Origin: an uncultured bacterium
GTDB taxonomy: Bacteria; Hydrothermota; Tepidihabitantia; B3-TA06; CAYQJV01
NCBI GenBank assembly: GCA_964417925.1
Contig: CAYQJV010000005.1
Span: forward strand, 176 to 64,175
Reading direction: 5' to 3'
DNA length: 64,000 nucleotides
Part shown: positions 1 to 64,000 of the stretch, piece by piece
Position numbering within the stretch: the first letter of the stretch is position 1
Layout of the letters: each line of letters opens with the position of its first letter
The notes under the pieces: model-generated
The model's database searches: none
Seen by the model: the letters and a program-made list of their open reading frames with translations, nothing else
What the model was told of the DNA's origin: nothing
Translations under genes and position numbers: made by a program

Positions 1-196
1 GTCAAGTAGAATTCCATAATATTGGACGCATTTTATCGTTAATAAATCATAATGATGCATCACCCCACTATCCTCTAAAAACCTCTCAACGATTTCATTA
101 TTATTCAATATTCAATCTCTATCTACCTTTCTATTCATCAAGTATAATATGTTTCTGAAATTTTTAAAACCAACAAAAAATAAATCATTTTTAACT

Positions 197-225
197 TGAC
201 ATTTTCCAAAAAAATCATATATTTA
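197..225 (+). promoter_or_regulatory. putative sigma70-like promoter (TTGACA at 197-202, AT-rich -10 near 218-225)
   Basis: TTGACA hexamer and a TATATT-like element 15-17 bp downstream, followed by AAGGAGG and the ATG at 252; seen in sequence only. Confidence 0.3.
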
Positions 226-251
226 CAAAACGCTAAAAAGAAGGAGGTATT

Positions 252-335
252 ATGGCTTGTAAAAAGAAAACAAAAAAAACTACTGCAAAAAAAACTACAA
301 AAAAAACTGCTAAGAAAACTACTAAGAAAAAGTAA
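252..335 (+). CDS. small lysine-rich peptide, 27 aa (MACKKKTKKTTAKKTTKKTAKKTTKKK)
   Basis: ATG 8 nt after a consensus AAGGAGG; KK/TT repeats encoded by A8 runs; not in ORF track (too short); may be real micro-protein or low-complexity artefact. Confidence 0.3.
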   Translation: MACKKKTKKTTAKKTTKKTAKKTTKKK

Positions 336-377
336 TAATTTAATTTAGATTCATAAAAAGGAGGAAAAAAGTAAAAA

Positions 378-1031
378 TTGAGCGAAGTAATAGGAATTTT
401 TCTTTCCTTTATCTATATTGGGATTATACTTTTTGTAGCAGAGTTCATAAGAAAAAGAAGAAATCTTAAAACATCTGTAACCAGAGAGATAATCCATATT
501 GGGGTTTCTTTGTGGGGAATAGGAATATACTTTATTTTTAAAACATGGTGGGGAGTGTTAATACCTCCTTTGATTTTCACTGGTTTGAATTACCTTTCTT
601 ACAAATATGAAATTTTTAAAGCAATGGAAATAAAGGGAAATATCGGAACTGTTCTTTATCCGTTTTCTTTATGTATAATATTCCCTATCGCATGGAAATT
701 AGGCCATAAACTACCTGCAGTGGCAGCATTGCTTACAATGGGGTTGGGTGACGGATTTGCAGGAATAATAGGAAGCAGATGGGGAAAGCACAAATACAGA
801 GTTTTCAATACAACAAAATCAATAGAAGGAAGTATTGCGATGTTTACGTTTTCCTTTATAGCATTTTTAATAGTGGTAATAGGGTTCACTAATACTCCGG
901 GGGATAAAGCTATTTTATGTGGCATACTTATCTCCTCCATTGCTACATTTGTTGAAGCAATTTCTCCTCCAAATATAGATAACTTAACTGTTCCCTTTGT
1001 GGTTTTTATTAGCAGCTGGTTTATCCTATAA
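378..1031 (+). CDS. CTP-dependent polyprenol/dolichol-kinase-like membrane protein (CdsA/SEC59 cytidylyltransferase superfamily)
   Basis: Multi-TM ORF with GLGDGFAGIIGSRWGKHK...KSIEGS motif typical of CTP_transf_1-like kinases; TTG start after AGGAGG. Confidence 0.55.
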   Translation: MSEVIGIFLSFIYIGIILFVAEFIRKRRNLKTSVTREIIHIGVSLWGIGIYFIFKTWWGVLIPPLIFTGLNYLSYKYEIFKAMEIKGNIGTVLYPFSLCIIFPIAWKLGHKLPAVAALLTMGLGDGFAGIIGSRWGKHKYRVFNTTKSIEGSIAMFTFSFIAFLIVVIGFTNTPGDKAILCGILISSIATFVEAISPPNIDNLTVPFVVFISSWFIL

Positions 1032-1804
1032 TGGATTTTGTAATAGGTATCTTTTTATCCTGTATCGTACTTATCCCTGCTTATCTTTTATCTGCACTTA
1101 CATTGGATGGACTAATTGCTGGAATTATTGTAGGAACATGTGTATACACTGGTTTTGGCTTTTTTGGTTTTGTAACTCTTTTGTTCTTTTTCCTAACCGG
1201 CTCTATACTATCAAAAGTTAGGGAGAAAAAAGTAATCCCTCTATTTGAAATGGAAAAACAAGGCAAGCGGGACTTATGGCAGGTTCTTGCTAATGGAGGA
1301 GTGGCAATGATATCTGCTATCCTTTATGTTTTAGGTATAAAAAAGGCTATCTATCTCTTTATAGGCACTATGGCTACGGTTACTGCAGATACCTGGGCAA
1401 CAGAACTCGGTTTGCTTTCAGGAGCAACTCCCAGAAATATTATAAACTTAAAGCGTATAGCTCCTGGTATGTCCGGAGGAGTCACAGTATATGGCACTAT
1501 TGGAGGTATCACCGGAGCCTCTGCAATAGGGGTTATCTCTTCACTCTTTTATAAAAGAAAAATAGTTTTACTTATTGCTATCATAGGAGGCATCTTTGGA
1601 TTTTTATTAGATAGCATTTTGGGAGCCACAGTGCAAAGGATGGGATACTGCAGGAGATGTAATAAATTTACAGAGAAGGTAATTCATGGATGTGGGGAAA
1701 GAACCAAAAAGATAAGAGGAATAAATTTTCTCAACAATGATTGGGTCAATTTTTTAAGCTCTTTTATGGGTGGAGTAATAGGAATATTTTTATCTTTACT
1801 GTAG
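1031..1804 (+). CDS. DUF92/TMEM19-family integral membrane protein
   Basis: Multi-TM ORF abutting previous gene (ATG overlaps its stop); DUF92 proteins commonly pair with CdsA-like kinases. Confidence 0.55.
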   Translation: MDFVIGIFLSCIVLIPAYLLSALTLDGLIAGIIVGTCVYTGFGFFGFVTLLFFFLTGSILSKVREKKVIPLFEMEKQGKRDLWQVLANGGVAMISAILYVLGIKKAIYLFIGTMATVTADTWATELGLLSGATPRNIINLKRIAPGMSGGVTVYGTIGGITGASAIGVISSLFYKRKIVLLIAIIGGIFGFLLDSILGATVQRMGYCRRCNKFTEKVIHGCGERTKKIRGINFLNNDWVNFLSSFMGGVIGIFLSLL

Positions 1805-1823
1805 TTTTTGATTAAGGTATTTC

Positions 1824-1851
1824 TTGACTATGGCAAGCTATAAGTTATAAT
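1824..1851 (+). promoter_or_regulatory. sigma70-like promoter for tRNA-Leu (TTGACT -35 at 1824-1829, TATAAT -10 at 1846-1851, 16-bp spacer)
   Basis: Consensus hexamers with canonical spacing about 20 nt upstream of tRNA 5' end. Confidence 0.45.
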
Positions 1852-1871
1852 TATAAATAATTAAATCAGTA

Positions 1872-1954
1872 GCGAGGATGGCGGAATTGGAAGACGCGCT
1901 GGATTTAGGATCCAGTGGGGTAATCCCGTGGGGGTTCAAGTCCCCCTCCTCGCA
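1872..1954 (+). tRNA. tRNA-Leu (anticodon TAG), long variable arm
   Basis: 7-bp acceptor stem GCGAGGA/TCCTCGC, anticodon loop CTGGA-TTTAGGA-TCCAG, extra arm, T-loop GGGGGTTCAAGTCCCCC. Confidence 0.9.
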
Positions 1955-1970
1955 TATGGAATACACATTA

Positions 1971-3200
1971 ATGAAAAAAAGCGAGTGGCTTATAGGAATA
2001 GAAGCTAAAATAAATGGAGAAGAAGTTTTAAAAAGAGAAGAGGAAATAGCAAAGAAATACAAAAGGCATGCAGAAATTCCTGGTTTCAGAAAAGGAAAAG
2101 CTCCTTTGGAAATGGTGAGGAAGAAATTCGAAAAGGATATAGAAGCAGATGTGGTGGAGAGTTTTGCAAACGAAGTATACAAGAGGTTTCTTTCAGAAGA
2201 TAAGTACAAACCGGTTTCTCCAGCGAAGATATCTTACTGGAATTTCCTTGAAAATAGAGAACTGAGGTTTGAAATTGAAGTAGAAGTTGAACCTGAACTA
2301 CAGCTTCCTGAATATAAGAATATCAAAGTATCTAAGGAACTCAAGTTTAAAATGGAAGAAGAAATAGAAAAAAGATTAAAAACATTAGCAGAAAAAAATG
2401 CTACCTTTGTAAAAAGTAATAAACCTGCACAAAAAGGTGATTATCTGCTTGTAGATTATTCAGTATACGATAGCAAAGGAAGAAAAATCTCTAAACAAGA
2501 AAATGTATTAGTTGAATGTGGTGATCCAGAGAATTTTGTAGAGATAAACCAAGTACTTGAAGGGGCTAAATCCGGAGAGATTAAGTTATGTGAAATTGAG
2601 TATCCTGAGGATTATCCTGATGTTTCATTGAGAAATAAAAAATTCCAGTACAAATTCTTCATAAAAGAAGTTAAAGAAAAAAGAATCCCTAAAATTGACG
2701 ATGAACTGGCAAACACTGTAGGATATGAAAATCTCCAAGCCCTTAAGAAAGCTATTGAAGAGGAAATACATAAAGAAAAGGAAGCTATAATTGAAAGAAA
2801 TATTGAAGAACAAATAATAAACCACCTTCTCCAAAATACCCATGTATCTTTACCTCCTTCAGAGGTTGAAGAGGAGTATAGATACCTCCTTTTAAAATAC
2901 GGATTACAGGATACAGAAGAAATAAGAAAAAAGTTAATTCAAAGAGCAGAAGATACTGTTAAAATAAGGCTTATTTTAAAAAAAATTGCAGAAAAAGAGA
3001 AAATTACCGCGTCTGAAGAAGAGATAGAAAAGGAAATAGAAAAAAAGGCAAAACAACATGGAGTATCAGTAGAAAGGGCTAAAACTCTGTGGAGAAAAGA
3101 CTCCATAAAAGAGGAAATAATAGCAAAGAAGGTTATAGAATTTTTAAAACAAAATGCAATTGTAGAAGGAGGTATAGTTGTATATCCCAATAGTTATTGA
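1971..3200 (+). CDS. tig: trigger factor
   Basis: PGFRKGKAP signature, FKBP-like middle domain; ORF-track N-terminal extension (1878-1970) overlaps the tRNA so start placed at ATG 1971. Confidence 0.9.
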
Positions 3201-3762
3201 ACAAACCCCGCGAGGGGAACGAGCTTATGACATATACTCAAGACTTCTTAGAGAAAGAATAATATTTTTGGGTTCTCCAGTAGATGACCAAGTTGCAAAC
3301 ATTGTTGTAGCGCAACTTCTTTTTCTTGAAGCAGAAGACCCGGATAAAGACATTTATTTATACATCAATTCGCCTGGAGGAGTGGTTTCTGCAGGACTTG
3401 CAATTTATGACACAATGCAGTACATAAAACCAAAAGTAGTTACCATCTGTGTAGGAATGGCTGCAAGCCTTGCAGCACTTCTTCTTGCTGCAGGGGAAAA
3501 AGGTAAAAGATTTGCTTTACCAAATTCCAGAATAATGATACATCAGCCCCAAATTTCTGGAATATCAGGTTCTGCTTCTGATGTAGAGATTCATGCACGA
3601 GAAATTGTTAAGCTAAAAAGAAGGCTTAACGAAATATTAGCCCAGCATACGGGACAACCTGTAGAAAAAATAGAAAAAGACTCTGAAAGGGATTTCTTTA
3701 TGGATCCACAAGAGGCTAAAGAATATGGAATAATAGATGAAATAATAAAAAGAAGAAAATGA
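3178..3762 (+). CDS. clpP: ATP-dependent Clp protease proteolytic subunit
   Basis: [23 protein letters not shown]-terminus, Ser-His-Asp context (GMAAS...MIHQP); TTG start 7 nt after GAAGGAGG. Confidence 0.95.
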
Positions 3763-4988
3763 AAAAAGAAATAAAGTGTTCCTTTTGTGATAGACCAAAA
3801 TCATCTGTAAGAAGATTGATTTCTGGAAGAAGTGGATATATATGCGATGACTGCATTAAAATTCTTTATGATTTAATTTCTGAGGAGGAAAGGCTTGAGC
3901 AAACTGTCTCATTACAAAAATTACCTACACCTGAAGAGTTCAAAAAGTTTCTTGATCAATATGTAATAGGGCAGGAAAGGGCTAAAAAAGTAATTTCGGT
4001 AGCAGTATATAATCATTACAAAAGAATATTTTCTAAGAAACAGGGGGTTGAGATAGAAAAAAGCAATATACTGCTCATAGGTCCTACTGGAACAGGCAAA
4101 ACTCTTTTAGCCCAAACTATGGCTAAATTTTTGAATGTACCATTCGCAATATACGATGCTACCCCTCTTACAGAAGCAGGTTATGTAGGAGAAGATGTAG
4201 AAAATATTCTTTTAAGATTGCTTCAAGCTGCGAACTATGACATTCAAAGAGCAGAAATGGGAATAGTTTATTTGGATGAGGTAGACAAGCTCGCAAGGAA
4301 AAGTGACTCTCCTTCTATCACGAGAGATGTCTCAGGGGAGGGAGTACAGCAGGCTTTGTTAAAAATTTTGGAAGGCACCATTGCAAATGTTCCTCCTAAA
4401 GGAGGAAGGAAACATCCAGAACAGCCATATTTACCTGTTAATACTAAGAATATTCTATTTATCTTAGGAGGGACTTTTGAAGGATTGGTGGATATAATTA
4501 AAAGAAGATTAAAGAAATCCTCTCTTGGTTTTGCCTCTGAAATTGAGGATATAAGCACAATGCCTGAAGATAAGTTATTATCTCTTGTAGAACCTGATGA
4601 TTTAATAAAGTATGGGTTGATACCAGAGTTTGTAGGTAGAATACCGGTGATAGCAACTCTCTCTCCTCTATCTAAGGAACAATTGGTAGAGATCTTAATA
4701 AAACCTGAAAACGCTTTAGTTAAACAGTATAAACATATATTTGAACTTGAAGGAATAAAGCTTGATTTTACAGAAGACGCCTTAAACACCGTAGCAGAAC
4801 TGGCTATAAAACGTGGAACTGGAGCAAGGGGATTAAGAGCCATTTTAGAAGATGCAATGCTTGATATCATGTATGAACTTCCTACTTTTTCAAAAAAGGG
4901 ATATTCAGAATGCATTATCACTGTAGAGACAATTACAAAAGGTACTCCACCTAAATTACTCAAAGCTCAAGAGAGGAAAAAAGCTTAG
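3759..4988 (+). CDS. clpX: ATP-dependent Clp protease ATP-binding subunit ClpX
   Basis: C4 zinc finger CSFC...CDDC, Walker A GPTGTGKT, translationally coupled to clpP. Confidence 0.95.
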
Positions 4989-4991
4989 ACG

Positions 4992-6941
4992 CTATTCTAT
5001 TTTCATAATTTTCCCTTTGATTTTAATGGTAGGAGTAATTACTATAACTATGTATAATCCCTCTTTTAAACAATTTGTAGGAATTTCTATTTCTTTTTCT
5101 CCATTTTCTATATTTTTTACATACAAAAGTTTCCCTGTAATGGAATAGATAAACACATCTGCTTTATCTCCAGGATAATCTAAAATAAGTTTAGCTTTAT
5201 TCCTAAAAGGAGAAGGCATGGTATATGGCGAAGTGTAATTTTTTATGTAAACAGTTTTATAAATATAATTACTACGATTCCCAACACTATCCTCAGCACA
5301 CACAAAATAATAATATTTGCCTCTTTTTTTACCAAATAAAATTTTTTTATTTTCTATTTCATAAAAAATTGAATTTATACTTAAAGTATCTATAAATACG
5401 TTTCTTATCTCTAATCCGCCTTCGTAGGGAATCTTCTTAATAAACTCAAATTTCAAATACACTGGTTGGTCAGTTTGAAATATTAAGTTTCTTTTTTGCC
5501 ATGAAAAACTCTTAAATGTTATTGAATCTATTCTCTCCCACTCAACCCCATCTTTGGATACCTCAATGTAAAAACCATCTTTTTCCAACATCATTGTTTC
5601 TACATCGTAACTTTCAGAAAGAAAAGAATTGTATTCAAACTCAAGGAAAAAAGATTTGGATATCTTCTGTTTTAACAAGGCAGAACAATCTGCCCCAAAT
5701 CTTAATTTTCCCTCTCTTATTTCTGCCTTGTTTAGAACGAAATTGTTTTCATCTATCACTGGAGTTAAAAATCTCCCTTTTCCAACAGCTTCAACAACCC
5801 TATAACCTTTAAGAGCAAAATCATCTGCAGGCCTCCACTGCAACTCTACAAGATTATCTTTAATTCTTACCATAAAGGAGGTATCTATACGGGGAGGAAC
5901 ATCATCAATTCCATAGAACCGGTACAGAAACTGTGTCCACTTACAAAGCGTATCCCATAATAGCTTTTTATATTCTTTGTAAGCATATTTAAAGGACAAA
6001 TAGTTTAGAGGAAACCATATCCCAATTCCTCCTACAGGATAGGCATAAATGATTACTTTATTTATACTTTCCATTGCTTCTTCATCCTTTATGTTTTTTA
6101 AGAAACTAAGCATATCCACATAATCAGGATAACCTGACTCAATAGAAAATTCCTTTGATTCCTTTCGTGCATCCTTAAGTATACTAATATTATCTTTTTC
6201 CAATAATGTATTAAAACGAGAAATAAAAGAATTGAGCTGTAAAAGACAAATGGCTGATATGTATTGGGTTATCCCTTTAGATTTATAATAGCTGCTTACC
6301 TCATCTACAATATAAGTTGCTACTTCTTCTGTGCTCAAACTTGCATGTCTATCCATTGCATTCAGTAAGATATCATAAGGAATTCCAGAACTCACAAAAA
6401 GACTTTCGGATGCAATCATAACCTCTACAGCATCTTTTATTTCACATGCCACTTCCATTATTCCCATTACACAGGCATCAAAAATCACGATGCTAATCTT
6501 TTTCCCTATAATTTTTTTTATCTCTTCAAAAGCCTTTTTCAACTCCCCACCTGCAACTCCTATTGAGTTTCCAGAACTTCTATCTTTACTTACTGCCTGC
6601 AGTTTTTCTCTCCATCCATTACCATGCCCCCATATTACGAGAGCATATCTATCTGCAGATACAAAAGACTTTGATTCCCTGACAAAATCAACCAATGTAT
6701 TATAATCTCCCATATCTATTTCACCTTTTCTATATAGAAAATGTAAACCAGTTTTATCCAATTTATAAAACTGAGATTCATCGGTAAGGTAATCTACAAG
6801 TACAGTAGCTGAAATATTCTTAACTTGGGTACTCTTTAATTGTGCAAGTACTGTATCTACAAGAGGGGAGAGTGAGTTATCTCCATTTATATATAAAAAA
6901 ACTCCCCAATTACTACAAAAAAGCAGAGAAAGTATTTTCAT
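4992..6941 (-). CDS. clostripain-like (peptidase C11) cysteine protease with T9SS C-terminal sorting domain
   Basis: Signal peptide; WGHGNGW (His-Gly) and IVIFDACVMG (Cys) catalytic motifs of C11; C-terminal 80 aa match Por-secretion-tail pattern (DVFIYSITGKLLY...GLYIVIV...IKGKIMKIE). Confidence 0.7.
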   Translation of the reverse strand: MKILSLLFCSNWGVFLYINGDNSLSPLVDTVLAQLKSTQVKNISATVLVDYLTDESQFYKLDKTGLHFLYRKGEIDMGDYNTLVDFVRESKSFVSADRYALVIWGHGNGWREKLQAVSKDRSSGNSIGVAGGELKKAFEEIKKIIGKKISIVIFDACVMGIMEVACEIKDAVEVMIASESLFVSSGIPYDILLNAMDRHASLSTEEVATYIVDEVSSYYKSKGITQYISAICLLQLNSFISRFNTLLEKDNISILKDARKESKEFSIESGYPDYVDMLSFLKNIKDEEAMESINKVIIYAYPVGGIGIWFPLNYLSFKYAYKEYKKLLWDTLCKWTQFLYRFYGIDDVPPRIDTSFMVRIKDNLVELQWRPADDFALKGYRVVEAVGKGRFLTPVIDENNFVLNKAEIREGKLRFGADCSALLKQKISKSFFLEFEYNSFLSESYDVETMMLEKDGFYIEVSKDGVEWERIDSITFKSFSWQKRNLIFQTDQPVYLKFEFIKKIPYEGGLEIRNVFIDTLSINSIFYEIENKKILFGKKRGKYYYFVCAEDSVGNRSNYIYKTVYIKNYTSPYTMPSPFRNKAKLILDYPGDKADVFIYSITGKLLYVKNIENGEKEIEIPTNCLKEGLYIVIVITPTIKIKGKIMKIE

Positions 6942-6943
6942 TT

Positions 6944-6976
6944 AAAAGATAAGGGGGGAGACCCCCCTTATCTTTT
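6944..6976 (-). terminator. 15-bp GC-rich stem-loop (AAAAGATAAGGGGGG-AGA-CCCCCCTTATCTTTT), possible intrinsic terminator/attenuator overlapping porV-like stop and abutting C11 peptidase start
   Basis: Perfect inverted repeat flanked by A-run and T-run on both strands; seen directly. Confidence 0.5.
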
Positions 6977-7956
6977 TAAAATACCATTCCTACGGAAACC
7001 CTATGTATCATAGGTAAATATTTGTGATGTTCCACAGCATAGTCCATAAGAATCTTATACATCGGTCTTGGTATCACAAATCCTATTCCTCCTGATAAAT
7101 CTCTATTGTTTCTATTCGTATATCCTACTCTAAAGAAGTACCTGTCGCTTATACTATACTCCATTCCTAAAGCAAATACTTCTCCTTGATCTATTAGATA
7201 TCCAAAATCAGCTGCAAAGGCAAGTTTTGCCTCGGATGTTTTAAAGAGGTAAGTGGAAAGTCCTCCAAGAAATGTAAGTGGAAGGGGAAACGGCTCTGAT
7301 TCATAAGTAGAGGGCACATCTTCACTCATCAATGTATCAGGAGCATGCATGAATTCAAGTGCTTCTCCTTTAAATGCAACATCTGTAGGTGAGTAATTGA
7401 GTGCTACAAATCCCAGTTTTGTATTCTGTATTCCTGTTTCATAAGTTCCTCCTATATCAAATGCTACTGCTGTAGCAGAAACTTTGTGAATATTCATATT
7501 TATTACTTTCACACCAAACCCTGAAGAAAACTTATCGGTGAGCTTGGAAGCATATGTAACTCCTATTGCATAATTATTGGCAGTGAAGTAATGTTCGCCT
7601 TCTCCTAATTGATCCTCGTAAGCGGTCATAAGTATTCTTCCAGAAAGGTGTCCAGTAATTTGTATTCCTATGGCATTTCTACCAAGCGGAATTCCTATGG
7701 CAAGATTTTCCAAGTACATTCCTGCAAATAAATTTGCATGGGTAAAGGAAAAAGTATTTTTACTCACTGTAGTTATACCTGCTGGATTCCAGTATATTGC
7801 ATCAAGCCCATCTGCAAATCCTGCATATGCATATCCCAATGCAGAAGGCCTTGCTCCTCCACCCATTTTTAAAAATGCAGAGGAAGCCCCTATGCCTCCA
7901 AGCCTTGCAAAAGTCACACTCGCAATAACAAGGGCAATGAGAATTATTTTTTTCAT
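6976..7956 (-). CDS. PorV/PorQ-like outer-membrane beta-barrel (putative T9SS shuttle/anchor protein)
   Basis: Signal peptide then FLKMGGGARPSALGYAYAGFADGLDAIYWNPAGI, the N-terminal signature I associate with the PorV/PorQ family; beta-rich, C-terminal Phe; co-operonic with T9SS cargo. Confidence 0.55.
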   Translation of the reverse strand: MKKIILIALVIASVTFARLGGIGASSAFLKMGGGARPSALGYAYAGFADGLDAIYWNPAGITTVSKNTFSFTHANLFAGMYLENLAIGIPLGRNAIGIQITGHLSGRILMTAYEDQLGEGEHYFTANNYAIGVTYASKLTDKFSSGFGVKVINMNIHKVSATAVAFDIGGTYETGIQNTKLGFVALNYSPTDVAFKGEALEFMHAPDTLMSEDVPSTYESEPFPLPLTFLGGLSTYLFKTSEAKLAFAADFGYLIDQGEVFALGMEYSISDRYFFRVGYTNRNNRDLSGGIGFVIPRPMYKILMDYAVEHHKYLPMIHRVSVGMVF

Positions 7957-7973
7957 TTCTCCTCCTTAAAAAA

Positions 7974-10900
7974 TTATTTTATAATGGCAAATTTACCAAG
8001 TTTTGATTTTCCATCTTCTGTAACTATCTGGTAAATGTATAAACCACTGTAAATGTCAAGATTTTGCTCTGTCCTAAGATTCCAGAATTCACTTCCTCCA
8101 CCCTCGTGTTCTATGGTTTTTATAAGAAGTCCTGAAGGATCAAATATCCTGATTGTACATTTGTATGGAAGCCCTTGGAAGTAAACTCCTCTTTCATACT
8201 TACTCTTATCCCATGGAGCTCTCACATAATAAGGATTTGGCACTACTCTCACACCGTCAAGTGTGTAGTCTTCTTTTCTTTCTTCAAGAGAATGCGTAGA
8301 GATAACAAATTTATCGTCTATAAAGGGCTTAAGAGTCTTTATGTAAAAGGTATCTCCAATCACAGGGTCTACAGTATCTTTTACAACCGCAGTATCTATA
8401 TAAAACTCAACTCTCAAGAGCTTCTCATGAGTCTCTTTGTCAAGTATTTGAACATTATCACCCAAGCTTAAAATTCCTGTAGGAGAAGAATCTAAGTAGT
8501 ATTTAAACGGCACATCTTCGCCGGTCTTTACATCTTTAATTATAAAATTAGCTGGTTTTCCATTTATATCTGTACTGCTTCCTTCTTCAGCAATTACTAT
8601 TATATAATCCGTGGGATAAAGTTTCCATGCTTGGATAGAATGCATATAGTTACATTTACTACCTGCCACCCAACCTGTTTGAGCAGTATCATATTTAGTC
8701 TCCTGATCTATCATCAATGAATCTGGAGTATCCACCGTTATCATTAACCCATCTGCCGGTGGATAGAGATCCTCTCCTTTAATATATTTAACACTATCAA
8801 GTACTATTTCTCCTGTTCTTTTATTCTTTAGGTACCATCCTTTTACCTTATAATTTTCTGAATAAAAGCCAAGTTCATATTCATCTCCAGTAAGTTCCAA
8901 CGGATTTACCACGGTAACTTTAACAAAACCTTTACCTTCACCCTCTACGTGTTCCACGTATGCAGAATCTACGTTGAACTGATCCGCTGCAAACCTTGAA
9001 GGTATTGCAAAATACTTTTTACCTGTTAAACCACTTTCAAGTGAGGGGATACCATATTCTGGTTGAGGTCTGGAATACGAGGTTACACTGTAATAATAGG
9101 TCATTCCGTTTTTAACATCTGTATCTATGTAATAGTATTTAAGCCCTGTTTGTGCTCCTACACTGGAGGATTTATAGGTATTTACTATAAACACATCACC
9201 TTTATTAGGAGTAAGATCGGCTTCAGGACGTTCGGGATCAAATACTCCATTATAAATAGCAACATAAATACCATCAAAATAGATATAGGCTCCAGGAACA
9301 TATCCAGGATGTTCGCTGTATATCGTATCTCCTATCGGATCTTTTACAAAAAATCCTTTTTTATCTTTTATGGCATCTGGATTGTACTCGTATACCTGTT
9401 GTTCTGTCAGATTGTAAACTATAAAGTCTGTAGAATCTGTGAAGTTAATTGCATATGTAGCTTCTTTAAATAACTCATCCTTTGTCTGTGGTTCAAATCC
9501 CTTAAACTCAATATAGGCCATTGAGGTCTTAGTTTTGTAAGAAACCATTGCTGTATCAATGGTATAAGAATTAGCAACATCATAATCTGCAAGCAAGGTC
9601 CATGAACCAGCTATTCCTGTTAAACTTTTATATACTCTGTATCCTTCAAAAGTTTTATGCCCGCTCATCGGGTCTACAAAATTTTCAGGAGAGTTGTCCC
9701 ATACCAGATAAACCTTATTATCGCCTGGAATTACTGTAAGATTGGGAGGAGGTGGTGGTGAGAATCCTACGTATCCCATTTTAAAAAGTGTATCAGCTAT
9801 TTTTGCACTCTCTTTTAAACCTTCTAAGGTTAAAGAGACTATAACTGCAACCGTGAACTCTATCTCTTCACCAGGATAAAGAATCTCATAAGGGCCACTT
9901 GCTGATAACTGCCTCACATCTTTTGGCTCTTCCCATGTCATATACTCTGTGCTCTTAAGCATTTCATACTTGGCACTATCTCCAAAAATTCCTGGATAAT
10001 CGGGTGGGTCTCCATTTAACCATGTAGCAAAACCTGTTAAACCTTTATCTGCGGGTGTTTGAAGCAACACACAACCTATATACCCTGGAGGAGTGCTCCA
10101 ACCCTCTTCATAACCATCCGAATCATAGGTATACCCGAGGTTGAGTTCTTCGTCAAAACCTATCATATCGTCATCAGCATCTCCAACATCGTTATCCATG
10201 AAGTATCCTACATATACATTTTTCAATGGGAATGGATTCATATTCTTTATTTTGTAATTTATGAAGATGATATTGTCATTATAATTGTAGTTCCAAGAAT
10301 AGGTTCTTTGCTCTATTCTTATTCCCAATCCCCATGTATCATATGGTCCTGTATCCCTTATCCATATGACAGTAGCATCATCCTCTGGAATCCAATCTCC
10401 ACCACACGCATAAGTATCTTCCATTGATACAATATCTCCTATTTTAAGCTCCATACCCGCTGGCCTTCTTTTATTCAGTGTAGTATCTGTAAAAGGCCAG
10501 ATAGTCTGATAATCTTCAGGGGTTCCATGCTGAGCGAAAAGAAAGTCTCCTTCTCCTTCATATCCGTATCCTTCAGGAATTCTCTGGGTACTAAAGTAAA
10601 GTCCTAATCCTGAAATATCTCCCATTCCTCCTGCATTTTCAAGTTCGGGAACACTCATTGCACCAAGATCTGAATAGAAAGCAGCTTTTGATACATTGGG
10701 AACCCAAGTAGTGTCATTACCTTTCACCTTAGGATATAAAGCTCCTACCCATATTCCATTCGCCCAACTGTAGTACTGCCCACTACCTGCAGGGTACTCT
10801 CCTACTGATTTATAAATATATTCTCCTCTCAATGCATCAAAAGGAAAGGTACCATCATAATATTCCCAGGAAGGAGGTTGCCTAAACACACCACCTTGAA

Positions 10901-11138
10901 GTGTGTTAGAAACAAGCCATCCCTTTAGATTTCCAACTCCAGTCCATGCAATCATCCACCAATCTGCAGGCTTATCAGTAATCTCTGACATCAAGGATTT
11001 ATCGATCCTTTTTTTATGATGTTTCAGAGGATAGTTCCAATCAAGATTTTTAAAAACTGGAGGACGAGCAAACAGTGGAATTATTATACTTGTTGAAAAG
11101 ATAAGCGCCATTATCATCATAATCTTATTTTTTCTCAT
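7974..11138 (-). CDS. 1054-aa secreted T9SS-cargo protein of unknown family (module-1 cargo A)
   Basis: Signal peptide; Asp-rich DxDxGDxxDDMIG motif; PPPPPN linker; FN3-like segment; C-terminal T9SS CTD (RIFDPSGLLIKTI...GLYIYQIVTEDGKSKLGKFAIIK). Confidence 0.8.
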   Translation of the reverse strand: MRKNKIMMIMALIFSTSIIIPLFARPPVFKNLDWNYPLKHHKKRIDKSLMSEITDKPADWWMIAWTGVGNLKGWLVSNTLQGGVFRQPPSWEYYDGTFPFDALRGEYIYKSVGEYPAGSGQYYSWANGIWVGALYPKVKGNDTTWVPNVSKAAFYSDLGAMSVPELENAGGMGDISGLGLYFSTQRIPEGYGYEGEGDFLFAQHGTPEDYQTIWPFTDTTLNKRRPAGMELKIGDIVSMEDTYACGGDWIPEDDATVIWIRDTGPYDTWGLGIRIEQRTYSWNYNYNDNIIFINYKIKNMNPFPLKNVYVGYFMDNDVGDADDDMIGFDEELNLGYTYDSDGYEEGWSTPPGYIGCVLLQTPADKGLTGFATWLNGDPPDYPGIFGDSAKYEMLKSTEYMTWEEPKDVRQLSASGPYEILYPGEEIEFTVAVIVSLTLEGLKESAKIADTLFKMGYVGFSPPPPPNLTVIPGDNKVYLVWDNSPENFVDPMSGHKTFEGYRVYKSLTGIAGSWTLLADYDVANSYTIDTAMVSYKTKTSMAYIEFKGFEPQTKDELFKEATYAINFTDSTDFIVYNLTEQQVYEYNPDAIKDKKGFFVKDPIGDTIYSEHPGYVPGAYIYFDGIYVAIYNGVFDPERPEADLTPNKGDVFIVNTYKSSSVGAQTGLKYYYIDTDVKNGMTYYYSVTSYSRPQPEYGIPSLESGLTGKKYFAIPSRFAADQFNVDSAYVEHVEGEGKGFVKVTVVNPLELTGDEYELGFYSENYKVKGWYLKNKRTGEIVLDSVKYIKGEDLYPPADGLMITVDTPDSLMIDQETKYDTAQTGWVAGSKCNYMHSIQAWKLYPTDYIIVIAEEGSSTDINGKPANFIIKDVKTGEDVPFKYYLDSSPTGILSLGDNVQILDKETHEKLLRVEFYIDTAVVKDTVDPVIGDTFYIKTLKPFIDDKFVISTHSLEERKEDYTLDGVRVVPNPYYVRAPWDKSKYERGVYFQGLPYKCTIRIFDPSGLLIKTIEHEGGGSEFWNLRTEQNLDIYSGLYIYQIVTEDGKSKLGKFAIIK

Positions 11139-11159
11139 TTCTCTCCTCCTTTTATAATT

Positions 11160-14100
11160 TTAAAAGTTAATTTCAAATCCCAGTTTTATTGTCCTGGGAT
11201 CACTGAAGTTTGCGGGATTATTATAATATTCTTCCCAGTCCTTTAGATCCGCAAGATAAGCATCCCATGCGGTAGGAAATCTATCTGGGTACATCTCTGC
11301 ATATCTTTCGTACCTTGAAGGCTCCCATTCTGGCCTGTTTCCTGGATCATCTGGCAATCCTGTTCTTGAGTACACATTCCTCACATTCCTTATGTTAAGC
11401 ACATTTCTTACATCCAGGTAAAATCTTAAATGCATCTTTTTACCCAGGAGAAAACCTTTTGTAATTTTCATATCAAGGTTATAAGAAGGAGGCATTCTCC
11501 TTGAATTGGGTTCAAGTAAGTTACCTTTTTCGTCTGTAGGGGTATAAGGAGCACCAGAGTGGAAAACAAATTGGAAATTGAGATTCAGGTCAGAAAGTAG
11601 TGTTCCTAAGAAGGTACCTGACATGTAATTCATAGGGAAGTAATAGTTTATATTTGCCTTCACACTGTGGGTAATATCAAACTCAAGGGGATATACGGTT
11701 TTAGGTGGAGGTATATTGGTTCTTAAGTATCTGTAGTAAAACTCTCTTCCAGAGGATCCTGTTCCTTTTGCATTTAAATATGAATACACAAACGTTCCAG
11801 AAAGATACTCATTTGCTCTCTTTGTAATTCCTATATCTATTCCTTTTACAGTGGCAAAATCTTCCAAAGTATATATTGTATAGCTTGCTAATTTCTTTTT
11901 ATAGATCGTATTTATTCTACGGCTGGCAAGAAGATTCTGAACATCTTTGTAATAAGCAGTTATCTCTGCTGCAAGGTTGGGAGTAAATGCATATCTGTAT
12001 CCAACTTCATAGGCAATTGTTTTTTCTGGAGGAAGATTTGGATTACCTATCAGAGGTACCCCCACTGTAATGTCTGCTTCAAGATTTTGATAGAGATCTC
12101 TTAAAGGTACTGGCTGGAAGAAATGACCATAGGATGCATAAAGCACAGACTTCTCTGAAACTGAAAATGAAATTCCAACCCTCGGTGACAACTGCCACTT
12201 AGGAGATGCCTTTGCCTTTCCTGCATCCAGGTTCTCAAGATCAACATAAAATTCTGAATTTGGATCAAAATAGTCAAATCTTAATCCAAGGTTTAATGTC
12301 AAATCTTGATATTCAAACTTATCCTGTATGAATGCTGCAGCAGACACAGGCTCTTTGTGATAATGGTCATTATAAGGATGCTCATTCACAAACTGCACAT
12401 CTGTAAGGTCAAGGAAATACTTAATGTATTCCACTCCTGTTTTTACTTCATGGAACTTGTTCGCCTGCCAAGTAACTTTAAAATTGGCAGTATAGTGTCT
12501 TGTGTTTCTATCATGCCACCAAGGCCAGAAGTAGTATGCCCATCTTCCCCATATAGGGTCGTTTTCATACCTGATAAGATACATATTACCACTGGGTTCT
12601 ATAGAATCATCTGGAATTGAATCCATCTGCCACAGTTTAATATCTCTCTGATACTTTTCAAGGTCAAATGTGTCATAAACAACTTTATAATAATAATCTA
12701 TAGTTGTATCTATCCTTACTATAGTACTCTCCTTCCATGTGGTATCATACTTAAAACCTAAAATGGAATCTGTTCTAAAGTATCTCCAAGTATTTACTTC
12801 ATAGCAAAATTCGTTTCGCGCCTCAACTTCTCTTTTGGCTCTTTCTTCTGAAAGTTCTCCACTCCATATCCATTGTTTGCTTTCTGGGTCATACTTTCCA
12901 TACTTTTCTACATTCTCATAGTACCAGTACCACAAAGCTGTTGCTGTATCTGTTTCACTAACAAGTCCTTTATATCTTTCAAATATTTCTTTCATTGTAT
13001 CCTCTGGCACTGTAAAACGCATGTTTTGAGGATCATACCATCCTTTGCTGTACGCATATCCCACCCATTTCAACCTTCTACCAAAAGCCTTCCACTCAGT
13101 GTAATGCTTTCCATCTTGGGCACTTAAATGATAGTGTGTATTAAAAGTCCCTATGTTGAGTGTATAGAATAAATTGTCTTTTACGCTGTGTATTATCTTA
13201 AGATTCAACTGATAGTTATCTCGCATGTATCTTGGTGTAAAATCAAGCCATATGCCCTTTGATCTTGAATGACTATAAGAATGATACCATTGGGTTGAAT
13301 AATTACCACTCAGAATTGCCTTAAAACCTGTAAAGGGTTTCCATGTAATCTTAGCAGTTCCACTCTTTCTATGTCTGTCATTATGAGGAAGTCTATCCTC
13401 ATGTTCTAACAAATTACCAGAGACAAAAAATGTAAGTCTCGGAATGACTGGAAATGGACCACCAAAGTTTAGACTTATATTGTCATGTCCAAAACCATAC
13501 TTAGTATCACCTATTTCAAACATAAACGGCCTGTCTGTTTCGTAGGTAATAGAACCTTCGTAATTCTTTCCTCCTTCTTTGGTCACAATATTTACAATAC
13601 CCGACATTGCCTTTCCATATTCTGCACTGAATCCTCCTGTAATCACCAGCATCTCTGCAATCGCATTTTTATCTACAAAAACTCCACTTAAGCCAGTAGC
13701 AGGGTCATTTGCATTAATTCCATCCACCACATACACCACTTCACCACCTCTTCCTCCTCGTATATGTAATCCTCCAGAGAGCCCATGACTTGTCTCCACT
13801 GCTCCTGCTTGCAAAGCAACCACATCCTCATAATCTGAAATAGGTGTCTCTCTTAACGTTCTTGCTTCTATGCGCTTCATAGAACTTGTGACATCCTTTT
13901 GGATTATAGGTCTCTCTGCCTTTACCACCACTTCTTTCATCTTTATTGTGGTTGGCTCCAGCTTGAAGTCTATGTAGGTCGTCATATCTGCAGATACCTT
14001 CACGTTTTCTACTCGCATCGGGTTGTACCCTATCATTGATGCTTCTACAGTGTATGTTCCTACAGGTACATTAATGATAAAATAGGATCCGTCAATATCA

Positions 14101-14264
14101 GTAGAAGCTCCCAGTTGTGTCCCAAGAATTATTACGGACGCTCCAACAAGAGGTTCTCCTGTGGACTTATCTATTACCCTTCCGGCAATTTTACCGGTTA
14201 TCCCTGCATATAAAGAACCACTGATTAAGAGGAATAGACACAAAAGAGTAAGGTTTTTTCTCAT
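11160..14264 (-). CDS. TonB-dependent receptor with N-terminal CarboxypepD_reg domain (SusC/RagA-like architecture, module 1)
   Basis: Signal peptide, carboxypeptidase-regulatory-like domain, plug motifs (IRGGRGGEVVYVVDGINANDP, VITGGFSAEYG), 22-strand-sized barrel, terminal Phe. Confidence 0.85.
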   Translation of the reverse strand: MRKNLTLLCLFLLISGSLYAGITGKIAGRVIDKSTGEPLVGASVIILGTQLGASTDIDGSYFIINVPVGTYTVEASMIGYNPMRVENVKVSADMTTYIDFKLEPTTIKMKEVVVKAERPIIQKDVTSSMKRIEARTLRETPISDYEDVVALQAGAVETSHGLSGGLHIRGGRGGEVVYVVDGINANDPATGLSGVFVDKNAIAEMLVITGGFSAEYGKAMSGIVNIVTKEGGKNYEGSITYETDRPFMFEIGDTKYGFGHDNISLNFGGPFPVIPRLTFFVSGNLLEHEDRLPHNDRHRKSGTAKITWKPFTGFKAILSGNYSTQWYHSYSHSRSKGIWLDFTPRYMRDNYQLNLKIIHSVKDNLFYTLNIGTFNTHYHLSAQDGKHYTEWKAFGRRLKWVGYAYSKGWYDPQNMRFTVPEDTMKEIFERYKGLVSETDTATALWYWYYENVEKYGKYDPESKQWIWSGELSEERAKREVEARNEFCYEVNTWRYFRTDSILGFKYDTTWKESTIVRIDTTIDYYYKVVYDTFDLEKYQRDIKLWQMDSIPDDSIEPSGNMYLIRYENDPIWGRWAYYFWPWWHDRNTRHYTANFKVTWQANKFHEVKTGVEYIKYFLDLTDVQFVNEHPYNDHYHKEPVSAAAFIQDKFEYQDLTLNLGLRFDYFDPNSEFYVDLENLDAGKAKASPKWQLSPRVGISFSVSEKSVLYASYGHFFQPVPLRDLYQNLEADITVGVPLIGNPNLPPEKTIAYEVGYRYAFTPNLAAEITAYYKDVQNLLASRRINTIYKKKLASYTIYTLEDFATVKGIDIGITKRANEYLSGTFVYSYLNAKGTGSSGREFYYRYLRTNIPPPKTVYPLEFDITHSVKANINYYFPMNYMSGTFLGTLLSDLNLNFQFVFHSGAPYTPTDEKGNLLEPNSRRMPPSYNLDMKITKGFLLGKKMHLRFYLDVRNVLNIRNVRNVYSRTGLPDDPGNRPEWEPSRYERYAEMYPDRFPTAWDAYLADLKDWEEYYNNPANFSDPRTIKLGFEINF

Positions 14265-14294
14265 GTGTCCTCCTTGTTTTTGTTTATTATTAAA

Positions 14295-14321
14295 CAGAGG
14301 GGAGAGAGGCTCTCCCCTCTG
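14295..14321 (-). promoter_or_regulatory. intercistronic GC-rich stem-loop (CAGAGGGGAGAG-AGG-CTCTCCCCTCTG) between porV-like-2 and TBDR-1
   Basis: Perfect 12-bp inverted repeat immediately 5' of the AAGGAGGA RBS of the downstream cistron. Confidence 0.5.
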
Positions 14322-14345
14322 TAATCTATTGGTTTTTTTATTTTT

Positions 14346-15380
14346 TTAAAGCTCAAGGGTAAATATAATTCTGTGAGAGCCTCCAAGAAATTCAAGATGA
14401 CGATAGGCATAATCTATCCTTAATCTACTACCTGTAACTGGCCTAACTACTATACCCATTCCAGCAGATAGTCCTGTCTTCCATCCTAACTCTTTAGCAT
14501 ACTCTATATCAGTGTTAAAAATATATCCACTTCTTAAATAGAAGAAATTGTTAGTATTGTACTCAAATCCCATATTAATGGTTTCGTTTATGTCAGAGTA
14601 ATGAACAAGGTCCGCAACTAAGGTAAATTTATTTACCTGCGTAGATATCACATCGTATGCTATTCCAAACCTAAATGTAGTGGGTAAAGGATTAGGAGTT
14701 GTTCTATACTCTGCAGGTATTGGCATATCAGGTCTTACACTGTCATAAACATTGATCTGTAATTGTCTCCCATGGAAACTCATTTCTGGGCCAAAATTGG
14801 ACACAGCTACTCCAAGTCTTAAATTATGGGCTCCTCCTGCATCATAAAACAATCCAACATCAAATGCAGGACCATCAGCAGACACATCCCATATCCCTTG
14901 ATGGATAAGTTTAAAGGTAGCCCCAAAAGAAAGCTTCTCAGTGATCATCCTGCCAACCGATATACCAAGGGCTAAAAATGCAGCACTAAAATACACACCT
15001 CTTCCCAGATCCTCTCTCACTGGAGTCGTGATATCATCCAGTTTTGTCTCTTCAAACTTACCAGCAGAAAGTACAGTGGCGCTTATTCCCAGCGTGCCCA
15101 GTCCCTTAACAGGAGTAACAAAGGATATGTATTCGTGGGTCATATCAGAGATCCAGTCAATATGATTGGCAAGTATCTCTATTTTGGAAAGCCTTGCAAG
15201 TCCTGCAGGATTCCAGTAGGTAGCAGAGGCATCATCAGCAACTGCTACGAACGCATCTCCCATACCAGTGGATCTTCCCACACCTATCTTCAAAAACTGA
15301 GCAGTCACTGTGGCAACCTTAGAAAAAGCACCAAATGTAAAGGTAGAAATAATCAAAATGCCCGTCAATATTTTTTTCAT
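14346..15380 (-). CDS. PorV/PorQ-like outer-membrane beta-barrel (module 2)
   Basis: FLKIGVGRSTGMGDAFVAVADDASATYWNPAGLA signature; start moved to second ATG (MKKIL) which has an AGGAGG RBS; ORF track starts 15 nt earlier. Confidence 0.55.
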   Translation of the reverse strand: MKKILTGILIISTFTFGAFSKVATVTAQFLKIGVGRSTGMGDAFVAVADDASATYWNPAGLARLSKIEILANHIDWISDMTHEYISFVTPVKGLGTLGISATVLSAGKFEETKLDDITTPVREDLGRGVYFSAAFLALGISVGRMITEKLSFGATFKLIHQGIWDVSADGPAFDVGLFYDAGGAHNLRLGVAVSNFGPEMSFHGRQLQINVYDSVRPDMPIPAEYRTTPNPLPTTFRFGIAYDVISTQVNKFTLVADLVHYSDINETINMGFEYNTNNFFYLRSGYIFNTDIEYAKELGWKTGLSAGMGIVVRPVTGSRLRIDYAYRHLEFLGGSHRIIFTLEL

Positions 15381-15400
15381 CTCTCCTCCTATCATGAATA

Positions 15401-18397
15401 TTAATGCAAAATTACAAATTTACCAACCTGATTTCCAACCTTGGACTCCACATGGAATATATAAACTCCGGAAGCAACAATCTGGTTATGCATGTTAAGG
15501 AGATCCCAAAATTCCATTCCACCTTTATCGCTTTCCTCATCCGTGGCTCTGTGTTCTATTACCTTTACCAGATCTCCTGCAAGAGTGTATATTCTGATGG
15601 TACATTCTGAAGGAAGATTTATAAATGCAATTTTCCTTGCCTCTCTCTTTATTTCCCATCTATTGTACATTATATAAGGATTTGGAACGACCTTAACATT
15701 CAAGGTATAGGTAGTATCTCTTTTTAAGTAATCAGGGATCACCGTTATAGTGTATTTATTATAAGCTGGTGCAGTGCCAATGCTTTTGTTACCTTTTATT
15801 ATCCATACATCACCGTCATTGATGTATTCTGCTAAGTTACCCAACGGTTGAGTAGCTTTCTTTCTCAATTGAATATAACCACCACACAAATAAATTGCAG
15901 ATATTTCATCTTCATAAGGATCAAGGTATTGCTTAGCTTCTTCCCTTCCAAACTGGAATGCCCATCCATTACCATTTCTTATTCCCTCCTCAGAAACATT
16001 ATTATATTTTGTGAATGGAACAGTAGTTTGATGGTCTAAATCTGTAACCTCTAAGGTAAGTAATCCTCCACTCTTATGCCATACCAGTTTGAAATCACTC
16101 CCTCTATAAGCCCACTTACCTTTTGCTGAAGCGAACTTAATAGAATCCCTCGGGAAGTTTCCTTTTTCTATTACAACATCTTCAAAGATGGAAGATTTAA
16201 TGGTATCTATGTAAAGAGAAAATTCTAATACCACATCTTCCAACGGAGGAAGAGATTTAAATAATTGAGTACCAAAGTTGTAAGAAATGGTATCTTTATA
16301 CTCTCCGCTTCCATAGCGTACAACAAAAGGATACTGGATTGCATTACCTGCATAAAGAGGAGCATCAAATTCTATTTCATATTTCTTTTCGGTCTTTTCT
16401 GCAGAATACATCAATGAAGTAGCAGAAATATCTAATCCTGGATTTACAGTATCTCCTGATTCTACTGCCATAGAAACACTTCCTTCATGGTACTCTACAG
16501 GTTCTGTTCTTGGAATTGCACTCACTGCCTTCTTACCTCCTTCAAGCCAGAAAGGAGTGGGTATGGAATCCCATCCTGTGGTGTCTGTCCATACTACTAT
16601 CTGCTTACCCCTTACAGTATCTCCATCCGGTAGTACAGTATCTATTTCCACGGTATCTATTCTAATAGTATCTATATGGGGAGCAAGAACCGTATAGTAG
16701 TTATAATCAAAAGCAGTTACTGCATAATAATAAGGGAATCCATTCACAACATCATCATCTATGTAATAATAGCGAATACCCTTGTCATCTGCTATGATCC
16801 ATTTAACCGAATCGGCCTCACTGGTATCTGTAAACACAATTCCATCTTTCAAATCGTATGTAGCCAAAAGCTCCCAAGTAATTCCGTCTGTACTTTTGTA
16901 TATTTTATATCCTTCAAAATCATATTGCCTATAATTTGGATCATAGGCTGCACTTCCTGGAACCGAAGCAATGGCATAATAGGGGTCAGGAGTTACCTCT
17001 GAATAGTTATCCCATGTGATTATTATCTCTTTATCCTTTGGAATCAACTTCACATTTGGAGAAGGAGGAGGAGAAGGTAACAACCAATTCATATCGTATA
17101 TAAATTGTGCAGTAGAAGAGACTTTTGCAAGAGGCAGTGTATCCTGCTTTCCATTTATCCAATATTCTGCTGCAATAACTGCAACAACAATTACGGTAGA
17201 ATCCCCAGGTTCAAGACTAAAAGGTCCTGTAGCCTGTAAAAATCTCTTATCTGCAGGTCCAGGATCAAGACTATCATAGGGTTCGTATTCTTCCGTCTTA
17301 TAATTGTATCCTGCCATCATCATGTATCTATCCTTATCTGTTGGTGGATCTATGTCTATTGTAAATCTCTTGAATGCAGTTAAACCAAGTTGTTCTATCT
17401 CACTTGGATCTTCCCAATCAGGGATTCCATCTCCATCACCATCCCCATAAGGTGGATAAAGGGAAATAAGCAAAGTACTGTCAAGCTCTTCTTCATCCAC
17501 CAGTCCATCTCCATCGTTGTCTATACCATCATGCAATGCATAGGGACTTTGTAGATAATCATACGCCATTACTCCAGGAACTCCTGATTCCCATGTTTTA
17601 CCAGGATTCTCATTCCCATCATAGTCCCAGCAGAATCCAACATTATCTACAACAATGCTGTCCTGGGTTTCTGGATCGTAGAAAGTCTTATTAAGAATTA
17701 AACCAATCATATCATCTTTATAATCACCTATATCTGGATCAACCACTGCTGCAACATACATGCTATCCAAGGTATGATCTGTGACATTCTTTATTACATA
17801 CTTAAGAAATACAATGTCTTTATTGGAGGGGTAATTCCAAGCATACACCCATAGATAGATATCTACTCCTATAGGTCTGGTATCTCCTGGATCATGTCTT
17901 GAAGGATCAAGGTCACAGAATGCACAGAACATATCTTGTAAGGAGAAAACTTTTGGCCCTTCAGGACCCCACTCTATATGAAATCTATCCCATGGAACCG
18001 TTGTCCAATCATCTTCTGTAGACTTATACACTTTGTCCTCAGGACTTCCATAACCTTGCTCCCAATAATCATGTATCGTAGGTACCATTTCAGAAGCTCC
18101 TGAATTTGGGTTATAACCATAACTTACAAGGGCTTGACCTGCCTCCTTATCATATGCTCCAACCCATATTCCTGCACCAAATAGGTAATAGTTCCTCAAA
18201 GGCTGTGGCCAGTATCCTCCTGGATCTCCAACTTCAGCATCATGCCCAAATCTACCATCATTGAGTACCTTTAAATTCCAGGCATTTATATCAGACTCCT
18301 TAACATCAAAGATTTTACTTCCTGGACGATATGTTGCAGTTCTTGCTAAAACTACAGAAATGATTAATATACTCATCAACAATATTTTTCTTTTCAT
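15401..18397 (-). CDS. 998-aa secreted T9SS-cargo protein, paralog of cargo A (module-2 cargo B)
   Basis: Signal peptide; shared blocks with cargo A (GIWVGA..., DPDIGDYKDDMIG); IDNDGDGLVDEE Ca-binding-like repeat; C-terminal T9SS CTD. Confidence 0.8.
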   Translation of the reverse strand: MKRKILLMSILIISVVLARTATYRPGSKIFDVKESDINAWNLKVLNDGRFGHDAEVGDPGGYWPQPLRNYYLFGAGIWVGAYDKEAGQALVSYGYNPNSGASEMVPTIHDYWEQGYGSPEDKVYKSTEDDWTTVPWDRFHIEWGPEGPKVFSLQDMFCAFCDLDPSRHDPGDTRPIGVDIYLWVYAWNYPSNKDIVFLKYVIKNVTDHTLDSMYVAAVVDPDIGDYKDDMIGLILNKTFYDPETQDSIVVDNVGFCWDYDGNENPGKTWESGVPGVMAYDYLQSPYALHDGIDNDGDGLVDEEELDSTLLISLYPPYGDGDGDGIPDWEDPSEIEQLGLTAFKRFTIDIDPPTDKDRYMMMAGYNYKTEEYEPYDSLDPGPADKRFLQATGPFSLEPGDSTVIVVAVIAAEYWINGKQDTLPLAKVSSTAQFIYDMNWLLPSPPPSPNVKLIPKDKEIIITWDNYSEVTPDPYYAIASVPGSAAYDPNYRQYDFEGYKIYKSTDGITWELLATYDLKDGIVFTDTSEADSVKWIIADDKGIRYYYIDDDVVNGFPYYYAVTAFDYNYYTVLAPHIDTIRIDTVEIDTVLPDGDTVRGKQIVVWTDTTGWDSIPTPFWLEGGKKAVSAIPRTEPVEYHEGSVSMAVESGDTVNPGLDISATSLMYSAEKTEKKYEIEFDAPLYAGNAIQYPFVVRYGSGEYKDTISYNFGTQLFKSLPPLEDVVLEFSLYIDTIKSSIFEDVVIEKGNFPRDSIKFASAKGKWAYRGSDFKLVWHKSGGLLTLEVTDLDHQTTVPFTKYNNVSEEGIRNGNGWAFQFGREEAKQYLDPYEDEISAIYLCGGYIQLRKKATQPLGNLAEYINDGDVWIIKGNKSIGTAPAYNKYTITVIPDYLKRDTTYTLNVKVVPNPYIMYNRWEIKREARKIAFINLPSECTIRIYTLAGDLVKVIEHRATDEESDKGGMEFWDLLNMHNQIVASGVYIFHVESKVGNQVGKFVILH

Positions 18398-18410
18398 TTC
18401 TCCTCCTTAA

Positions 18411-21158
18411 TTAAAATAGAATACTAAAACCAACCCTTATTAACCTGGGATTACCGTAGTTAAGTGGATTATCCACAAGGGGCTTTCTCGCATTCATGTA
18501 AGACTCATATGCTTCTCTTCTTGTAATATATCCATCGTGGTTGAAATCTCTTGCAGGATGATAATAAGTGGTTCCGATCCATCCAAGATCTGAAAAATCA
18601 TTTTCTGTAATTATAGCTCCATCATCATCTGGCTTACCCGTGGCTCCATGAACTGAAAGCACATTGGTAACATTGAAGAGATTTCTTATATCTGCGAACA
18701 CTTCCATGCTCAGCCCAAATATATTCAACTTTTTGGTGATCTTAGCATCTGTGTACCACACATTTGGCCTTCTTGCAGAATTTAAATCTCCTATCTGGTT
18801 ACCCCTGGTGTCTGTAGGAGTATATGGCAAACCGGTTCTGAAATACGTCACAAAACCAATTTCAGAATTCCTCAAAAGATTAATATGGAAATCCTTTGGA
18901 AACTTAAATCCAAGATCCCAGTTTAAAGTATGTCTTACATCATAATCAAGCCAGTAATCAACAGCTGGTATGGTAATGCCTCTGTAACTCAGATAGTAAT
19001 TTGCATAAGCTGTGGCAGCTGTTCCCTTTGCCTCTTGATAGGTATAGGAAATCTTGGTATGCCAGAATTGTCCCTCAACAAGAAGTTTTGTAAGTGTTAC
19101 TTCAAATCCCTTTACCCTTCCAAATGCAGTATTCTTGTAGAGATAATAAGACATAGGAAGTGCCTGAATCAATTCAGTAGTTACAAGGTCATAAATATCT
19201 TTGTAAAATAGTGTTAAATCAAATGCAAAATAATCGGTCAACTGAGCTTCAAACCCCGTTTCATAGGCGATTGTTTTTTCTGCTGCGAGATCAGGATTAC
19301 CTACTATTATATTCCCCCTTCTTGAAACATCTGCATGCAGAGATTCATAGAGATAGGAAAACCCAGGATCCTGGAAGAAATGCCCGTAGAAAAATCTAAA
19401 CTTAACTCTATCAGTAACAGGAAATGCCATCCCAAATCTTGGGGAGATTTTATATTTGATGGTTGCCCTTACTGTATCATTTCTAAAAAGGCTTTCAGGA
19501 TATACCCTTTTATAAGCAGCTGGATCAAGCATATCCAATCTGAATCCACCCCTTAAGACAAGACCTTCAAAGTCTGCCCTATCCTGTACATAAGCAGCAA
19601 ATCTAACAGGATGTAGTTTATAAGCATCCCAGAATGGATTTGGATCCCAAGGAAGAGAATTCTCATAAAGCATTAAGGTATATTTGTTAAAATCAAAGCC
19701 CGTTTTAAATTCATGTACCTTACCTATGTTAAGGGTATAATCTCCCTTTGCAATATAGGTTTCTGAGGCTCTAAAATGCCATAATCTATAGTCTCCTTCA
19801 CCAATATATAGACCAAAAACGCCCCACGGATTATTGGTTCCATACCATGGTTCTGTAAATATCTCCAATTTATAAAGATTTTTAACTGCTGTATCAGGTG
19901 GTAAGGTATCATTGTGCAGAACAAAATCTTCTGCTTTAAATTTAAATCTATGCCATATACCTGCTTTATCCAGAATCCCCCATATACCTTGCAAATTTTC
20001 TTCTGCTTCTTTATCTCTTATTCCTATAATTCTTCCATTGTAAAAGTATCCAAGTTTAAAATTAATAACACCACTACCAATCATCATATTGAACAACAGA
20101 TTAAGCCTTCTAAAATCCATTCTGTTAGAACGATAATGGTCAAGCCAGTATCTCCAAGACATACTAAAAGAATTCCACTGTTCACTGCTTAAAAATGCAG
20201 CAAGATTTATTTTACCCGAAGGAAACCTAAATGTTAACTTGCCTTCTATTCTTCCCTCATCTCTTTTGCTTGGCAATCTATCTCTATTGGTGTATAGATA
20301 ATCTCTTGTAAAGAGCTCTCCTGAAATAAAGTAGCCTGATTTTTTTATCCCCGGCAAGGGCCCAGAAATATGCCCCTGCCAGTACTTGTATCCATAATTC
20401 AGTGCTGTAGTTGGGAATATAGCATCTGTAGTGTATCTTAAAGCTCCCTCTACACCTGGTTTTGTACCTCCTTCCTTTGTAACTACCTGAATTACTCCAG
20501 ACATTGCCTGGCCATATTCAGGGTCAAAACCACCTGTTAAAACAATAACCTCCTGTATTGCATCCCTTGAAGGAGAAGCATAAGAAATGCCATAAAATGG
20601 ATCCTGAGTATTAATACCATCTACATATGTGGCAACCTCACCAAACCTTCCTCCACGAATATGGGTATAGCCATCTGCAGTAGTAACTCCTGCCTGCAAT
20701 GCGACAAGTCCGGTTAAAGTTTGAACGGGTAATCTATCAAATTCTTTTGAAGAGATAACTCTTGTAGTCTGTACTGCTGTTCTCACTACTACATCTCTTT
20801 TAGCCCTTACCTCAACAGGACCAACCTCAATCACCGTTGGCCTCAACTTAAAATCCACAGTGGTTGTTTGGTCAGGAATAACCAGTACTCCTGTTTTTCT
20901 TACAGTTTGATATCCTATGTATGACGCAACCACAGTGTATGTTCCTGGTGGAATATTAAAAATAAGATAACTTCCTGTCTCATCGGTGGCTGCTCCAAGG
21001 TCTGTACCCTCAATTATAATGTTAACTCCTATAAGGGGCTCTCCGGTCTCTGCATCTACAACCCTTCCCGTAATTCTTCCTGTCTCTCCTGCCCATAAAA
21101 GGGCAAAGAGAGCTATAAGTAAAACTATCTTCCTCATCATATCCCCCTTGTTATTCAA
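18411..21158 (-). CDS. TonB-dependent receptor with CarboxypepD_reg domain (module 2), paralog of 11160-14264
   Basis: N-terminal 100 aa about half identical to TBDR-1 (GRVVDAETGEPLIGVNIII...PGTYTVVASYIGY), plug motifs, terminal Phe. Confidence 0.85.
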   Translation of the reverse strand: MNNKGDMMRKIVLLIALFALLWAGETGRITGRVVDAETGEPLIGVNIIIEGTDLGAATDETGSYLIFNIPPGTYTVVASYIGYQTVRKTGVLVIPDQTTTVDFKLRPTVIEVGPVEVRAKRDVVVRTAVQTTRVISSKEFDRLPVQTLTGLVALQAGVTTADGYTHIRGGRFGEVATYVDGINTQDPFYGISYASPSRDAIQEVIVLTGGFDPEYGQAMSGVIQVVTKEGGTKPGVEGALRYTTDAIFPTTALNYGYKYWQGHISGPLPGIKKSGYFISGELFTRDYLYTNRDRLPSKRDEGRIEGKLTFRFPSGKINLAAFLSSEQWNSFSMSWRYWLDHYRSNRMDFRRLNLLFNMMIGSGVINFKLGYFYNGRIIGIRDKEAEENLQGIWGILDKAGIWHRFKFKAEDFVLHNDTLPPDTAVKNLYKLEIFTEPWYGTNNPWGVFGLYIGEGDYRLWHFRASETYIAKGDYTLNIGKVHEFKTGFDFNKYTLMLYENSLPWDPNPFWDAYKLHPVRFAAYVQDRADFEGLVLRGGFRLDMLDPAAYKRVYPESLFRNDTVRATIKYKISPRFGMAFPVTDRVKFRFFYGHFFQDPGFSYLYESLHADVSRRGNIIVGNPDLAAEKTIAYETGFEAQLTDYFAFDLTLFYKDIYDLVTTELIQALPMSYYLYKNTAFGRVKGFEVTLTKLLVEGQFWHTKISYTYQEAKGTAATAYANYYLSYRGITIPAVDYWLDYDVRHTLNWDLGFKFPKDFHINLLRNSEIGFVTYFRTGLPYTPTDTRGNQIGDLNSARRPNVWYTDAKITKKLNIFGLSMEVFADIRNLFNVTNVLSVHGATGKPDDDGAIITENDFSDLGWIGTTYYHPARDFNHDGYITRREAYESYMNARKPLVDNPLNYGNPRLIRVGFSILF

Positions 21159-22086
21159 CCACCTTTATAGGTATTGCTATCATCGAGGCTTTTAATGATT
21201 CCTTTGGATATACAAATACATGGTATATAATTGCCTCAAAGTAAATCTTCTTCAACCCCGGCTCAGTAAAAACAAATTTCTTTGTAGTATCTGAATAAAT
21301 GTAGTGTTTTCCATCTATCACAAAATATTTAACAGTAGTATCTATAACATTGAATCCTCTTTCAGGGTCCAGGGCTGTCCAAAAACTCTCTATCTCTACC
21401 GTATCTCCTGCTTTCACAGAAATAAGGGAATCAACTGAATAAAGTCTTTCTACTCCATAGGTTGTAGTATCTGGTCTATAATAAATTGTATCCTTCCCAC
21501 CAGAATGACTTAAGATCACACGGAAAACAACAGGAGCATCCTGAATATTGGGAATATCCATTTTTGCTCCGCCTGTTATCTTGGAAAGAATCCAATTCCC
21601 TTCGTCATCCCTTTCAAAGAAAGCCCTCCTCCACACCTCTGCCTCAAAACTCTTTTCAAAGGTTGTATCAATAGAAGTGGGTGTACTATCTCCTTTTCTA
21701 TACACTTTATCAATATAAATCTCAATTGTCCCTTTCAAAGAATCAATTATCTCAACCTCAAGGGTAGTATCAAAAGGACTCAAAATCATCGTATCTTTAT
21801 GAATACTATCCGTAATGTTTCTAAAAAATCCATAAGGTATATATCTTTCCATAGAGATATTATCCTTAACATAATCTTCAATAACTCCAGGAAGCTCTAC
21901 CTTTTCTTTTTCAAGAAAGCCAAGAGAATATATTATATCTTGATTCTCTTCCAAAAGATTCATAATTGCAGTTGTATCCTCTGAAGAGGGTTCCCAGGGA
22001 GGTGGGGGAGGTTCTTTGGTACAACTATTAATAAAAAATAGCAATATCCCTATTATTACACATCCTATCCCATGCTTTATCCTCAT
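21151..22086 (-). CDS. lipoprotein of unknown function (lipobox FFINSC, Pro-rich linker)
   Basis: Signal peptide with Cys lipobox, PPPPPWEP linker; sits immediately upstream of TBDR-2 with 8-nt overlap. Confidence 0.6.
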   Translation of the reverse strand: MRIKHGIGCVIIGILLFFINSCTKEPPPPPWEPSSEDTTAIMNLLEENQDIIYSLGFLEKEKVELPGVIEDYVKDNISMERYIPYGFFRNITDSIHKDTMILSPFDTTLEVEIIDSLKGTIEIYIDKVYRKGDSTPTSIDTTFEKSFEAEVWRRAFFERDDEGNWILSKITGGAKMDIPNIQDAPVVFRVILSHSGGKDTIYYRPDTTTYGVERLYSVDSLISVKAGDTVEIESFWTALDPERGFNVIDTTVKYFVIDGKHYIYSDTTKKFVFTEPGLKKIYFEAIIYHVFVYPKESLKASMIAIPIKVVE

Positions 22087-22099
22087 GTTTTTCCTCCTT

Positions 22100-22128
22100 C
22101 TGTGGAGAGGGAACTCCCCTCTCCACAG
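22100..22128 (-). promoter_or_regulatory. intercistronic GC-rich stem-loop (CTGTGGAGAGGG-AACTC-CCCTCTCCACAG)
   Basis: Perfect 12-bp inverted repeat immediately 5' of AAGGAGGAAAAAC-ATG of the lipoprotein gene. Confidence 0.5.
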
Positions 22129-22137
22129 AGTTTAACT

Positions 22138-23871
22138 TTACCTTATTAAGGTAATCTTACCAGAGTAAGTACCTTTTTCTGTTTTTAAAGTGTAGAAGTA
22201 TATGCCTGAACTAAGGCCTGGAACTTTTATCTGATTGTTTCCACGTGTTACATTTAACGTTCTTTCAAAGACCTTTCTGCCTGCAGTATTGTAAAGTACA
22301 ATACGAGCATTATCAACAGCAGTTTTTGAAGTTATATGTATAGCACCTGTTCCTCCAAACACTGTAATGTTTTCAGAAACCACGGCCTCCTCAATTCCTA
22401 CGGTTGTGGGTACTTTTAGTATCACAGGAAGATATTTGTCGTAAATTGTTGCAAGTTCATCGTTAAGCAGATGAGTATAGTAAACATCTCTTCCATCTAA
22501 CTGTTCACAGAAGAATATGTGAGCAACTGCAGTACTGTCATCCACAATCTGAAGGTTCTTTGCTACATGAGGCCTACATTCAGTCTCTTCCTCAGTATTT
22601 GTAACATTTGCCTCACTAAGATCGTTCCACTCCACCCCTCTGTTCCAACTATACCTTACGTATATATCCCACCTTATTCCTTCTCCAGCTGTGGAATCTG
22701 CAATATCTTCCTGCTGCCCCCATACCGCTGCAATCCATTTATCAGAAGTAGCCAAACTTATACAACCAGGGTCTACAAGTGGTGCTATTGCACCTGGATC
22801 AGGCTCTGCATTTACAAGAAATGCGGTATCACTAACTTCAGGAATGTATACATACACTGCACCAAAAGGAGGATATCTTCCTGTCTGGTCATAGTATTCA
22901 TACCGAGAATAGATAAATGCAGGAGAACCATCATCAAACAATGCAACCTGTAAATCCACATAAGCTGGTTGACCTTCTTTGAATAGATGGAATGTATCAA
23001 TTACAGGAACATAAAACTCTATAGGTTGAGGGGATGACCAGGTTTCTCCTTCATCTTCTGAGGTTACATAATAATACCCATGAGAATTATTATCCCATGC
23101 CGCCACAATTATCTTGTCTCCTCTAACATCCCAACCAGAAAGAAAAACTGCATCTCCTAAATCTGGGAACAATTGTGTCTGTACCTCAGTAGAGGTAAAA
23201 TCATCCAAGGTTCTATAAAACCATACAGCACCCTTATCAGTTCCTAAAGTAATCTGCATTACAATACCAATGGCACCACTCTCCAGCTGTTTTCCTATCA
23301 CTTTATGACAATCAATATCACCTCCTAAGGGAAGAGGATCATCCCATACTCCACTTCCCCATCCACCAGAACCATATGCTCCAGCAGGAATCCCCCAGGC
23401 AGGACCTTCTGTCAACACAGGGAATGTAGCTCTTGGATAATCGTCATAGGAAACCACTGCTGTAGGATACCTTCCTCCAGGATTTGACCCAGAAATTCCA
23501 AACTCTCCCCTAAAAATGGTATCAGCAATATTTTCTGAAGTAAATTGATCAGATGAACTATGTGCTATTATAATTCCTGTAGGATCAAGACCTCTATTCA
23601 CTATCAACACATAACCAGCTTCTGGATTCCAAGAAATACATTCATGTAATGCCCCAAAAAGACATCCCCAAGCATGGCCTGAAGAGTCTACAATAACTCC
23701 TGTGCTGAATTTCACATCAGGAGAAGGCGAAATATAACGGCCATTCTCCGCATCAAAAGGACTGTACTTATTAAGTATCATCGCACTTTTATTGAGTTCG
23801 TTAACAGGTATATACATTGCTGCTGTTAACACACTCACCATAAAAACACTTAATAACATCTTCTTCATCAT
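22138..23871 (-). CDS. BNR/Asp-box repeat secreted protein with T9SS C-terminal sorting domain
   Basis: Signal peptide, SxDxGxTW-type repeat (TSEDEGETWSS), C-terminal CTD (ARIVLYNTAGRKV...SGIYFYTLKTEKGTYSGKITLIR). Confidence 0.7.
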   Translation of the reverse strand: MMKKMLLSVFMVSVLTAAMYIPVNELNKSAMILNKYSPFDAENGRYISPSPDVKFSTGVIVDSSGHAWGCLFGALHECISWNPEAGYVLIVNRGLDPTGIIIAHSSSDQFTSENIADTIFRGEFGISGSNPGGRYPTAVVSYDDYPRATFPVLTEGPAWGIPAGAYGSGGWGSGVWDDPLPLGGDIDCHKVIGKQLESGAIGIVMQITLGTDKGAVWFYRTLDDFTSTEVQTQLFPDLGDAVFLSGWDVRGDKIIVAAWDNNSHGYYYVTSEDEGETWSSPQPIEFYVPVIDTFHLFKEGQPAYVDLQVALFDDGSPAFIYSRYEYYDQTGRYPPFGAVYVYIPEVSDTAFLVNAEPDPGAIAPLVDPGCISLATSDKWIAAVWGQQEDIADSTAGEGIRWDIYVRYSWNRGVEWNDLSEANVTNTEEETECRPHVAKNLQIVDDSTAVAHIFFCEQLDGRDVYYTHLLNDELATIYDKYLPVILKVPTTVGIEEAVVSENITVFGGTGAIHITSKTAVDNARIVLYNTAGRKVFERTLNVTRGNNQIKVPGLSSGIYFYTLKTEKGTYSGKITLIR

Positions 23872-23934
23872 TACCTCCTTTTTCTTTTTATTTATTTTTT
23901 ATTTATTTTTTTATTTTTATCACCCCCTTTCTTT

Positions 23935-24552
23935 TTAATCTGTTAATCTAAAGTGGAAGGGTATGGAAACCCATACCCTCACATACCTATCTCTCTGTTT
24001 AGCAGGAGAAAAGAGCCATTGTCTTGCAGCCTGCACCGCTGCTCTATCAAGTTCAGCATTTCCTGAAGATTTAAGTATTTTAACATCTATTACTTTTCCA
24101 TCTGTATCAACAAGTGCGCTTACTACCACAGTTCCCTCTATCTCCGCCTTTCTTGCAAGTTCAGGATAAACAGGCTTAACCTGCCTGATAGGTTTTGGCT
24201 TTACTTCCACTTTATAATAAGGAACAACAGGAACTTCAACACTTTCTTCAGGTTTTTTGTATATCTCAGCAAAATCGGTTGTAGAAATTGTAGCAGCCTC
24301 CACCTCTGCCTCTGATTCAGCTGCCACTGGAAGAGCAGGTTTCTGTTCTGGAGGAGGTTCCACTATTTCTTGTAGTTCACTTGGGATATTTTCTGCAATA
24401 AGTTCTATCTTTTTCTTAGGCTTATAAGGAGTCACCTTTATTTCACGGGGGAGTAGTACAAAAAGAAGTATATGAATCAATAAAGCACCCGCTATACCTA
24501 TTCGTAGATAAATTGGGTACTCTCTTTTTAAATCCATCACCTCAACGGCCAT
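23935..24552 (-). CDS. tonB: energy transducer TonB
   Basis: N-terminal TM anchor, Pro/Glu-rich spacer, C-terminal TonB domain (VKPVYPELARKAEIEGTVVVSALVDTDGKV). Confidence 0.75.
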   Translation of the reverse strand: MAVEVMDLKREYPIYLRIGIAGALLIHILLFVLLPREIKVTPYKPKKKIELIAENIPSELQEIVEPPPEQKPALPVAAESEAEVEAATISTTDFAEIYKKPEESVEVPVVPYYKVEVKPKPIRQVKPVYPELARKAEIEGTVVVSALVDTDGKVIDVKILKSSGNAELDRAAVQAARQWLFSPAKQRDRYVRVWVSIPFHFRLTD

Positions 24553-24560
24553 ACTTCCTC

Positions 24561-24971
24561 CTAAGTTTCATATTCCGTTGCAAAAGTTAGTTTAAGTGCT
24601 CCAACCTCTCTTAACTTTTCTATCACCTGGTTCACCGTTTTATATTTTGCGTAGTGGTCAGCCCTGAGTATAACTATGAGGTCAGGGTTCTCTGTAAGCT
24701 TCTCCTGAATTTTAACGCCAAGCAAGGAAAGGCTTACCAACTTATCATCAATAACAATTCTGCCCTCCCTATCCACCCATACATTCGTAGTATTCCTACG
24801 CAATCTTATTCTTTCGGTTGCCTTTGCCTTTGGAAGAGTAATTGGAATTCCTTTTTCAACTCTAAAAACAGTTGTAACCATAAAGAAAAGTATCAAAAGA
24901 AATGCAATATCCGACATAGAAGCAGTAGGAATATAGGCTTCGTGTTCCTTTTTTCTTTTTATCTTCATCAC
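24561..24971 (-). CDS. exbD: biopolymer transport protein ExbD/TolR
   Basis: Single N-terminal TM (IAFLLILFFMV) plus periplasmic ExbD fold; tandem with paralog. Confidence 0.8.
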   Translation of the reverse strand: MMKIKRKKEHEAYIPTASMSDIAFLLILFFMVTTVFRVEKGIPITLPKAKATERIRLRRNTTNVWVDREGRIVIDDKLVSLSLLGVKIQEKLTENPDLIVILRADHYAKYKTVNQVIEKLREVGALKLTFATEYET

Positions 24972-25375
24972 TCCTCCTCAAGAGGTACAAGACTTATTCG
25001 CTTTGCCTTTGCAAGTTTTAATTCATCTAAAACATCTATCATTATTTTATAAGGAGCAGAAGGGGAGACTTTTATAGCAAATGCAAGACTCTCATTTTCT
25101 CCTAAAGCCCGCTCTATTTTCTCCCTCAATTGAGGAATTGTAATTTTTTCATTCTCTATTAACACATCCCCCACAGGATTGACGAGTATTTCCATAATAT
25201 TTTCTTTTTTAACCTTCACCGTCTCACCTTTTTCAGGCAACAATAATTTCAATCCCTTTTCTCTGGCAAATATAGTGGCGGTCATAAAAAATATAATCAG
25301 AAGAAAGGCAATATCTGCCATAGAGGCTGTAGGAATCTCAGCCTTGGTTTCTTTTCTTTCTCTAAGGGTTACCAT
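24968..25375 (-). CDS. exbD: biopolymer transport protein ExbD/TolR (second paralog)
   Basis: Same architecture (ADIAFLLIIFFMTAT); 4-nt overlap with neighbours. Confidence 0.8.
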   Translation of the reverse strand: MVTLRERKETKAEIPTASMADIAFLLIIFFMTATIFAREKGLKLLLPEKGETVKVKKENIMEILVNPVGDVLIENEKITIPQLREKIERALGENESLAFAIKVSPSAPYKIMIDVLDELKLAKAKRISLVPLEEE

Positions 25376-25378
25376 TTT

Positions 25379-26005
25379 TTATCCCTTTGATTTTAAAATA
25401 CCTTTTTCTAAAAGGAAATCTACAAGCACAGAGGCAGCCTCTTCCATATCTCTTGCGTATCTATTAATCACAGCTGAATAAAGGGTGTGAAATAACACCA
25501 CCGGCGCTGCAATGGCAAGTCCTGAAGCAGTGGTAATCAAAGCCTCAGAGATACCTGATGCTACAATTGTAGGTTCTACTTCTCCTGCTTTTGCGATAGC
25601 ATCAAAAGCACTTATCATTCCAGTCACTGTACCAAGAAATCCAAGAATTGGGGCAAGGGTGGAAGCCATGGAAAGCCATATCATCCCTCTGTCAAGAAAC
25701 GCAAGTTCCACTGCTCCAGCAGCAGAAATACTTTCTTCAACTACCTCCTTCCCAAGCTTCACCTTTGCAAGGCCTGCTCCCAGTATCTTTGCTACTGGCT
25801 GAGGTGTTTTATCACACAGTTCCTTAGCAGCCTCTATGCCTTCCTCTTCTATAACTTGTTTTAGTCTTTCTACAAACTTTAATGGATTCAACCTTGCTTT
25901 AATAAGAAGAGTTATGGCTCTTTCTATTATAAAAGCAAGAGCTATAAGAGATACCACAAGAAGGGCATACATTACTCTTCCGCCTTTAATGAAGAGTTCT
26001 ATCAT
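25379..26005 (-). CDS. exbB: MotA/TolQ/ExbB proton-channel protein
   Basis: Three TM segments, conserved C-terminal TolQ/ExbB region (GTVTGMISAF...GISEALITTASGL). Confidence 0.85.
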   Translation of the reverse strand: MIELFIKGGRVMYALLVVSLIALAFIIERAITLLIKARLNPLKFVERLKQVIEEEGIEAAKELCDKTPQPVAKILGAGLAKVKLGKEVVEESISAAGAVELAFLDRGMIWLSMASTLAPILGFLGTVTGMISAFDAIAKAGEVEPTIVASGISEALITTASGLAIAAPVVLFHTLYSAVINRYARDMEEAASVLVDFLLEKGILKSKG

Positions 26006-26033
26006 TCATTCCTCCTTTCTTTTGCTTTTTAAA

Positions 26034-26061
26034 ATTATAACTCATAATAATATTTTGTCAA
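26034..26061 (-). promoter_or_regulatory. sigma70-like promoter on minus strand (TTGACA -35 at 26056-26061, TATAAT -10 at 26034-26039, 16-bp spacer) upstream of exbB
   Basis: Both hexamers are perfect consensus; AGGAGG RBS then exbB ATG about 25 nt downstream. Confidence 0.55.
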
Positions 26062-26062
26062 A

Positions 26063-26413
26063 TCATCTTTCAATCCAGATTGTAAATATGTATACCCCTA
26101 AAAAAAACAAAAGCCCTGCTATAAATATAAAACCATTCATCATAAGTGTAGCCTGCATATAACTCTTAATAAGAGGAAAAAGGTCCAAAGGCCCTGCACA
26201 CATTAATCTTGTAGAGATGTTAACCAGTCGGTATATGTTTAAAACAAGGGCAACCAAAATTAAAATAGCAGAGACTCCAGAACATACCCATACCGGCGGT
26301 TTTTTTAAATAAAATATAAGAAATTTCAATAATCTCGCAACCTTAAACAGTACCACAACCAATATTATCATCCCTAATATAAATACAATTTGTGGAATAA
26401 TCTCTATTTTCAT
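26063..26413 (-). CDS. small integral membrane protein, unknown function (116 aa)
   Basis: Three predicted TM helices; overlaps next gene by 4 nt. Confidence 0.5.
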   Translation of the reverse strand: MKIEIIPQIVFILGMIILVVVLFKVARLLKFLIFYLKKPPVWVCSGVSAILILVALVLNIYRLVNISTRLMCAGPLDLFPLIKSYMQATLMMNGFIFIAGLLFFLGVYIFTIWIER

Positions 26414-26754
26414 TTCTTAAATATTAAATTTGAAAATCTTATAATACCTATAAGTATCGTTATACCAGAAATCAAAGAGAAAATATACGAAATCCACTCT
26501 AATGTTACCGGAGGTTTTATGTACCCAAGTACTACACCAGAAATAAAAATAATACCAGCAAAAATCATGTATCCTGAAGGAGCTAAATATAAAAATATCC
26601 AATTGGTTTTAACATTCAATACTTTTTCATATTTTTTGGCTACTCTTCCTATGAAGAAAAATCCTAACCAAAACAGTATTGCTCCTCCAACAAGCAGTAT
26701 GTATGAGCAGGTAACAAACCAAAAGTATTCAGTAGGAGAAAGTCCATACATCAT
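26410..26754 (-). CDS. small integral membrane protein, unknown function (114 aa)
   Basis: Hydrophobic 4-TM-like profile, translationally coupled to neighbours. Confidence 0.5.
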   Translation of the reverse strand: MMYGLSPTEYFWFVTCSYILLVGGAILFWLGFFFIGRVAKKYEKVLNVKTNWIFLYLAPSGYMIFAGIIFISGVVLGYIKPPVTLEWISYIFSLISGITILIGIIRFSNLIFKK

Positions 26755-27341
26755 TCAATACCTGTTTCTATAAGTTTCCAGAATGCCCCTGATTCATTGC
26801 GTTGCACAATACCGGTGTTGTTTTTGAACCAGTAGGTAAATTTAAATGTGTCTATCTTGATAATCTCTTGATAAGAAATACACCAAGCCTCTCCTGTTTC
26901 TAACTCTTCCATGCCATCCACATGTGCCTTTAGTATATAGGCGATATTTCCATTTTCATCGTATAAAGTATCGCTCCATTCTTTGTTTTTATAGAGAGGT
27001 AAATCTATCAATCTTATAAATCCTTTTGCTATCTCCTTTTTCTCCCCAAATTCTATGGTATCTTTTTTTATATACCTGCTTAAACCATTATCATTGTTTA
27101 AAAATGTAATATCTATGCCTTGCAAAACTATCTTGAACTCTATTCCTTCTATTATAGTATCTCCTATCACACTCCACTTTTCTTCACTCTCCTCTGAAGA
27201 ATAGATCCAATATCTTCCGTTCTCCAAAGGAAAACAAAAATCACTCTCCTCCTTCCACTGAGTACAGGAGAAAATACCCAGTAAGGTAATCAAACCATAG
27301 TGAAGCTTCACATTTTTCAATATACACATAAAACCACCCAT
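26751..27341 (-). CDS. secreted/lipoprotein-like protein of unknown function (196 aa)
   Basis: N-terminal hydrophobic segment with Cys (LLGIFSC); first gene after promoter region next to tRNA-Ile. Confidence 0.5.
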   Translation of the reverse strand: MGGFMCILKNVKLHYGLITLLGIFSCTQWKEESDFCFPLENGRYWIYSSEESEEKWSVIGDTIIEGIEFKIVLQGIDITFLNNDNGLSRYIKKDTIEFGEKKEIAKGFIRLIDLPLYKNKEWSDTLYDENGNIAYILKAHVDGMEELETGEAWCISYQEIIKIDTFKFTYWFKNNTGIVQRNESGAFWKLIETGIE

Positions 27342-27366
27342 GTCAAGTTAGTTTTACAAAAAATAC

Positions 27367-27394
27367 TTGACATAAAAAAAGTTTTATGTATTAT
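27367..27394 (+). promoter_or_regulatory. sigma70-like promoter for tRNA-Ile (TTGACA 27367-27372, TATTAT 27389-27394)
   Basis: Consensus -35, 16-bp spacer, -10-like hexamer about 10 nt before tRNA 5' end. Confidence 0.4.
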
Positions 27395-27403
27395 TTATAA
27401 AAA

Positions 27404-27477
27404 GGGCCTATAGCTCAGTCGGTCAGAGCGCGCGCCTGATAAGCGCGAGGTCGGTGGTTCGAATCCACCTGGGCCCA
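27404..27477 (+). tRNA. tRNA-Ile (anticodon GAT)
   Basis: Cloverleaf: acceptor GGGCCTA/TGGGCCC, D-loop AGCTCAGTCGGTCAGAGC, anticodon loop CTGATAA, T-loop GGTTCGAATCC. Confidence 0.9.
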
Positions 27478-27480
27478 TGT

Positions 27481-28305
27481 ATGGGAAAGTACTTGAAGAT
27501 ATTATGTACACTGGTGTTTTTCTTCTATTGCAATCCTATTTTTTCTCCCTTAGGACTTGTAGAAATAAAAGGAGTAATAGAAAATCCCGAAGAAATAATA
27601 AAGGAAATAAATTTTTTTAAAAACAATCCACAGATCAAAGGTGTTTTAGTTAGAATAGAATCACCTGGAGGAAGTGTTGCAGCATCTCAAGAGATATATG
27701 AAGCCTTAAAAGAGTTAAAGAAATGTGGGAAAAAAATAGTAGTTTCCATGGGAAATATTGCAGCTTCTGGTGGATATTATGTCGCGCTTCCTGCGGATGT
27801 AATAGTTGCAAATCCGGGGACAGTAACTGGATCAATTGGTGTGATAGTAGAATACCCGGTGGTTGAGAAACTTTTAAAAAAAGTTGGAGTGGATGTTGAG
27901 GTAATAAAGTCTTCTGAGTTTAAAGATATTCTTTCACCATTTAGAAGGCCAAAGGAAAAAGAAAAAAATATATTGAAGAACGTAGTAATGGATATATACG
28001 ATCAGTTTGTGGAAAAAGTGGCAAGGGAAAGAAAGATTCCTGTAGATAGTGTAAAAAAAATAGCAGATGGAAGAATAATGTCCGGGAGGGAGGCTTTGAA
28101 ATTAGGATTGGTTGACAGCTTAGGAGGTATAGAAAAAGCAAAAAAAATCCTTGCTAAATTATGTAAGGTAAAGGAACCGGTTAAACTTTTCAAATTAAAA
28201 AAGAAGAAATCCTTACTTAAAGAGATTATAGAAGGAAGTATATTTTGTACTGACCTTCTTCCCATCAGGCCTTATCCAGTGCTTAAGTATTTGTATAAAC
28301 TTTGA
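27481..28305 (+). CDS. sppA: signal peptide peptidase SppA (36K type)
   Basis: ESPGGSVAASQEIYEAL and GNIAASGGYY (Ser) motifs of S49 family; start moved to ATG 27481 because ORF-track start overlaps the tRNA. Confidence 0.8.
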   Translation: MGKYLKILCTLVFFFYCNPIFSPLGLVEIKGVIENPEEIIKEINFFKNNPQIKGVLVRIESPGGSVAASQEIYEALKELKKCGKKIVVSMGNIAASGGYYVALPADVIVANPGTVTGSIGVIVEYPVVEKLLKKVGVDVEVIKSSEFKDILSPFRRPKEKEKNILKNVVMDIYDQFVEKVARERKIPVDSVKKIADGRIMSGREALKLGLVDSLGGIEKAKKILAKLCKVKEPVKLFKLKKKKSLLKEIIEGSIFCTDLLPIRPYPVLKYLYKL

Positions 28306-31300
28306 AAGAGAATAAAGTTTATATTCCTCTTGTACCTCCTACAGTATTAACTAAATACATAGAAACAAAAAATAACTTCATTACAAAAAGAAAATCTATT
28401 CTTCTATTAACCGACATCTCTGGTTTTACAAAGTATACAGAAAGTCTTGTAGGAAGGAAAAAAGAGAATATAGAAAACATAACGAAAATTCTTAACCAGC
28501 ATTTTGAAACCATGGATAAAGAAGTTTCAAGATATAAAGGCTTCCTGGTAAGGTATGCAGGGGATTCTATGCTTGCAATGTTTGGAGGAGAAAAAGCCCA
28601 AGAAAGGGCCATAGAGGCAGGATGGAGAATAATAGATTCCATGGAAAAATTAAAAAAAGAGGAAGGACTGGATATAAAGGTAATAATAGGTGGAGGTGAA
28701 TTTTACGAAATGGTACTTGGAGACGAAGAAAAAAGAGAGTGGGCAATAACAGGAAGAGTAATTTCAGAAATGGCATCGGTAGAAAAACAGGTAGAAGCTG
28801 GAAATGTAATGGTAAAAAAAGAAATATATCAGGAAAAATTCCCTGAAATAGAAGAACCTCCTAAGATAACTGTTGAAGATGTTAAAGTATTTTATCCCGC
28901 CTCTCTTGAAAGACTTCCAGATACCACATTTAGGGGAGAGTATAGAATTGCAGCTACTGTATTTATAAATATTTATGGCTATGATGAAGAAAATCCTCAA
29001 TTTGAAGAGTTAAACAACTTTTTCATCTATATAAAGAATCAGGCAAAAAAATATGGAGGAATAGTTAACAAAATAGATATACATCATGAAGGGATAAAGA
29101 TAATGGTCGTTTTCGGAGCTCCTTTTGCAATAGCAGAGGAATACTTGAAAGCAGTAGAATTTGCAAGAAAAATAGTACATTACAAAACATCTTTAAAAAC
29201 AAAAGGTACAGTAGGACATGGGTATGTGTATGCAGGCTTTATTGGAGGAGACAGAAAAGAATACACCATCATAGGAAGTTCTGTAAATACCTCTGCAAAA
29301 CTTTTGTCTTTTACTGCGAACAGAGAGATAATTATTTCTGAAGAGTTAAAAAAGAATCTTGAAGATGTTTATTCTTTCCTAAAGAAAGGGACCTTTGAAG
29401 TTCCTGGGATAGAAAAGAAAATTTGGTATTATAAATTACTGGATATAAAAAAAGAAAAAAAAGAAAAGATTACAGAATCCAGAGAAAAGATAATTAATAA
29501 AATTTTAAAAGAAATGGGAAAAAAAGAAAACAAAGTATTTATTATAGAAGGAGTAAGGGGGACAGGAAAATCTTTTATTGCAGATGCCATCATTCAAAAA
29601 TATAAAGGAAATTGGATTAATATAAGAGGAGAAGAAGGTATAGCCTATGAACTGTTCCGAAAGATTCTTGAAACAAATGCCGGGATTGAAATCCAGGATG
29701 ATAAAAAGAAAATTCAAAAAAAGTTAAATATGCATTTTCTATCGCTTAACCTCCCTCCTGAGTTTGAAAAAAAGATTCCCTTTATAGAAACTGTAATATT
29801 TGGGATTGAGCATCCAGAATTTATCATCACAAACTACCCTCCAGAACTGATAAAAGAAAACCTAAAAGAGGCATTCCGGATTTATTTAACACAGCTGTTT
29901 TATAATTCTCCTTTTCTATTGGTAGTGGATGACTTCCATAAAATGGATAAAGAAAGCATAGAAATTATCAGCCATTTTTTGAAAGGTATAGAACTGACAA
30001 AGGAAAAGGGAATTACAATGCTTTTTACGATGCTTCCCGAAGTTAACGAAACGTGGAAAGGCTATTCTAATGTGGAAATATTCAGGCTTCCAAGTTTTTC
30101 AAAAGAAGAGATAAAAGAACTGGGGCTTTTTTATTTCAACAAAGAACCTTCAGAAGATTTTGTTGAATTTTTATGGGGGAAAACCAAGGGGAACCCATCT
30201 TACACCATTCATATGATGGAACATATATTAAGAGAGCATCTCTTTAAAATAGATGAAAAGGTCCAACTTGCAGAAACAGCTAAACTCCAGGAAATACCTG
30301 AAACGGTGTATGGATTACTAATGTCTAAGGTTGATACTTTGCCCTTAGAAACCAAGGAGATTTTAAAAATAGGAGCAGTATACGGATTAAATTTTTCACT
30401 AAGCATTATCAAGAGGATCACCAAAAAGGAGAACATTCAATCCCTGCTCTCATTTGCATTAAAAGAAGGACTTATTTTAAAATTTTCAAATGGCGATGTA
30501 GAATATTTATTTGCAGAATCCATGACAAGAGAAGCGGTTTACAACTCTCTTTTATTGGAAGAAAGAAAAAAATTGCATAACCAGATTGCAGAAGAGGTTG
30601 AGAAAATGTATAAAGATACTGAAAGATTTTATCCTTTCCTTGCGCATCATTTCCATCAAGCAGAAATTTGGGAAAAAGCGTTCTGGTATTACTATCTTGC
30701 AGGAAAAGAAGATGCAAAATTCTATCGTAATGAACAAGCAGTAGAGAATCTTAGTAGAGCAATAGATATATGGAATGAAAAACTTGAAAATTCAGAGTAC
30801 AGAAAGGAAATATATGAATGCTATAAAACCAGAGGAATGGTAAATCTTTACTTAGGAAATCACCAGGATACATTGAATGATTTTTCAAAAGCAATTTCTT
30901 TTGCCAAGGAAAATAAAATGCTAAAAGAAGAAGTAGATTCTTTAAATAGATATGCAGATGTATTACTTGAGATAAGAAATAAAAAAGGTATAGATTATGC
31001 TACTCAAGCCCTTCAAAAAAGTAAAGAGATAGATTATATAAAAGGGATAGGCGATAGCTTCAGAGTAATGGGTAAGTACTACTTCTATATAGAAAATTCT
31101 CCTCAAAAATCCTTTGAATTCTTTAGTAAAGCAATGGAAAATTATTTGAGAGATCCTGCACTTAAAAAGGAATTGCTATCTGCATACATAGACCTTGCAG
31201 TAAATATGCGGAAACTTGCACAACCTCATAAAGCAGTAAAATTCTTTAACAAAGCAAAGGAACTTGCTGAAACCACAGGAGTGAAACATCTTGAACTTGT

Positions 31301-32708
31301 AACTTTAAGAAACATGGGGCATCTTTATTACGACGCAGGAGATATTAATAAAGCAGAAGAGTTATTGCAGAACGCTTTAAACATAGCTATGGAAATAGGG
31401 CATAGGGAAGAAAGTACAAAACTCATCACAGACCTTGCTAAAATAAAAATTACTCAGACGAAATTTAAAGAAGCAGTTGAACTACTCCAAAAGGCAAAGG
31501 AAAATCTACAATTTTTAAAATCAAAAAGGATTGAGGGTGAAATTGAAAAAGGACTTGGGTATGTAAACTTTTATACTGGAAACTATAATACTGCGTTAAT
31601 GCATTTTAAAGATGCAGCAAAAATATTTGAAGAAATAGATGAACCAAACGAACTTGTTGATTCCATGATAAACATTTCAATGATAGAAACTGTAAAAGAG
31701 GAGTTCAAAAAGGCACGTACGGATGTTGAAAAAACATTAGAAATAGCAAAAAGATTGAATAATCCATTTATTGAAGCTCAAGCTTTAAATATATTATCCA
31801 CCATACAACTCCATTACGGAGATTTTGAAAATGCGTATTCATCTGCAGAGCAATCAGTAGAAATAAGAAAGAAACTGAACGATCCCTGGGGAACTGCAGA
31901 AAGTCTTCTCACACTTATAGATGTCTGCTGGCAGATGGAACAATGGGAAAAGGGAATAGGATACTGTAATGAAACAGTTGAAATAGCAAGAACTCAGAAT
32001 CCTTTAATGGTATGTGATGCGATGAATGTAAAAGGAAGGATTCTTATAGACGCAGGTGACTATGAACAGGCGGAAAGAGTTTTATCTACTACCCTAAAAA
32101 TAGCAGAACAAACAAAAAGCATTGAGCATCTATTTAAAGTTCAATATAGCATTGGAAAGTTATACTTAGAACAAAAAAGGATAGAAAAAGTACTTGAAAT
32201 ACTGCCAAATCTTTATTCTGCCAACCAAAGTTTAAAATCGTATAACATAGATTTTCAAACTCGTATGATTTCTGCAGAAATTCACATAATCCAAAATAAT
32301 CCTAATGCATCCATTGAAGTATTAAAACCACCTGATGAGTGGGAAAAAGATAAACTCAGTTTTATCAACTTAATAGAAGGCTGGCTACTTTATACAAAAG
32401 CCCTCTTGGAAAAAAGAAACCTTGAGCTTGTGGAAGAATGCATAGTGAAATTAAAAAATATCATAAAAGGTAAAAATCTTTTATACAAGACCGCTTTAAT
32501 GCTTTTGTTAGAATACAATACTCAAAAATATAAATTGGAAAACAAGGCAAAGTTTGTACGTTTTATTATAAGTATGATAAACCCTTCGGTTAAAAGGATC
32601 TATAAAACACTACAAGAAGTTATAAAAAAGAAAGCAGATGAATTAAAGGAATTGAAGCCTTTTTATCTGAAAAAATGGGGTGCCATCCGATTTATAGATG
32701 AGAATTAG
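28302..32708 (+). CDS. 1468-aa signalling protein: tandem class-III nucleotidyl-cyclase homology domains + STAND/AAA NTPase + TPR repeats
   Basis: CHD1 has metal Asps (LLTDISGFT, YAGDSML); CHD2 lacks them but keeps GSSVNTSAKL (Asn, Lys); Walker A GVRGTGKS; long C-terminal TPR array. Confidence 0.8.
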   Translation: MKENKVYIPLVPPTVLTKYIETKNNFITKRKSILLLTDISGFTKYTESLVGRKKENIENITKILNQHFETMDKEVSRYKGFLVRYAGDSMLAMFGGEKAQERAIEAGWRIIDSMEKLKKEEGLDIKVIIGGGEFYEMVLGDEEKREWAITGRVISEMASVEKQVEAGNVMVKKEIYQEKFPEIEEPPKITVEDVKVFYPASLERLPDTTFRGEYRIAATVFINIYGYDEENPQFEELNNFFIYIKNQAKKYGGIVNKIDIHHEGIKIMVVFGAPFAIAEEYLKAVEFARKIVHYKTSLKTKGTVGHGYVYAGFIGGDRKEYTIIGSSVNTSAKLLSFTANREIIISEELKKNLEDVYSFLKKGTFEVPGIEKKIWYYKLLDIKKEKKEKITESREKIINKILKEMGKKENKVFIIEGVRGTGKSFIADAIIQKYKGNWINIRGEEGIAYELFRKILETNAGIEIQDDKKKIQKKLNMHFLSLNLPPEFEKKIPFIETVIFGIEHPEFIITNYPPELIKENLKEAFRIYLTQLFYNSPFLLVVDDFHKMDKESIEIISHFLKGIELTKEKGITMLFTMLPEVNETWKGYSNVEIFRLPSFSKEEIKELGLFYFNKEPSEDFVEFLWGKTKGNPSYTIHMMEHILREHLFKIDEKVQLAETAKLQEIPETVYGLLMSKVDTLPLETKEILKIGAVYGLNFSLSIIKRITKKENIQSLLSFALKEGLILKFSNGDVEYLFAESMTREAVYNSLLLEERKKLHNQIAEEVEKMYKDTERFYPFLAHHFHQAEIWEKAFWYYYLAGKEDAKFYRNEQAVENLSRAIDIWNEKLENSEYRKEIYECYKTRGMVNLYLGNHQDTLNDFSKAISFAKENKMLKEEVDSLNRYADVLLEIRNKKGIDYATQALQKSKEIDYIKGIGDSFRVMGKYYFYIENSPQKSFEFFSKAMENYLRDPALKKELLSAYIDLAVNMRKLAQPHKAVKFFNKAKELAETTGVKHLELVTLRNMGHLYYDAGDINKAEELLQNALNIAMEIGHREESTKLITDLAKIKITQTKFKEAVELLQKAKENLQFLKSKRIEGEIEKGLGYVNFYTGNYNTALMHFKDAAKIFEEIDEPNELVDSMINISMIETVKEEFKKARTDVEKTLEIAKRLNNPFIEAQALNILSTIQLHYGDFENAYSSAEQSVEIRKKLNDPWGTAESLLTLIDVCWQMEQWEKGIGYCNETVEIARTQNPLMVCDAMNVKGRILIDAGDYEQAERVLSTTLKIAEQTKSIEHLFKVQYSIGKLYLEQKRIEKVLEILPNLYSANQSLKSYNIDFQTRMISAEIHIIQNNPNASIEVLKPPDEWEKDKLSFINLIEGWLLYTKALLEKRNLELVEECIVKLKNIIKGKNLLYKTALMLLLEYNTQKYKLENKAKFVRFIISMINPSVKRIYKTLQEVIKKKADELKELKPFYLKKWGAIRFIDEN

Positions 32709-33568
32709 TAACCCGCAACTCCCTGCTTTGTCTGGAATGCCCATCTAACTACCGCCTTCCAGGTGTTTCCATCCTTCCAGATGGAGTCTACAACAATTTT
32801 ACCATAGTAGTTATCCCATGTGGCTATCTCGTATATCATACCAACCGATACCTTCATACTATCCGAATAATTTGAAGTATTGGCTTCTCCTTCTATATGC
32901 TCATACCATTCTTCTGCAGATTTATTAGGATTTCTAATATAAGCATCGTTTCCACTATCCCACATCTTCTTAGGAGATTTAAAAACAAGGTAAGGTTTAT
33001 CATCTGGAACAAGGTCTACTACAAAGTCTATTTTATCTTTATTTTCTTCTACAGCCTCACACACCTCAGGATGCCCTGTATTTCTATTGAAACCAAATGC
33101 ATTCATATTACCTGCGGTGAGAAGTATTGCACCCCAGGAAAGTTCCATTGTTCCCGTGGGTCTTGGATAAAAGGCATAAAGTCGTGAACCTTCATCAAGA
33201 GGATCACCTTCCACCACTGCTCTTATCTGTACAACGTATTTAGTTCCGTTGCTCAATCCCTCTACTGTTTGAATGGTGTTTTCAGTTATTGGAACATTGT
33301 TAACTTTATATTCCTCTGCTTCTTCTGCAGAAAGATCTTTTAAGGAGGAGTCTTCGCTCACATATACATTTATTCCATCCATTCCTTGAGGAAGCTCCTC
33401 AGGAAGTCCTTCAATAACTATGTCAACCTTCTGGTCATCGGGACGGTTTTCAACATCTAAACTATCAACAATTTCTTTTATCTTCGTTATATCTGGTGGT
33501 TTTGGTATACAAGCAAGACCTATAAATAAAACTGTAATCAATAACACTATAAACTTTTTCATATACAC
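32705..33568 (-). CDS. lipoprotein of unknown function (lipobox GLAC)
   Basis: Signal peptide plus Cys, acidic secreted domain; stop codon overlaps the stop of the convergent 28302-32708 gene. Confidence 0.6.
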   Translation of the reverse strand: MYMKKFIVLLITVLFIGLACIPKPPDITKIKEIVDSLDVENRPDDQKVDIVIEGLPEELPQGMDGINVYVSEDSSLKDLSAEEAEEYKVNNVPITENTIQTVEGLSNGTKYVVQIRAVVEGDPLDEGSRLYAFYPRPTGTMELSWGAILLTAGNMNAFGFNRNTGHPEVCEAVEENKDKIDFVVDLVPDDKPYLVFKSPKKMWDSGNDAYIRNPNKSAEEWYEHIEGEANTSNYSDSMKVSVGMIYEIATWDNYYGKIVVDSIWKDGNTWKAVVRWAFQTKQGVAGY

Positions 33569-33639
33569 CTCCTTGTTATTAAAGAACGGATGGCACCCCT
33601 TTTATTTTATCTTTTAGAATTTTCTTGTCAAGCAAATTT

Positions 33640-36600
33640 TCATACTACACTCTTTAACTCTTTGCTTAATCTTATGATCTCTCTTATAATAAATAGATTA
33701 TTATAAAATTTTCTTCTGTATTCCTGTGGAATGCTTTTTATCTCTTCTTTTAGAAATTCAAGAGATTTTTTTATATATTTTTTTGCATGCAAAATTTTTT
33801 TATGAAAAAGCAGTATGCGAATATGAACATATAAAAGTATTAATTCCCCTGCCTTTTCCTTCCTCTCCTCCCTTAAACTCTTACAGGAAAGGTAAAAAGC
33901 CTTAAGAGGAGCTTCCTCTATATAAGAAAGAGCAAGATAGGAGAGAAGGATGGGAAAATATCTTGTGTATCCTGTTTCTTGAGCAACTTTTATACATCTA
34001 TTTATAAGTTTTCTTGCCTTATCGTACTCTTTTTTAAGAAGCATCACCCACGAAAGATGTTTTAAGTTTTCCATTACCCAAGATTTGTCTCCTATTTTCT
34101 CAAAAATTACAAGTGATCCTTTTAAAAATCTTTCTGCCTTTTCCAACTCTCCGGTGTTTAAATACAAAAATCCAATATTTGAAAGCACGGAAGCAATTCC
34201 AGGCTTTTCATTGAGTTTCACTCTTATCCGATACGCCTCCCAGTAATATTTAAGAGCCTTCTCTAAATCTCCTAATCTCCCATATAAAGAGGCTAAGTTT
34301 GCATAACGGTATGCGGCGCTTCTGCGGTAGTTGAATTTAACTGCGTAATCCAGTACCTGTTCCATTACTTTTATCGCTTCCTTATATCTTTTCAAAAGTA
34401 TAAGCATCGTACCTTCATTTCCTTTTACCCTCAACCAAGTATGCATATCTCCTGATTTATACGCCATCTCTGCTGCTTCTTTAAAGTAGTGATACGCTCT
34501 ACCAAAGTCACCTTTATGGTAAAAGTACGTCGCTTTTTGAGCAAGAATATGGGCTTTTTGGTAAATATCCACCTTACCTGACTTTTCCGCTTTTTCTATC
34601 CATTCTGCTGCTTTTTCCAGTTCTCCCTCTGTGATAAGATACAACGAAAGATTTAACATGTTGCGGTAATCTTCACTTATGGAAGGAGAAGACTCTATTG
34701 CCTCGGCTGTCTCCTTTATGGCCTCCCGGATATTGCCAATTCGGTAAAGAACATTTCCATATTCGTATTTTACCAATTTATACAGTACTGGCAATTTATC
34801 TTTATGAAGCGTCACATCATTTTTTAGATTTTGAAAGATCTCCGCTGCTTTTTTGTTGTTTTCTAACACATACATCTCATACTCTGCAGTATAATAACGA
34901 AGTTTAAACCGATACTCTATTTCATTAAGCACTAGGGTGAGCCCTTCCATTACTTTAAGATAATAAAGAATCTTATCCCTTTTACGAAGTTTTATTAAAC
35001 TTTTTAAAATTTTCTCAATCAAAAGGAAACTTTCCTTATAAAGGCTTTTTTTATCAGTATAAACTTTATTCATGTTAACAAGTGCATTTTCATAAAACTT
35101 AAATGCCTCTTCAAATGAATAGTTGTGATACGCTCTATCTCCTGCCTCTATTAAATAAGGAAGTGCCTTTTCCCAATTCTCGGCTCTTGAATAGTGGAAA
35201 GCCACTGCTTCTATAAACTCCTTGTTGTAGTTCAACCGTTTTTCATACCACTCTGCTATCAAGTTATGGAACCTTCTCCTTTCTCTGAAAGGCAAAAGAT
35301 TGTAAGCAGTATTCCTTATAAGCTCATGTTTAAAAAGGTATTTAAGTCTTTCAGGTTCGTATATCAAGCCATAATTTTTTAAAGAATTAAGTACAAAACG
35401 AAGATTTTCTTTTATTTCTGGGTTAAGATATTCTGCTATCTTAAAATCAAACTCCTGTCCAACCACCGAAAGCCTCTTCAGTGTGTCCTTCTCTTCTGCA
35501 CCAAGAAGATCTATCCTTGCAAGGATAAGTGAATATATAGTAGAAGGAAATTCCTCCTTTTTCTCTGTTTTTAATACATGTTTAGTAAGTTCCTCCAAAA
35601 AGAATGGATTACCCGCACCTATCCTTATTACTTCTTCAGGAACCGAAACATCTCCTGCTATAGATTTTATGATTTTATCTGCACTTTCAGGTGAAATTTC
35701 TCTTAATCGGAGTTGAAACCTGTGTTGTAGTGTAGCAAATGACCTTTCAATTCTTTCCTCTGGCCTTTGGGAAATAATAAAAAGTATGGGGAATCCTTTT
35801 AAACCCGAGTAGAGATAGTTTATTAATTCTACAGTAGCATTATCAAGCCATTGTGCATCGTCAATTGCAAATATTGTGGGAGTCTCTTTTAATCTCTGTT
35901 TTAGGATATCAAGCACGAGTAAAGAAAATTTATCTTTTATATTGCTTATTGTAGGACTTTTATCTCCCTTCCATCCCAATACCTGCATGAAAAGCTCTCT
36001 TTCCCATTCTTCTTTACCCAGTCTTTTGAAGATTCTATCCATCTCTCTTCTATACCTTACTTCATCAAAACTGTATGGAAGAGTAAAAAAATCTTTAAAA
36101 AATGCTCTAAAAGGAAAATAAGGAACATCTTGATAGAATACAGAGCCTTTAAGCATGTATGTCTTTATACCTAATTTTTCGGCCTTTTTCTTTATCTCAT
36201 GAATAAACCTTGTTTTTCCCATCCCTGCTTGAGCAATTATATGAACTAAACTTCTATTACCTTCAATACTTTTTGATAATATTTGCATCACCTCCAATAC
36301 CTCTTTTTCTCGCCCTACAAAAGGAGTAAAATAGAAAGGTTTGCTCTTCTTTTCTTTTGTAAGAATCCAAGCATCCTTTAAAAAGTTTGTTTTCTCAAGT
36401 AACAGGGAGTGTTTCTTCTTAAATAAAAACAAAACTCCGCTTTTCTTTTTTACCTCATCCCCTACTAATACTTCCTCAACTTTTGCTATTCTAAGCAATC
36501 TTTCTGCCTTGTTCACCGAGTTTCCTATTATGGTAAACTCTTTTCTATTTTTACTTCCTATGGTTCCTGCAAAACTTCTACCCGATGTAACGGAAATTTT

Positions 36601-37578
36601 AAAAGCAACTTTTTTCTCTTCTAAAAACTTTTTAATCTCAAGACCCGCATAAAGAGCGGGAATCCCTGGTTCTTCTTTTAGCGCAGGTAATCCAAATACT
36701 GCCATTATTCGGCTACCTTTAAAATATGGCTCAACCTTATTTATGAATCCTCCAAATCTTTCCACTATCTCATCCACCTTACTAAATACCGCAGAGTAAA
36801 AATCCGCATCTATGGGAAGGTTCCACCAGTTTATAAACAACGTGGCCATATACCGATGTTCATCCGAAAAATCCATTATTTTGGAGTGCGGAAGAAATTT
36901 AAGCATCTGTTCCGTGTCCTTAAAATCAACCGTTGAAGTAAAAGATGGTATCTTTCTTGATATCTCAGAGATGTTTGGAAATTCTGATGGCTCTATTGCT
37001 CTATACCTTCCAATACGCCTACCTATGGGGTTCTTTGGACCCTTATTATAGAAACTCTCCACCACCACGATTTCTCCAGGTCTTGCTATAGCCTCTGCAA
37101 TCATTGCCTGGGATGGAACCTCTCCAATTATTACCCTCTCCTTCCTTTCTTTACCTTCAACCAGAATTTCATAAAATTCTCCTGCGCTTACTCCAGCAGA
37201 AACTGAAAGTATAAACTCCTTTCCATCTATATTTAATTTCTTTCTATGCCATTTTAAGATTACACTCTTCAGCAATGAGAGTACATCATCTCTATAATCC
37301 ATAGGAAAATAAAAAAGTAATCCATCCCCACTAAACTTCAAAAGCACTCCACCTCCCTCCCTCATGGAGGCGATGATATCTCCAAAATAATCGTTGAGTA
37401 TCTCAACAAGTTGTTCTATACCTTGAGAGCCTTTTTTATCAAAGTAATCGGTCAAGGCAGAAAAACCAGAAATATCCAAAAATATTATAATTCCTTGCTC
37501 TTTGATTTTCCCGCCCTTGTGTACCTTCTCTATAAAAGAGGTCATATCCTTGGGGAAATATACAGATATTTCATTCAT
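33640..37578 (-). CDS. 1312-aa paralogous tandem-cyclase-homology/STAND NTPase/TPR protein
   Basis: CHD1 IIFLDISGFS and FSGDGLL; CHD2 TIIGNSVNKAERL (Asn, Arg); Walker A AQAGMGKT; TPR-rich C-terminus. Confidence 0.8.
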   Translation of the reverse strand: MNEISVYFPKDMTSFIEKVHKGGKIKEQGIIIFLDISGFSALTDYFDKKGSQGIEQLVEILNDYFGDIIASMREGGGVLLKFSGDGLLFYFPMDYRDDVLSLLKSVILKWHRKKLNIDGKEFILSVSAGVSAGEFYEILVEGKERKERVIIGEVPSQAMIAEAIARPGEIVVVESFYNKGPKNPIGRRIGRYRAIEPSEFPNISEISRKIPSFTSTVDFKDTEQMLKFLPHSKIMDFSDEHRYMATLFINWWNLPIDADFYSAVFSKVDEIVERFGGFINKVEPYFKGSRIMAVFGLPALKEEPGIPALYAGLEIKKFLEEKKVAFKISVTSGRSFAGTIGSKNRKEFTIIGNSVNKAERLLRIAKVEEVLVGDEVKKKSGVLFLFKKKHSLLLEKTNFLKDAWILTKEKKSKPFYFTPFVGREKEVLEVMQILSKSIEGNRSLVHIIAQAGMGKTRFIHEIKKKAEKLGIKTYMLKGSVFYQDVPYFPFRAFFKDFFTLPYSFDEVRYRREMDRIFKRLGKEEWERELFMQVLGWKGDKSPTISNIKDKFSLLVLDILKQRLKETPTIFAIDDAQWLDNATVELINYLYSGLKGFPILFIISQRPEERIERSFATLQHRFQLRLREISPESADKIIKSIAGDVSVPEEVIRIGAGNPFFLEELTKHVLKTEKKEEFPSTIYSLILARIDLLGAEEKDTLKRLSVVGQEFDFKIAEYLNPEIKENLRFVLNSLKNYGLIYEPERLKYLFKHELIRNTAYNLLPFRERRRFHNLIAEWYEKRLNYNKEFIEAVAFHYSRAENWEKALPYLIEAGDRAYHNYSFEEAFKFYENALVNMNKVYTDKKSLYKESFLLIEKILKSLIKLRKRDKILYYLKVMEGLTLVLNEIEYRFKLRYYTAEYEMYVLENNKKAAEIFQNLKNDVTLHKDKLPVLYKLVKYEYGNVLYRIGNIREAIKETAEAIESSPSISEDYRNMLNLSLYLITEGELEKAAEWIEKAEKSGKVDIYQKAHILAQKATYFYHKGDFGRAYHYFKEAAEMAYKSGDMHTWLRVKGNEGTMLILLKRYKEAIKVMEQVLDYAVKFNYRRSAAYRYANLASLYGRLGDLEKALKYYWEAYRIRVKLNEKPGIASVLSNIGFLYLNTGELEKAERFLKGSLVIFEKIGDKSWVMENLKHLSWVMLLKKEYDKARKLINRCIKVAQETGYTRYFPILLSYLALSYIEEAPLKAFYLSCKSLREERKEKAGELILLYVHIRILLFHKKILHAKKYIKKSLEFLKEEIKSIPQEYRRKFYNNLFIIREIIRLSKELKSVV

Positions 37579-37600
37579 TTAATTTAATATATTGCTGAAT

Positions 37601-37623
37601 ATTAATTTGTCAAACAAATTAAT
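37601..37623. promoter_or_regulatory. perfect 9-bp inverted repeat ATTAATTTG-N5-CAAATTAAT in divergent promoter region
   Basis: Palindrome between divergent 33640-37578(-) and yitT(+); TTGACA at 37643-37648 downstream; candidate operator. Confidence 0.35.
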
Positions 37624-37680
37624 GCATCAAAAGTTGTATTATTGACAAAAGATATCCATTGAGTAAACTTATAACTCATT

Positions 37681-38553
37681 ATGAAAAAAATAAAGTTGAA
37701 GATTAAATGGAAGGATGAGTTTATAGATGGTATTTTTATACTTATAGGATCTGCAATTCTTGGTGTGGGATATGCCTTTTTCCTCATTCCCCATCATATT
37801 GTTCCAGGAGGATTAGGAGGACTTTCCATTGTTATCAATTATCTCATTGGCATCAGTGTGGGTACCGGATATGTAATTTTAAACATACCTGTATTTATCT
37901 TGGGTATTAAAAATCTTGGATTTAGATATGGAATAAAAAGTCTTATAGGAATACTCTTATCATCCTTTTTCATAGATCTTTTTTATAAGTTTCTGAGCTT
38001 ACCTACTGCTACAGGCAGTAAACTACTGGCATCGGTATACGGAGGAGCATTACTTGGACTTGGACTTGGTATAGTATTCAGAGGCCATGCCTCAACAGGA
38101 GGAACAGATGTAATAGGACAGGTAATAAATAAATTTACAAATCTGAGTGTAGGAATCGGCATTCTTATAGTAGATTTTGTTATAATCTCTCTTTCTGGAG
38201 TTGTTTTTAGATCTTTTGAATTACCCCTTTACGGTTACCTTGCACTTTTTATTTCTTCCAAAGTGGTGGATTTTGTACTTGAAGGGTGGGGATATGCAAA
38301 AATGGTGATAATAATTACAGATAAGGAGGAGAAAATAAAAGATGTAATACTTTCTAAAATGAACCGAGGAGTAACCGGGCTTAAGTCAATCACAGGATAT
38401 CGTAAAAAAGAGACTGAAGCACTTCTTGTAGTGGTTGCTAAAAAGGAAATACCCGTTTTAAAACAATACGTAAAGACAATAGACCCAAAAGCTTTTGTGA
38501 TCATTTCAGATGTTTATGAAGTTTTGGGAAAGGGCTTTAGACCCCGAATATAA
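37681..38553 (+). CDS. YitT-family membrane protein (DUF161/DUF2179)
   Basis: N-terminal multi-TM region and C-terminal DUF2179-like domain (LVVVAKKEIPVLKQYVKTIDPKAFVIISDV). Confidence 0.7.
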   Translation: MKKIKLKIKWKDEFIDGIFILIGSAILGVGYAFFLIPHHIVPGGLGGLSIVINYLIGISVGTGYVILNIPVFILGIKNLGFRYGIKSLIGILLSSFFIDLFYKFLSLPTATGSKLLASVYGGALLGLGLGIVFRGHASTGGTDVIGQVINKFTNLSVGIGILIVDFVIISLSGVVFRSFELPLYGYLALFISSKVVDFVLEGWGYAKMVIIITDKEEKIKDVILSKMNRGVTGLKSITGYRKKETEALLVVVAKKEIPVLKQYVKTIDPKAFVIISDVYEVLGKGFRPRI

Positions 38554-38572
38554 AAACAATAAGGAGGAAACA

Positions 38573-39163
38573 ATGGGAAAAATTAAAATACTTGTTATAA
38601 ATGGATCCCCAAGAAAGGATGGCATTACGATGTCTCTTGCAAAATATGTTATTTCCTCTGCAAAAAAAAGTGGGGCAGAGATAGAAATAATTCACTTGAT
38701 TGATAAAAAAATTAAACCCTGCGAAGGTTGTGTAAGTAAAAATCCCAAAGAATGCAACAGAGATAGATGCAAAGAGTTGAATGATGATATAGAGGAAATA
38801 TTTAATAAGTTTATGGAGTGTGATGGGGTATTATTTGTTTCTCCTGTCTACTGGTATTCTCCTTCTGCATTAATGAAAAATTTAATTGACAGATTAACTG
38901 CCCTTGAAAATGAAGGGAAATTACTTGACGGAAAGGTAGGAGGATTCGTTGTTACAGCCCAAGAAGATGGTGCTATGATGACCATACTTACAATGATGGG
39001 GACTCTGAATGATATGGGCTTTATTTTCCCTCCTTATGCTTTTACATATTCGGTAGGTTTTGAAAAGGTAGAAGAGGATAAAGAGGCTATAACCTATGCA
39101 GAAAGGCTTGGGAAAAATATGGTTGAGTTGATAGAAATAGTAAAAAAAAGAAAATGGGTATAA
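38573..39163 (+). CDS. NADPH-dependent FMN reductase family / iron-sulfur flavoprotein-like
   Basis: ILVINGSPRKDG flavodoxin-like N-terminus, compact Cys cluster CEGC-x7-C-x4-C; start set at ATG 38573 after AAGGAGGA. Confidence 0.65.
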   Translation: MGKIKILVINGSPRKDGITMSLAKYVISSAKKSGAEIEIIHLIDKKIKPCEGCVSKNPKECNRDRCKELNDDIEEIFNKFMECDGVLFVSPVYWYSPSALMKNLIDRLTALENEGKLLDGKVGGFVVTAQEDGAMMTILTMMGTLNDMGFIFPPYAFTYSVGFEKVEEDKEAITYAERLGKNMVELIEIVKKRKWV

Positions 39164-39200
39164 AATTGACTTTTCAATTTATTTTACTTATCATTCTAAA

Positions 39201-39659
39201 ATGAATCCCGAAGAGATAGAAAAAAAGGAGTTTCCAAAAGTTCTAAGAGGATATGATGTAGTACAGGTGAAAAGTTACTTAAAAGAGATAGCATCCTATC
39301 TAAAACAGTTAATGGATGAAAAACAACACTTGGAAATAAGAATAAAAAAACTTGAAGAAAAAATAGAAGGTTATGAAAAAATAGAAAAAATGCTTGAAGA
39401 AACTGTCACCACTACAAAAAGGGCTACTGAAGAAATAAAAGAAAAAGCCAAAAGGGAAGCAGAAAGAATACTTAGGGAAGCAAGGAAAAAAACGGAGGAA
39501 ATGATAACCACTGCAGAAACTAAAAAGGCAACACTTGAAAAAGAAATAGAAATTTTAAAAGGACAGAAGGAGGCATTACTTGAAGATATAAAAGAAGTGA
39601 TTTCACAGTATACCGCTCTTTTAAAAAGATATGGAGGAGAAAAATGGTCCAACAAATGA
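39201..39659 (+). CDS. DivIVA-domain coiled-coil protein
   Basis: FPKVLRGYDVVQVKSYLKEI N-terminal DivIVA motif followed by coiled coil; possible leaderless start (TTGACT/TATCAT promoter ends 6 nt before ATG). Confidence 0.6.
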   Translation: MNPEEIEKKEFPKVLRGYDVVQVKSYLKEIASYLKQLMDEKQHLEIRIKKLEEKIEGYEKIEKMLEETVTTTKRATEEIKEKAKREAERILREARKKTEEMITTAETKKATLEKEIEILKGQKEALLEDIKEVISQYTALLKRYGGEKWSNK

Positions 39660-40459
39660 GCGAAGCGATAGAATTTATAAAAAGTGTTACCAAGATAAAA
39701 CCCAAACTCGGTATTATCCTTGGATCAGGCCTTTATCCGGCTGTGGAAGAACTCAAAGAACAGGTCAAAATTCCTTATCAACAGATTCCTAATTTTATGA
39801 CTCCCACTGCTCCAGAGCATCCCGGGGAACTGATACTTGGATATTTGAATGATTATCCCATAATAGTGATGAAAGGAAGGCTTCACTATTACGAAGGATA
39901 CACCGGAGAACAGATTACATTCCCTGTAAGGCTTATGAAAAAACTGGGTATAAATAGATTAATAATCACCAACATCGCGGGTGGGATAAACTCATTTTAT
40001 AAGCTTGGAGATATAGTGATAATATATGACCATATAAATCTTCTCGGCAGAAATCCATTGGAGGGATTTATTTGTGAAGACCCCAGGAAAAGGTTTCCTG
40101 TAATGTGTGGAGCCTATTCCAGAGAGATGATTGAAATCGCAGAAAGGGCATTTATTAAAGCAGAAATTGCTCCAAGGTATGGTGTTTATGCAGGGGTTCT
40201 GGGGCCATCCCTTGAAACTCCAGCGGAGCTAAGAGCACTCATCTCTATTGGTGCAGATCTCGTTGGAATGTCCACCATCCCTGAAGTTATAGTAGCAGTA
40301 CAGGAAGGAATAAAAGTACTTGCTCTATCTGTAGTTACAAACATCGTTAATCTTTGGCACCATCCACACGAAGAAAACTTCTTAGAAGTTGCAAAACAGG
40401 GAGCAGAGAAGCTAAAAAAAATCATCTTCTTTATCATTGAAATACTAAAAACTCAATGA
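39644..40459 (+). CDS. purine nucleoside phosphorylase (PNP/MTAP family I)
   Basis: LGIILGSGL, TPTAPEHPGEL, GMSTIPE motifs of PNP family. Confidence 0.8.
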   Translation: MVQQMSEAIEFIKSVTKIKPKLGIILGSGLYPAVEELKEQVKIPYQQIPNFMTPTAPEHPGELILGYLNDYPIIVMKGRLHYYEGYTGEQITFPVRLMKKLGINRLIITNIAGGINSFYKLGDIVIIYDHINLLGRNPLEGFICEDPRKRFPVMCGAYSREMIEIAERAFIKAEIAPRYGVYAGVLGPSLETPAELRALISIGADLVGMSTIPEVIVAVQEGIKVLALSVVTNIVNLWHHPHEENFLEVAKQGAEKLKKIIFFIIEILKTQ

Positions 40460-41316
40460 AAAGAATACTTTACATCTCTATTCTATCCCTGTTGTTATGT
40501 AGAAAAACCACTGAAAATATAAGCGAAGCAGAATCTGCTCTTATAAAGAGAGATTACACCAAAGCATTATTTATCCTTGAGCCCTTAAAGAGTAAAAAAA
40601 ACGCAAGAATCAAGTATCTTTTTGGAAAAACATACCTCGGATTAAAAAATGTAAAAGAATTTACTCTATATTTCAATGAAACTTTAAAACTCGATTCCTC
40701 GTATACCGATAGTATTATAGCATGTTGCATTAAACGAGCAAAGGAACTTTACAGAGTCAAAGAATATGAAACAGCGATACAGATACTTAAATATGCAGAA
40801 AAATTGAATGGATTTGGAAAATCAAAATTGGGACTTTTAACCTTTGGGGACATATACAAAGTTTTTGGAGAGTTTACAAAGGCAGAGTATTATTACCGAA
40901 AGGCATTGACCTATGCTAAACCTGCGGAAAGAGAGAAGATATGGGAAAAATTGATCAAAATATATGAAGATTCTAAGGAATGGGACCAAGCATGCAGGGT
41001 GTGCCTTGAAGCAATGAGAAAGGACAAGTTATGGCATCTTCAGTTAAAATATACTCAATATGCTTACAAACTTGCAGAAACTCTTTTTACTGAAGGCAAA
41101 ATAGATTCTGCAGCAAAGGTAATGGAAGAAGCTTCAAAGTTGGAAATTCCAAATATGATAAAGGATGAATTTTTCTTTCTTTACGGTGAAATTTTACTTG
41201 CTAAGGGAGATATTGAAAAAGCCAAACAAATGTACAAGCTTGTTCTATCCTGCGCTTTAGCATCCCCCTCCCTTAGGGAAAGATCAAGGGAAAGACTAAA
41301 GATTTTGAGTAAATGA
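40456..41316 (+). CDS. TPR-repeat lipoprotein
   Basis: Signal peptide with LLLC lipobox, TPR-like helical repeats; translationally coupled both sides. Confidence 0.6.
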   Translation: MKRILYISILSLLLCRKTTENISEAESALIKRDYTKALFILEPLKSKKNARIKYLFGKTYLGLKNVKEFTLYFNETLKLDSSYTDSIIACCIKRAKELYRVKEYETAIQILKYAEKLNGFGKSKLGLLTFGDIYKVFGEFTKAEYYYRKALTYAKPAEREKIWEKLIKIYEDSKEWDQACRVCLEAMRKDKLWHLQLKYTQYAYKLAETLFTEGKIDSAAKVMEEASKLEIPNMIKDEFFFLYGEILLAKGDIEKAKQMYKLVLSCALASPSLRERSRERLKILSK

Positions 41317-41957
41317 GAAAAGCACTTGTTCTACTAAGCATTTTTATAGTAATTGCTTCTTGCAGAAGAGGGAAAAAGACTGTTCACGTCCCCCCTCCTG
41401 AAGAACTGTTTAAAAAGGCGGAGAAGTTATACAATGATAAAAAATATTATAAAGCAGCAGAAGTATTTAATAAAATAATACTCAACTACCCTGGGTGTTC
41501 TTTGGTTCCTGAGGCACAATACTATTTAGCATACTCTTACTACTATATGAAGGATTATGAAAGAGCAGAAGTGGAATTTGAATTCCTATACAGACAGTTT
41601 CCTACTTCTGCATATGCAGAGGAAGGGGAGTTAATGGCTGCAGTATGTATGTATCTTGCTTCTCCACCTTATTATAAAGACCAGACAAAAACATTGGAAG
41701 CAAAGAAAATGTTTGAAAAATTTATAAAAAGACACCCTAACAGTCCACTTAAAGAGAAGGCTGAAGAGTACATTAAAAAGATAAATGAAAAACTTGCACA
41801 AAAGGAGTTTGAAACTGCGTTGCTTTACTATAAATTTGCCGAATACAGAGCTGCTCTTCAGTCCTTTAAATACATAGTAGAAAACTTTCCGGACACTGAC
41901 AAGGCAAAGGAAGCAAAAAGATACATGGAAAAATGTAAAAAATATCTTGAAAAATGA
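41313..41957 (+). CDS. outer-membrane assembly lipoprotein BamD/YfiO-like (TPR)
   Basis: Lipobox IASC, TPR-like repeats with BamD-type N-terminal block (YYKAAEVFNKIILNYPGCSLVPEAQYYLAYSYY). Confidence 0.55.
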   Translation: MRKALVLLSIFIVIASCRRGKKTVHVPPPEELFKKAEKLYNDKKYYKAAEVFNKIILNYPGCSLVPEAQYYLAYSYYYMKDYERAEVEFEFLYRQFPTSAYAEEGELMAAVCMYLASPPYYKDQTKTLEAKKMFEKFIKRHPNSPLKEKAEEYIKKINEKLAQKEFETALLYYKFAEYRAALQSFKYIVENFPDTDKAKEAKRYMEKCKKYLEK

Positions 41958-42514
41958 AGATAGGAATTTTTGGAGGAAGATTTGACCCTCCGCATGTAGG
42001 GCATCTGATACATGCCCAGTTGCTGTGTTCTGATCACGGATTGGATGTAATACTTTTTGTCCCTTCATTTGACCCCCCTCATAAAAATGTTGTTGCTTCT
42101 TTTGATGATAGGTTTAAAATGACAAAAATAGCAATAAGCAGAAACAAACGGTTCTGGATTACCCCTCTTGAAAAACAAAAAGGAGGTAAATCTTACACAG
42201 TAAATACATTGATGATTCTTAAAAGAATCTACAAACACCACGAGCTCTATCTCATCATAGGAGCAGATGAATGGAAAAACTTTAACCAATGGAAGGAACC
42301 CAATAAAATAATGGAACTTTCAAAAATAATTGTTCTTCCAAGAAAAGACATAAAGATAAAAAAGAAAAAGGAGATAATAACTCCATCTCTTCCATTAATA
42401 GATATATCCTCTACTGATATAAGAGAACGAATAAAAAGGGGAAAATCAATCAAGTACTTAGTACCAGAAGGGGTAAGAATGTACATATTGAAAAATAACC
42501 TTTATAAAGATTAA
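41954..42514 (+). CDS. nadD: nicotinate-nucleotide adenylyltransferase
   Basis: GGRFDPPHVGHL (H/TxGH) nucleotidyltransferase motif, size 186 aa. Confidence 0.85.
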   Translation: MKIGIFGGRFDPPHVGHLIHAQLLCSDHGLDVILFVPSFDPPHKNVVASFDDRFKMTKIAISRNKRFWITPLEKQKGGKSYTVNTLMILKRIYKHHELYLIIGADEWKNFNQWKEPNKIMELSKIIVLPRKDIKIKKKKEIITPSLPLIDISSTDIRERIKRGKSIKYLVPEGVRMYILKNNLYKD

Positions 42515-42860
42515 AAAAAATTTCACCCCTTACTCTGCTTGGAGAATAGCACAAAAAGTGGTTACAGAAATGCTTATGGAGACGACTCCTATGCCTGGTA
42601 CCGGGATGGCTGTGCAGAATACATATTTACCCATCCATTAAACATTTATTCCATTTCTAAAACGAGAGTAAGCTGGTTTTACAGATGTGGAAAAGAACTT
42701 GAAAATCAAACATACATTGACAGGGCGTTGAGCTTTGGGAATAGATAATTGATACAGATAATGATGGAGGAATTCCTGCATCCACACAGGACTCCTGTAC
42801 AGAGGATATGACATGGATTTCTGCTCAAGAAGGAAGTTAAGCAAATTTATTTTATAAAAA

Positions 42861-43325
42861 TTAAAGAGATTCCTCTTTAAAAAAAGTCTCCTTTACCACA
42901 ATTATTATAACAGAGATTACAATTGAAGCATCTGCAACATTGAAGGTATACCACCTCAGATTTCCTATGCCCATATCAATGAAATCAACCACCTTTCCTT
43001 TAACAACTCTATCAATGATGTTTCCCATTCCTCCTCCAAGAATCACTCCTAAAAGGACAAGATAAAATTTTGAGTCTGTTTTTGAAATAAGATAAATAAC
43101 AAATGCTATTCCTGCAACAGGAAGTATATAATAAATCCATGAAGGACCAAAAGAAAGTCCAAAAAGTCCTTTTTCATTGTAGAGAAAAGTTATTTTTATA
43201 TAGTCTCCTAATATTTTCACACTTTCATGAAGAAAAAGATTTTTAACTACTAAATACTTGGTAAATTGATCTACAAAGGTAACTATCATTGCAGGCAAAA
43301 ATGCATACACGATTTTCCTCATCAC
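42861..43325 (-). CDS. lspA: lipoprotein signal peptidase II
   Basis: Four TM, conserved NIIDR and FNVADASI motifs. Confidence 0.85.
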   Translation of the reverse strand: MMRKIVYAFLPAMIVTFVDQFTKYLVVKNLFLHESVKILGDYIKITFLYNEKGLFGLSFGPSWIYYILPVAGIAFVIYLISKTDSKFYLVLLGVILGGGMGNIIDRVVKGKVVDFIDMGIGNLRWYTFNVADASIVISVIIIVVKETFFKEESL

Positions 43326-44068
43326 TTAATTTTACTCTTTTTTACACTGAAGTCAAAAATATCAAAAGGAAAATACACTCTGTTTACATTGGTAACTCCA
43401 ACAAGAATGTTATCCAGAACCTTTCTATCTATTTTTTTTAACTCCTGTATTAACCTCCTTATCAATAACCTTTTATTCTCATTCTCATACGGACACTTAT
43501 TTTCAATCACTTTGATCTGCTTTTTTCTTGTATATTCTTCTATATCTTCCTCGGTAAAAAAATAGAGAGGGCGTATAATAAAAAACTTTCCTCCAAAAAA
43601 GTCCTGTTTTATCTTCATGGTTGCTATTTCTCTGTTAAAAAAAAGATTCATCAACAAAGATTCAACAACATCTTCTTTATGATGTCCAAGGGCAATCTTC
43701 TTTACCCCTTTCTCTTCTGCAATTTCAAAAAGCCTTTTTCTCTTTTCCCTTGAACATGCATAACATTTGGAACCTTCCTTATTAAAGGATGGTGAAATCT
43801 CCTCATGGTAAAACCTTATCCTTTTTTTATTGCAGAACCCCTCCAAATATCTAATCACTTCTTCATTTTTTCTAAAAATCTCTTGAAAATGCACTGCCTC
43901 TATCTCATATCCTTTGTTGTACTTCTCGTTGTATAAAGACAACAGAGATAAAAGTGTTAAACTATCCTTTCCTCCAGAAACTCCAACAATTATCCTTTCC
44001 TTTTCCTCTAATAATGAGTGCTTTTCTATTGCTTTTTTAAAAAGCCTTAGATAACGTTTTATCCAGAT
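43322..44068 (-). CDS. PP-loop ATPase, TtcA/TilS-like tRNA-modifying enzyme; PP-loop region lies upstream of any canonical start codon
   Basis: ORF track starts at TTG 43942, but in-frame upstream sequence encodes IIVGVSGGKDS (SGGxDS PP-loop) up to stop at 44075; CYAC Cys motif downstream; start likely ATC/ATA or sequence error. Confidence 0.55.
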   Translation of the reverse strand: MWIKRYLRLFKKAIEKHSLLEEKERIIVGVSGGKDSLTLLSLLSLYNEKYNKGYEIEAVHFQEIFRKNEEVIRYLEGFCNKKRIRFYHEEISPSFNKEGSKCYACSREKRKRLFEIAEEKGVKKIALGHHKEDVVESLLMNLFFNREIATMKIKQDFFGGKFFIIRPLYFFTEEDIEEYTRKKQIKVIENKCPYENENKRLLIRRLIQELKKIDRKVLDNILVGVTNVNRVYFPFDIFDFSVKKSKIK

Positions 44069-44074
44069 TTTATT

Positions 44075-45895
44075 TTAAGGCTTTAATTCTTCAGGCTTGG
44101 TCTCTTCTTTTTTAATCTCATGGTAGTACTCAAGACCTGTAAGTACTTTAAATTCAACTCTTCTATTCATTGCCATACCTTCCTCAGTATCATTAGGGGC
44201 TATAGGTTGAGTTGCTCCGTATCCTTTCGCTACAAGTCTGTCTGGAGAAATGTTAAACTTCTCAATCAAGTACTTCCTTACAGCTTCTGCTCTTGCCTGT
44301 GAAAGTTCCATGTTATTTTTGAACTCTTTGGTATGAATAGGTCTTGGGTCTGTATGACCCGCTATCTCAACCTTTATTGTAGGGTTTTCCAATAGAATCT
44401 TTCCTATACGATCCAAAATAGGATATGAGTCTGGCAACAATCTTGCCTTTCCAGTTTCAAAGTGAATGTTATGAAATACAATAACCTCTTTTTCCCTGAG
44501 CAAGGCAAAATCTTTAACAGTAGTCTTATCAGGCTCAACAACAACTTCTGCTTCTTGGGGGAAATACTTTGGATGTTTGGGTTCTACCTTTAATGTATAC
44601 TTTCCTCTGTAAAGAGAAGGAGTCTCATACTCTCCATTTTTTGTTTCCACCTTTCCTTTATCAGGACCATCATAGTATATAACTGCTTCCAGAGGTTTGT
44701 TGGTCTTGACATCATAAACTTTTCCTCTGATCTTTCCTGGAGGAATTTTAGCAAGTTCTATTATCTTCTGTGTAGTTTTACCTGCTTTTACTTCTGCTTC
44801 TGCAGTAGTAGAATAATAATCAAACATCTCCGCTTTAATTTGAACCTTCCCTGGTATTATACCTACCTTTCTCCACACACCTTTCTCAGAAAGTTTTACT
44901 TTTGTTTTAAGAACCCCTCTCATACTGATCTCAGCGGGTAAAGGCCTTTTAGTATCCCTATCTATCACCTTAACAACCAATACACCTGTTTTGGGCCTTT
45001 CACCAAACACATAGTTCAGCCCTATTCTATGAGTATTGCCAAGTATTCCAAACGGCTCTATAGTATAATCAATTCTTACATCTTTCTTTATTAAAAATCC
45101 AAGACCTGCAGTAAAACCACTTACAGGATTAAGCTGGTTTATACTTTTAGGCCCTGTAGAATATCCTATCCTTGCACTGGCATAGGGAGGAAGAAAGAAC
45201 TCTGCTCCCGCATGTATGGATGGAGAGTTATCAATTGGAAGATCAACATCTGTTACCAATGATAGCAGTTCTGAAGGTTTAAAACCTGTACCTATTCTTA
45301 TCCCCATGGGGAGCATGTAATTCCCTCCAGGATACCTCATGCCTGGGGATAGATTATACACCGTTATGCCCAATCCAACCTTTGAAAATCTTGCATGCCA
45401 CCCAATATCAACTGCGCCTCCGAAAGCTTGAACATCATACAGATCTTCATACAGTCCTTTTATCCCTATTCCCATGTTCGTATTTCCTAAAAACCTTCGG
45501 GTATAGGTGAAGATCACCAACCCTTCTTTAATAGAGATCACACTATCAGGAAGAGGAGTATTATCTTCATCCCAATGTTCTATTCCACCTGCAGTTGAAA
45601 AATTCATACCAAAACCTATGGTAGTGGTGGGAGAATTAGGCCATACGATTGCTAAAAATTCATCTCTAATTCCTTGCAACCATTCATGATGAACAGCCAT
45701 CAACTCCCATGTTTCCATTTGGTTAAGTCCAGCAGGATTCCACCATAGAGCATTAATATCATCGGCAAGTCCAACAAAGGCATTCCCCATTGCTGCTACT
45801 CTGGGGCCAACTCCTATCTTTAAAAATTGATGGGCAGTGGTTCCAACATCGGTACCATTGAATTGAGCAAAAATTAAAAAGTACAATAACATCAT
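44075..45895 (-). CDS. PorV-like beta-barrel fused to two CarboxypepD_reg-like domains and a C-terminal OmpA peptidoglycan-binding domain
   Basis: N-terminus FLKIGVGPRVAAMGNAFVGLADDINALWWNPAGL; C-terminus OmpA_C motifs (NMELSQARAEAVRKYLIE...NRRVEF). Confidence 0.6.
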   Translation of the reverse strand: MMLLYFLIFAQFNGTDVGTTAHQFLKIGVGPRVAAMGNAFVGLADDINALWWNPAGLNQMETWELMAVHHEWLQGIRDEFLAIVWPNSPTTTIGFGMNFSTAGGIEHWDEDNTPLPDSVISIKEGLVIFTYTRRFLGNTNMGIGIKGLYEDLYDVQAFGGAVDIGWHARFSKVGLGITVYNLSPGMRYPGGNYMLPMGIRIGTGFKPSELLSLVTDVDLPIDNSPSIHAGAEFFLPPYASARIGYSTGPKSINQLNPVSGFTAGLGFLIKKDVRIDYTIEPFGILGNTHRIGLNYVFGERPKTGVLVVKVIDRDTKRPLPAEISMRGVLKTKVKLSEKGVWRKVGIIPGKVQIKAEMFDYYSTTAEAEVKAGKTTQKIIELAKIPPGKIRGKVYDVKTNKPLEAVIYYDGPDKGKVETKNGEYETPSLYRGKYTLKVEPKHPKYFPQEAEVVVEPDKTTVKDFALLREKEVIVFHNIHFETGKARLLPDSYPILDRIGKILLENPTIKVEIAGHTDPRPIHTKEFKNNMELSQARAEAVRKYLIEKFNISPDRLVAKGYGATQPIAPNDTEEGMAMNRRVEFKVLTGLEYYHEIKKEETKPEELKP

Positions 45896-48800
45896 TCACC
45901 TCCTTTCCCTGAACATAGTGCTTTTTTAATTACCACTTTGCTTTTTACATCTTTAAACAACTCATTTTGTGTATCAGGTTCAAAAGTAAATACATATAAA
46001 TAAATTCCTGGAGCCACATGTTTTCCATGTTCGGTAGTTCCATCCCAATGTACCACATGGGTACCAAAAGAGTACCATTCATTTTCTATAAGTGTGGTGA
46101 TGTATTCTCCTGCTCTGTTGAATATCCTTAATGTTACTTTTCCATCTGCAGGAAGGGAGAAGAAGAAATCGGTCTCCTTTGAAAATGGATTTGGATAGTT
46201 ATGAATGTTAAACATAGGGATTACCACAGTCAAAAATGGAAGCGTATCTTTTATGGTCTTATCCTGTGAAGAAACTCCATATATAACCCTATTATCAATT
46301 CTCATTGTCTCCAATTCCTCTGTATCACCTGTGAACCGTTTTCCCGCCTCTGCAGGAGGAGTAACCCTTAAGATCAACTCCAGGGTATCAAATGGCAAAA
46401 TCTCTCCAGTATCTATTGTATCATTCCCATTATTATCCCTCAAAGGAATTCCTTGTGCATCAAGGATTTCCGCTCTCCAGAGCTGATTTCCTTGTGTCCA
46501 TAGGTCTATTGTATCCGGCTCATTACCTGTATTTATTACCCTAAAACCATACTCCTTATACTCTCCTGGATGTATGTATGCAGTATCCGGTGGTTCCATA
46601 AAGAATCCATAAAACCTTACAAGAACCTTTGTCCTGCACAAAGCTTCGTCAGTTACTCCTTCTTGAACTGAAGAATGCACAACCACATATGTTGAATCTA
46701 TTGCACCTTCCTGTTCTACAAAAGGAGGTATTAACTCTATAAAGAAGTCTCTCTTCCCAGATGGTTCTACAACTCCCACATCTGGCAAACCATCATCATC
46801 CGTATCTGAAAGTTCTGCTGTTCCCGAAGCATCCAATAGACGAATGTTCCATCCTTCCCTTGTACCATAAGTGGTAATCTCCAAAACATCTTCACTGTTT
46901 CCATTATTTTCCACAGTAAGTTGGTACCTTATTGGTTCTCCTGCGAATGTAGAGTCATAGTGATCAGGGTATATTCTCACCGCAGGCACAGGGACAACAA
47001 CCGTTATAATCACTGCAGAATCCTTAACAGTTGAGTTGTTGGTTGAATAAACCCAAACAATTGTAGTATCAGCATCTCCTGCCATTGCATTGGCAGGTGG
47101 TGTTACTCCAACGATAAAACTTTTAGTCCCTCCTTCTGGAGACACATATCCCACATCTACGAGTTCATCACCATTGGTATCCTGCAGAGGTTCCATATTC
47201 TCGTTCAGGATCCTTACCTGCCATCCAGAAGTTGTACCTTGTGTTTCTACATTTATAACATCCTCTCCAAAACCATTGTTGGTAATCACAAGGTTGTATA
47301 AGATTTCTTCTCCTGGATAGGTTGAATCACTCTGGTCGGGTTCTACAGAAATTGAAGGTCCGTAATAAATCCTTACTTCAAACAGCACGGGAAGTTCTGC
47401 TGCGTTATCAAACCATAGAGAAGCCTTGTACTGTATGTACCTTCTATTTGTTGTCTCTCCATTGTAATAGTCTGGCACTGACCTTCCTTTTTCAATTGGG
47501 ATCCATTCTGTCCAGGAATCATCTGGAGTTTCTGTATCACCGGTTCTTATATACATTTTTATCCTTGATTTTCCAGGACAACTATCCACCCAACTAACCA
47601 CATCCCAGTTCACTGTATCTCCTGCATCAAATACCGAGGAAATATAATCTTCGTAGTTTTCTCTTGAGTAAGTGTTTCCAACCTCCCAGAATATTGCATG
47701 GTGGTCTGTATGATTGGGAACCTCGGTTATTCTTTCAAAATCAGGGCCAAACAACAATCCACTGTATCCTCCGAGACTGATCCAGTCATTGATGAACATA
47801 TCAAGATGCCCATCTTTGTTAAAATCAGCAATAACTCCTCCACTCATTGACCATTTTTTAGGTCCAAGAGTTATCTTCTTATCTTCTGAGAATTTTCCAT
47901 TATCGTTGATGTATACCCATATTGGATTTAGATAGGTTTGATCCTCTGCATTTCCAACAAAAAATACAATATCCAACCATCCATCCCCATTTATATCTGC
48001 TGCTGCACTTCCTCCAAAACATTTTCCTGCTTGAAGAGTCTCAGGAGCTGAAAACTGCCTGTTACCCTTGCCATAGTATAGATATGCTACACTCACTTTT
48101 TCTAAACCCGTGAAAACCAGATCAAGCCATCCATCCTTATTAAAATCTGCAACTGTAAGACCATGTGCATTGGGTTGTAGATACATCAACTCTGTTCTAT
48201 TACTTGCACTGTATCCTTGAGGACCACCCCAATAGATATAGTTGGGAAGTTCTTGAAAAGGTTCATCCCGAGTTAAATAATTAACCACCACTATATCGTA
48301 GTAGCCGTCCTTATCCAGATCCGCCACTTCAAAATTATGCCTTGGAGTTAAAGCGGGTAGAATGGTAACACTGTCATAAGCAAAAGAGGAATCTCCCCAG
48401 AAAATTCCAAATGAACTCATCAAATCAGGATATCCTCCATGGATTATATCAAGCCATCCATCTCTGTTTAGATCAGCTACTGTAACTGCTTCAACCTGAG
48501 CAGCACATTCTCCTATAACTCTATAATTCTCGGGGGTTGGCCCACTATCTGTACCCCAGAAAAGGGTAATTCCACCTCTATCTGCAACTCCATAAAGCCT
48601 GTAATTCTGCAGTATTAGATCAGTATATCCATCAAGATTTAAATCACAACCCACAACATTTGCTCCTGCACCTGTTGGATAGGATAGTCTTCTCGTAGGT
48701 AAAAAGTATTCATCCTCTGGACCTCCGAGATACACGTATATGGAATCCTTAATCGGATCTTGACTCCCAAGCTCAACAATGTTAGATACAACTGCATCCA

Positions 48801-48978
48801 TCCAGCCATCACCATTAAAATCCCATCTCGGAATCCATTCCACATCTCCTGGAAGCGAATCGTGATAAGCCCTATGCGTTGCATAAAGATTGTGTTCATA
48901 TATTCCATCTCTGAAATCTTCTTGAGTAGTTTCAACCCATACGCCCCTTAGAGCAAAAATAAAATAGAAAACATACAT
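45892..48978 (-). CDS. FG-GAP/VCBS repeat beta-propeller protein with three CARDB-like domains and T9SS C-terminal sorting domain
   Basis: Six ADxNxDGxxD repeats, thrice-repeated about 100-aa Ig-like modules, CTD NYPNPFSKETDFFFSLPADGKVTLRIFNRAGE...GIYLYVF. Confidence 0.75.
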   Translation of the reverse strand: MYVFYFIFALRGVWVETTQEDFRDGIYEHNLYATHRAYHDSLPGDVEWIPRWDFNGDGWMDAVVSNIVELGSQDPIKDSIYVYLGGPEDEYFLPTRRLSYPTGAGANVVGCDLNLDGYTDLILQNYRLYGVADRGGITLFWGTDSGPTPENYRVIGECAAQVEAVTVADLNRDGWLDIIHGGYPDLMSSFGIFWGDSSFAYDSVTILPALTPRHNFEVADLDKDGYYDIVVVNYLTRDEPFQELPNYIYWGGPQGYSASNRTELMYLQPNAHGLTVADFNKDGWLDLVFTGLEKVSVAYLYYGKGNRQFSAPETLQAGKCFGGSAAADINGDGWLDIVFFVGNAEDQTYLNPIWVYINDNGKFSEDKKITLGPKKWSMSGGVIADFNKDGHLDMFINDWISLGGYSGLLFGPDFERITEVPNHTDHHAIFWEVGNTYSRENYEDYISSVFDAGDTVNWDVVSWVDSCPGKSRIKMYIRTGDTETPDDSWTEWIPIEKGRSVPDYYNGETTNRRYIQYKASLWFDNAAELPVLFEVRIYYGPSISVEPDQSDSTYPGEEILYNLVITNNGFGEDVINVETQGTTSGWQVRILNENMEPLQDTNGDELVDVGYVSPEGGTKSFIVGVTPPANAMAGDADTTIVWVYSTNNSTVKDSAVIITVVVPVPAVRIYPDHYDSTFAGEPIRYQLTVENNGNSEDVLEITTYGTREGWNIRLLDASGTAELSDTDDDGLPDVGVVEPSGKRDFFIELIPPFVEQEGAIDSTYVVVHSSVQEGVTDEALCRTKVLVRFYGFFMEPPDTAYIHPGEYKEYGFRVINTGNEPDTIDLWTQGNQLWRAEILDAQGIPLRDNNGNDTIDTGEILPFDTLELILRVTPPAEAGKRFTGDTEELETMRIDNRVIYGVSSQDKTIKDTLPFLTVVIPMFNIHNYPNPFSKETDFFFSLPADGKVTLRIFNRAGEYITTLIENEWYSFGTHVVHWDGTTEHGKHVAPGIYLYVFTFEPDTQNELFKDVKSKVVIKKALCSGKGGE

Positions 48979-48991
48979 CCAACCTCCTTTT

Positions 48992-50320
48992 TCAGGATTT
49001 TAACTTTAAAATCGTAACATTTATCCTTTTCTTATCTATCTTACCTACAAGAAAGTACATCCCTGCAGGATACGAAGAAAAATCTATGCAGATATTTCCA
49101 TATCCATTACAGGACAAAACCTTTCTTCCATTCACATCAAACACATCTACCGAATAACTTCTACATCCTTTATATAGGAAATATCTATCAATATAAAAGA
49201 CTTTTTTAAAAAGCCCCCCATCTTCGTTTTTCTCTTTAACTCCTACTGCATAGGAAGAACCATAAATATCCAGATTACCCTGCCTTTCATCAACCCATAC
49301 AACAAGAAATTCCTTTCCTGTATGAACAATATCAATTTTCTCATTCTCCACCACTGTATTTTTGAAAGAAAGCCTCCCAAGTAGCTCCCAGGTGGCTCCC
49401 CCATCGGTTGAAATGCTCATATAGATGTTTCCTCCTTCTACATAGTATGCAGCAAAAACTGTATCGTTTGCATAAGTTACAGCAATATTTTTGGTTGTAC
49501 ATTCAAACCCAGACACAGCAGAAACCTCAAATGAATTCCCTCCATCATGGGAGTATGCTACATATACGCATCCCTGGTCTCCAGTATACAGAGTAAAACC
49601 TACGTATACATCGTTACCAGAAAAATAAACACTTGAAATTTCCTCATCCCCAGGAAGAGAGGAAACTGTAACTGAAGGTGATACAGAATGCCCTAAGATT
49701 TTGCATCCTTCAATATTTCCTTCATGTTGGTATACAACAAAAGCAGAATTTCCATTTGAAGCAATCCTTGGATTACTTTCTTCATCCGCAGTAGCTGCAA
49801 TTTCTAAATTATAAACTCCTCCTGAAGTTATGCAGTACCCTCTTATATCAGGGTTGTCTGCCTGAGTTCTATCTTCATAAACTATGTATATTGTCCCATC
49901 ATTAAGCACACATATATCGGGAAGATAGGCATTACTCCAGTCCTCACCAGGAATATAATGCGTTTCCCAGTTCTTAGCTGTATCAGTGGATATATACCAG
50001 TGAGGTGCATTTCCTACCTCAGGTGAGGGATCCGGACCTTCACATACAAGATACAGCACATTATTATCATCAACTGCAAGGGATGGCCTCCTATTATCTG
50101 CTTGTGAAGCATACAAAAATGTGCCTTGATCTACCCATATACCATCAGGTATTTTAAGAGAAACGATAATATCATGTTCTGTAGTATATCTCGCATATTC
50201 ATAGGCAAGATAAAAGATGCCTGTAGAGGAGTTATACTCTACATCAGGATAAAAATCATCTGCAGAATGGGCTCTTATTGCCTGATCAAATTGCAAAAAA
50301 AGAAAAAAAATCCCCAGCAT
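48992..50320 (-). CDS. BNR/Asp-box (sialidase-like propeller) protein with T9SS-like C-terminal domain
   Basis: SISTDGGATWE, SHDGGNSFE, STDTAKNWE Asp-box repeats; C-terminal YSVDVFDVNGRKV...GMYFLVGKIDKKRINVTILKLKS. Confidence 0.7.
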   Translation of the reverse strand: MLGIFFLFLQFDQAIRAHSADDFYPDVEYNSSTGIFYLAYEYARYTTEHDIIVSLKIPDGIWVDQGTFLYASQADNRRPSLAVDDNNVLYLVCEGPDPSPEVGNAPHWYISTDTAKNWETHYIPGEDWSNAYLPDICVLNDGTIYIVYEDRTQADNPDIRGYCITSGGVYNLEIAATADEESNPRIASNGNSAFVVYQHEGNIEGCKILGHSVSPSVTVSSLPGDEEISSVYFSGNDVYVGFTLYTGDQGCVYVAYSHDGGNSFEVSAVSGFECTTKNIAVTYANDTVFAAYYVEGGNIYMSISTDGGATWELLGRLSFKNTVVENEKIDIVHTGKEFLVVWVDERQGNLDIYGSSYAVGVKEKNEDGGLFKKVFYIDRYFLYKGCRSYSVDVFDVNGRKVLSCNGYGNICIDFSSYPAGMYFLVGKIDKKRINVTILKLKS

Positions 50321-50328
50321 GTCTCCTC

Positions 50329-51609
50329 CTATTTAAGGACAATTAACCTCAGAGTAGCTTTTTGGGGCTTATCTATTTTTACAAAATATACCCCCTCACT
50401 AAGGAGATTTATCAAATATTCTGTACCTCTTTCTAACACAAATAGCCTTTCCCCATTCTTAGAATAAACTACCCCCTCAATCTCAGGAGGTAATCTATTA
50501 ATAAAGGTTTTTTTAAAAACATACTTTTCTCTACTTCTCTCCTCTATACCTGTTCCAGGACCTATTCCACATACAGTATCATTGTATACCATGTATAAAG
50601 TTCCATCCTTATCCATTGCCATAGGAAGATCTACTCTATCAAAGATACTTTTTTCCCAATGTTTAATACCATCTTTATCAAAGCAGTATAAAATCCCATA
50701 TGTAGATGCAACATATATGTTTTCCTTCCTATCTATCACTACAGGAGATACTATCTCTGTTCCGACTGGTTGCCTCCATTCAATACTGCCATCCTGTGGA
50801 TCGATTTTATACAGATTACCGTCATCTGAACCAATATATATGTATCCAGAACTTGCTACTGCAGGAGCACATTGTAGATTATAACCTATAGAGGTAAACC
50901 ACTGAGGTGTTCCTGAAGGAGAAAAACAATAAAGCACACCATCCTTCCCAGGCATTACAACATCTCCTGAATGAAGCAACGCCCCTGCTTCTGTTCCTCC
51001 ACCTGTGGGAACAAACCATTTCTGTGTGCCTGAAGGAGAAATACAAAAAACCCCTTGGTTTAATCCTCCATAAAATGACTGAACATATACATACCCTTCA
51101 TCATCCACTACCGGAGCAGAAGTCACTTCTTGCCCAAGGTTTATCTCCCATATTACAGAACGATTTGCAGCATTGATGGAAACAAGCATTGTCTCTGCTG
51201 CAAAGAAAAGTCTACCCTGACTGTATATAATTGGTGAAGTAATTCTATGCCCTATCTCCTTCCTCCAAACCTCCTCTCCACTCAGTCTACTCACTGCATA
51301 TAGGGTTCCATCAAAAGAACCTACATAGACTGTATCCTCCAGGATAATCGGAGTAGAGGTGATAAGGCCTTGAGTCAAAAATTTCCACCTCTCATTGCCT
51401 GAAGAATCTACAGAAATCAAGTATCCTGTTTGGGTACCGAAAAATAAATTTCCATCTTCATCAATCACAACCCCAGTGAGTATCTTATACCCACTGCCTT
51501 TTTTCCACTTTATTATAGGAGCATCAGGACCTATGGCCTCCCCCCTTCCACTGTGATAATAATCATGCTGGAACATAGGCCAAGGGTGGAGAAACAACCA
51601 CAAAACCAT
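50329..51609 (-). CDS. PQQ-like beta-propeller repeat protein with short T9SS-like C-terminal domain
   Basis: Eight or more repeats of G.LYA....G...W type; C-terminus VVYSKNGERLFVL...GVYFVKIDKPQKATLRLIVLK; N-terminal signal peptide weak. Confidence 0.65.
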   Translation of the reverse strand: MVLWLFLHPWPMFQHDYYHSGRGEAIGPDAPIIKWKKGSGYKILTGVVIDEDGNLFFGTQTGYLISVDSSGNERWKFLTQGLITSTPIILEDTVYVGSFDGTLYAVSRLSGEEVWRKEIGHRITSPIIYSQGRLFFAAETMLVSINAANRSVIWEINLGQEVTSAPVVDDEGYVYVQSFYGGLNQGVFCISPSGTQKWFVPTGGGTEAGALLHSGDVVMPGKDGVLYCFSPSGTPQWFTSIGYNLQCAPAVASSGYIYIGSDDGNLYKIDPQDGSIEWRQPVGTEIVSPVVIDRKENIYVASTYGILYCFDKDGIKHWEKSIFDRVDLPMAMDKDGTLYMVYNDTVCGIGPGTGIEERSREKYVFKKTFINRLPPEIEGVVYSKNGERLFVLERGTEYLINLLSEGVYFVKIDKPQKATLRLIVLK

Positions 51610-51618
51610 ATCTTTTTA

Positions 51619-51646
51619 AATATATACCTTTTTTGGAATTTGTCAA
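51619..51646 (-). promoter_or_regulatory. sigma70-like promoter on minus strand (TTGACA at 51641-51646, TATATT at 51619-51624) giving a near-leaderless transcript for 50329-51609
   Basis: Consensus -35, 16-bp spacer, -10 hexamer ending about 10 nt before the ATG; no SD. Confidence 0.4.
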
Positions 51647-51692
51647 CTTTTCAAAAATTTGACTTTTTAACTTAAATGATTAAATTTATATA

Positions 51693-53852
51693 ATGCAAAA
51701 AGAAACCCAACTTTTAAGGAATATTTTTGAAAGAATTAAAAAGTTCAAAAATTGGAAATTAAAGGTGGAAATATCCAACGAAGAAAGGGACAAAGATAAA
51801 AGTATTGCATTAAAAATAGGGGATAGAACTCTTTTGATCTCAGGATTTAAGGAATCTGAGAAAAATGTTATCAATGAAATTATAGAAATAATCTATGAAG
51901 CAGAACGATTCAAAATGGAAAAGTACACAGATACAATGACAGGACTCTTTAATAAAGAGTATTTTATGCAAAAAATGAAGGAAAACATAGAAAAACTGCG
52001 CCAAGAACTTCTCAATAAGGAAAAAAAAGAACACAGGAAAAGTTTTGATTTAAGTATGCTTCACATTGACCTTGACCATTTCAAAAGAATAAACGATACC
52101 TGGGGGCACAGCATAGGGGATGCTGTGTTAAAATCCTTTGCCTGTTACATTGAAAATTTCTCACTTTCCTATTTTAAAGAAGACACTGAAGTTATCACCG
52201 CAAGACTTGGAGGAGAAGAATTTGGAATTCTCCTCCCCAACACTCCTGGAACCATAGCACGAAGTTTCGCAGAAACTCTACTTGAAAATCTAAAATCAAA
52301 AAGTATAGTAAAAAAAGAAAAAGATATCCCCTCCATATCAGTAACTGCAAGCATTGGAGTTGCAACACTTAAAAGTGCTGAATGTTTATCAGGAAACTTT
52401 AATGCAGATGCCTTAGCATCAAAACTTTACAATGACGCCGATGTTGCAACCTATGTTGCTAAGAAACTTGGCAGAGCCAGAGTAATAGCCTATGAAAGAA
52501 TAAAATACGAAGGGGGTACAGTAATAGATTATGATGAAACTACAGAGATAGTGGTGATAGACATAGGAAGTGATATGGGGGTGAATGTTGGTGATATCTT
52601 TAAAGTTTATGATAATAAAAAATTTACTGGAGAAAGCCCTATTTATGAACCAGGCTCAAAGGAGAAAATCATAGGGTATTACCCTAAGATTCCCTTAGGC
52701 GAAATAGAAGTAATAATGGTACAGCCTGGTGTTTCATTTGCAAAAAGAATAGGTACTGAACCTTTTACAGTAAAGCCAGGTTTTGTACTTGAGTACTCAA
52801 CAAGGGAGAGGGATAAAACCTCTGTGGAAAGAAGAAAAAGAGAAAGAAGAGCAAAAGGATTCATCTCTGAGAGAGGTATTTTTGAAAAAAGATTGGCCGA
52901 GGTTTCCTCTCAGGAAAGTTTTATAGTAAGCATAATGGCAATGGACAATTTCAGGATAATAACCGACAGACTGGGAAGTGCAAGAGTAGAGAAGCTTTAC
53001 AAAAAGGTTATCAAAGATATAGACAGCTTTCTGCCAGAAGGTTCTATAATGGCGAGACTCTCAAATGAAGAGATAGGAATAATTCCATCCCATATGGAGG
53101 ATAAAGAGATTAAAAGAATCTTTGAAGGTATAATAGAGGAATTAAAAAATCAAGAAAACATTGGTTTTTCTGCAGGGATATACAGTGCCCTAAAATGGGA
53201 AAAGGGAAGAAAGTATGCTTTAGAATGTGCACGAAAAGCACTTGAAATTGCGAGATTTGAGGGGGGTGCCAAAGTAGTAATATTTGATGAAAAGAATGCA
53301 ACCAAAAAACTTGAATTTTACATAAAACATAGAGATTACGAACATATTTTGGAGGAATACAACAGCTTGATAAAACTGGGACTTTCGGTCAAGGGATTGA
53401 GAAGTGTGTATGCAGAGGCTCTTTACTACTTTGGAAAACTTGAAGAAGCCTTAAAGGAAAATCTTACTGCATTGAAAGAATCTCCAAACAATCCAGAGAT
53501 TTTAAAAAACATTGCCTATACTTATCTTGAACTGGGAAGGGCCGAAGAGGCACTTAGATACTTTAAAAAATTGGAAGAGAATAATCAACTGTATGAAATT
53601 GCAAAAGACGCTCCTTGGATATTTAGAGATTATGGAATAGTGCTTTACAACTTGGGTAAATACAGGGAAGCCGAGAAGAAATTAACTGAGGCCGTTCAGC
53701 TGGAGAATACGGATGCCATGTCCTATTATTATAGGGCTATGTGTAGAGTAAAAGAGAAAGAAATTGAAAAGGCAAAGGAAGATTTAATAAAGGCAGTAGG
53801 TCTTGGTTATAAGGAACTATCTGAAGAGGCATCAAAAATTTTAGGAGGTTAA
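51693..53852 (+). CDS. diguanylate cyclase (GGDEF, active-site GGEEF) with second degenerate GGDEF-like domain and C-terminal TPR repeats
   Basis: TGLFNKEYF...[14 protein letters not shown]...[11 protein letters not shown]; second domain has SNEEIG; TPR array at C-terminus. Confidence 0.8.
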
Positions 53853-53853
53853 G

Positions 53854-54270
53854 ATGGTATATACTGAAGAAATTACATTCTCTACAAAAGGGTTTAACGA
53901 TATCATAGATATCACCCAAGAGGTTAAAAATGTGGTTAAAAAAAGCGGTATAAAAAATGGAATTGTATGTATCTCTCTTCCCGGATCTACAGGTGGAATT
54001 ACCACCATTGAATACGAACCAGGACTAATTCAGGATATAAAAGAAATACTGGAACAACTGGCTCCTATGAATAGAAGGTATCATCATGATGATACATGGC
54101 ATGATGGAAATGGCTATGCCCACATACGCTCTGCACTTATAGGAACCAGTGTTACATTTCCCATACTTAACCAAGATGTAGTACTTGGAACATGGCAGCA
54201 GATAATTTTCATAGATTTTGATAACAGGCCAAGAAATAGAAGACTGGTGGTGCAGATAATAGGAGAATAA
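53854..54270 (+). CDS. yjbQ: YjbQ/UPF0047 family protein (secondary thiamine-phosphate synthase-like)
   Basis: Whole-length similarity pattern: [22 protein letters not shown]...[15 protein letters not shown]. Confidence 0.8.
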
Positions 54271-54322
54271 AAATACTTGACATATTACAATAAATGTGTA
54301 TTCTTATCAAATGGAGGAGAAG

Positions 54323-54499
54323 ATGGAAGAAAAGTTAAAATTATTAGAGGAAAAATTGGAATTGTTATTAACGCAAATACATAACTTAAAAGCAGAAAAT
54401 GAAACTTTAAAAAGAAGGATACAAGAATTGGAGGGAGCAAGAGAGGAAGCTTTGCAAAGAATAGATGCATTGATTGACAAACTGGGTAATTTTGTCTAA
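54323..54499 (+). CDS. ZapB-like coiled-coil cell-division protein
   Basis: 58-aa continuous heptad coiled coil immediately upstream of zapA; start set at ATG with GGAGGAG RBS. Confidence 0.5.
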   Translation: MEEKLKLLEEKLELLLTQIHNLKAENETLKRRIQELEGAREEALQRIDALIDKLGNFV

Positions 54500-54518
54500 A
54501 ATTTAAAAAGGGAGCTTT

Positions 54519-54764
54519 ATGGAGGAGACGACGGTTAATATTTTTGGAGTTGAAATAAAGATGAGGCATAATACTCCAGAGGAGAGATTTAGAAGAGTGG
54601 TAAAGATGGTAGATGAAATGTTGAAAAACACTCAGGAGAGATTTAAAGACCTCTCTGCAAGAAAGGTAGCTATACTGGTTTCCTTGGAACTTGCAAACAG
54701 ATTGGAGGAAGCAAAAGAGGGAATTGACCGGTTACTGGGAAAGATAGAAAAAGAGATAGAGTAG
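54519..54764 (+). CDS. zapA: cell division protein ZapA
   Basis: VNIFGVEIKMRHNTPEE...ARKVAILVSLELAN pattern of ZapA, 81 aa. Confidence 0.75.
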   Translation: MEETTVNIFGVEIKMRHNTPEERFRRVVKMVDEMLKNTQERFKDLSARKVAILVSLELANRLEEAKEGIDRLLGKIEKEIE

Positions 54765-54772
54765 TTAAGAAA

Positions 54773-54950
54773 AAGCTCCCTGCCGTGCACGTGGTGGTTG
54801 GATGGTCTTGGGCCAACACTCAGGAAATGGGGGTTGATAGCCTATACCGATTGCGGCTCCGTGAGGAGCTACATAAGGTATGGGCTGAAGACCCCCCACC
54901 TTTACCCTGGGTTCAAAGACCCCTACCCACCACGGCACAGTGCAGGGATT
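54773..54950 (+). ncRNA. ssrS: 6S RNA (SsrS) candidate
   Basis: About 178-nt GC-richer island directly after zapA (conserved zapA-ssrS synteny); 5' GCUCCCUGCCGUGCACGUGGUGG pairs with 3' CCACCACGGCACAGUGCAGGGA closing stem, then T-run terminator; overlapping ORF 54785-55102 has no coding features. Confidence 0.55.
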
Positions 54951-54992
54951 TTTATTTGTTAAGTTTTAAAAATTTTAGAAAGGAGTGGGAGC

Positions 54993-56540
54993 ATGTTGGC
55001 TTATTTGATTTTAGCAGGCATTTTAGGAGTTGGCTTTGGTTTTTTAATTTCTCATTTAATTGTTATCGCAAGAATCACAAAGGTAAAGGAGAGAGCGAAT
55101 GAAATAATCAGACAAGCAGAAACAAAGGCAAAGGAGATTATAAAGAATGCTGAACTTTCCATAAAGGAAAGGTGGATAAACTTAAAATCCAAACTGGAAA
55201 AGGAACTTGCAGGAGAAAGGAAGGAACTCGAAAGATTTGCTAAATCTCTTTCTGAAAGGGAAGCCCGCCTGGAAAAGAGAAGTCAATATCTTACAGAAAG
55301 AGAAAGTGCTTTAATAAGGAATGAAAAACATCTTACAAACCTTGAAAAAATTCTCAAAACAAAGATAGAAAGGTATGATCAACTCATAGAAGAGGAAATA
55401 GAAAAGCTGGAAAAACTCTCTGCTCTTTCCAGAGAGGACGCAAAAAAAGAACTGTTCAACAGAATCAAGCAACAGGCAGAGCAGGAGGCTTATGAGATGG
55501 TAAAGGAGATAAAGGAAAGAGCCAAAAAGGAGGCAGAGGAACGAGCAAAAGAGATAATATCTCAAGCAATTCAGAGGATAGGATTGGGGCATTGGTCAGA
55601 AACCACGGTCTCTGTGATCTCCCTTCCTTCTGATGAATTGAAGGGAAGAATAATAGGTAGAGAGGGAAGAAACATAAGAACTTTTGAAACACTCACAGGG
55701 GTGGAAGTATTGGTTGATGACACGCCCGGTGCAGTAATTCTTTCTGCATTTGATCCTTTAAGAAGAGAAAAGGCAAAGATAGCCATGGAAAAGTTAATAT
55801 CAGATGGAAGGATACATCCTGCAAGGATAGAGGAAGTGATAAAAGAGGTAGAAAGGGAAATGGAGAAAATCATAAGGCAAACCGGAGAGAACACTGCACG
55901 CAACATCGGAATAATAGATTTGAATCCTGCTTTTTATACCTACATTGGGAAGATGAAGTTCAGAACCAGTTATGGGCAAAACCTGTTACAGCACTCTATT
56001 GAAGTAGCAAGACTTGCATCTCTAATGGCTGAAGAGCTGAATCTTGACACTCAAATTGCAAAAAGGGCAGGCCTTTTACATGACATAGGTAAGGTAGCAG
56101 ATTCAGGATACGAAGGTCCCCATGCTTTAATAGGAGCAAAAATAGCAGAGCAGTTAGGGGAAACTCCAGTAGTAGTAAATGCAATTGCTGCTCACCACGA
56201 GGAAACAGTACCTAAAACCCCTTATGCTTTTATTGTCTCTGCAGCAGATGCAATATCGGGAGCAAGACCAGGAGCAAGAAGAGAAACCTTGGAGTCGTAC
56301 CTTAAAAGGTTAGAGAAACTCGAAGATATAGCTATGTCCTATAAAGGAGTGGAAAAAGCATATGCAATTCAGGCGGGAAGGGAGTTAAGGGTTCTGGTGC
56401 AACCTGAAGAGATATCTGACATGGAGGCAGAACAGCTGGCAAAGGAGATATCTGCCCATATACAAAAAGAACTTAAATATCCTGGATACATAAAGGTCGT
56501 AGTAATAAGGGAGACGAGAAAGGTGGAATATGCAAGATGA
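54993..56540 (+). CDS. rny: ribonuclease Y
   Basis: N-terminal TM, coiled coil, KH domain (GRIIGREGRNIRTFE), HD domain (LLHDIGK). Confidence 0.95.
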   Translation: MLAYLILAGILGVGFGFLISHLIVIARITKVKERANEIIRQAETKAKEIIKNAELSIKERWINLKSKLEKELAGERKELERFAKSLSEREARLEKRSQYLTERESALIRNEKHLTNLEKILKTKIERYDQLIEEEIEKLEKLSALSREDAKKELFNRIKQQAEQEAYEMVKEIKERAKKEAEERAKEIISQAIQRIGLGHWSETTVSVISLPSDELKGRIIGREGRNIRTFETLTGVEVLVDDTPGAVILSAFDPLRREKAKIAMEKLISDGRIHPARIEEVIKEVEREMEKIIRQTGENTARNIGIIDLNPAFYTYIGKMKFRTSYGQNLLQHSIEVARLASLMAEELNLDTQIAKRAGLLHDIGKVADSGYEGPHALIGAKIAEQLGETPVVVNAIAAHHEETVPKTPYAFIVSAADAISGARPGARRETLESYLKRLEKLEDIAMSYKGVEKAYAIQAGRELRVLVQPEEISDMEAEQLAKEISAHIQKELKYPGYIKVVVIRETRKVEYAR

Positions 56541-57286
56541 GGATAATAACTTTTACAACCGATTTTGGAGATAAAGATGGCTTTACCGCGATGATGAAGG
56601 GAATGATTCTCTCCTATACCAAGAATGTAATATTTGTGGATATTTCCAATGAAATTCAACCCTTCAAAATAGAACAGGCAGAGTTCATTTTAAAAAACAG
56701 TTTTTACTGGTTCCCCGAAGAAACAATTCACATAGGTGTAGTTGATCCAGGCGTAGGTGGAAAAAGAAGAGGAATTATTGTGCATTATAAAAAACATTTT
56801 TTTGTAGGTCCTGACAATGGAATTTTCTCTTTTGCAGTAGAGGATGGAGGAAAAATCTACCGGATAAAAGAAGAACTTTTTAGCCAGAAAAGTCATACCT
56901 TTCATGGAAGAGACGTCTTTGCAACAACTGCGGGGATAATTCTATCCAAAGGAATAGAATGCATAGGAGAGCCTATTGAAAAAGCAGTGGTGTTAAAAGA
57001 AAAAAAGCCCCAGCAAAAAGGAAATAGAGTGATAGGAAAAGTTGTACACATAGACAGGTTTGGGAACCTTATTACAAACATAAAACCCTCGGATGTAAAA
57101 AAGGGAGTGATTTTTTTCAAAGGGAAAAAACTCACCTATAAGAGGTGTTATGAAGAAGGTGGTGAAGAACCCTTTTTTGTTATAGATGGATATGGGTACT
57201 ATGAAATCTCTTTAAAAGAGAAAAGTGCCCAAAAGTTCTTTAATGCAGAGATAGGTGATGAGGTAACATTTTTAAAGGAGGAATAA
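56537..57286 (+). CDS. SAM hydroxide adenosyltransferase (DUF62) family protein
   Basis: TDFGDKDGFTAMMKG and VVDPGVGGKRRGI motifs. Confidence 0.75.
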   Translation: MRIITFTTDFGDKDGFTAMMKGMILSYTKNVIFVDISNEIQPFKIEQAEFILKNSFYWFPEETIHIGVVDPGVGGKRRGIIVHYKKHFFVGPDNGIFSFAVEDGGKIYRIKEELFSQKSHTFHGRDVFATTAGIILSKGIECIGEPIEKAVVLKEKKPQQKGNRVIGKVVHIDRFGNLITNIKPSDVKKGVIFFKGKKLTYKRCYEEGGEEPFFVIDGYGYYEISLKEKSAQKFFNAEIGDEVTFLKEE

Positions 57287-57654
57287 TGGAATTCTTTTTT
57301 ATAGAAGAAAGATTCTTCAAAGAAAGAGCATCCTGGATTCCTCCTGTAGATCTTTTTCTAACCGATAATCATGTAATGATTTTTGCAGAACTTCCCGGTA
57401 TACAAAAGGAAGATATTGAGGTTACAGTTTCTACTGATTATGTAGAAATAAGAGGAATAAAAAGAGAACCAGAGGAGTTCAGGGATGCAATACATTTTTA
57501 TAAACTTGAATCATCCTATGGGAGTTTTGTGCGGAGAATAGGAATCCCCTGTAAAGTAATAGCAGATGAGACAGAAACCGAGTTTACAAATGGCATCCTT
57601 AAAATAAAGATACCAATAAAGAAAAAAAGAGAGATAGAAATACCCATTGAATAG
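57286..57654 (+). CDS. Hsp20/alpha-crystallin family small heat-shock protein
   Basis: WIPPVDLFLTDNHVMIFAELPG...GILKIKIP alpha-crystallin domain. Confidence 0.8.
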   Translation: MEFFFIEERFFKERASWIPPVDLFLTDNHVMIFAELPGIQKEDIEVTVSTDYVEIRGIKREPEEFRDAIHFYKLESSYGSFVRRIGIPCKVIADETETEFTNGILKIKIPIKKKREIEIPIE

Positions 57655-57663
57655 GGAGGAAAA

Positions 57664-60003
57664 ATGGCAGAAGAAAAAAAAGAGATAGAAATACCAAAAG
57701 AGATAGGAGTTGTTCCAATAAAAGGTGGAGTAATATTCCCAAATTTAGTTGCTCCACTTGTAATTACAACTCCAAGACTCATAAAATTGATAGACGATGT
57801 ATTATCAAAGCATAAAATAATATTTGTCGTCGCTCAAAAGGACACTCAGATTGAAGAGCCCAAACCAAAAGACCTCTACAGCACTGGTGTCATCTCTTTA
57901 ATTCTGAGGATGATGAGATTTCCTGATAATACCGTACGGCTTTTGGTTCAAGGTTTAAAAAGAGGTAAGATAAAGAAATTCACAAAAGAGGACCCCTATC
58001 TTGTTGCAGAAATTGAGGAAATAAAGGAAACCGTTGAAGATGATAAGGATACCAAGGCACTGATGCGGAATGTACTTGCTACCTTCCAAAAACTGGTTGA
58101 GATGGCTCCTTATCTTTCAGAAGAACTTGCCATAATGGCTTTAAACATCCAAACCCCTGATAAACTTTCGGACTTCATTGCCTCATATGTAAACTTCTCG
58201 GTAAATGAAAAACAGGAACTGCTTGAGGAAAAATCTGCAAAGAAAAGGTTGGAGAAACTTCTGAAACTCCTCTCAAAAGAGATAGAAATGCTGGAACTTG
58301 GGGAAAGGATAAAGGAAAGGGTTAAAGGAGAAATGGATAAGGCTCAAAGAGAGTACTTCCTGAGGGAACAGTTAAAGGCAATTCAAAAAGAACTGGGAAT
58401 GCTGGACGAAAAGACCGCAGAGATAAACGAACTCAAGGAAAAGATAGAAAAGGCTGGAATGCCTGAGGAGGCAAAAAAGGCAGCATATAGAGAACTGGAA
58501 AGACTACAACTAATGCCTCCCCACGCAGCAGAATATGTGGTAGCAAGAACCTATCTTGATTGGCTGGTAAATCTACCATGGTCAAAATCAACAGAGGACA
58601 ACCTTGACATAAAAAGGGCAAAAAAGATTCTTGATGAGGATCATTATAATTTAGAAAAGGTAAAAGAAAGAATTCTTGAATATCTTGCTGTAAAAAAGTT
58701 AAAACCAGATTCTAAGGGACCAATCCTATGTTTTGTTGGACCTCCAGGGGTTGGTAAAACCTCCCTGGGAAAATCAATTGCAAGGGCGTTGGGAAGGAAG
58801 TTCGTCCGGATTTCTCTTGGTGGAATAAGGGATGAGGCTGAAATAAGAGGGCATAGGAGAACCTATGTGGGTGCATTGCCAGGAAGGATAATTCAAGGAA
58901 TAAGAAATGCAGGAACAAACAATCCTGTGTTCATGCTTGATGAAATAGATAAGATAGGGGCCGACTTCAGAGGAGATCCATCTTCTGCGCTTCTTGAAGT
59001 ACTTGACCCTGAGCAGAACCATGCATTTTCTGACCATTATATAGAGGTCCCTTTTGACCTCTCCAAAGTAATGTTCATTGCAACTGCAAACATCACAGAC
59101 ACAATACTTCCTGCTTTAAGGGATAGGATGGAAATAATAGAACTTCCAGGATATACTCAAGAGGAGAAGCTTGAAATAGCCAAAAATTATCTTGTACCAA
59201 GACAACTTTCTGAAACAGGCTTATCTGCAAAGGATGTGGAGTTCACAGAGGAAGCGATAATGAAAATAATTGAGGAATACACAAGGGAGGCAGGGGTGAG
59301 AAATCTTGAGCGAGAAATAGGAAGTGTATTAAGGAAAATAGCAAGACGTTTTGCAGAGGGAGAAAAAGAGCATGTAAAAATTACACCGGAAAAGATTGAA
59401 GAGTTTCTTGGCCCACCTAAGTACTACTCTGAAATTGCAGCAAGAGAAAAAATACCAGGGATTGCCACTGGTCTTGCCTGGACTCCTACGGGAGGAGAAA
59501 TTCTCTTCATTGAATCCACAAAGATGCGTGGCAACAACAATCTTATCCTAACAGGCTCCCTTGGAGAGGTGATGAAAGAATCGGCACAGGCAGCGCTTTC
59601 CTATCTAAAGAGCAATGCAAGGAAATTTAACATTCCAGAAGAAAGTTTTGAAAAATGTGATATTCACATCCATGTTCCTCAAGGAGCGATCCCAAAGGAT
59701 GGTCCCTCTGCTGGAATTGCAATAGCAATGTCTCTTTTTTCACTTTTTACCCAAAAACCCATAGACCCAAAGATAGCAATGACAGGTGAGATTACCCTGT
59801 CTGGAAGAGTACTACCAGTAGGAGGAATAAAGGAAAAGATACTGGGAGCAAAAAGAGCGGGAATCACCACGGTAATCCTTCCAAAGGAGAATGAGAAGGA
59901 CCTTAAAGAGGTTCCAGAAAAAGCCAAGAAAGACATGAGGTTTGTATTTGTAGAAAACATAGACCAAGCAATTAAATTTTTATTTGATTCCAAAAGAGCC
60001 TGA
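57664..60003 (+). CDS. lon: ATP-dependent Lon protease
   Basis: Lon N-domain, Walker A GPPGVGKTS, proteolytic PKDGPSAGIA Ser-Lys dyad region. Confidence 0.95.
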   Translation: MAEEKKEIEIPKEIGVVPIKGGVIFPNLVAPLVITTPRLIKLIDDVLSKHKIIFVVAQKDTQIEEPKPKDLYSTGVISLILRMMRFPDNTVRLLVQGLKRGKIKKFTKEDPYLVAEIEEIKETVEDDKDTKALMRNVLATFQKLVEMAPYLSEELAIMALNIQTPDKLSDFIASYVNFSVNEKQELLEEKSAKKRLEKLLKLLSKEIEMLELGERIKERVKGEMDKAQREYFLREQLKAIQKELGMLDEKTAEINELKEKIEKAGMPEEAKKAAYRELERLQLMPPHAAEYVVARTYLDWLVNLPWSKSTEDNLDIKRAKKILDEDHYNLEKVKERILEYLAVKKLKPDSKGPILCFVGPPGVGKTSLGKSIARALGRKFVRISLGGIRDEAEIRGHRRTYVGALPGRIIQGIRNAGTNNPVFMLDEIDKIGADFRGDPSSALLEVLDPEQNHAFSDHYIEVPFDLSKVMFIATANITDTILPALRDRMEIIELPGYTQEEKLEIAKNYLVPRQLSETGLSAKDVEFTEEAIMKIIEEYTREAGVRNLEREIGSVLRKIARRFAEGEKEHVKITPEKIEEFLGPPKYYSEIAAREKIPGIATGLAWTPTGGEILFIESTKMRGNNNLILTGSLGEVMKESAQAALSYLKSNARKFNIPEESFEKCDIHIHVPQGAIPKDGPSAGIAIAMSLFSLFTQKPIDPKIAMTGEITLSGRVLPVGGIKEKILGAKRAGITTVILPKENEKDLKEVPEKAKKDMRFVFVENIDQAIKFLFDSKRA

Positions 60004-61165
60004 AGGGAAAATAGTAATCACGGATAGAGGAATCAAAAATATTCAGCAGGGTTCACCGTGGGTATGGGAAACTGAGATAAAAAAAGAGGAAAAACACCTT
60101 CCTCCAGGAGCCCTGGTGTGGTTATCAGACAGAAAGGGAAGGTTTGTTGGTATAGGTTACTACAATCCAAATTCCAAAATAAGGATACGCATGCTTACCA
60201 AAGAAAGAAAAAAAATAGATGTTGATTTTTTGGTACAAAGGATAAAAAATGCCCATAAATTAAGACGAAGTCTCTTCAACTCCTGTACAAATGCCTACAG
60301 GATAGTATTTGCAGAGGCAGATTATCTTCCTGGAATTATCATTGACAAGTACGACAAATTCATTGTAGTACAGTTTCATACTGCAGGTGCAGAAAGAATG
60401 AAGGAAGAAGTGGTAAAAGCAATTAACATATTATTTTCACCTCTCGGTATATACGAAAGAAACGATATTGAAGTACGTAAAAATGAAGGACTGGAAGAAA
60501 GAAAAGGAGTTTTGGATGGAAACCCACCCCCAGACGTGGTAATGATTCTTGAAAATGGGATAAGATTTCTCGTAGATATTAAAGAAGGTCAAAAAACGGG
60601 TTTTTACATTGACCAAAGGGAAAACAGAAAATCAATTGAAAGGTATGCTGAAGGAAGAGTTGTACTTGACCTTTTCTCCTATACTGGAGGGTTTGCGATG
60701 TATGCATTGAGAGGTAAGGCAAAACATGTAATATCTGTTGATACCTCTGAAAAGGCACTGCATCTTGCAGTAGAAAATGCAAAGATAAATGGGTTCAACA
60801 ACTACACCACGGTAAGAGAAGATGCATTTTCCTTTTTAGAGCAACATGAGGAGGCTGAGCTTATAATACTTGATCCTCCGGGATTCGTAAAAAGAGTAAA
60901 AGACATTGAAAAAGGTAGTAAAAAATACATTGCTTTAAACAGCATGGCAATATCAAGGATACGGGATGGCTTCTTATTTACCTCTTCATGCTCCGGAGGA
61001 CTAACCATGGAGGATTTCAAAAACATAATAAGAAAATCTTTTCAAAGAACTCAGAAAAAAGTATCTATCTTAGAGACAAGGGAAAACCCTCCTGACCATC
61101 CGGTCAACCCTGCCCATCCATGGTCTGCCTATTTAAAATCAATGCTACTGTATGTCTCTGGATAA
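59984..61165 (+). CDS. rlmI: PUA-domain class I SAM-dependent rRNA (cytosine-C5) methyltransferase, RlmI-like
   Basis: N-terminal PUA-like (QQGSPWVWETEI), SAM-binding LDLFSYTGGFA, DPPGF motif; TTG start overlapping lon end. Confidence 0.7.
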   Translation: MIPKEPEGKIVITDRGIKNIQQGSPWVWETEIKKEEKHLPPGALVWLSDRKGRFVGIGYYNPNSKIRIRMLTKERKKIDVDFLVQRIKNAHKLRRSLFNSCTNAYRIVFAEADYLPGIIIDKYDKFIVVQFHTAGAERMKEEVVKAINILFSPLGIYERNDIEVRKNEGLEERKGVLDGNPPPDVVMILENGIRFLVDIKEGQKTGFYIDQRENRKSIERYAEGRVVLDLFSYTGGFAMYALRGKAKHVISVDTSEKALHLAVENAKINGFNNYTTVREDAFSFLEQHEEAELIILDPPGFVKRVKDIEKGSKKYIALNSMAISRIRDGFLFTSSCSGGLTMEDFKNIIRKSFQRTQKKVSILETRENPPDHPVNPAHPWSAYLKSMLLYVSG

Positions 61166-63554
61166 GAGGTTAAGAGAAACACTACCTTTTGTAAAAAAGC
61201 CCATAAGATATGTTAACCACGAGATGTACTGCATTGTAAAACCGAGCGCCCGTGTATCGGTTGCCTTCGTATTTCCCGATGTATATGAAATAGGGATGTC
61301 AAACCATGGATTGCGGATACTGTATCACATTGTAAATAAAATAGAGAATGCAAAGGCAGAAAGAGTATACATTCCCTGGATTGATATGATTGAACAGATG
61401 AAGAAAAGAGATATTCCACTTTTTTCATTGGAATCCAAAACACCCCTATCCAGGTTTGACATTATTGGATTTTCCCTTCAGTCCGAACTCTCATACACAA
61501 ATGTATTGCTTGCTCTTTCCTTGGCAGATATACCTCTCTTTTCAGATAAAAGGAGCAAAAAACATCCCGTAGTGATAGCAGGTGGTCCCTGTACTGTAAA
61601 TCCTTTACCCTTAAAAGAGTTCATAGATGCCTTTGTTATAGGAGAAGGTGAAGAGGTAATGAGAGAGATAATAGATGTTTTCAAAAAGGAAAAGGACAGA
61701 GAGAAAAGGATAGAGGCTCTATCAGAGATAGAGGGGGTATGGGTACCTCTATTGCACAAAAAAGAAAAACAAATAAAAAAGAGATGGGTCAAAGAACTTA
61801 AGTATGAAGATTTTCCTATGCCTCCCCTGCTTCCATTTTCCCAGATTGAGCATGACAGATTAACCATTGAGATTGCAAGAGGATGTACCAGAGGATGTAG
61901 ATTCTGCCAGGCGGGTTATATTACAAGACCTGTGAGGGAAAGACCAGAAGAGGATATTATAAGAATAGCCCATGAAGGGATTGGATGTACAGGATGGGAG
62001 GAGGTATCTTTACTCTCTTTTTCTGTTTCTGACTACTCCGCATTTAAAAACACTCTTTCAAAACTCGTAGAAGTACTCTATCCAAAAAAAATTGCCCTTT
62101 CAATTCCATCTTTCAGAGGAGAAACTGTAGATGATGAAATGATCCGCCTGCTTTCGCTTGTCAAAAAGACAGGGCTTACAATGGCTCCTGAAACCGTTTC
62201 ACAAAAACTTAAAAAAAGAATAAACAAGTTTATAAAAGAAGAAGAGATATTTAAAGCGATCTCCATTGCAGAAAAGTTTGGTTGGAGACATGTAAAACTC
62301 TACTTTATGATTGGATTACCAGGAGAAACCTGGGAGGATGTAGAAGAGATTATAAGATTTCTTAAAGAAACCTCCAGAGTATTTAAAAGAATGAGCATAA
62401 AGGCACATGTATCTCCCTTTGTTCCAAAACCCCATACTGCGTTTCAGTGGGAAAGGTTTGAACCCATAGAGAGCTTGAAGGAAAAAATTGAAAAAATCAA
62501 AAGCGATACAAAAAAGGTAAGGAACATCTCTATAAAATGGGCGAATCCAGAAGCCTCACTTATAGAGGCTATTCTTGCAAGGGGTGATGAAAAACTGAAT
62601 AAGGTAATCAAAAATGTATTTGACATGGGAGGTATATTTCAGGAGTGGAGTGAGTTTTTTAGAATGGAAAGTTGGATTAAGGCCTTTGAGAAAGAAGGAA
62701 TAGAATACAGAAATTATACAGATGCAAAAACTGCCTCTGAAAAACTTCCATGGGAATTTATATTTGCAGGAGTGGATAAGGAGTTCTTGCTTAGGGAAAA
62801 GGAAAAGGCAGAAAAAGGTGAACTCACCGAAGACTGCAGGATTGGAACGTGTTCACGATGTGGTGCATGCAGTCCTGAGGAAATCAATAAATACAGAAAA
62901 AAAAGAGAAAGAAAATCTCCCTTGGTGATAATTCCCCAAAAAACAGAGAAAAAAACAACCGTAGAAAAGGGATTTAGAATAAAATTTGGTATAGAGGAGC
63001 CACTTAGATATGCAAGCCATTTGGATATTGTAAGAATGGTTTACCGAATGTTGCGTAGGTCTTCAATACCAATAGTTTATACCGAAGGTTTCTCCCCTCA
63101 TCCAAAGGTATCTTTTGGGCTACCAAAACCAGTTGGAGTAACAAGCAGAGGAGAATACTTAGACATTCGGGTAAAACCTTTTTATCATGGAAATATCGTT
63201 AAGGACTTAGAAAAAGTAGCCCCTCCAGGATTCAGGATATATACTTCAAAATTGTTCTATCCCCCAAAAGAATCTATTACAAAAATAATAGATGTTGCAC
63301 ATTATGAGGTTCTTTGTGAAGAGCTCACAGAGGAGATGTTGGAGAGAGCAAAAAACTCTTCTGATGTCTTATCTGCCTACATGAAGGACTCAACGCTTAC
63401 CCTTTTTCTAAAAGTAAAAGAAGGAGTTAAACTTTATAATGTTTTATCAACCATCCTTGGAAATGAAGAAAAAGCCCTCTCTGCTTCAGTGGAGAGGATA
63501 GACCTTTATGCAAATTATAATGGAAAATTAACAACACCACTGGAGGTGATCTAA
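61152..63554 (+). CDS. radical SAM protein (TIGR03960-like B12-binding/rSAM) fused to DUF2344 (TIGR03936-like) domain
   Basis: CTRGCRFCQAG CxxxCxxC cluster motif, 800 aa, C-terminal DUF2344-like region; conserved neighbour of RNase E/G genes. Confidence 0.7.
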   Translation: MSLDKRLRETLPFVKKPIRYVNHEMYCIVKPSARVSVAFVFPDVYEIGMSNHGLRILYHIVNKIENAKAERVYIPWIDMIEQMKKRDIPLFSLESKTPLSRFDIIGFSLQSELSYTNVLLALSLADIPLFSDKRSKKHPVVIAGGPCTVNPLPLKEFIDAFVIGEGEEVMREIIDVFKKEKDREKRIEALSEIEGVWVPLLHKKEKQIKKRWVKELKYEDFPMPPLLPFSQIEHDRLTIEIARGCTRGCRFCQAGYITRPVRERPEEDIIRIAHEGIGCTGWEEVSLLSFSVSDYSAFKNTLSKLVEVLYPKKIALSIPSFRGETVDDEMIRLLSLVKKTGLTMAPETVSQKLKKRINKFIKEEEIFKAISIAEKFGWRHVKLYFMIGLPGETWEDVEEIIRFLKETSRVFKRMSIKAHVSPFVPKPHTAFQWERFEPIESLKEKIEKIKSDTKKVRNISIKWANPEASLIEAILARGDEKLNKVIKNVFDMGGIFQEWSEFFRMESWIKAFEKEGIEYRNYTDAKTASEKLPWEFIFAGVDKEFLLREKEKAEKGELTEDCRIGTCSRCGACSPEEINKYRKKRERKSPLVIIPQKTEKKTTVEKGFRIKFGIEEPLRYASHLDIVRMVYRMLRRSSIPIVYTEGFSPHPKVSFGLPKPVGVTSRGEYLDIRVKPFYHGNIVKDLEKVAPPGFRIYTSKLFYPPKESITKIIDVAHYEVLCEELTEEMLERAKNSSDVLSAYMKDSTLTLFLKVKEGVKLYNVLSTILGNEEKALSASVERIDLYANYNGKLTTPLEVI

Positions 63555-64000
63555 TGCCAAGAAAGGAAATCCTTATTAATTCAACAAAACATGAAACAAG
63601 AATTGCCGTGCTTGAGGATGGTAAACTTGTTGAATTTTATTTTGAAAGGGAGAAAAAAAGCCCGGTGGGGAGAATATATAAAGGAAGGGTGGAGAATGTA
63701 GTTCCTGGGTTATCGGGAGCATTTGTATCTTTGGGTCTTGAGAAAAATGGATTTCTCCCACTTTCAGATATTCCTCAGGATGCTCTTGCAATGCTTCAAG
63801 AATCAGATGTAAAGACCGGAGAGAAAAAAGAACTTGACTTAAAAACAGGGCAAGAGATTTTGGTACAGGTTGTTAAGGAACCTGTGGGACAGAAGGGAGT
63901 AAGACTATCCTCTTACATATTTCTACCTGGAAGATACCTCGTTCTCATGCCAAACTTTGATTTTGTGGGAGTATCCAGAAGAATAAGGGATGCAAAGGAG
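63554..64000 (+). CDS. rng: ribonuclease G/E family (N-terminal S1 domain), 3'-truncated by window end
   Basis: ATG overlapping stop of previous gene (TAATG); INSTKHETRIAVLEDGKLVEFYFER...IYKGRVENVVPGL S1-domain signature; open to window end. Confidence 0.75.
   Translation, partial: MPRKEILINSTKHETRIAVLEDGKLVEFYFEREKKSPVGRIYKGRVENVVPGLSGAFVSLGLEKNGFLPLSDIPQDALAMLQESDVKTGEKKELDLKTGQEILVQVVKEPVGQKGVRLSSYIFLPGRYLVLMPNFDFVGVSRRIRDAKE

Follow-up and report, generated by a model that had tools for sequence, protein, structure and literature searches.

The gene at positions 44075 to 45895 (minus strand) of the window, the whole 64-kb stretch of DNA analyzed here, raises the question of whether its product moves secreted proteins along the outer membrane or holds one of them in place. 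The sequence-only reading of this locus described a PorV-like barrel fused to two Ig-like CarboxypepD_reg domains (CRDs) and an OmpA C-terminal domain (OmpA_C), considered it a T9SS "shuttle or anchor," and paired it with upstream genes taken to encode T9SS cargo. We examined these claims using profile searches, structure prediction, and comparison of orthologous loci.

RESULTS

A predicted PorV/PorQ-type barrel with a periplasmic tail

The whole gene, a fusion of a PorV/PorQ-family barrel with two CRDs and an OmpA_C domain by profile searches and orthologue comparison, encodes 606 amino acids (aa). A longer N terminus was ruled out, since the open reading frame (ORF) is already maximal and its start overlaps the upstream stop. 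Read directly, the sequence begins with a short signal peptide, MMLLYFLIFAQ/F (45863..45895, minus strand; the slash marks the presumed cleavage site), which has no lipobox cysteine; the orthologues begin with MKK...AFAQ/F. An AlphaFold2 model built on 39 orthologues (mean pLDDT, 84) predicted, in order along the chain, an N-terminal segment, a 14-stranded barrel, two beta-sandwiches, and an OmpA-like domain. Every domain named in the sequence-only reading was borne out by Pfam, NCBIfam, AlphaFold2, and Foldseek, including the two calls that it had offered for refutation, the N-terminal barrel and the OmpA domain. Profile searches and the structural model together confirmed the protein as a predicted PorV/PorQ-type outer-membrane barrel fused to a predicted peptidoglycan-binding tail.

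The PorV/PorQ-family region (residues 19 to 297; 45005..45841, minus strand) comprises the N-terminal segment and a predicted FadL-type barrel, whose 14 beta strands were modeled at residues 62 to 299, mostly with pLDDT values of >85. The PorV/PorQ family model (NCBIfam NF033709; cut-off, 90 bits) matched the whole protein over residues 19 to 297 with 132.1 bits (E value, 3.3e-38) and the barrel alone with 135.7 bits. The best Foldseek matches over the barrel region were to F. johnsoniae PorV (8gl6_F, E value of 9e-12; 6h3i_F, E value of 3e-10 and TM score of 0.66), and the family profile matched the PorV sequence of 6h3i_F with an E value of 3.8e-14. The barrel stayed below the equivalog cut-offs for PorV proper (NF033710; 40.6 bits versus 250) and for PorQ (NF033711; 74.0 bits versus 220). 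PorP/SprF was matched neither in the Pfam scan (PF11751; E values up to 1) nor by any PorP/SprF model in the NCBIfam scan of the barrel (E values up to 10). The gene had been described as encoding the third PorV/PorQ protein in 40 kb, and this was correct. NF033709 is passed by two further ORFs, 6976-7956 with 144.7 bits and 14346-15395 with 182.8 bits, and the barrels that they encode have no tails.

These results bear on the idea that the protein is a general PorV shuttle, carrying all type A C-terminal domain (CTD) cargo from translocon to sortase. Membership in the PorV/PorQ family, the top rank of PorV among the solved structures matched by the barrel region, and the presence of several genes for type A CTD proteins within the window would all suit such a role. 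However, a barrel joined covalently to a peptidoglycan anchor could not diffuse between the translocon and an attachment site, its score with the PorV equivalog model was 40.6 bits against a cut-off of 250, two tail-less PorV-family barrels are encoded in the same window, and the gene is linked to a single, specific partner (see below). We consider a general shuttle highly improbable; of the two roles first proposed for the protein, we favor that of an anchor.

We attach even less weight to the possibility that the protein conducts hydrophobic molecules as a FadL-type channel, or serves the BAM machinery as a BamG-like accessory barrel, and just happens to be anchored to the wall. The predicted barrel fold is FadL-like, and in the Bacteroidota a surface lipoprotein is held by BamG, which belongs to the FadL family of barrels (PMC12611786). 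Nevertheless, the barrel gave 10.4 bits with the FadL/TodX model PF03349 (Toluene_X; cut-off, 29.7) and no match to the BamG model NF053685 at E values up to 10, and FadL and TodX ranked below PorV whether the search was by sequence or by fold. A BamG-like or FadL transporter role was rejected on the ground that neither family's model cut-off was reached. As far as the structural model indicates, the resemblance to FadL and TodX is confined to the level of the fold.

CRDs and the OmpA_C domain

The first predicted Ig-like beta-sandwich (CarboxypepD_reg-like; residues 304 to 381; 44753..44986, minus strand) was modeled with a pLDDT of ~93, and the second CarboxypepD_reg domain spans residues 387 to 465 (44501..44737, minus strand). 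PF13620 (CarboxypepD_reg) matched two stretches with 39.4 bits (cut-off, 32.3), the best being residues 389 to 465, which PF13715 also matched (30.5 bits). The OmpA-like alpha/beta domain (residues 477 to 586; 44138..44467, minus strand) was strongly matched by the Pfam OmpA model PF00691 over residues 479 to 578 (76.2 bits; E value, 2.7e-21; cut-off, 27.2), and Foldseek aligned it with 3td3 of A. baumannii at a root mean square deviation (rmsd) of 1.7 Å.

Across 39 orthologues, G513 and D516 (within GHTD) and N577-R578-R579 (within NRRVEF) are invariant, and H514, T515, and E581 are kept in at least 90%. Residues 528 to 543 read as the Koebnik motif, N-x2-L-S-x2-R-A-x2-V-x3-L, which we take, from established knowledge of the family, to be the peptidoglycan-binding motif of OmpA_C. 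To judge from these residues, the domain has kept its peptidoglycan-binding motifs intact and would be expected to bind peptidoglycan.

The CRD and OmpA_C tail as a unit matched positions 425 to 599 of the 648 positions of the PorE model (NF052230) and the solved C-terminal domain of PorE (6top; E value, 4.5e-17); the whole protein scored 77.7 bits against the PorE cut-off of 600. Many of the nearest relatives of the tail outside the family, among reference genomes, were CRD-plus-OmpA matches in Bacteroidota, Chlorobiota, and Ignavibacteria, and five of the six that were checked gave long subthreshold matches to both the PorE and CHU_0125 models. Because a barrel of this kind has both its termini on the periplasmic side, the CRDs would form a periplasmic spacer; that role is nonetheless an assumption, since PorE in P. 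gingivalis does not require its CRD (PMC12773672).

The fusion is a conserved family

About 40 full-length orthologues were found (36 to 100% identity; 577 to 644 aa), and nearly all of those in reference genomes are labeled candidate division WOR-3. The 50%-identity library held about 31 full-length representatives by row count. A gene-fusion or assembly artifact was ruled out because independent assemblies yielded about 40 orthologues alike in length and architecture, and for the same reason we regard the fusion as a real, conserved family. Genomes have up to two paralogues, and in some genomes each follows its own large secreted protein. On contig L004, a second PorV-family-plus-OmpA paralogue is again preceded by genes for a PQQ protein and for a large secreted protein, as would be expected of dedicated anchors more than of one housekeeping tether. 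A distant PorV-plus-OmpA fusion, P0041, has no candidate partner gene upstream.

The barrel gene is paired with the gene for a large CTD protein

The upstream gene order had been read correctly as PQQ, BNR, and FG-GAP. The first gene (50329..51609, minus strand) encodes a PQQ/BamB-like beta-propeller protein (PF13360, 112 bits), the second (48992..50320, minus strand) a BNR/sialidase-like propeller protein, and the third (45892..48978, minus strand) a 1028-aa FG-GAP protein. Gaps of 8, 13, and −4 nucleotides (nt) among the four genes make an operon likely. The promoter-like site 5' of the PQQ gene, TTGACA-16-TATATT (51619..51646, minus strand), is a consensus match only and not functional evidence. 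No terminator was reported by the scan in the 132-nt gap after the barrel gene; all sites found lie inside genes.

The proposal that all three upstream genes encode T9SS cargo fared unevenly. The CTD of the FG-GAP protein is clear and conserved, that of the BNR protein fell just short of the type A thresholds (Por_Secre_tail, 24.9 bits versus 27; TIGR04183, 20.3 versus 23), and that of the PQQ protein was only weakly detectable (Por_Secre_tail, 13.3 bits; E value, 0.11). Closer relatives alone keep the PQQ and BNR genes (L002 and L003, with PQQ also in L004), and both genes are absent from L005, L006, and L008. At the BNR position, L002 and L003 encode a 480-aa protein with a weak FlgD_ig tail; a FlgD_ig tail is also present in the L004 PQQ orthologue.

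The related suggestion, that cargo is paired here with a dedicated PorV-like barrel, was strongly supported by synteny for the FG-GAP gene but not for the PQQ and BNR genes. In every one of the 14 loci whose sequence extends far enough upstream, the barrel gene directly follows one for a CTD protein, at distances from a 4-nt overlap to a gap of about 145 nt, and the pair stays together while the flanking genes vary. The 14 partners share one conserved CTD; the complete ones are 1028 to 1227 aa long and are mostly FG-GAP proteins. In the window, the start codon of the barrel gene overlaps the stop codon of the partner gene (ATGA) and GGAGG lies just 5', which suggests that the two genes are translationally coupled.

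The cognate partner in the window (Pfam FG-GAP_3, 119 bits) was modeled by AlphaFold2 (pLDDT, 82) as a beta-propeller head on beta-sandwich legs followed by the CTD, and its top Foldseek matches were integrin alpha ectodomains (E value, about 1e-17), so that the partner models as integrin-alpha-like in layout. In this fold search, whole-chain integrin-like matches swamped any matches at the level of the CTD.

The pairing also weighs on a simpler account, in which the protein is a general outer-membrane-to-peptidoglycan tether in the role of OmpA, OprF, or Pal, its barrel is a mere anchor, and the FG-GAP gene encodes an envelope protein that is merely coexpressed. A barrel followed by OmpA_C with intact binding motifs is what such a tether would look like, and P0041, which stands without an upstream partner gene, agrees with it. 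However, the barrel is of the PorV/PorQ family, whose members bind CTDs, rather than of the 8-stranded OmpA family, all 14 loci keep one conserved CTD protein beside it despite changing flanks, and in some genomes two paralogues each follow their own large secreted protein. We consider this account unlikely.

The partner CTD appears related to type A and resembles those of PorU and PorZ

The last 110 aa of the partner (45895..46224, minus strand) carry the pattern HNYPNPF...FSLP...G.V.L.I.NR.GE...WDG...APG.YLY.F...KK, and the alignment of partner CTDs has a mean column identity of 50%. All 14 CTDs matched the C terminus of the PorU model (best E value, 7e-11), half of them (7 of 14) matched the PorZ CTD, and the CTD profile matched residues 1057 to 1154 of the PorU chain 6za2_A (E value, 3e-5). 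The type A CTD model TIGR04183 was matched by 12 of the 14 at E values up to 1 (best, 3.1e-8), with 21.5 bits for the window partner (cut-off, 23); Por_Secre_tail was matched by 1 of 14. On these profile matches, the partner CTD appears to be related to type A and to be most like those of PorU and PorZ. Since 12 of the 14 also match TIGR04183, the matches to the PorU model may reflect general type A similarity and not a "retained" class. The partner gave no whole-protein match to the PorU and PorZ models and has no peptidase domain.

All 14 CTDs also matched Pfam CHU_C, a model that is unspecific here, as a clear type A CTD in the window passes it too. The type B CTD model TIGR04131 was matched by a single partner CTD (E value, 0.089). 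Membership in the type B CTD/SprF class, which CHU_C had suggested, was ruled out on these two grounds, and the SprF analogy would hold solely in the sense that the proteins may work alike.

T9SS context in WOR-3

Neither the window nor the WOR-3 loci that were fetched contained a gene for SprA/Sov, PorK, PorL, PorM, or PorN, and the fetched loci had no SprA-sized ORF. The sole PorU-like C25 peptidase seen nearby (L005) scored 95 bits against a cut-off of 420. NCBI places the WOR-3 phylum outside the Bacteroidota. The WOR-3 literature that we searched does not mention a T9SS, and two WOR-3 genome papers are silent on secretion. The label "T9SS" for the system in the window is an extrapolation.

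The protein might instead be a core component of a WOR-3 type IX-like machine, a fused equivalent of PorP and PorE that fixes the secretion apparatus to the wall, with the FG-GAP protein as a PG1035-like cap and not as the purpose of the barrel. In P. gingivalis, PorP-PorE-PG1035 associates with PorK and PorN and has been proposed to anchor the rings to peptidoglycan (PMC9143113). We find this doubtful for the window protein: none of the PorK, PorL, PorM, PorN, and Sov genes lies nearby in any locus examined, PorP/SprF models found no match, a genome may have two paralogues, and the partner is a large, well-conserved, adhesin-like protein rather than a small cap.

DISCUSSION

On balance, the protein is probably a dedicated, peptidoglycan-fixed docking barrel for the surface protein encoded upstream. 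Its N-terminal half would form a 14-stranded PorV/PorQ-type barrel in the outer membrane, with the two Ig-like CRDs as a periplasmic spacer and OmpA_C bound to DAP-type peptidoglycan. The partner would be exported across the outer membrane, with its FG-GAP propeller head on a beta-sandwich leg like an integrin alpha chain. An uncleaved PorU/PorZ-like CTD would then bind the extracellular face of the barrel, and the partner would stay on the surface. The outcome would be a single static chain running from surface head to outer-membrane barrel to cell wall. Strain sy37, a cultured member of WOR-3, is enclosed by two membranes and has a complete set of genes for DAP-type peptidoglycan synthesis (PMC12285271).

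Several known systems resemble this arrangement in part. In the P. gingivalis attachment complex, PorU and PorZ are anchored via the PorV and PorQ barrels (PMC12365241) and their CTDs are not removed after secretion (PMC11285876); in the PorQ-PorZ/PorV-PorU pairs, a 14-stranded PorV/PorQ barrel holds a beta-propeller surface protein by its uncleaved CTD (PMC12365241, PMC11285876). The window pair is similar in that its barrel passes the family model and the partner CTDs match those of PorU (14/14) and PorZ (7/14). Unlike PorV and PorQ, the window barrel fails both equivalog models (PorQ, 74 versus 220; PorV, 40.6 versus 250), and its partner, unlike PorU and PorZ, neither matches either of them over the whole protein nor has a peptidase domain. 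Moreover, the two genes are adjacent, the barrel has its own predicted peptidoglycan anchor, and the pair belongs to WOR-3, not to the Bacteroidota.

A second parallel is found in PorE, which bridges peptidoglycan to the PorP barrel, while PorP holds PG1035 (PMC9143113); by analogy, the window protein would likewise seat a surface protein on a FadL-family barrel that CRD and OmpA_C domains bridge to peptidoglycan. F. johnsoniae operons that encode a substrate, an SprF-like barrel, and a PorE-like protein have been proposed to produce static wall-anchored complexes (PMC12618676). The order of Fjoh_3952/3951/3950 (type B substrate, SprF-like barrel, and PorE-like protein; PMC12618676) is that of the genes described here, with the last two merged. 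In contrast to the PorP-PorE and SprF operons, barrel and wall anchor are one polypeptide in the window protein; its barrel is of the PorV/PorQ family with no PorP/SprF match, and the partner CTD appears related to type A rather than being that of a type B substrate. The CRD-plus-OmpA_C module aligns with PorE (PG1058) over model positions 425 to 599 of 648, but the window protein has no TPR, WD40/beta-propeller, or lipobox, and its N terminus is instead a predicted transmembrane barrel.

The order of outer-membrane barrel and then periplasmic OmpA_C is shared with the OmpA/OprF porins (3td3; rmsd, 1.7 Å). The window barrel differs from theirs in being of the 14-stranded FadL/PorV type, in being followed by two Ig-like spacers, and in having its gene tied to a secreted partner. 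In BamG-BamH of the Bacteroidota BAM, a FadL-family barrel likewise acts as a docking pillar for a surface-exposed protein (PMC12611786); the window barrel has no BamG match, however, and BamH is a lipoprotein held by its N terminus, whereas the window partner would use its C-terminal domain. By analogy, the window protein may be viewed as doing with one chain what the Bacteroidota do with two proteins in the PorQ-PorZ and PorP-PorE complexes.

The fusion provides independent support, in the style of a "Rosetta stone," for the model that peptidoglycan-bridged FadL-family barrels hold nonmobile surface proteins, a model based so far on pull-downs in two Bacteroidota species. It extends the principle to the PorV/PorQ branch, to an apparently type A-related CTD that most resembles those of PorU and PorZ, and to a barely studied phylum with a cultured member. 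It also offers a genomic rule by which surface proteins of uncultured bacteria can be matched with their cognate anchors, namely, a gene that ends in a long CTD of this kind and is followed directly by one for a PorV-family barrel, and a one-chain anchor could find use in surface-display engineering.

A bolder reading, which we put forward as speculation and think unlikely to hold, concerns PorV/PorQ-type barrels that are coupled to proteins with a PorU/PorZ-like CTD. In WOR-3, and perhaps in Elusimicrobia as well, such pairs would be self-contained, wall-bolted surface-display modules independent of the Bacteroidota T9SS core. If that were true, docking of CTDs on barrels would predate the T9SS and be more widely distributed than it, and an unbroken mechanical connection would run from an external ligand through the integrin-like partner, barrel, and OmpA tail to the peptidoglycan.

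Domain structure and classification of the fusion protein

Profile searches bore out every domain that the sequence-only reading had assigned to the 606-aa protein encoded at positions 44075 to 45895 (minus strand), namely, a PorV/PorQ-type barrel followed by two CarboxypepD_reg domains (CRDs) and an OmpA_C domain. The whole protein matched the NCBIfam PorV/PorQ family model NF033709 over residues 19 to 297 (132.1 bits; cutoff, 90), and the barrel region passed it by itself (135.7 bits). Using Pfam, we found two CarboxypepD_reg stretches, the top one at residues 389 to 465 (39.4 bits), and an OmpA domain at residues 479 to 578 (76.2 bits). In the AlphaFold2 model (input, 39 orthologues; mean pLDDT, 84), a short signal peptide and an N-terminal segment precede 14 beta strands (residues 62 to 299), which are followed by two beta-sandwich domains (residues 304 to 381 and 387 to 465) and an OmpA-like domain (residues 477 to 586). 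The solved structures nearest to the barrel region were those of Flavobacterium johnsoniae PorV (8gl6_F, E 9e-12; 6h3i_F, E 3e-10, TM 0.66), with FadL and TodX ranking behind, so structure prediction also upheld the barrel assignment. OmpA_C domains superposed on the tail at 1.7 to 3 Å, and the profile of the protein's own family picked up the solved PorE C-terminal domain 6top (E 4.5e-17) as well as the PorV sequence (E 3.8e-14). Outer-membrane barrels with 14 strands have both ends on the periplasmic side; thus, the CRD-CRD-OmpA tail must be periplasmic, a placement consistent with wall binding.

Strict identity with known components was ruled out for PorQ (74 bits; equivalog cutoff, 220), PorV2 (46.9 bits; cutoff, 325), and PorV (40.6 bits; cutoff, 250), and Pfam and NCBIfam model scans gave no PorP/SprF or BamG match to the barrel. 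In the PorE model (648 positions), the tail aligned with positions 425 to 599. Outside the family, many of the sequences closest to the tail were CRD-plus-OmpA matches from Bacteroidota, Chlorobiota, and Ignavibacteria; of six such relatives checked, five gave long subthreshold matches to the PorE model and to the CHU_0125 model alike, as with a Mucilaginibacter protein (332.6 and 344.7 bits, respectively, both subthreshold). By its barrel scores and tail matches, then, the protein combines a barrel of the PorV/PorQ type with the wall-binding C-terminal portion of a PorE-like protein. It is not a strict member of PorV, PorQ, PorP, or PorE.

The fusion represents a genuine, conserved family: among 5.8 billion proteins searched, there were ~40 full-length relatives (577 to 644 aa; 36 to 100% identity). 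When 1.84 billion cluster representatives were searched exhaustively with an HMM, ~31 full-length ones were listed (single-stretch rows counted), along with many barrels bearing other C-terminal extensions. Databases already carry generic labels for the family: where relatives have names, NCBI enters them under candidate division WOR-3 as “PorV/PorQ family protein,” and JGI calls them OmpA-like. Full-length copies in GTDB (one genome per species) occurred only in MAGs labeled WOR-3, “uncultured bacterium,” or, once, Cloacimonadota; WOR-3 in NCBI is the phylum Caldifarciminota, placed outside Bacteroidota. G513 and D516 (GHTD) and N577-R578-R579 (NRRVEF) were invariant in the orthologue alignment, H514, T515, and E581 were at least 90% conserved, and residues 528 to 543 form the classical OmpA-family motif N-x2-L-S-x2-R-A-x2-V-x3-L.

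Conserved pairing with a large secreted protein

The neighborhood is the most informative line of evidence on the barrel gene, which is the last of four tightly packed minus-strand genes (gaps of 8, 13, and −4 nt), following those for a PQQ/BamB-like propeller, a BNR propeller, and an FG-GAP protein. A strong promoter-like site, judged by consensus match, lies upstream of the PQQ gene; the barrel gene's ATG, preceded by GGAGG, overlaps the FG-GAP stop codon (ATGA). Flanking genes vary between relatives' loci, as do the PQQ and BNR genes. What stays constant is the adjacent upstream gene, which encodes a large secreted protein and is present at all 14 loci with sufficient upstream DNA (L002/L003, L004, L005, L006, L008, and eight further reference genomes); L002/L003, at 53% identity, keep the entire four-gene block. 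The suggested pairing of cargo with a dedicated barrel thus held for the adjacent gene but not for the variable PQQ and BNR genes.

The partner proteins share an N-terminal motif, W-x-ETT-x-DF-x-DG, and a well-conserved C-terminal domain (CTD) of ~105 aa (50% mean column identity in alignment A2), and counting full-length members, their family is about as numerous as the barrel family. In the partner's AlphaFold model (pLDDT 82), a leg of beta-sandwich domains carries a beta-propeller head; the top structural matches were integrin alpha ectodomains.

In a further stretch of the contig of the L004 orthologue (11995 to 16992, plus strand), a second PorV-family/OmpA fusion (536 aa; NF033709, 109.6 bits) is again preceded by genes for a PQQ propeller and a secreted protein (755 aa), indicating that the module was duplicated within a genome. 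Two copies are likewise present in the reference MAG CBDUZK01 (L015 and L017).

Class of the partner CTD

All 14 isolated partner CTDs matched Pfam FlgD_ig and CHU_C, and only one matched Por_Secre_tail. These Pfam matches first suggested type B. That reading fails: the clear type A CTD of a 577-aa protein in the window (22138 to 23871, minus strand; Por_Secre_tail, 39.1 bits) passes CHU_C as well, which shows cross-hitting between the two Pfam models, and the type B model TIGR04131 was touched by only 1 of 14 partner CTDs (E 0.089). Of the 14, 12 matched the type A model TIGR04183; in the same scan, the PorZ CTD was matched by 7 and the PorU model C terminus (positions 997 to 1086), in a resemblance that may not be PorU specific, by all (best E 7e-11). 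The A2 profile found the CTD of a solved PorU chain (6za2_A, residues 1057 to 1154; E 3e-5). [quoted passage not shown]

A clostripain-like C11 peptidase (4992 to 6941, minus strand) also has a clear type A CTD (Por_Secre_tail, 28.3 bits). In the window, no PorV-like barrel gene adjoins the C11, 577-aa, BNR, or PQQ protein genes.

Other barrels and genes in the window

Each of the three PorV-family genes in the window follows a large gene with a CTD-like tail, as the sequence-only reading had anticipated. BLAST detects similarity among the three tails (E 1e-4 to 3e-25; the comparison set was very small), and all are longer than the tails of the BNR, PQQ, C11, and 577-aa proteins, which are short and of type A. 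There may be two CTD classes, long and barrel paired or short and unpaired; this is a lead, not a result, since the 998-aa and 1054-aa proteins have tails that Pfam recognized only weakly (17 and 13 bits).

The other two barrels come last in a three-gene cassette present in two tandem copies (6976 to 21158, minus strand), whose products are, in order, SusC-like TonB-dependent receptors with CarboxypepD_reg and Plug domains (18411 to 21158 and 11160 to 14264), ~1,000-aa proteins without a Pfam family ending in the CTD-like tail VVPNPY...W.L...G.YI (15401 to 18397 and 7974 to 11138; tails 40% identical), and tail-less PorV/PorQ-family barrels (14346 to 15395 and 6976 to 7956). A TonB/ExbB cluster (23935 to 26005) lies just upstream.

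Elsewhere, two convergent genes (28302 to 32708, plus strand; 33640 to 37578, minus strand) encode paralogues of 1,468 and 1,312 aa with an adenylate/guanylate cyclase domain, an AAA_16 ATPase, and long TPR arrays, flanking a 287-aa ORF that gave no family match. Downstream of the barrel gene and in its reading frame is a PP-loop (TtcA/TilS-like) gene (43943 to 44074 and 43322 to 43942, minus strand), whose SGGKDS signature precedes the first canonical start codon (TTG at 43942). Its true start is probably a noncanonical ATA or ATT following the purine-rich AAGGAAAGG, so automatic gene calls (190 to 206 aa) lose the motif.

Upstream partners of more distant PorV/OmpA fusions gave a mixed picture. 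One fusion lies 475 nt after a gene for a 1,245-aa PKD protein, and no upstream candidate partner was found for another. In an Elusimicrobia MAG (L007, 7285 to 10037, plus strand), a 678-aa fusion gene, with an AsmA/YhdP-like gene next, shares 4 nt with the end of a 239-aa gene bearing a FlgD_ig-type tail; CTD-plus-barrel pairing thus extends to a phylum that is not among the listed T9SS phyla.

A proposed wall-anchored docking complex

In Porphyromonas gingivalis, PorE bridges peptidoglycan to the PorP barrel, which holds PG1035 (PMC9143113), and PorE function requires its peptidoglycan-binding residues (PMC12773672). F. johnsoniae has five operons encoding a substrate, a cognate SprF-like barrel, and a PorE-like protein (e.g., Fjoh_3952, Fjoh_3951, and Fjoh_3950, in that order). 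Their products are proposed to make up static complexes anchored to the wall, whereas the PorE-like gene is missing for mobile adhesins such as SprB (PMC12618676). The WOR-3 locus has the same order, but a single fused gene takes the place of the last two. On the strength of this likeness, we propose that the barrel would dock the CTD of the integrin-like partner, putatively exported and retaining that CTD, and that the CRD-CRD-OmpA tail would fix the barrel to diaminopimelate (DAP)-type peptidoglycan. The sole cultured WOR-3 strain has two membranes and complete DAP-type peptidoglycan synthesis genes (PMC12285271).

The strict pairing with the partner gene is explained less well if the protein is a general wall tether, a fused PorP-plus-PorE core component, or a barrel with a FadL- or BamG-like role than if it is a docking barrel. 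The same holds for a PorV shuttle, which is also unlikely because the barrel would be fixed to the wall. Of the sequence-only reading, the observation was confirmed and the interpretation partly supported; of its two alternatives, shuttle or anchor, anchor is favored. No T9SS translocon or motor genes were found in the 64-kb window or the fetched WOR-3 loci, nor did the literature searched link WOR-3 with T9SS. Two genes from the barrel gene in the WOR-3 relative L005 (13372 to 16839, minus strand) is a gene for a 1,155-aa Propeptide_C25/Peptidase_C25 protein with a type A CTD; this protein resembles PorU but scores far below the equivalog cutoff (95 bits; cutoff, 420).

Our literature search found no paper describing this barrel/OmpA fusion. 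We propose that it probably does in one chain what the anchoring complexes PorQ-PorZ and PorP-PorE do elsewhere, and this in WOR-3, a phylum from which no such complex has been described.
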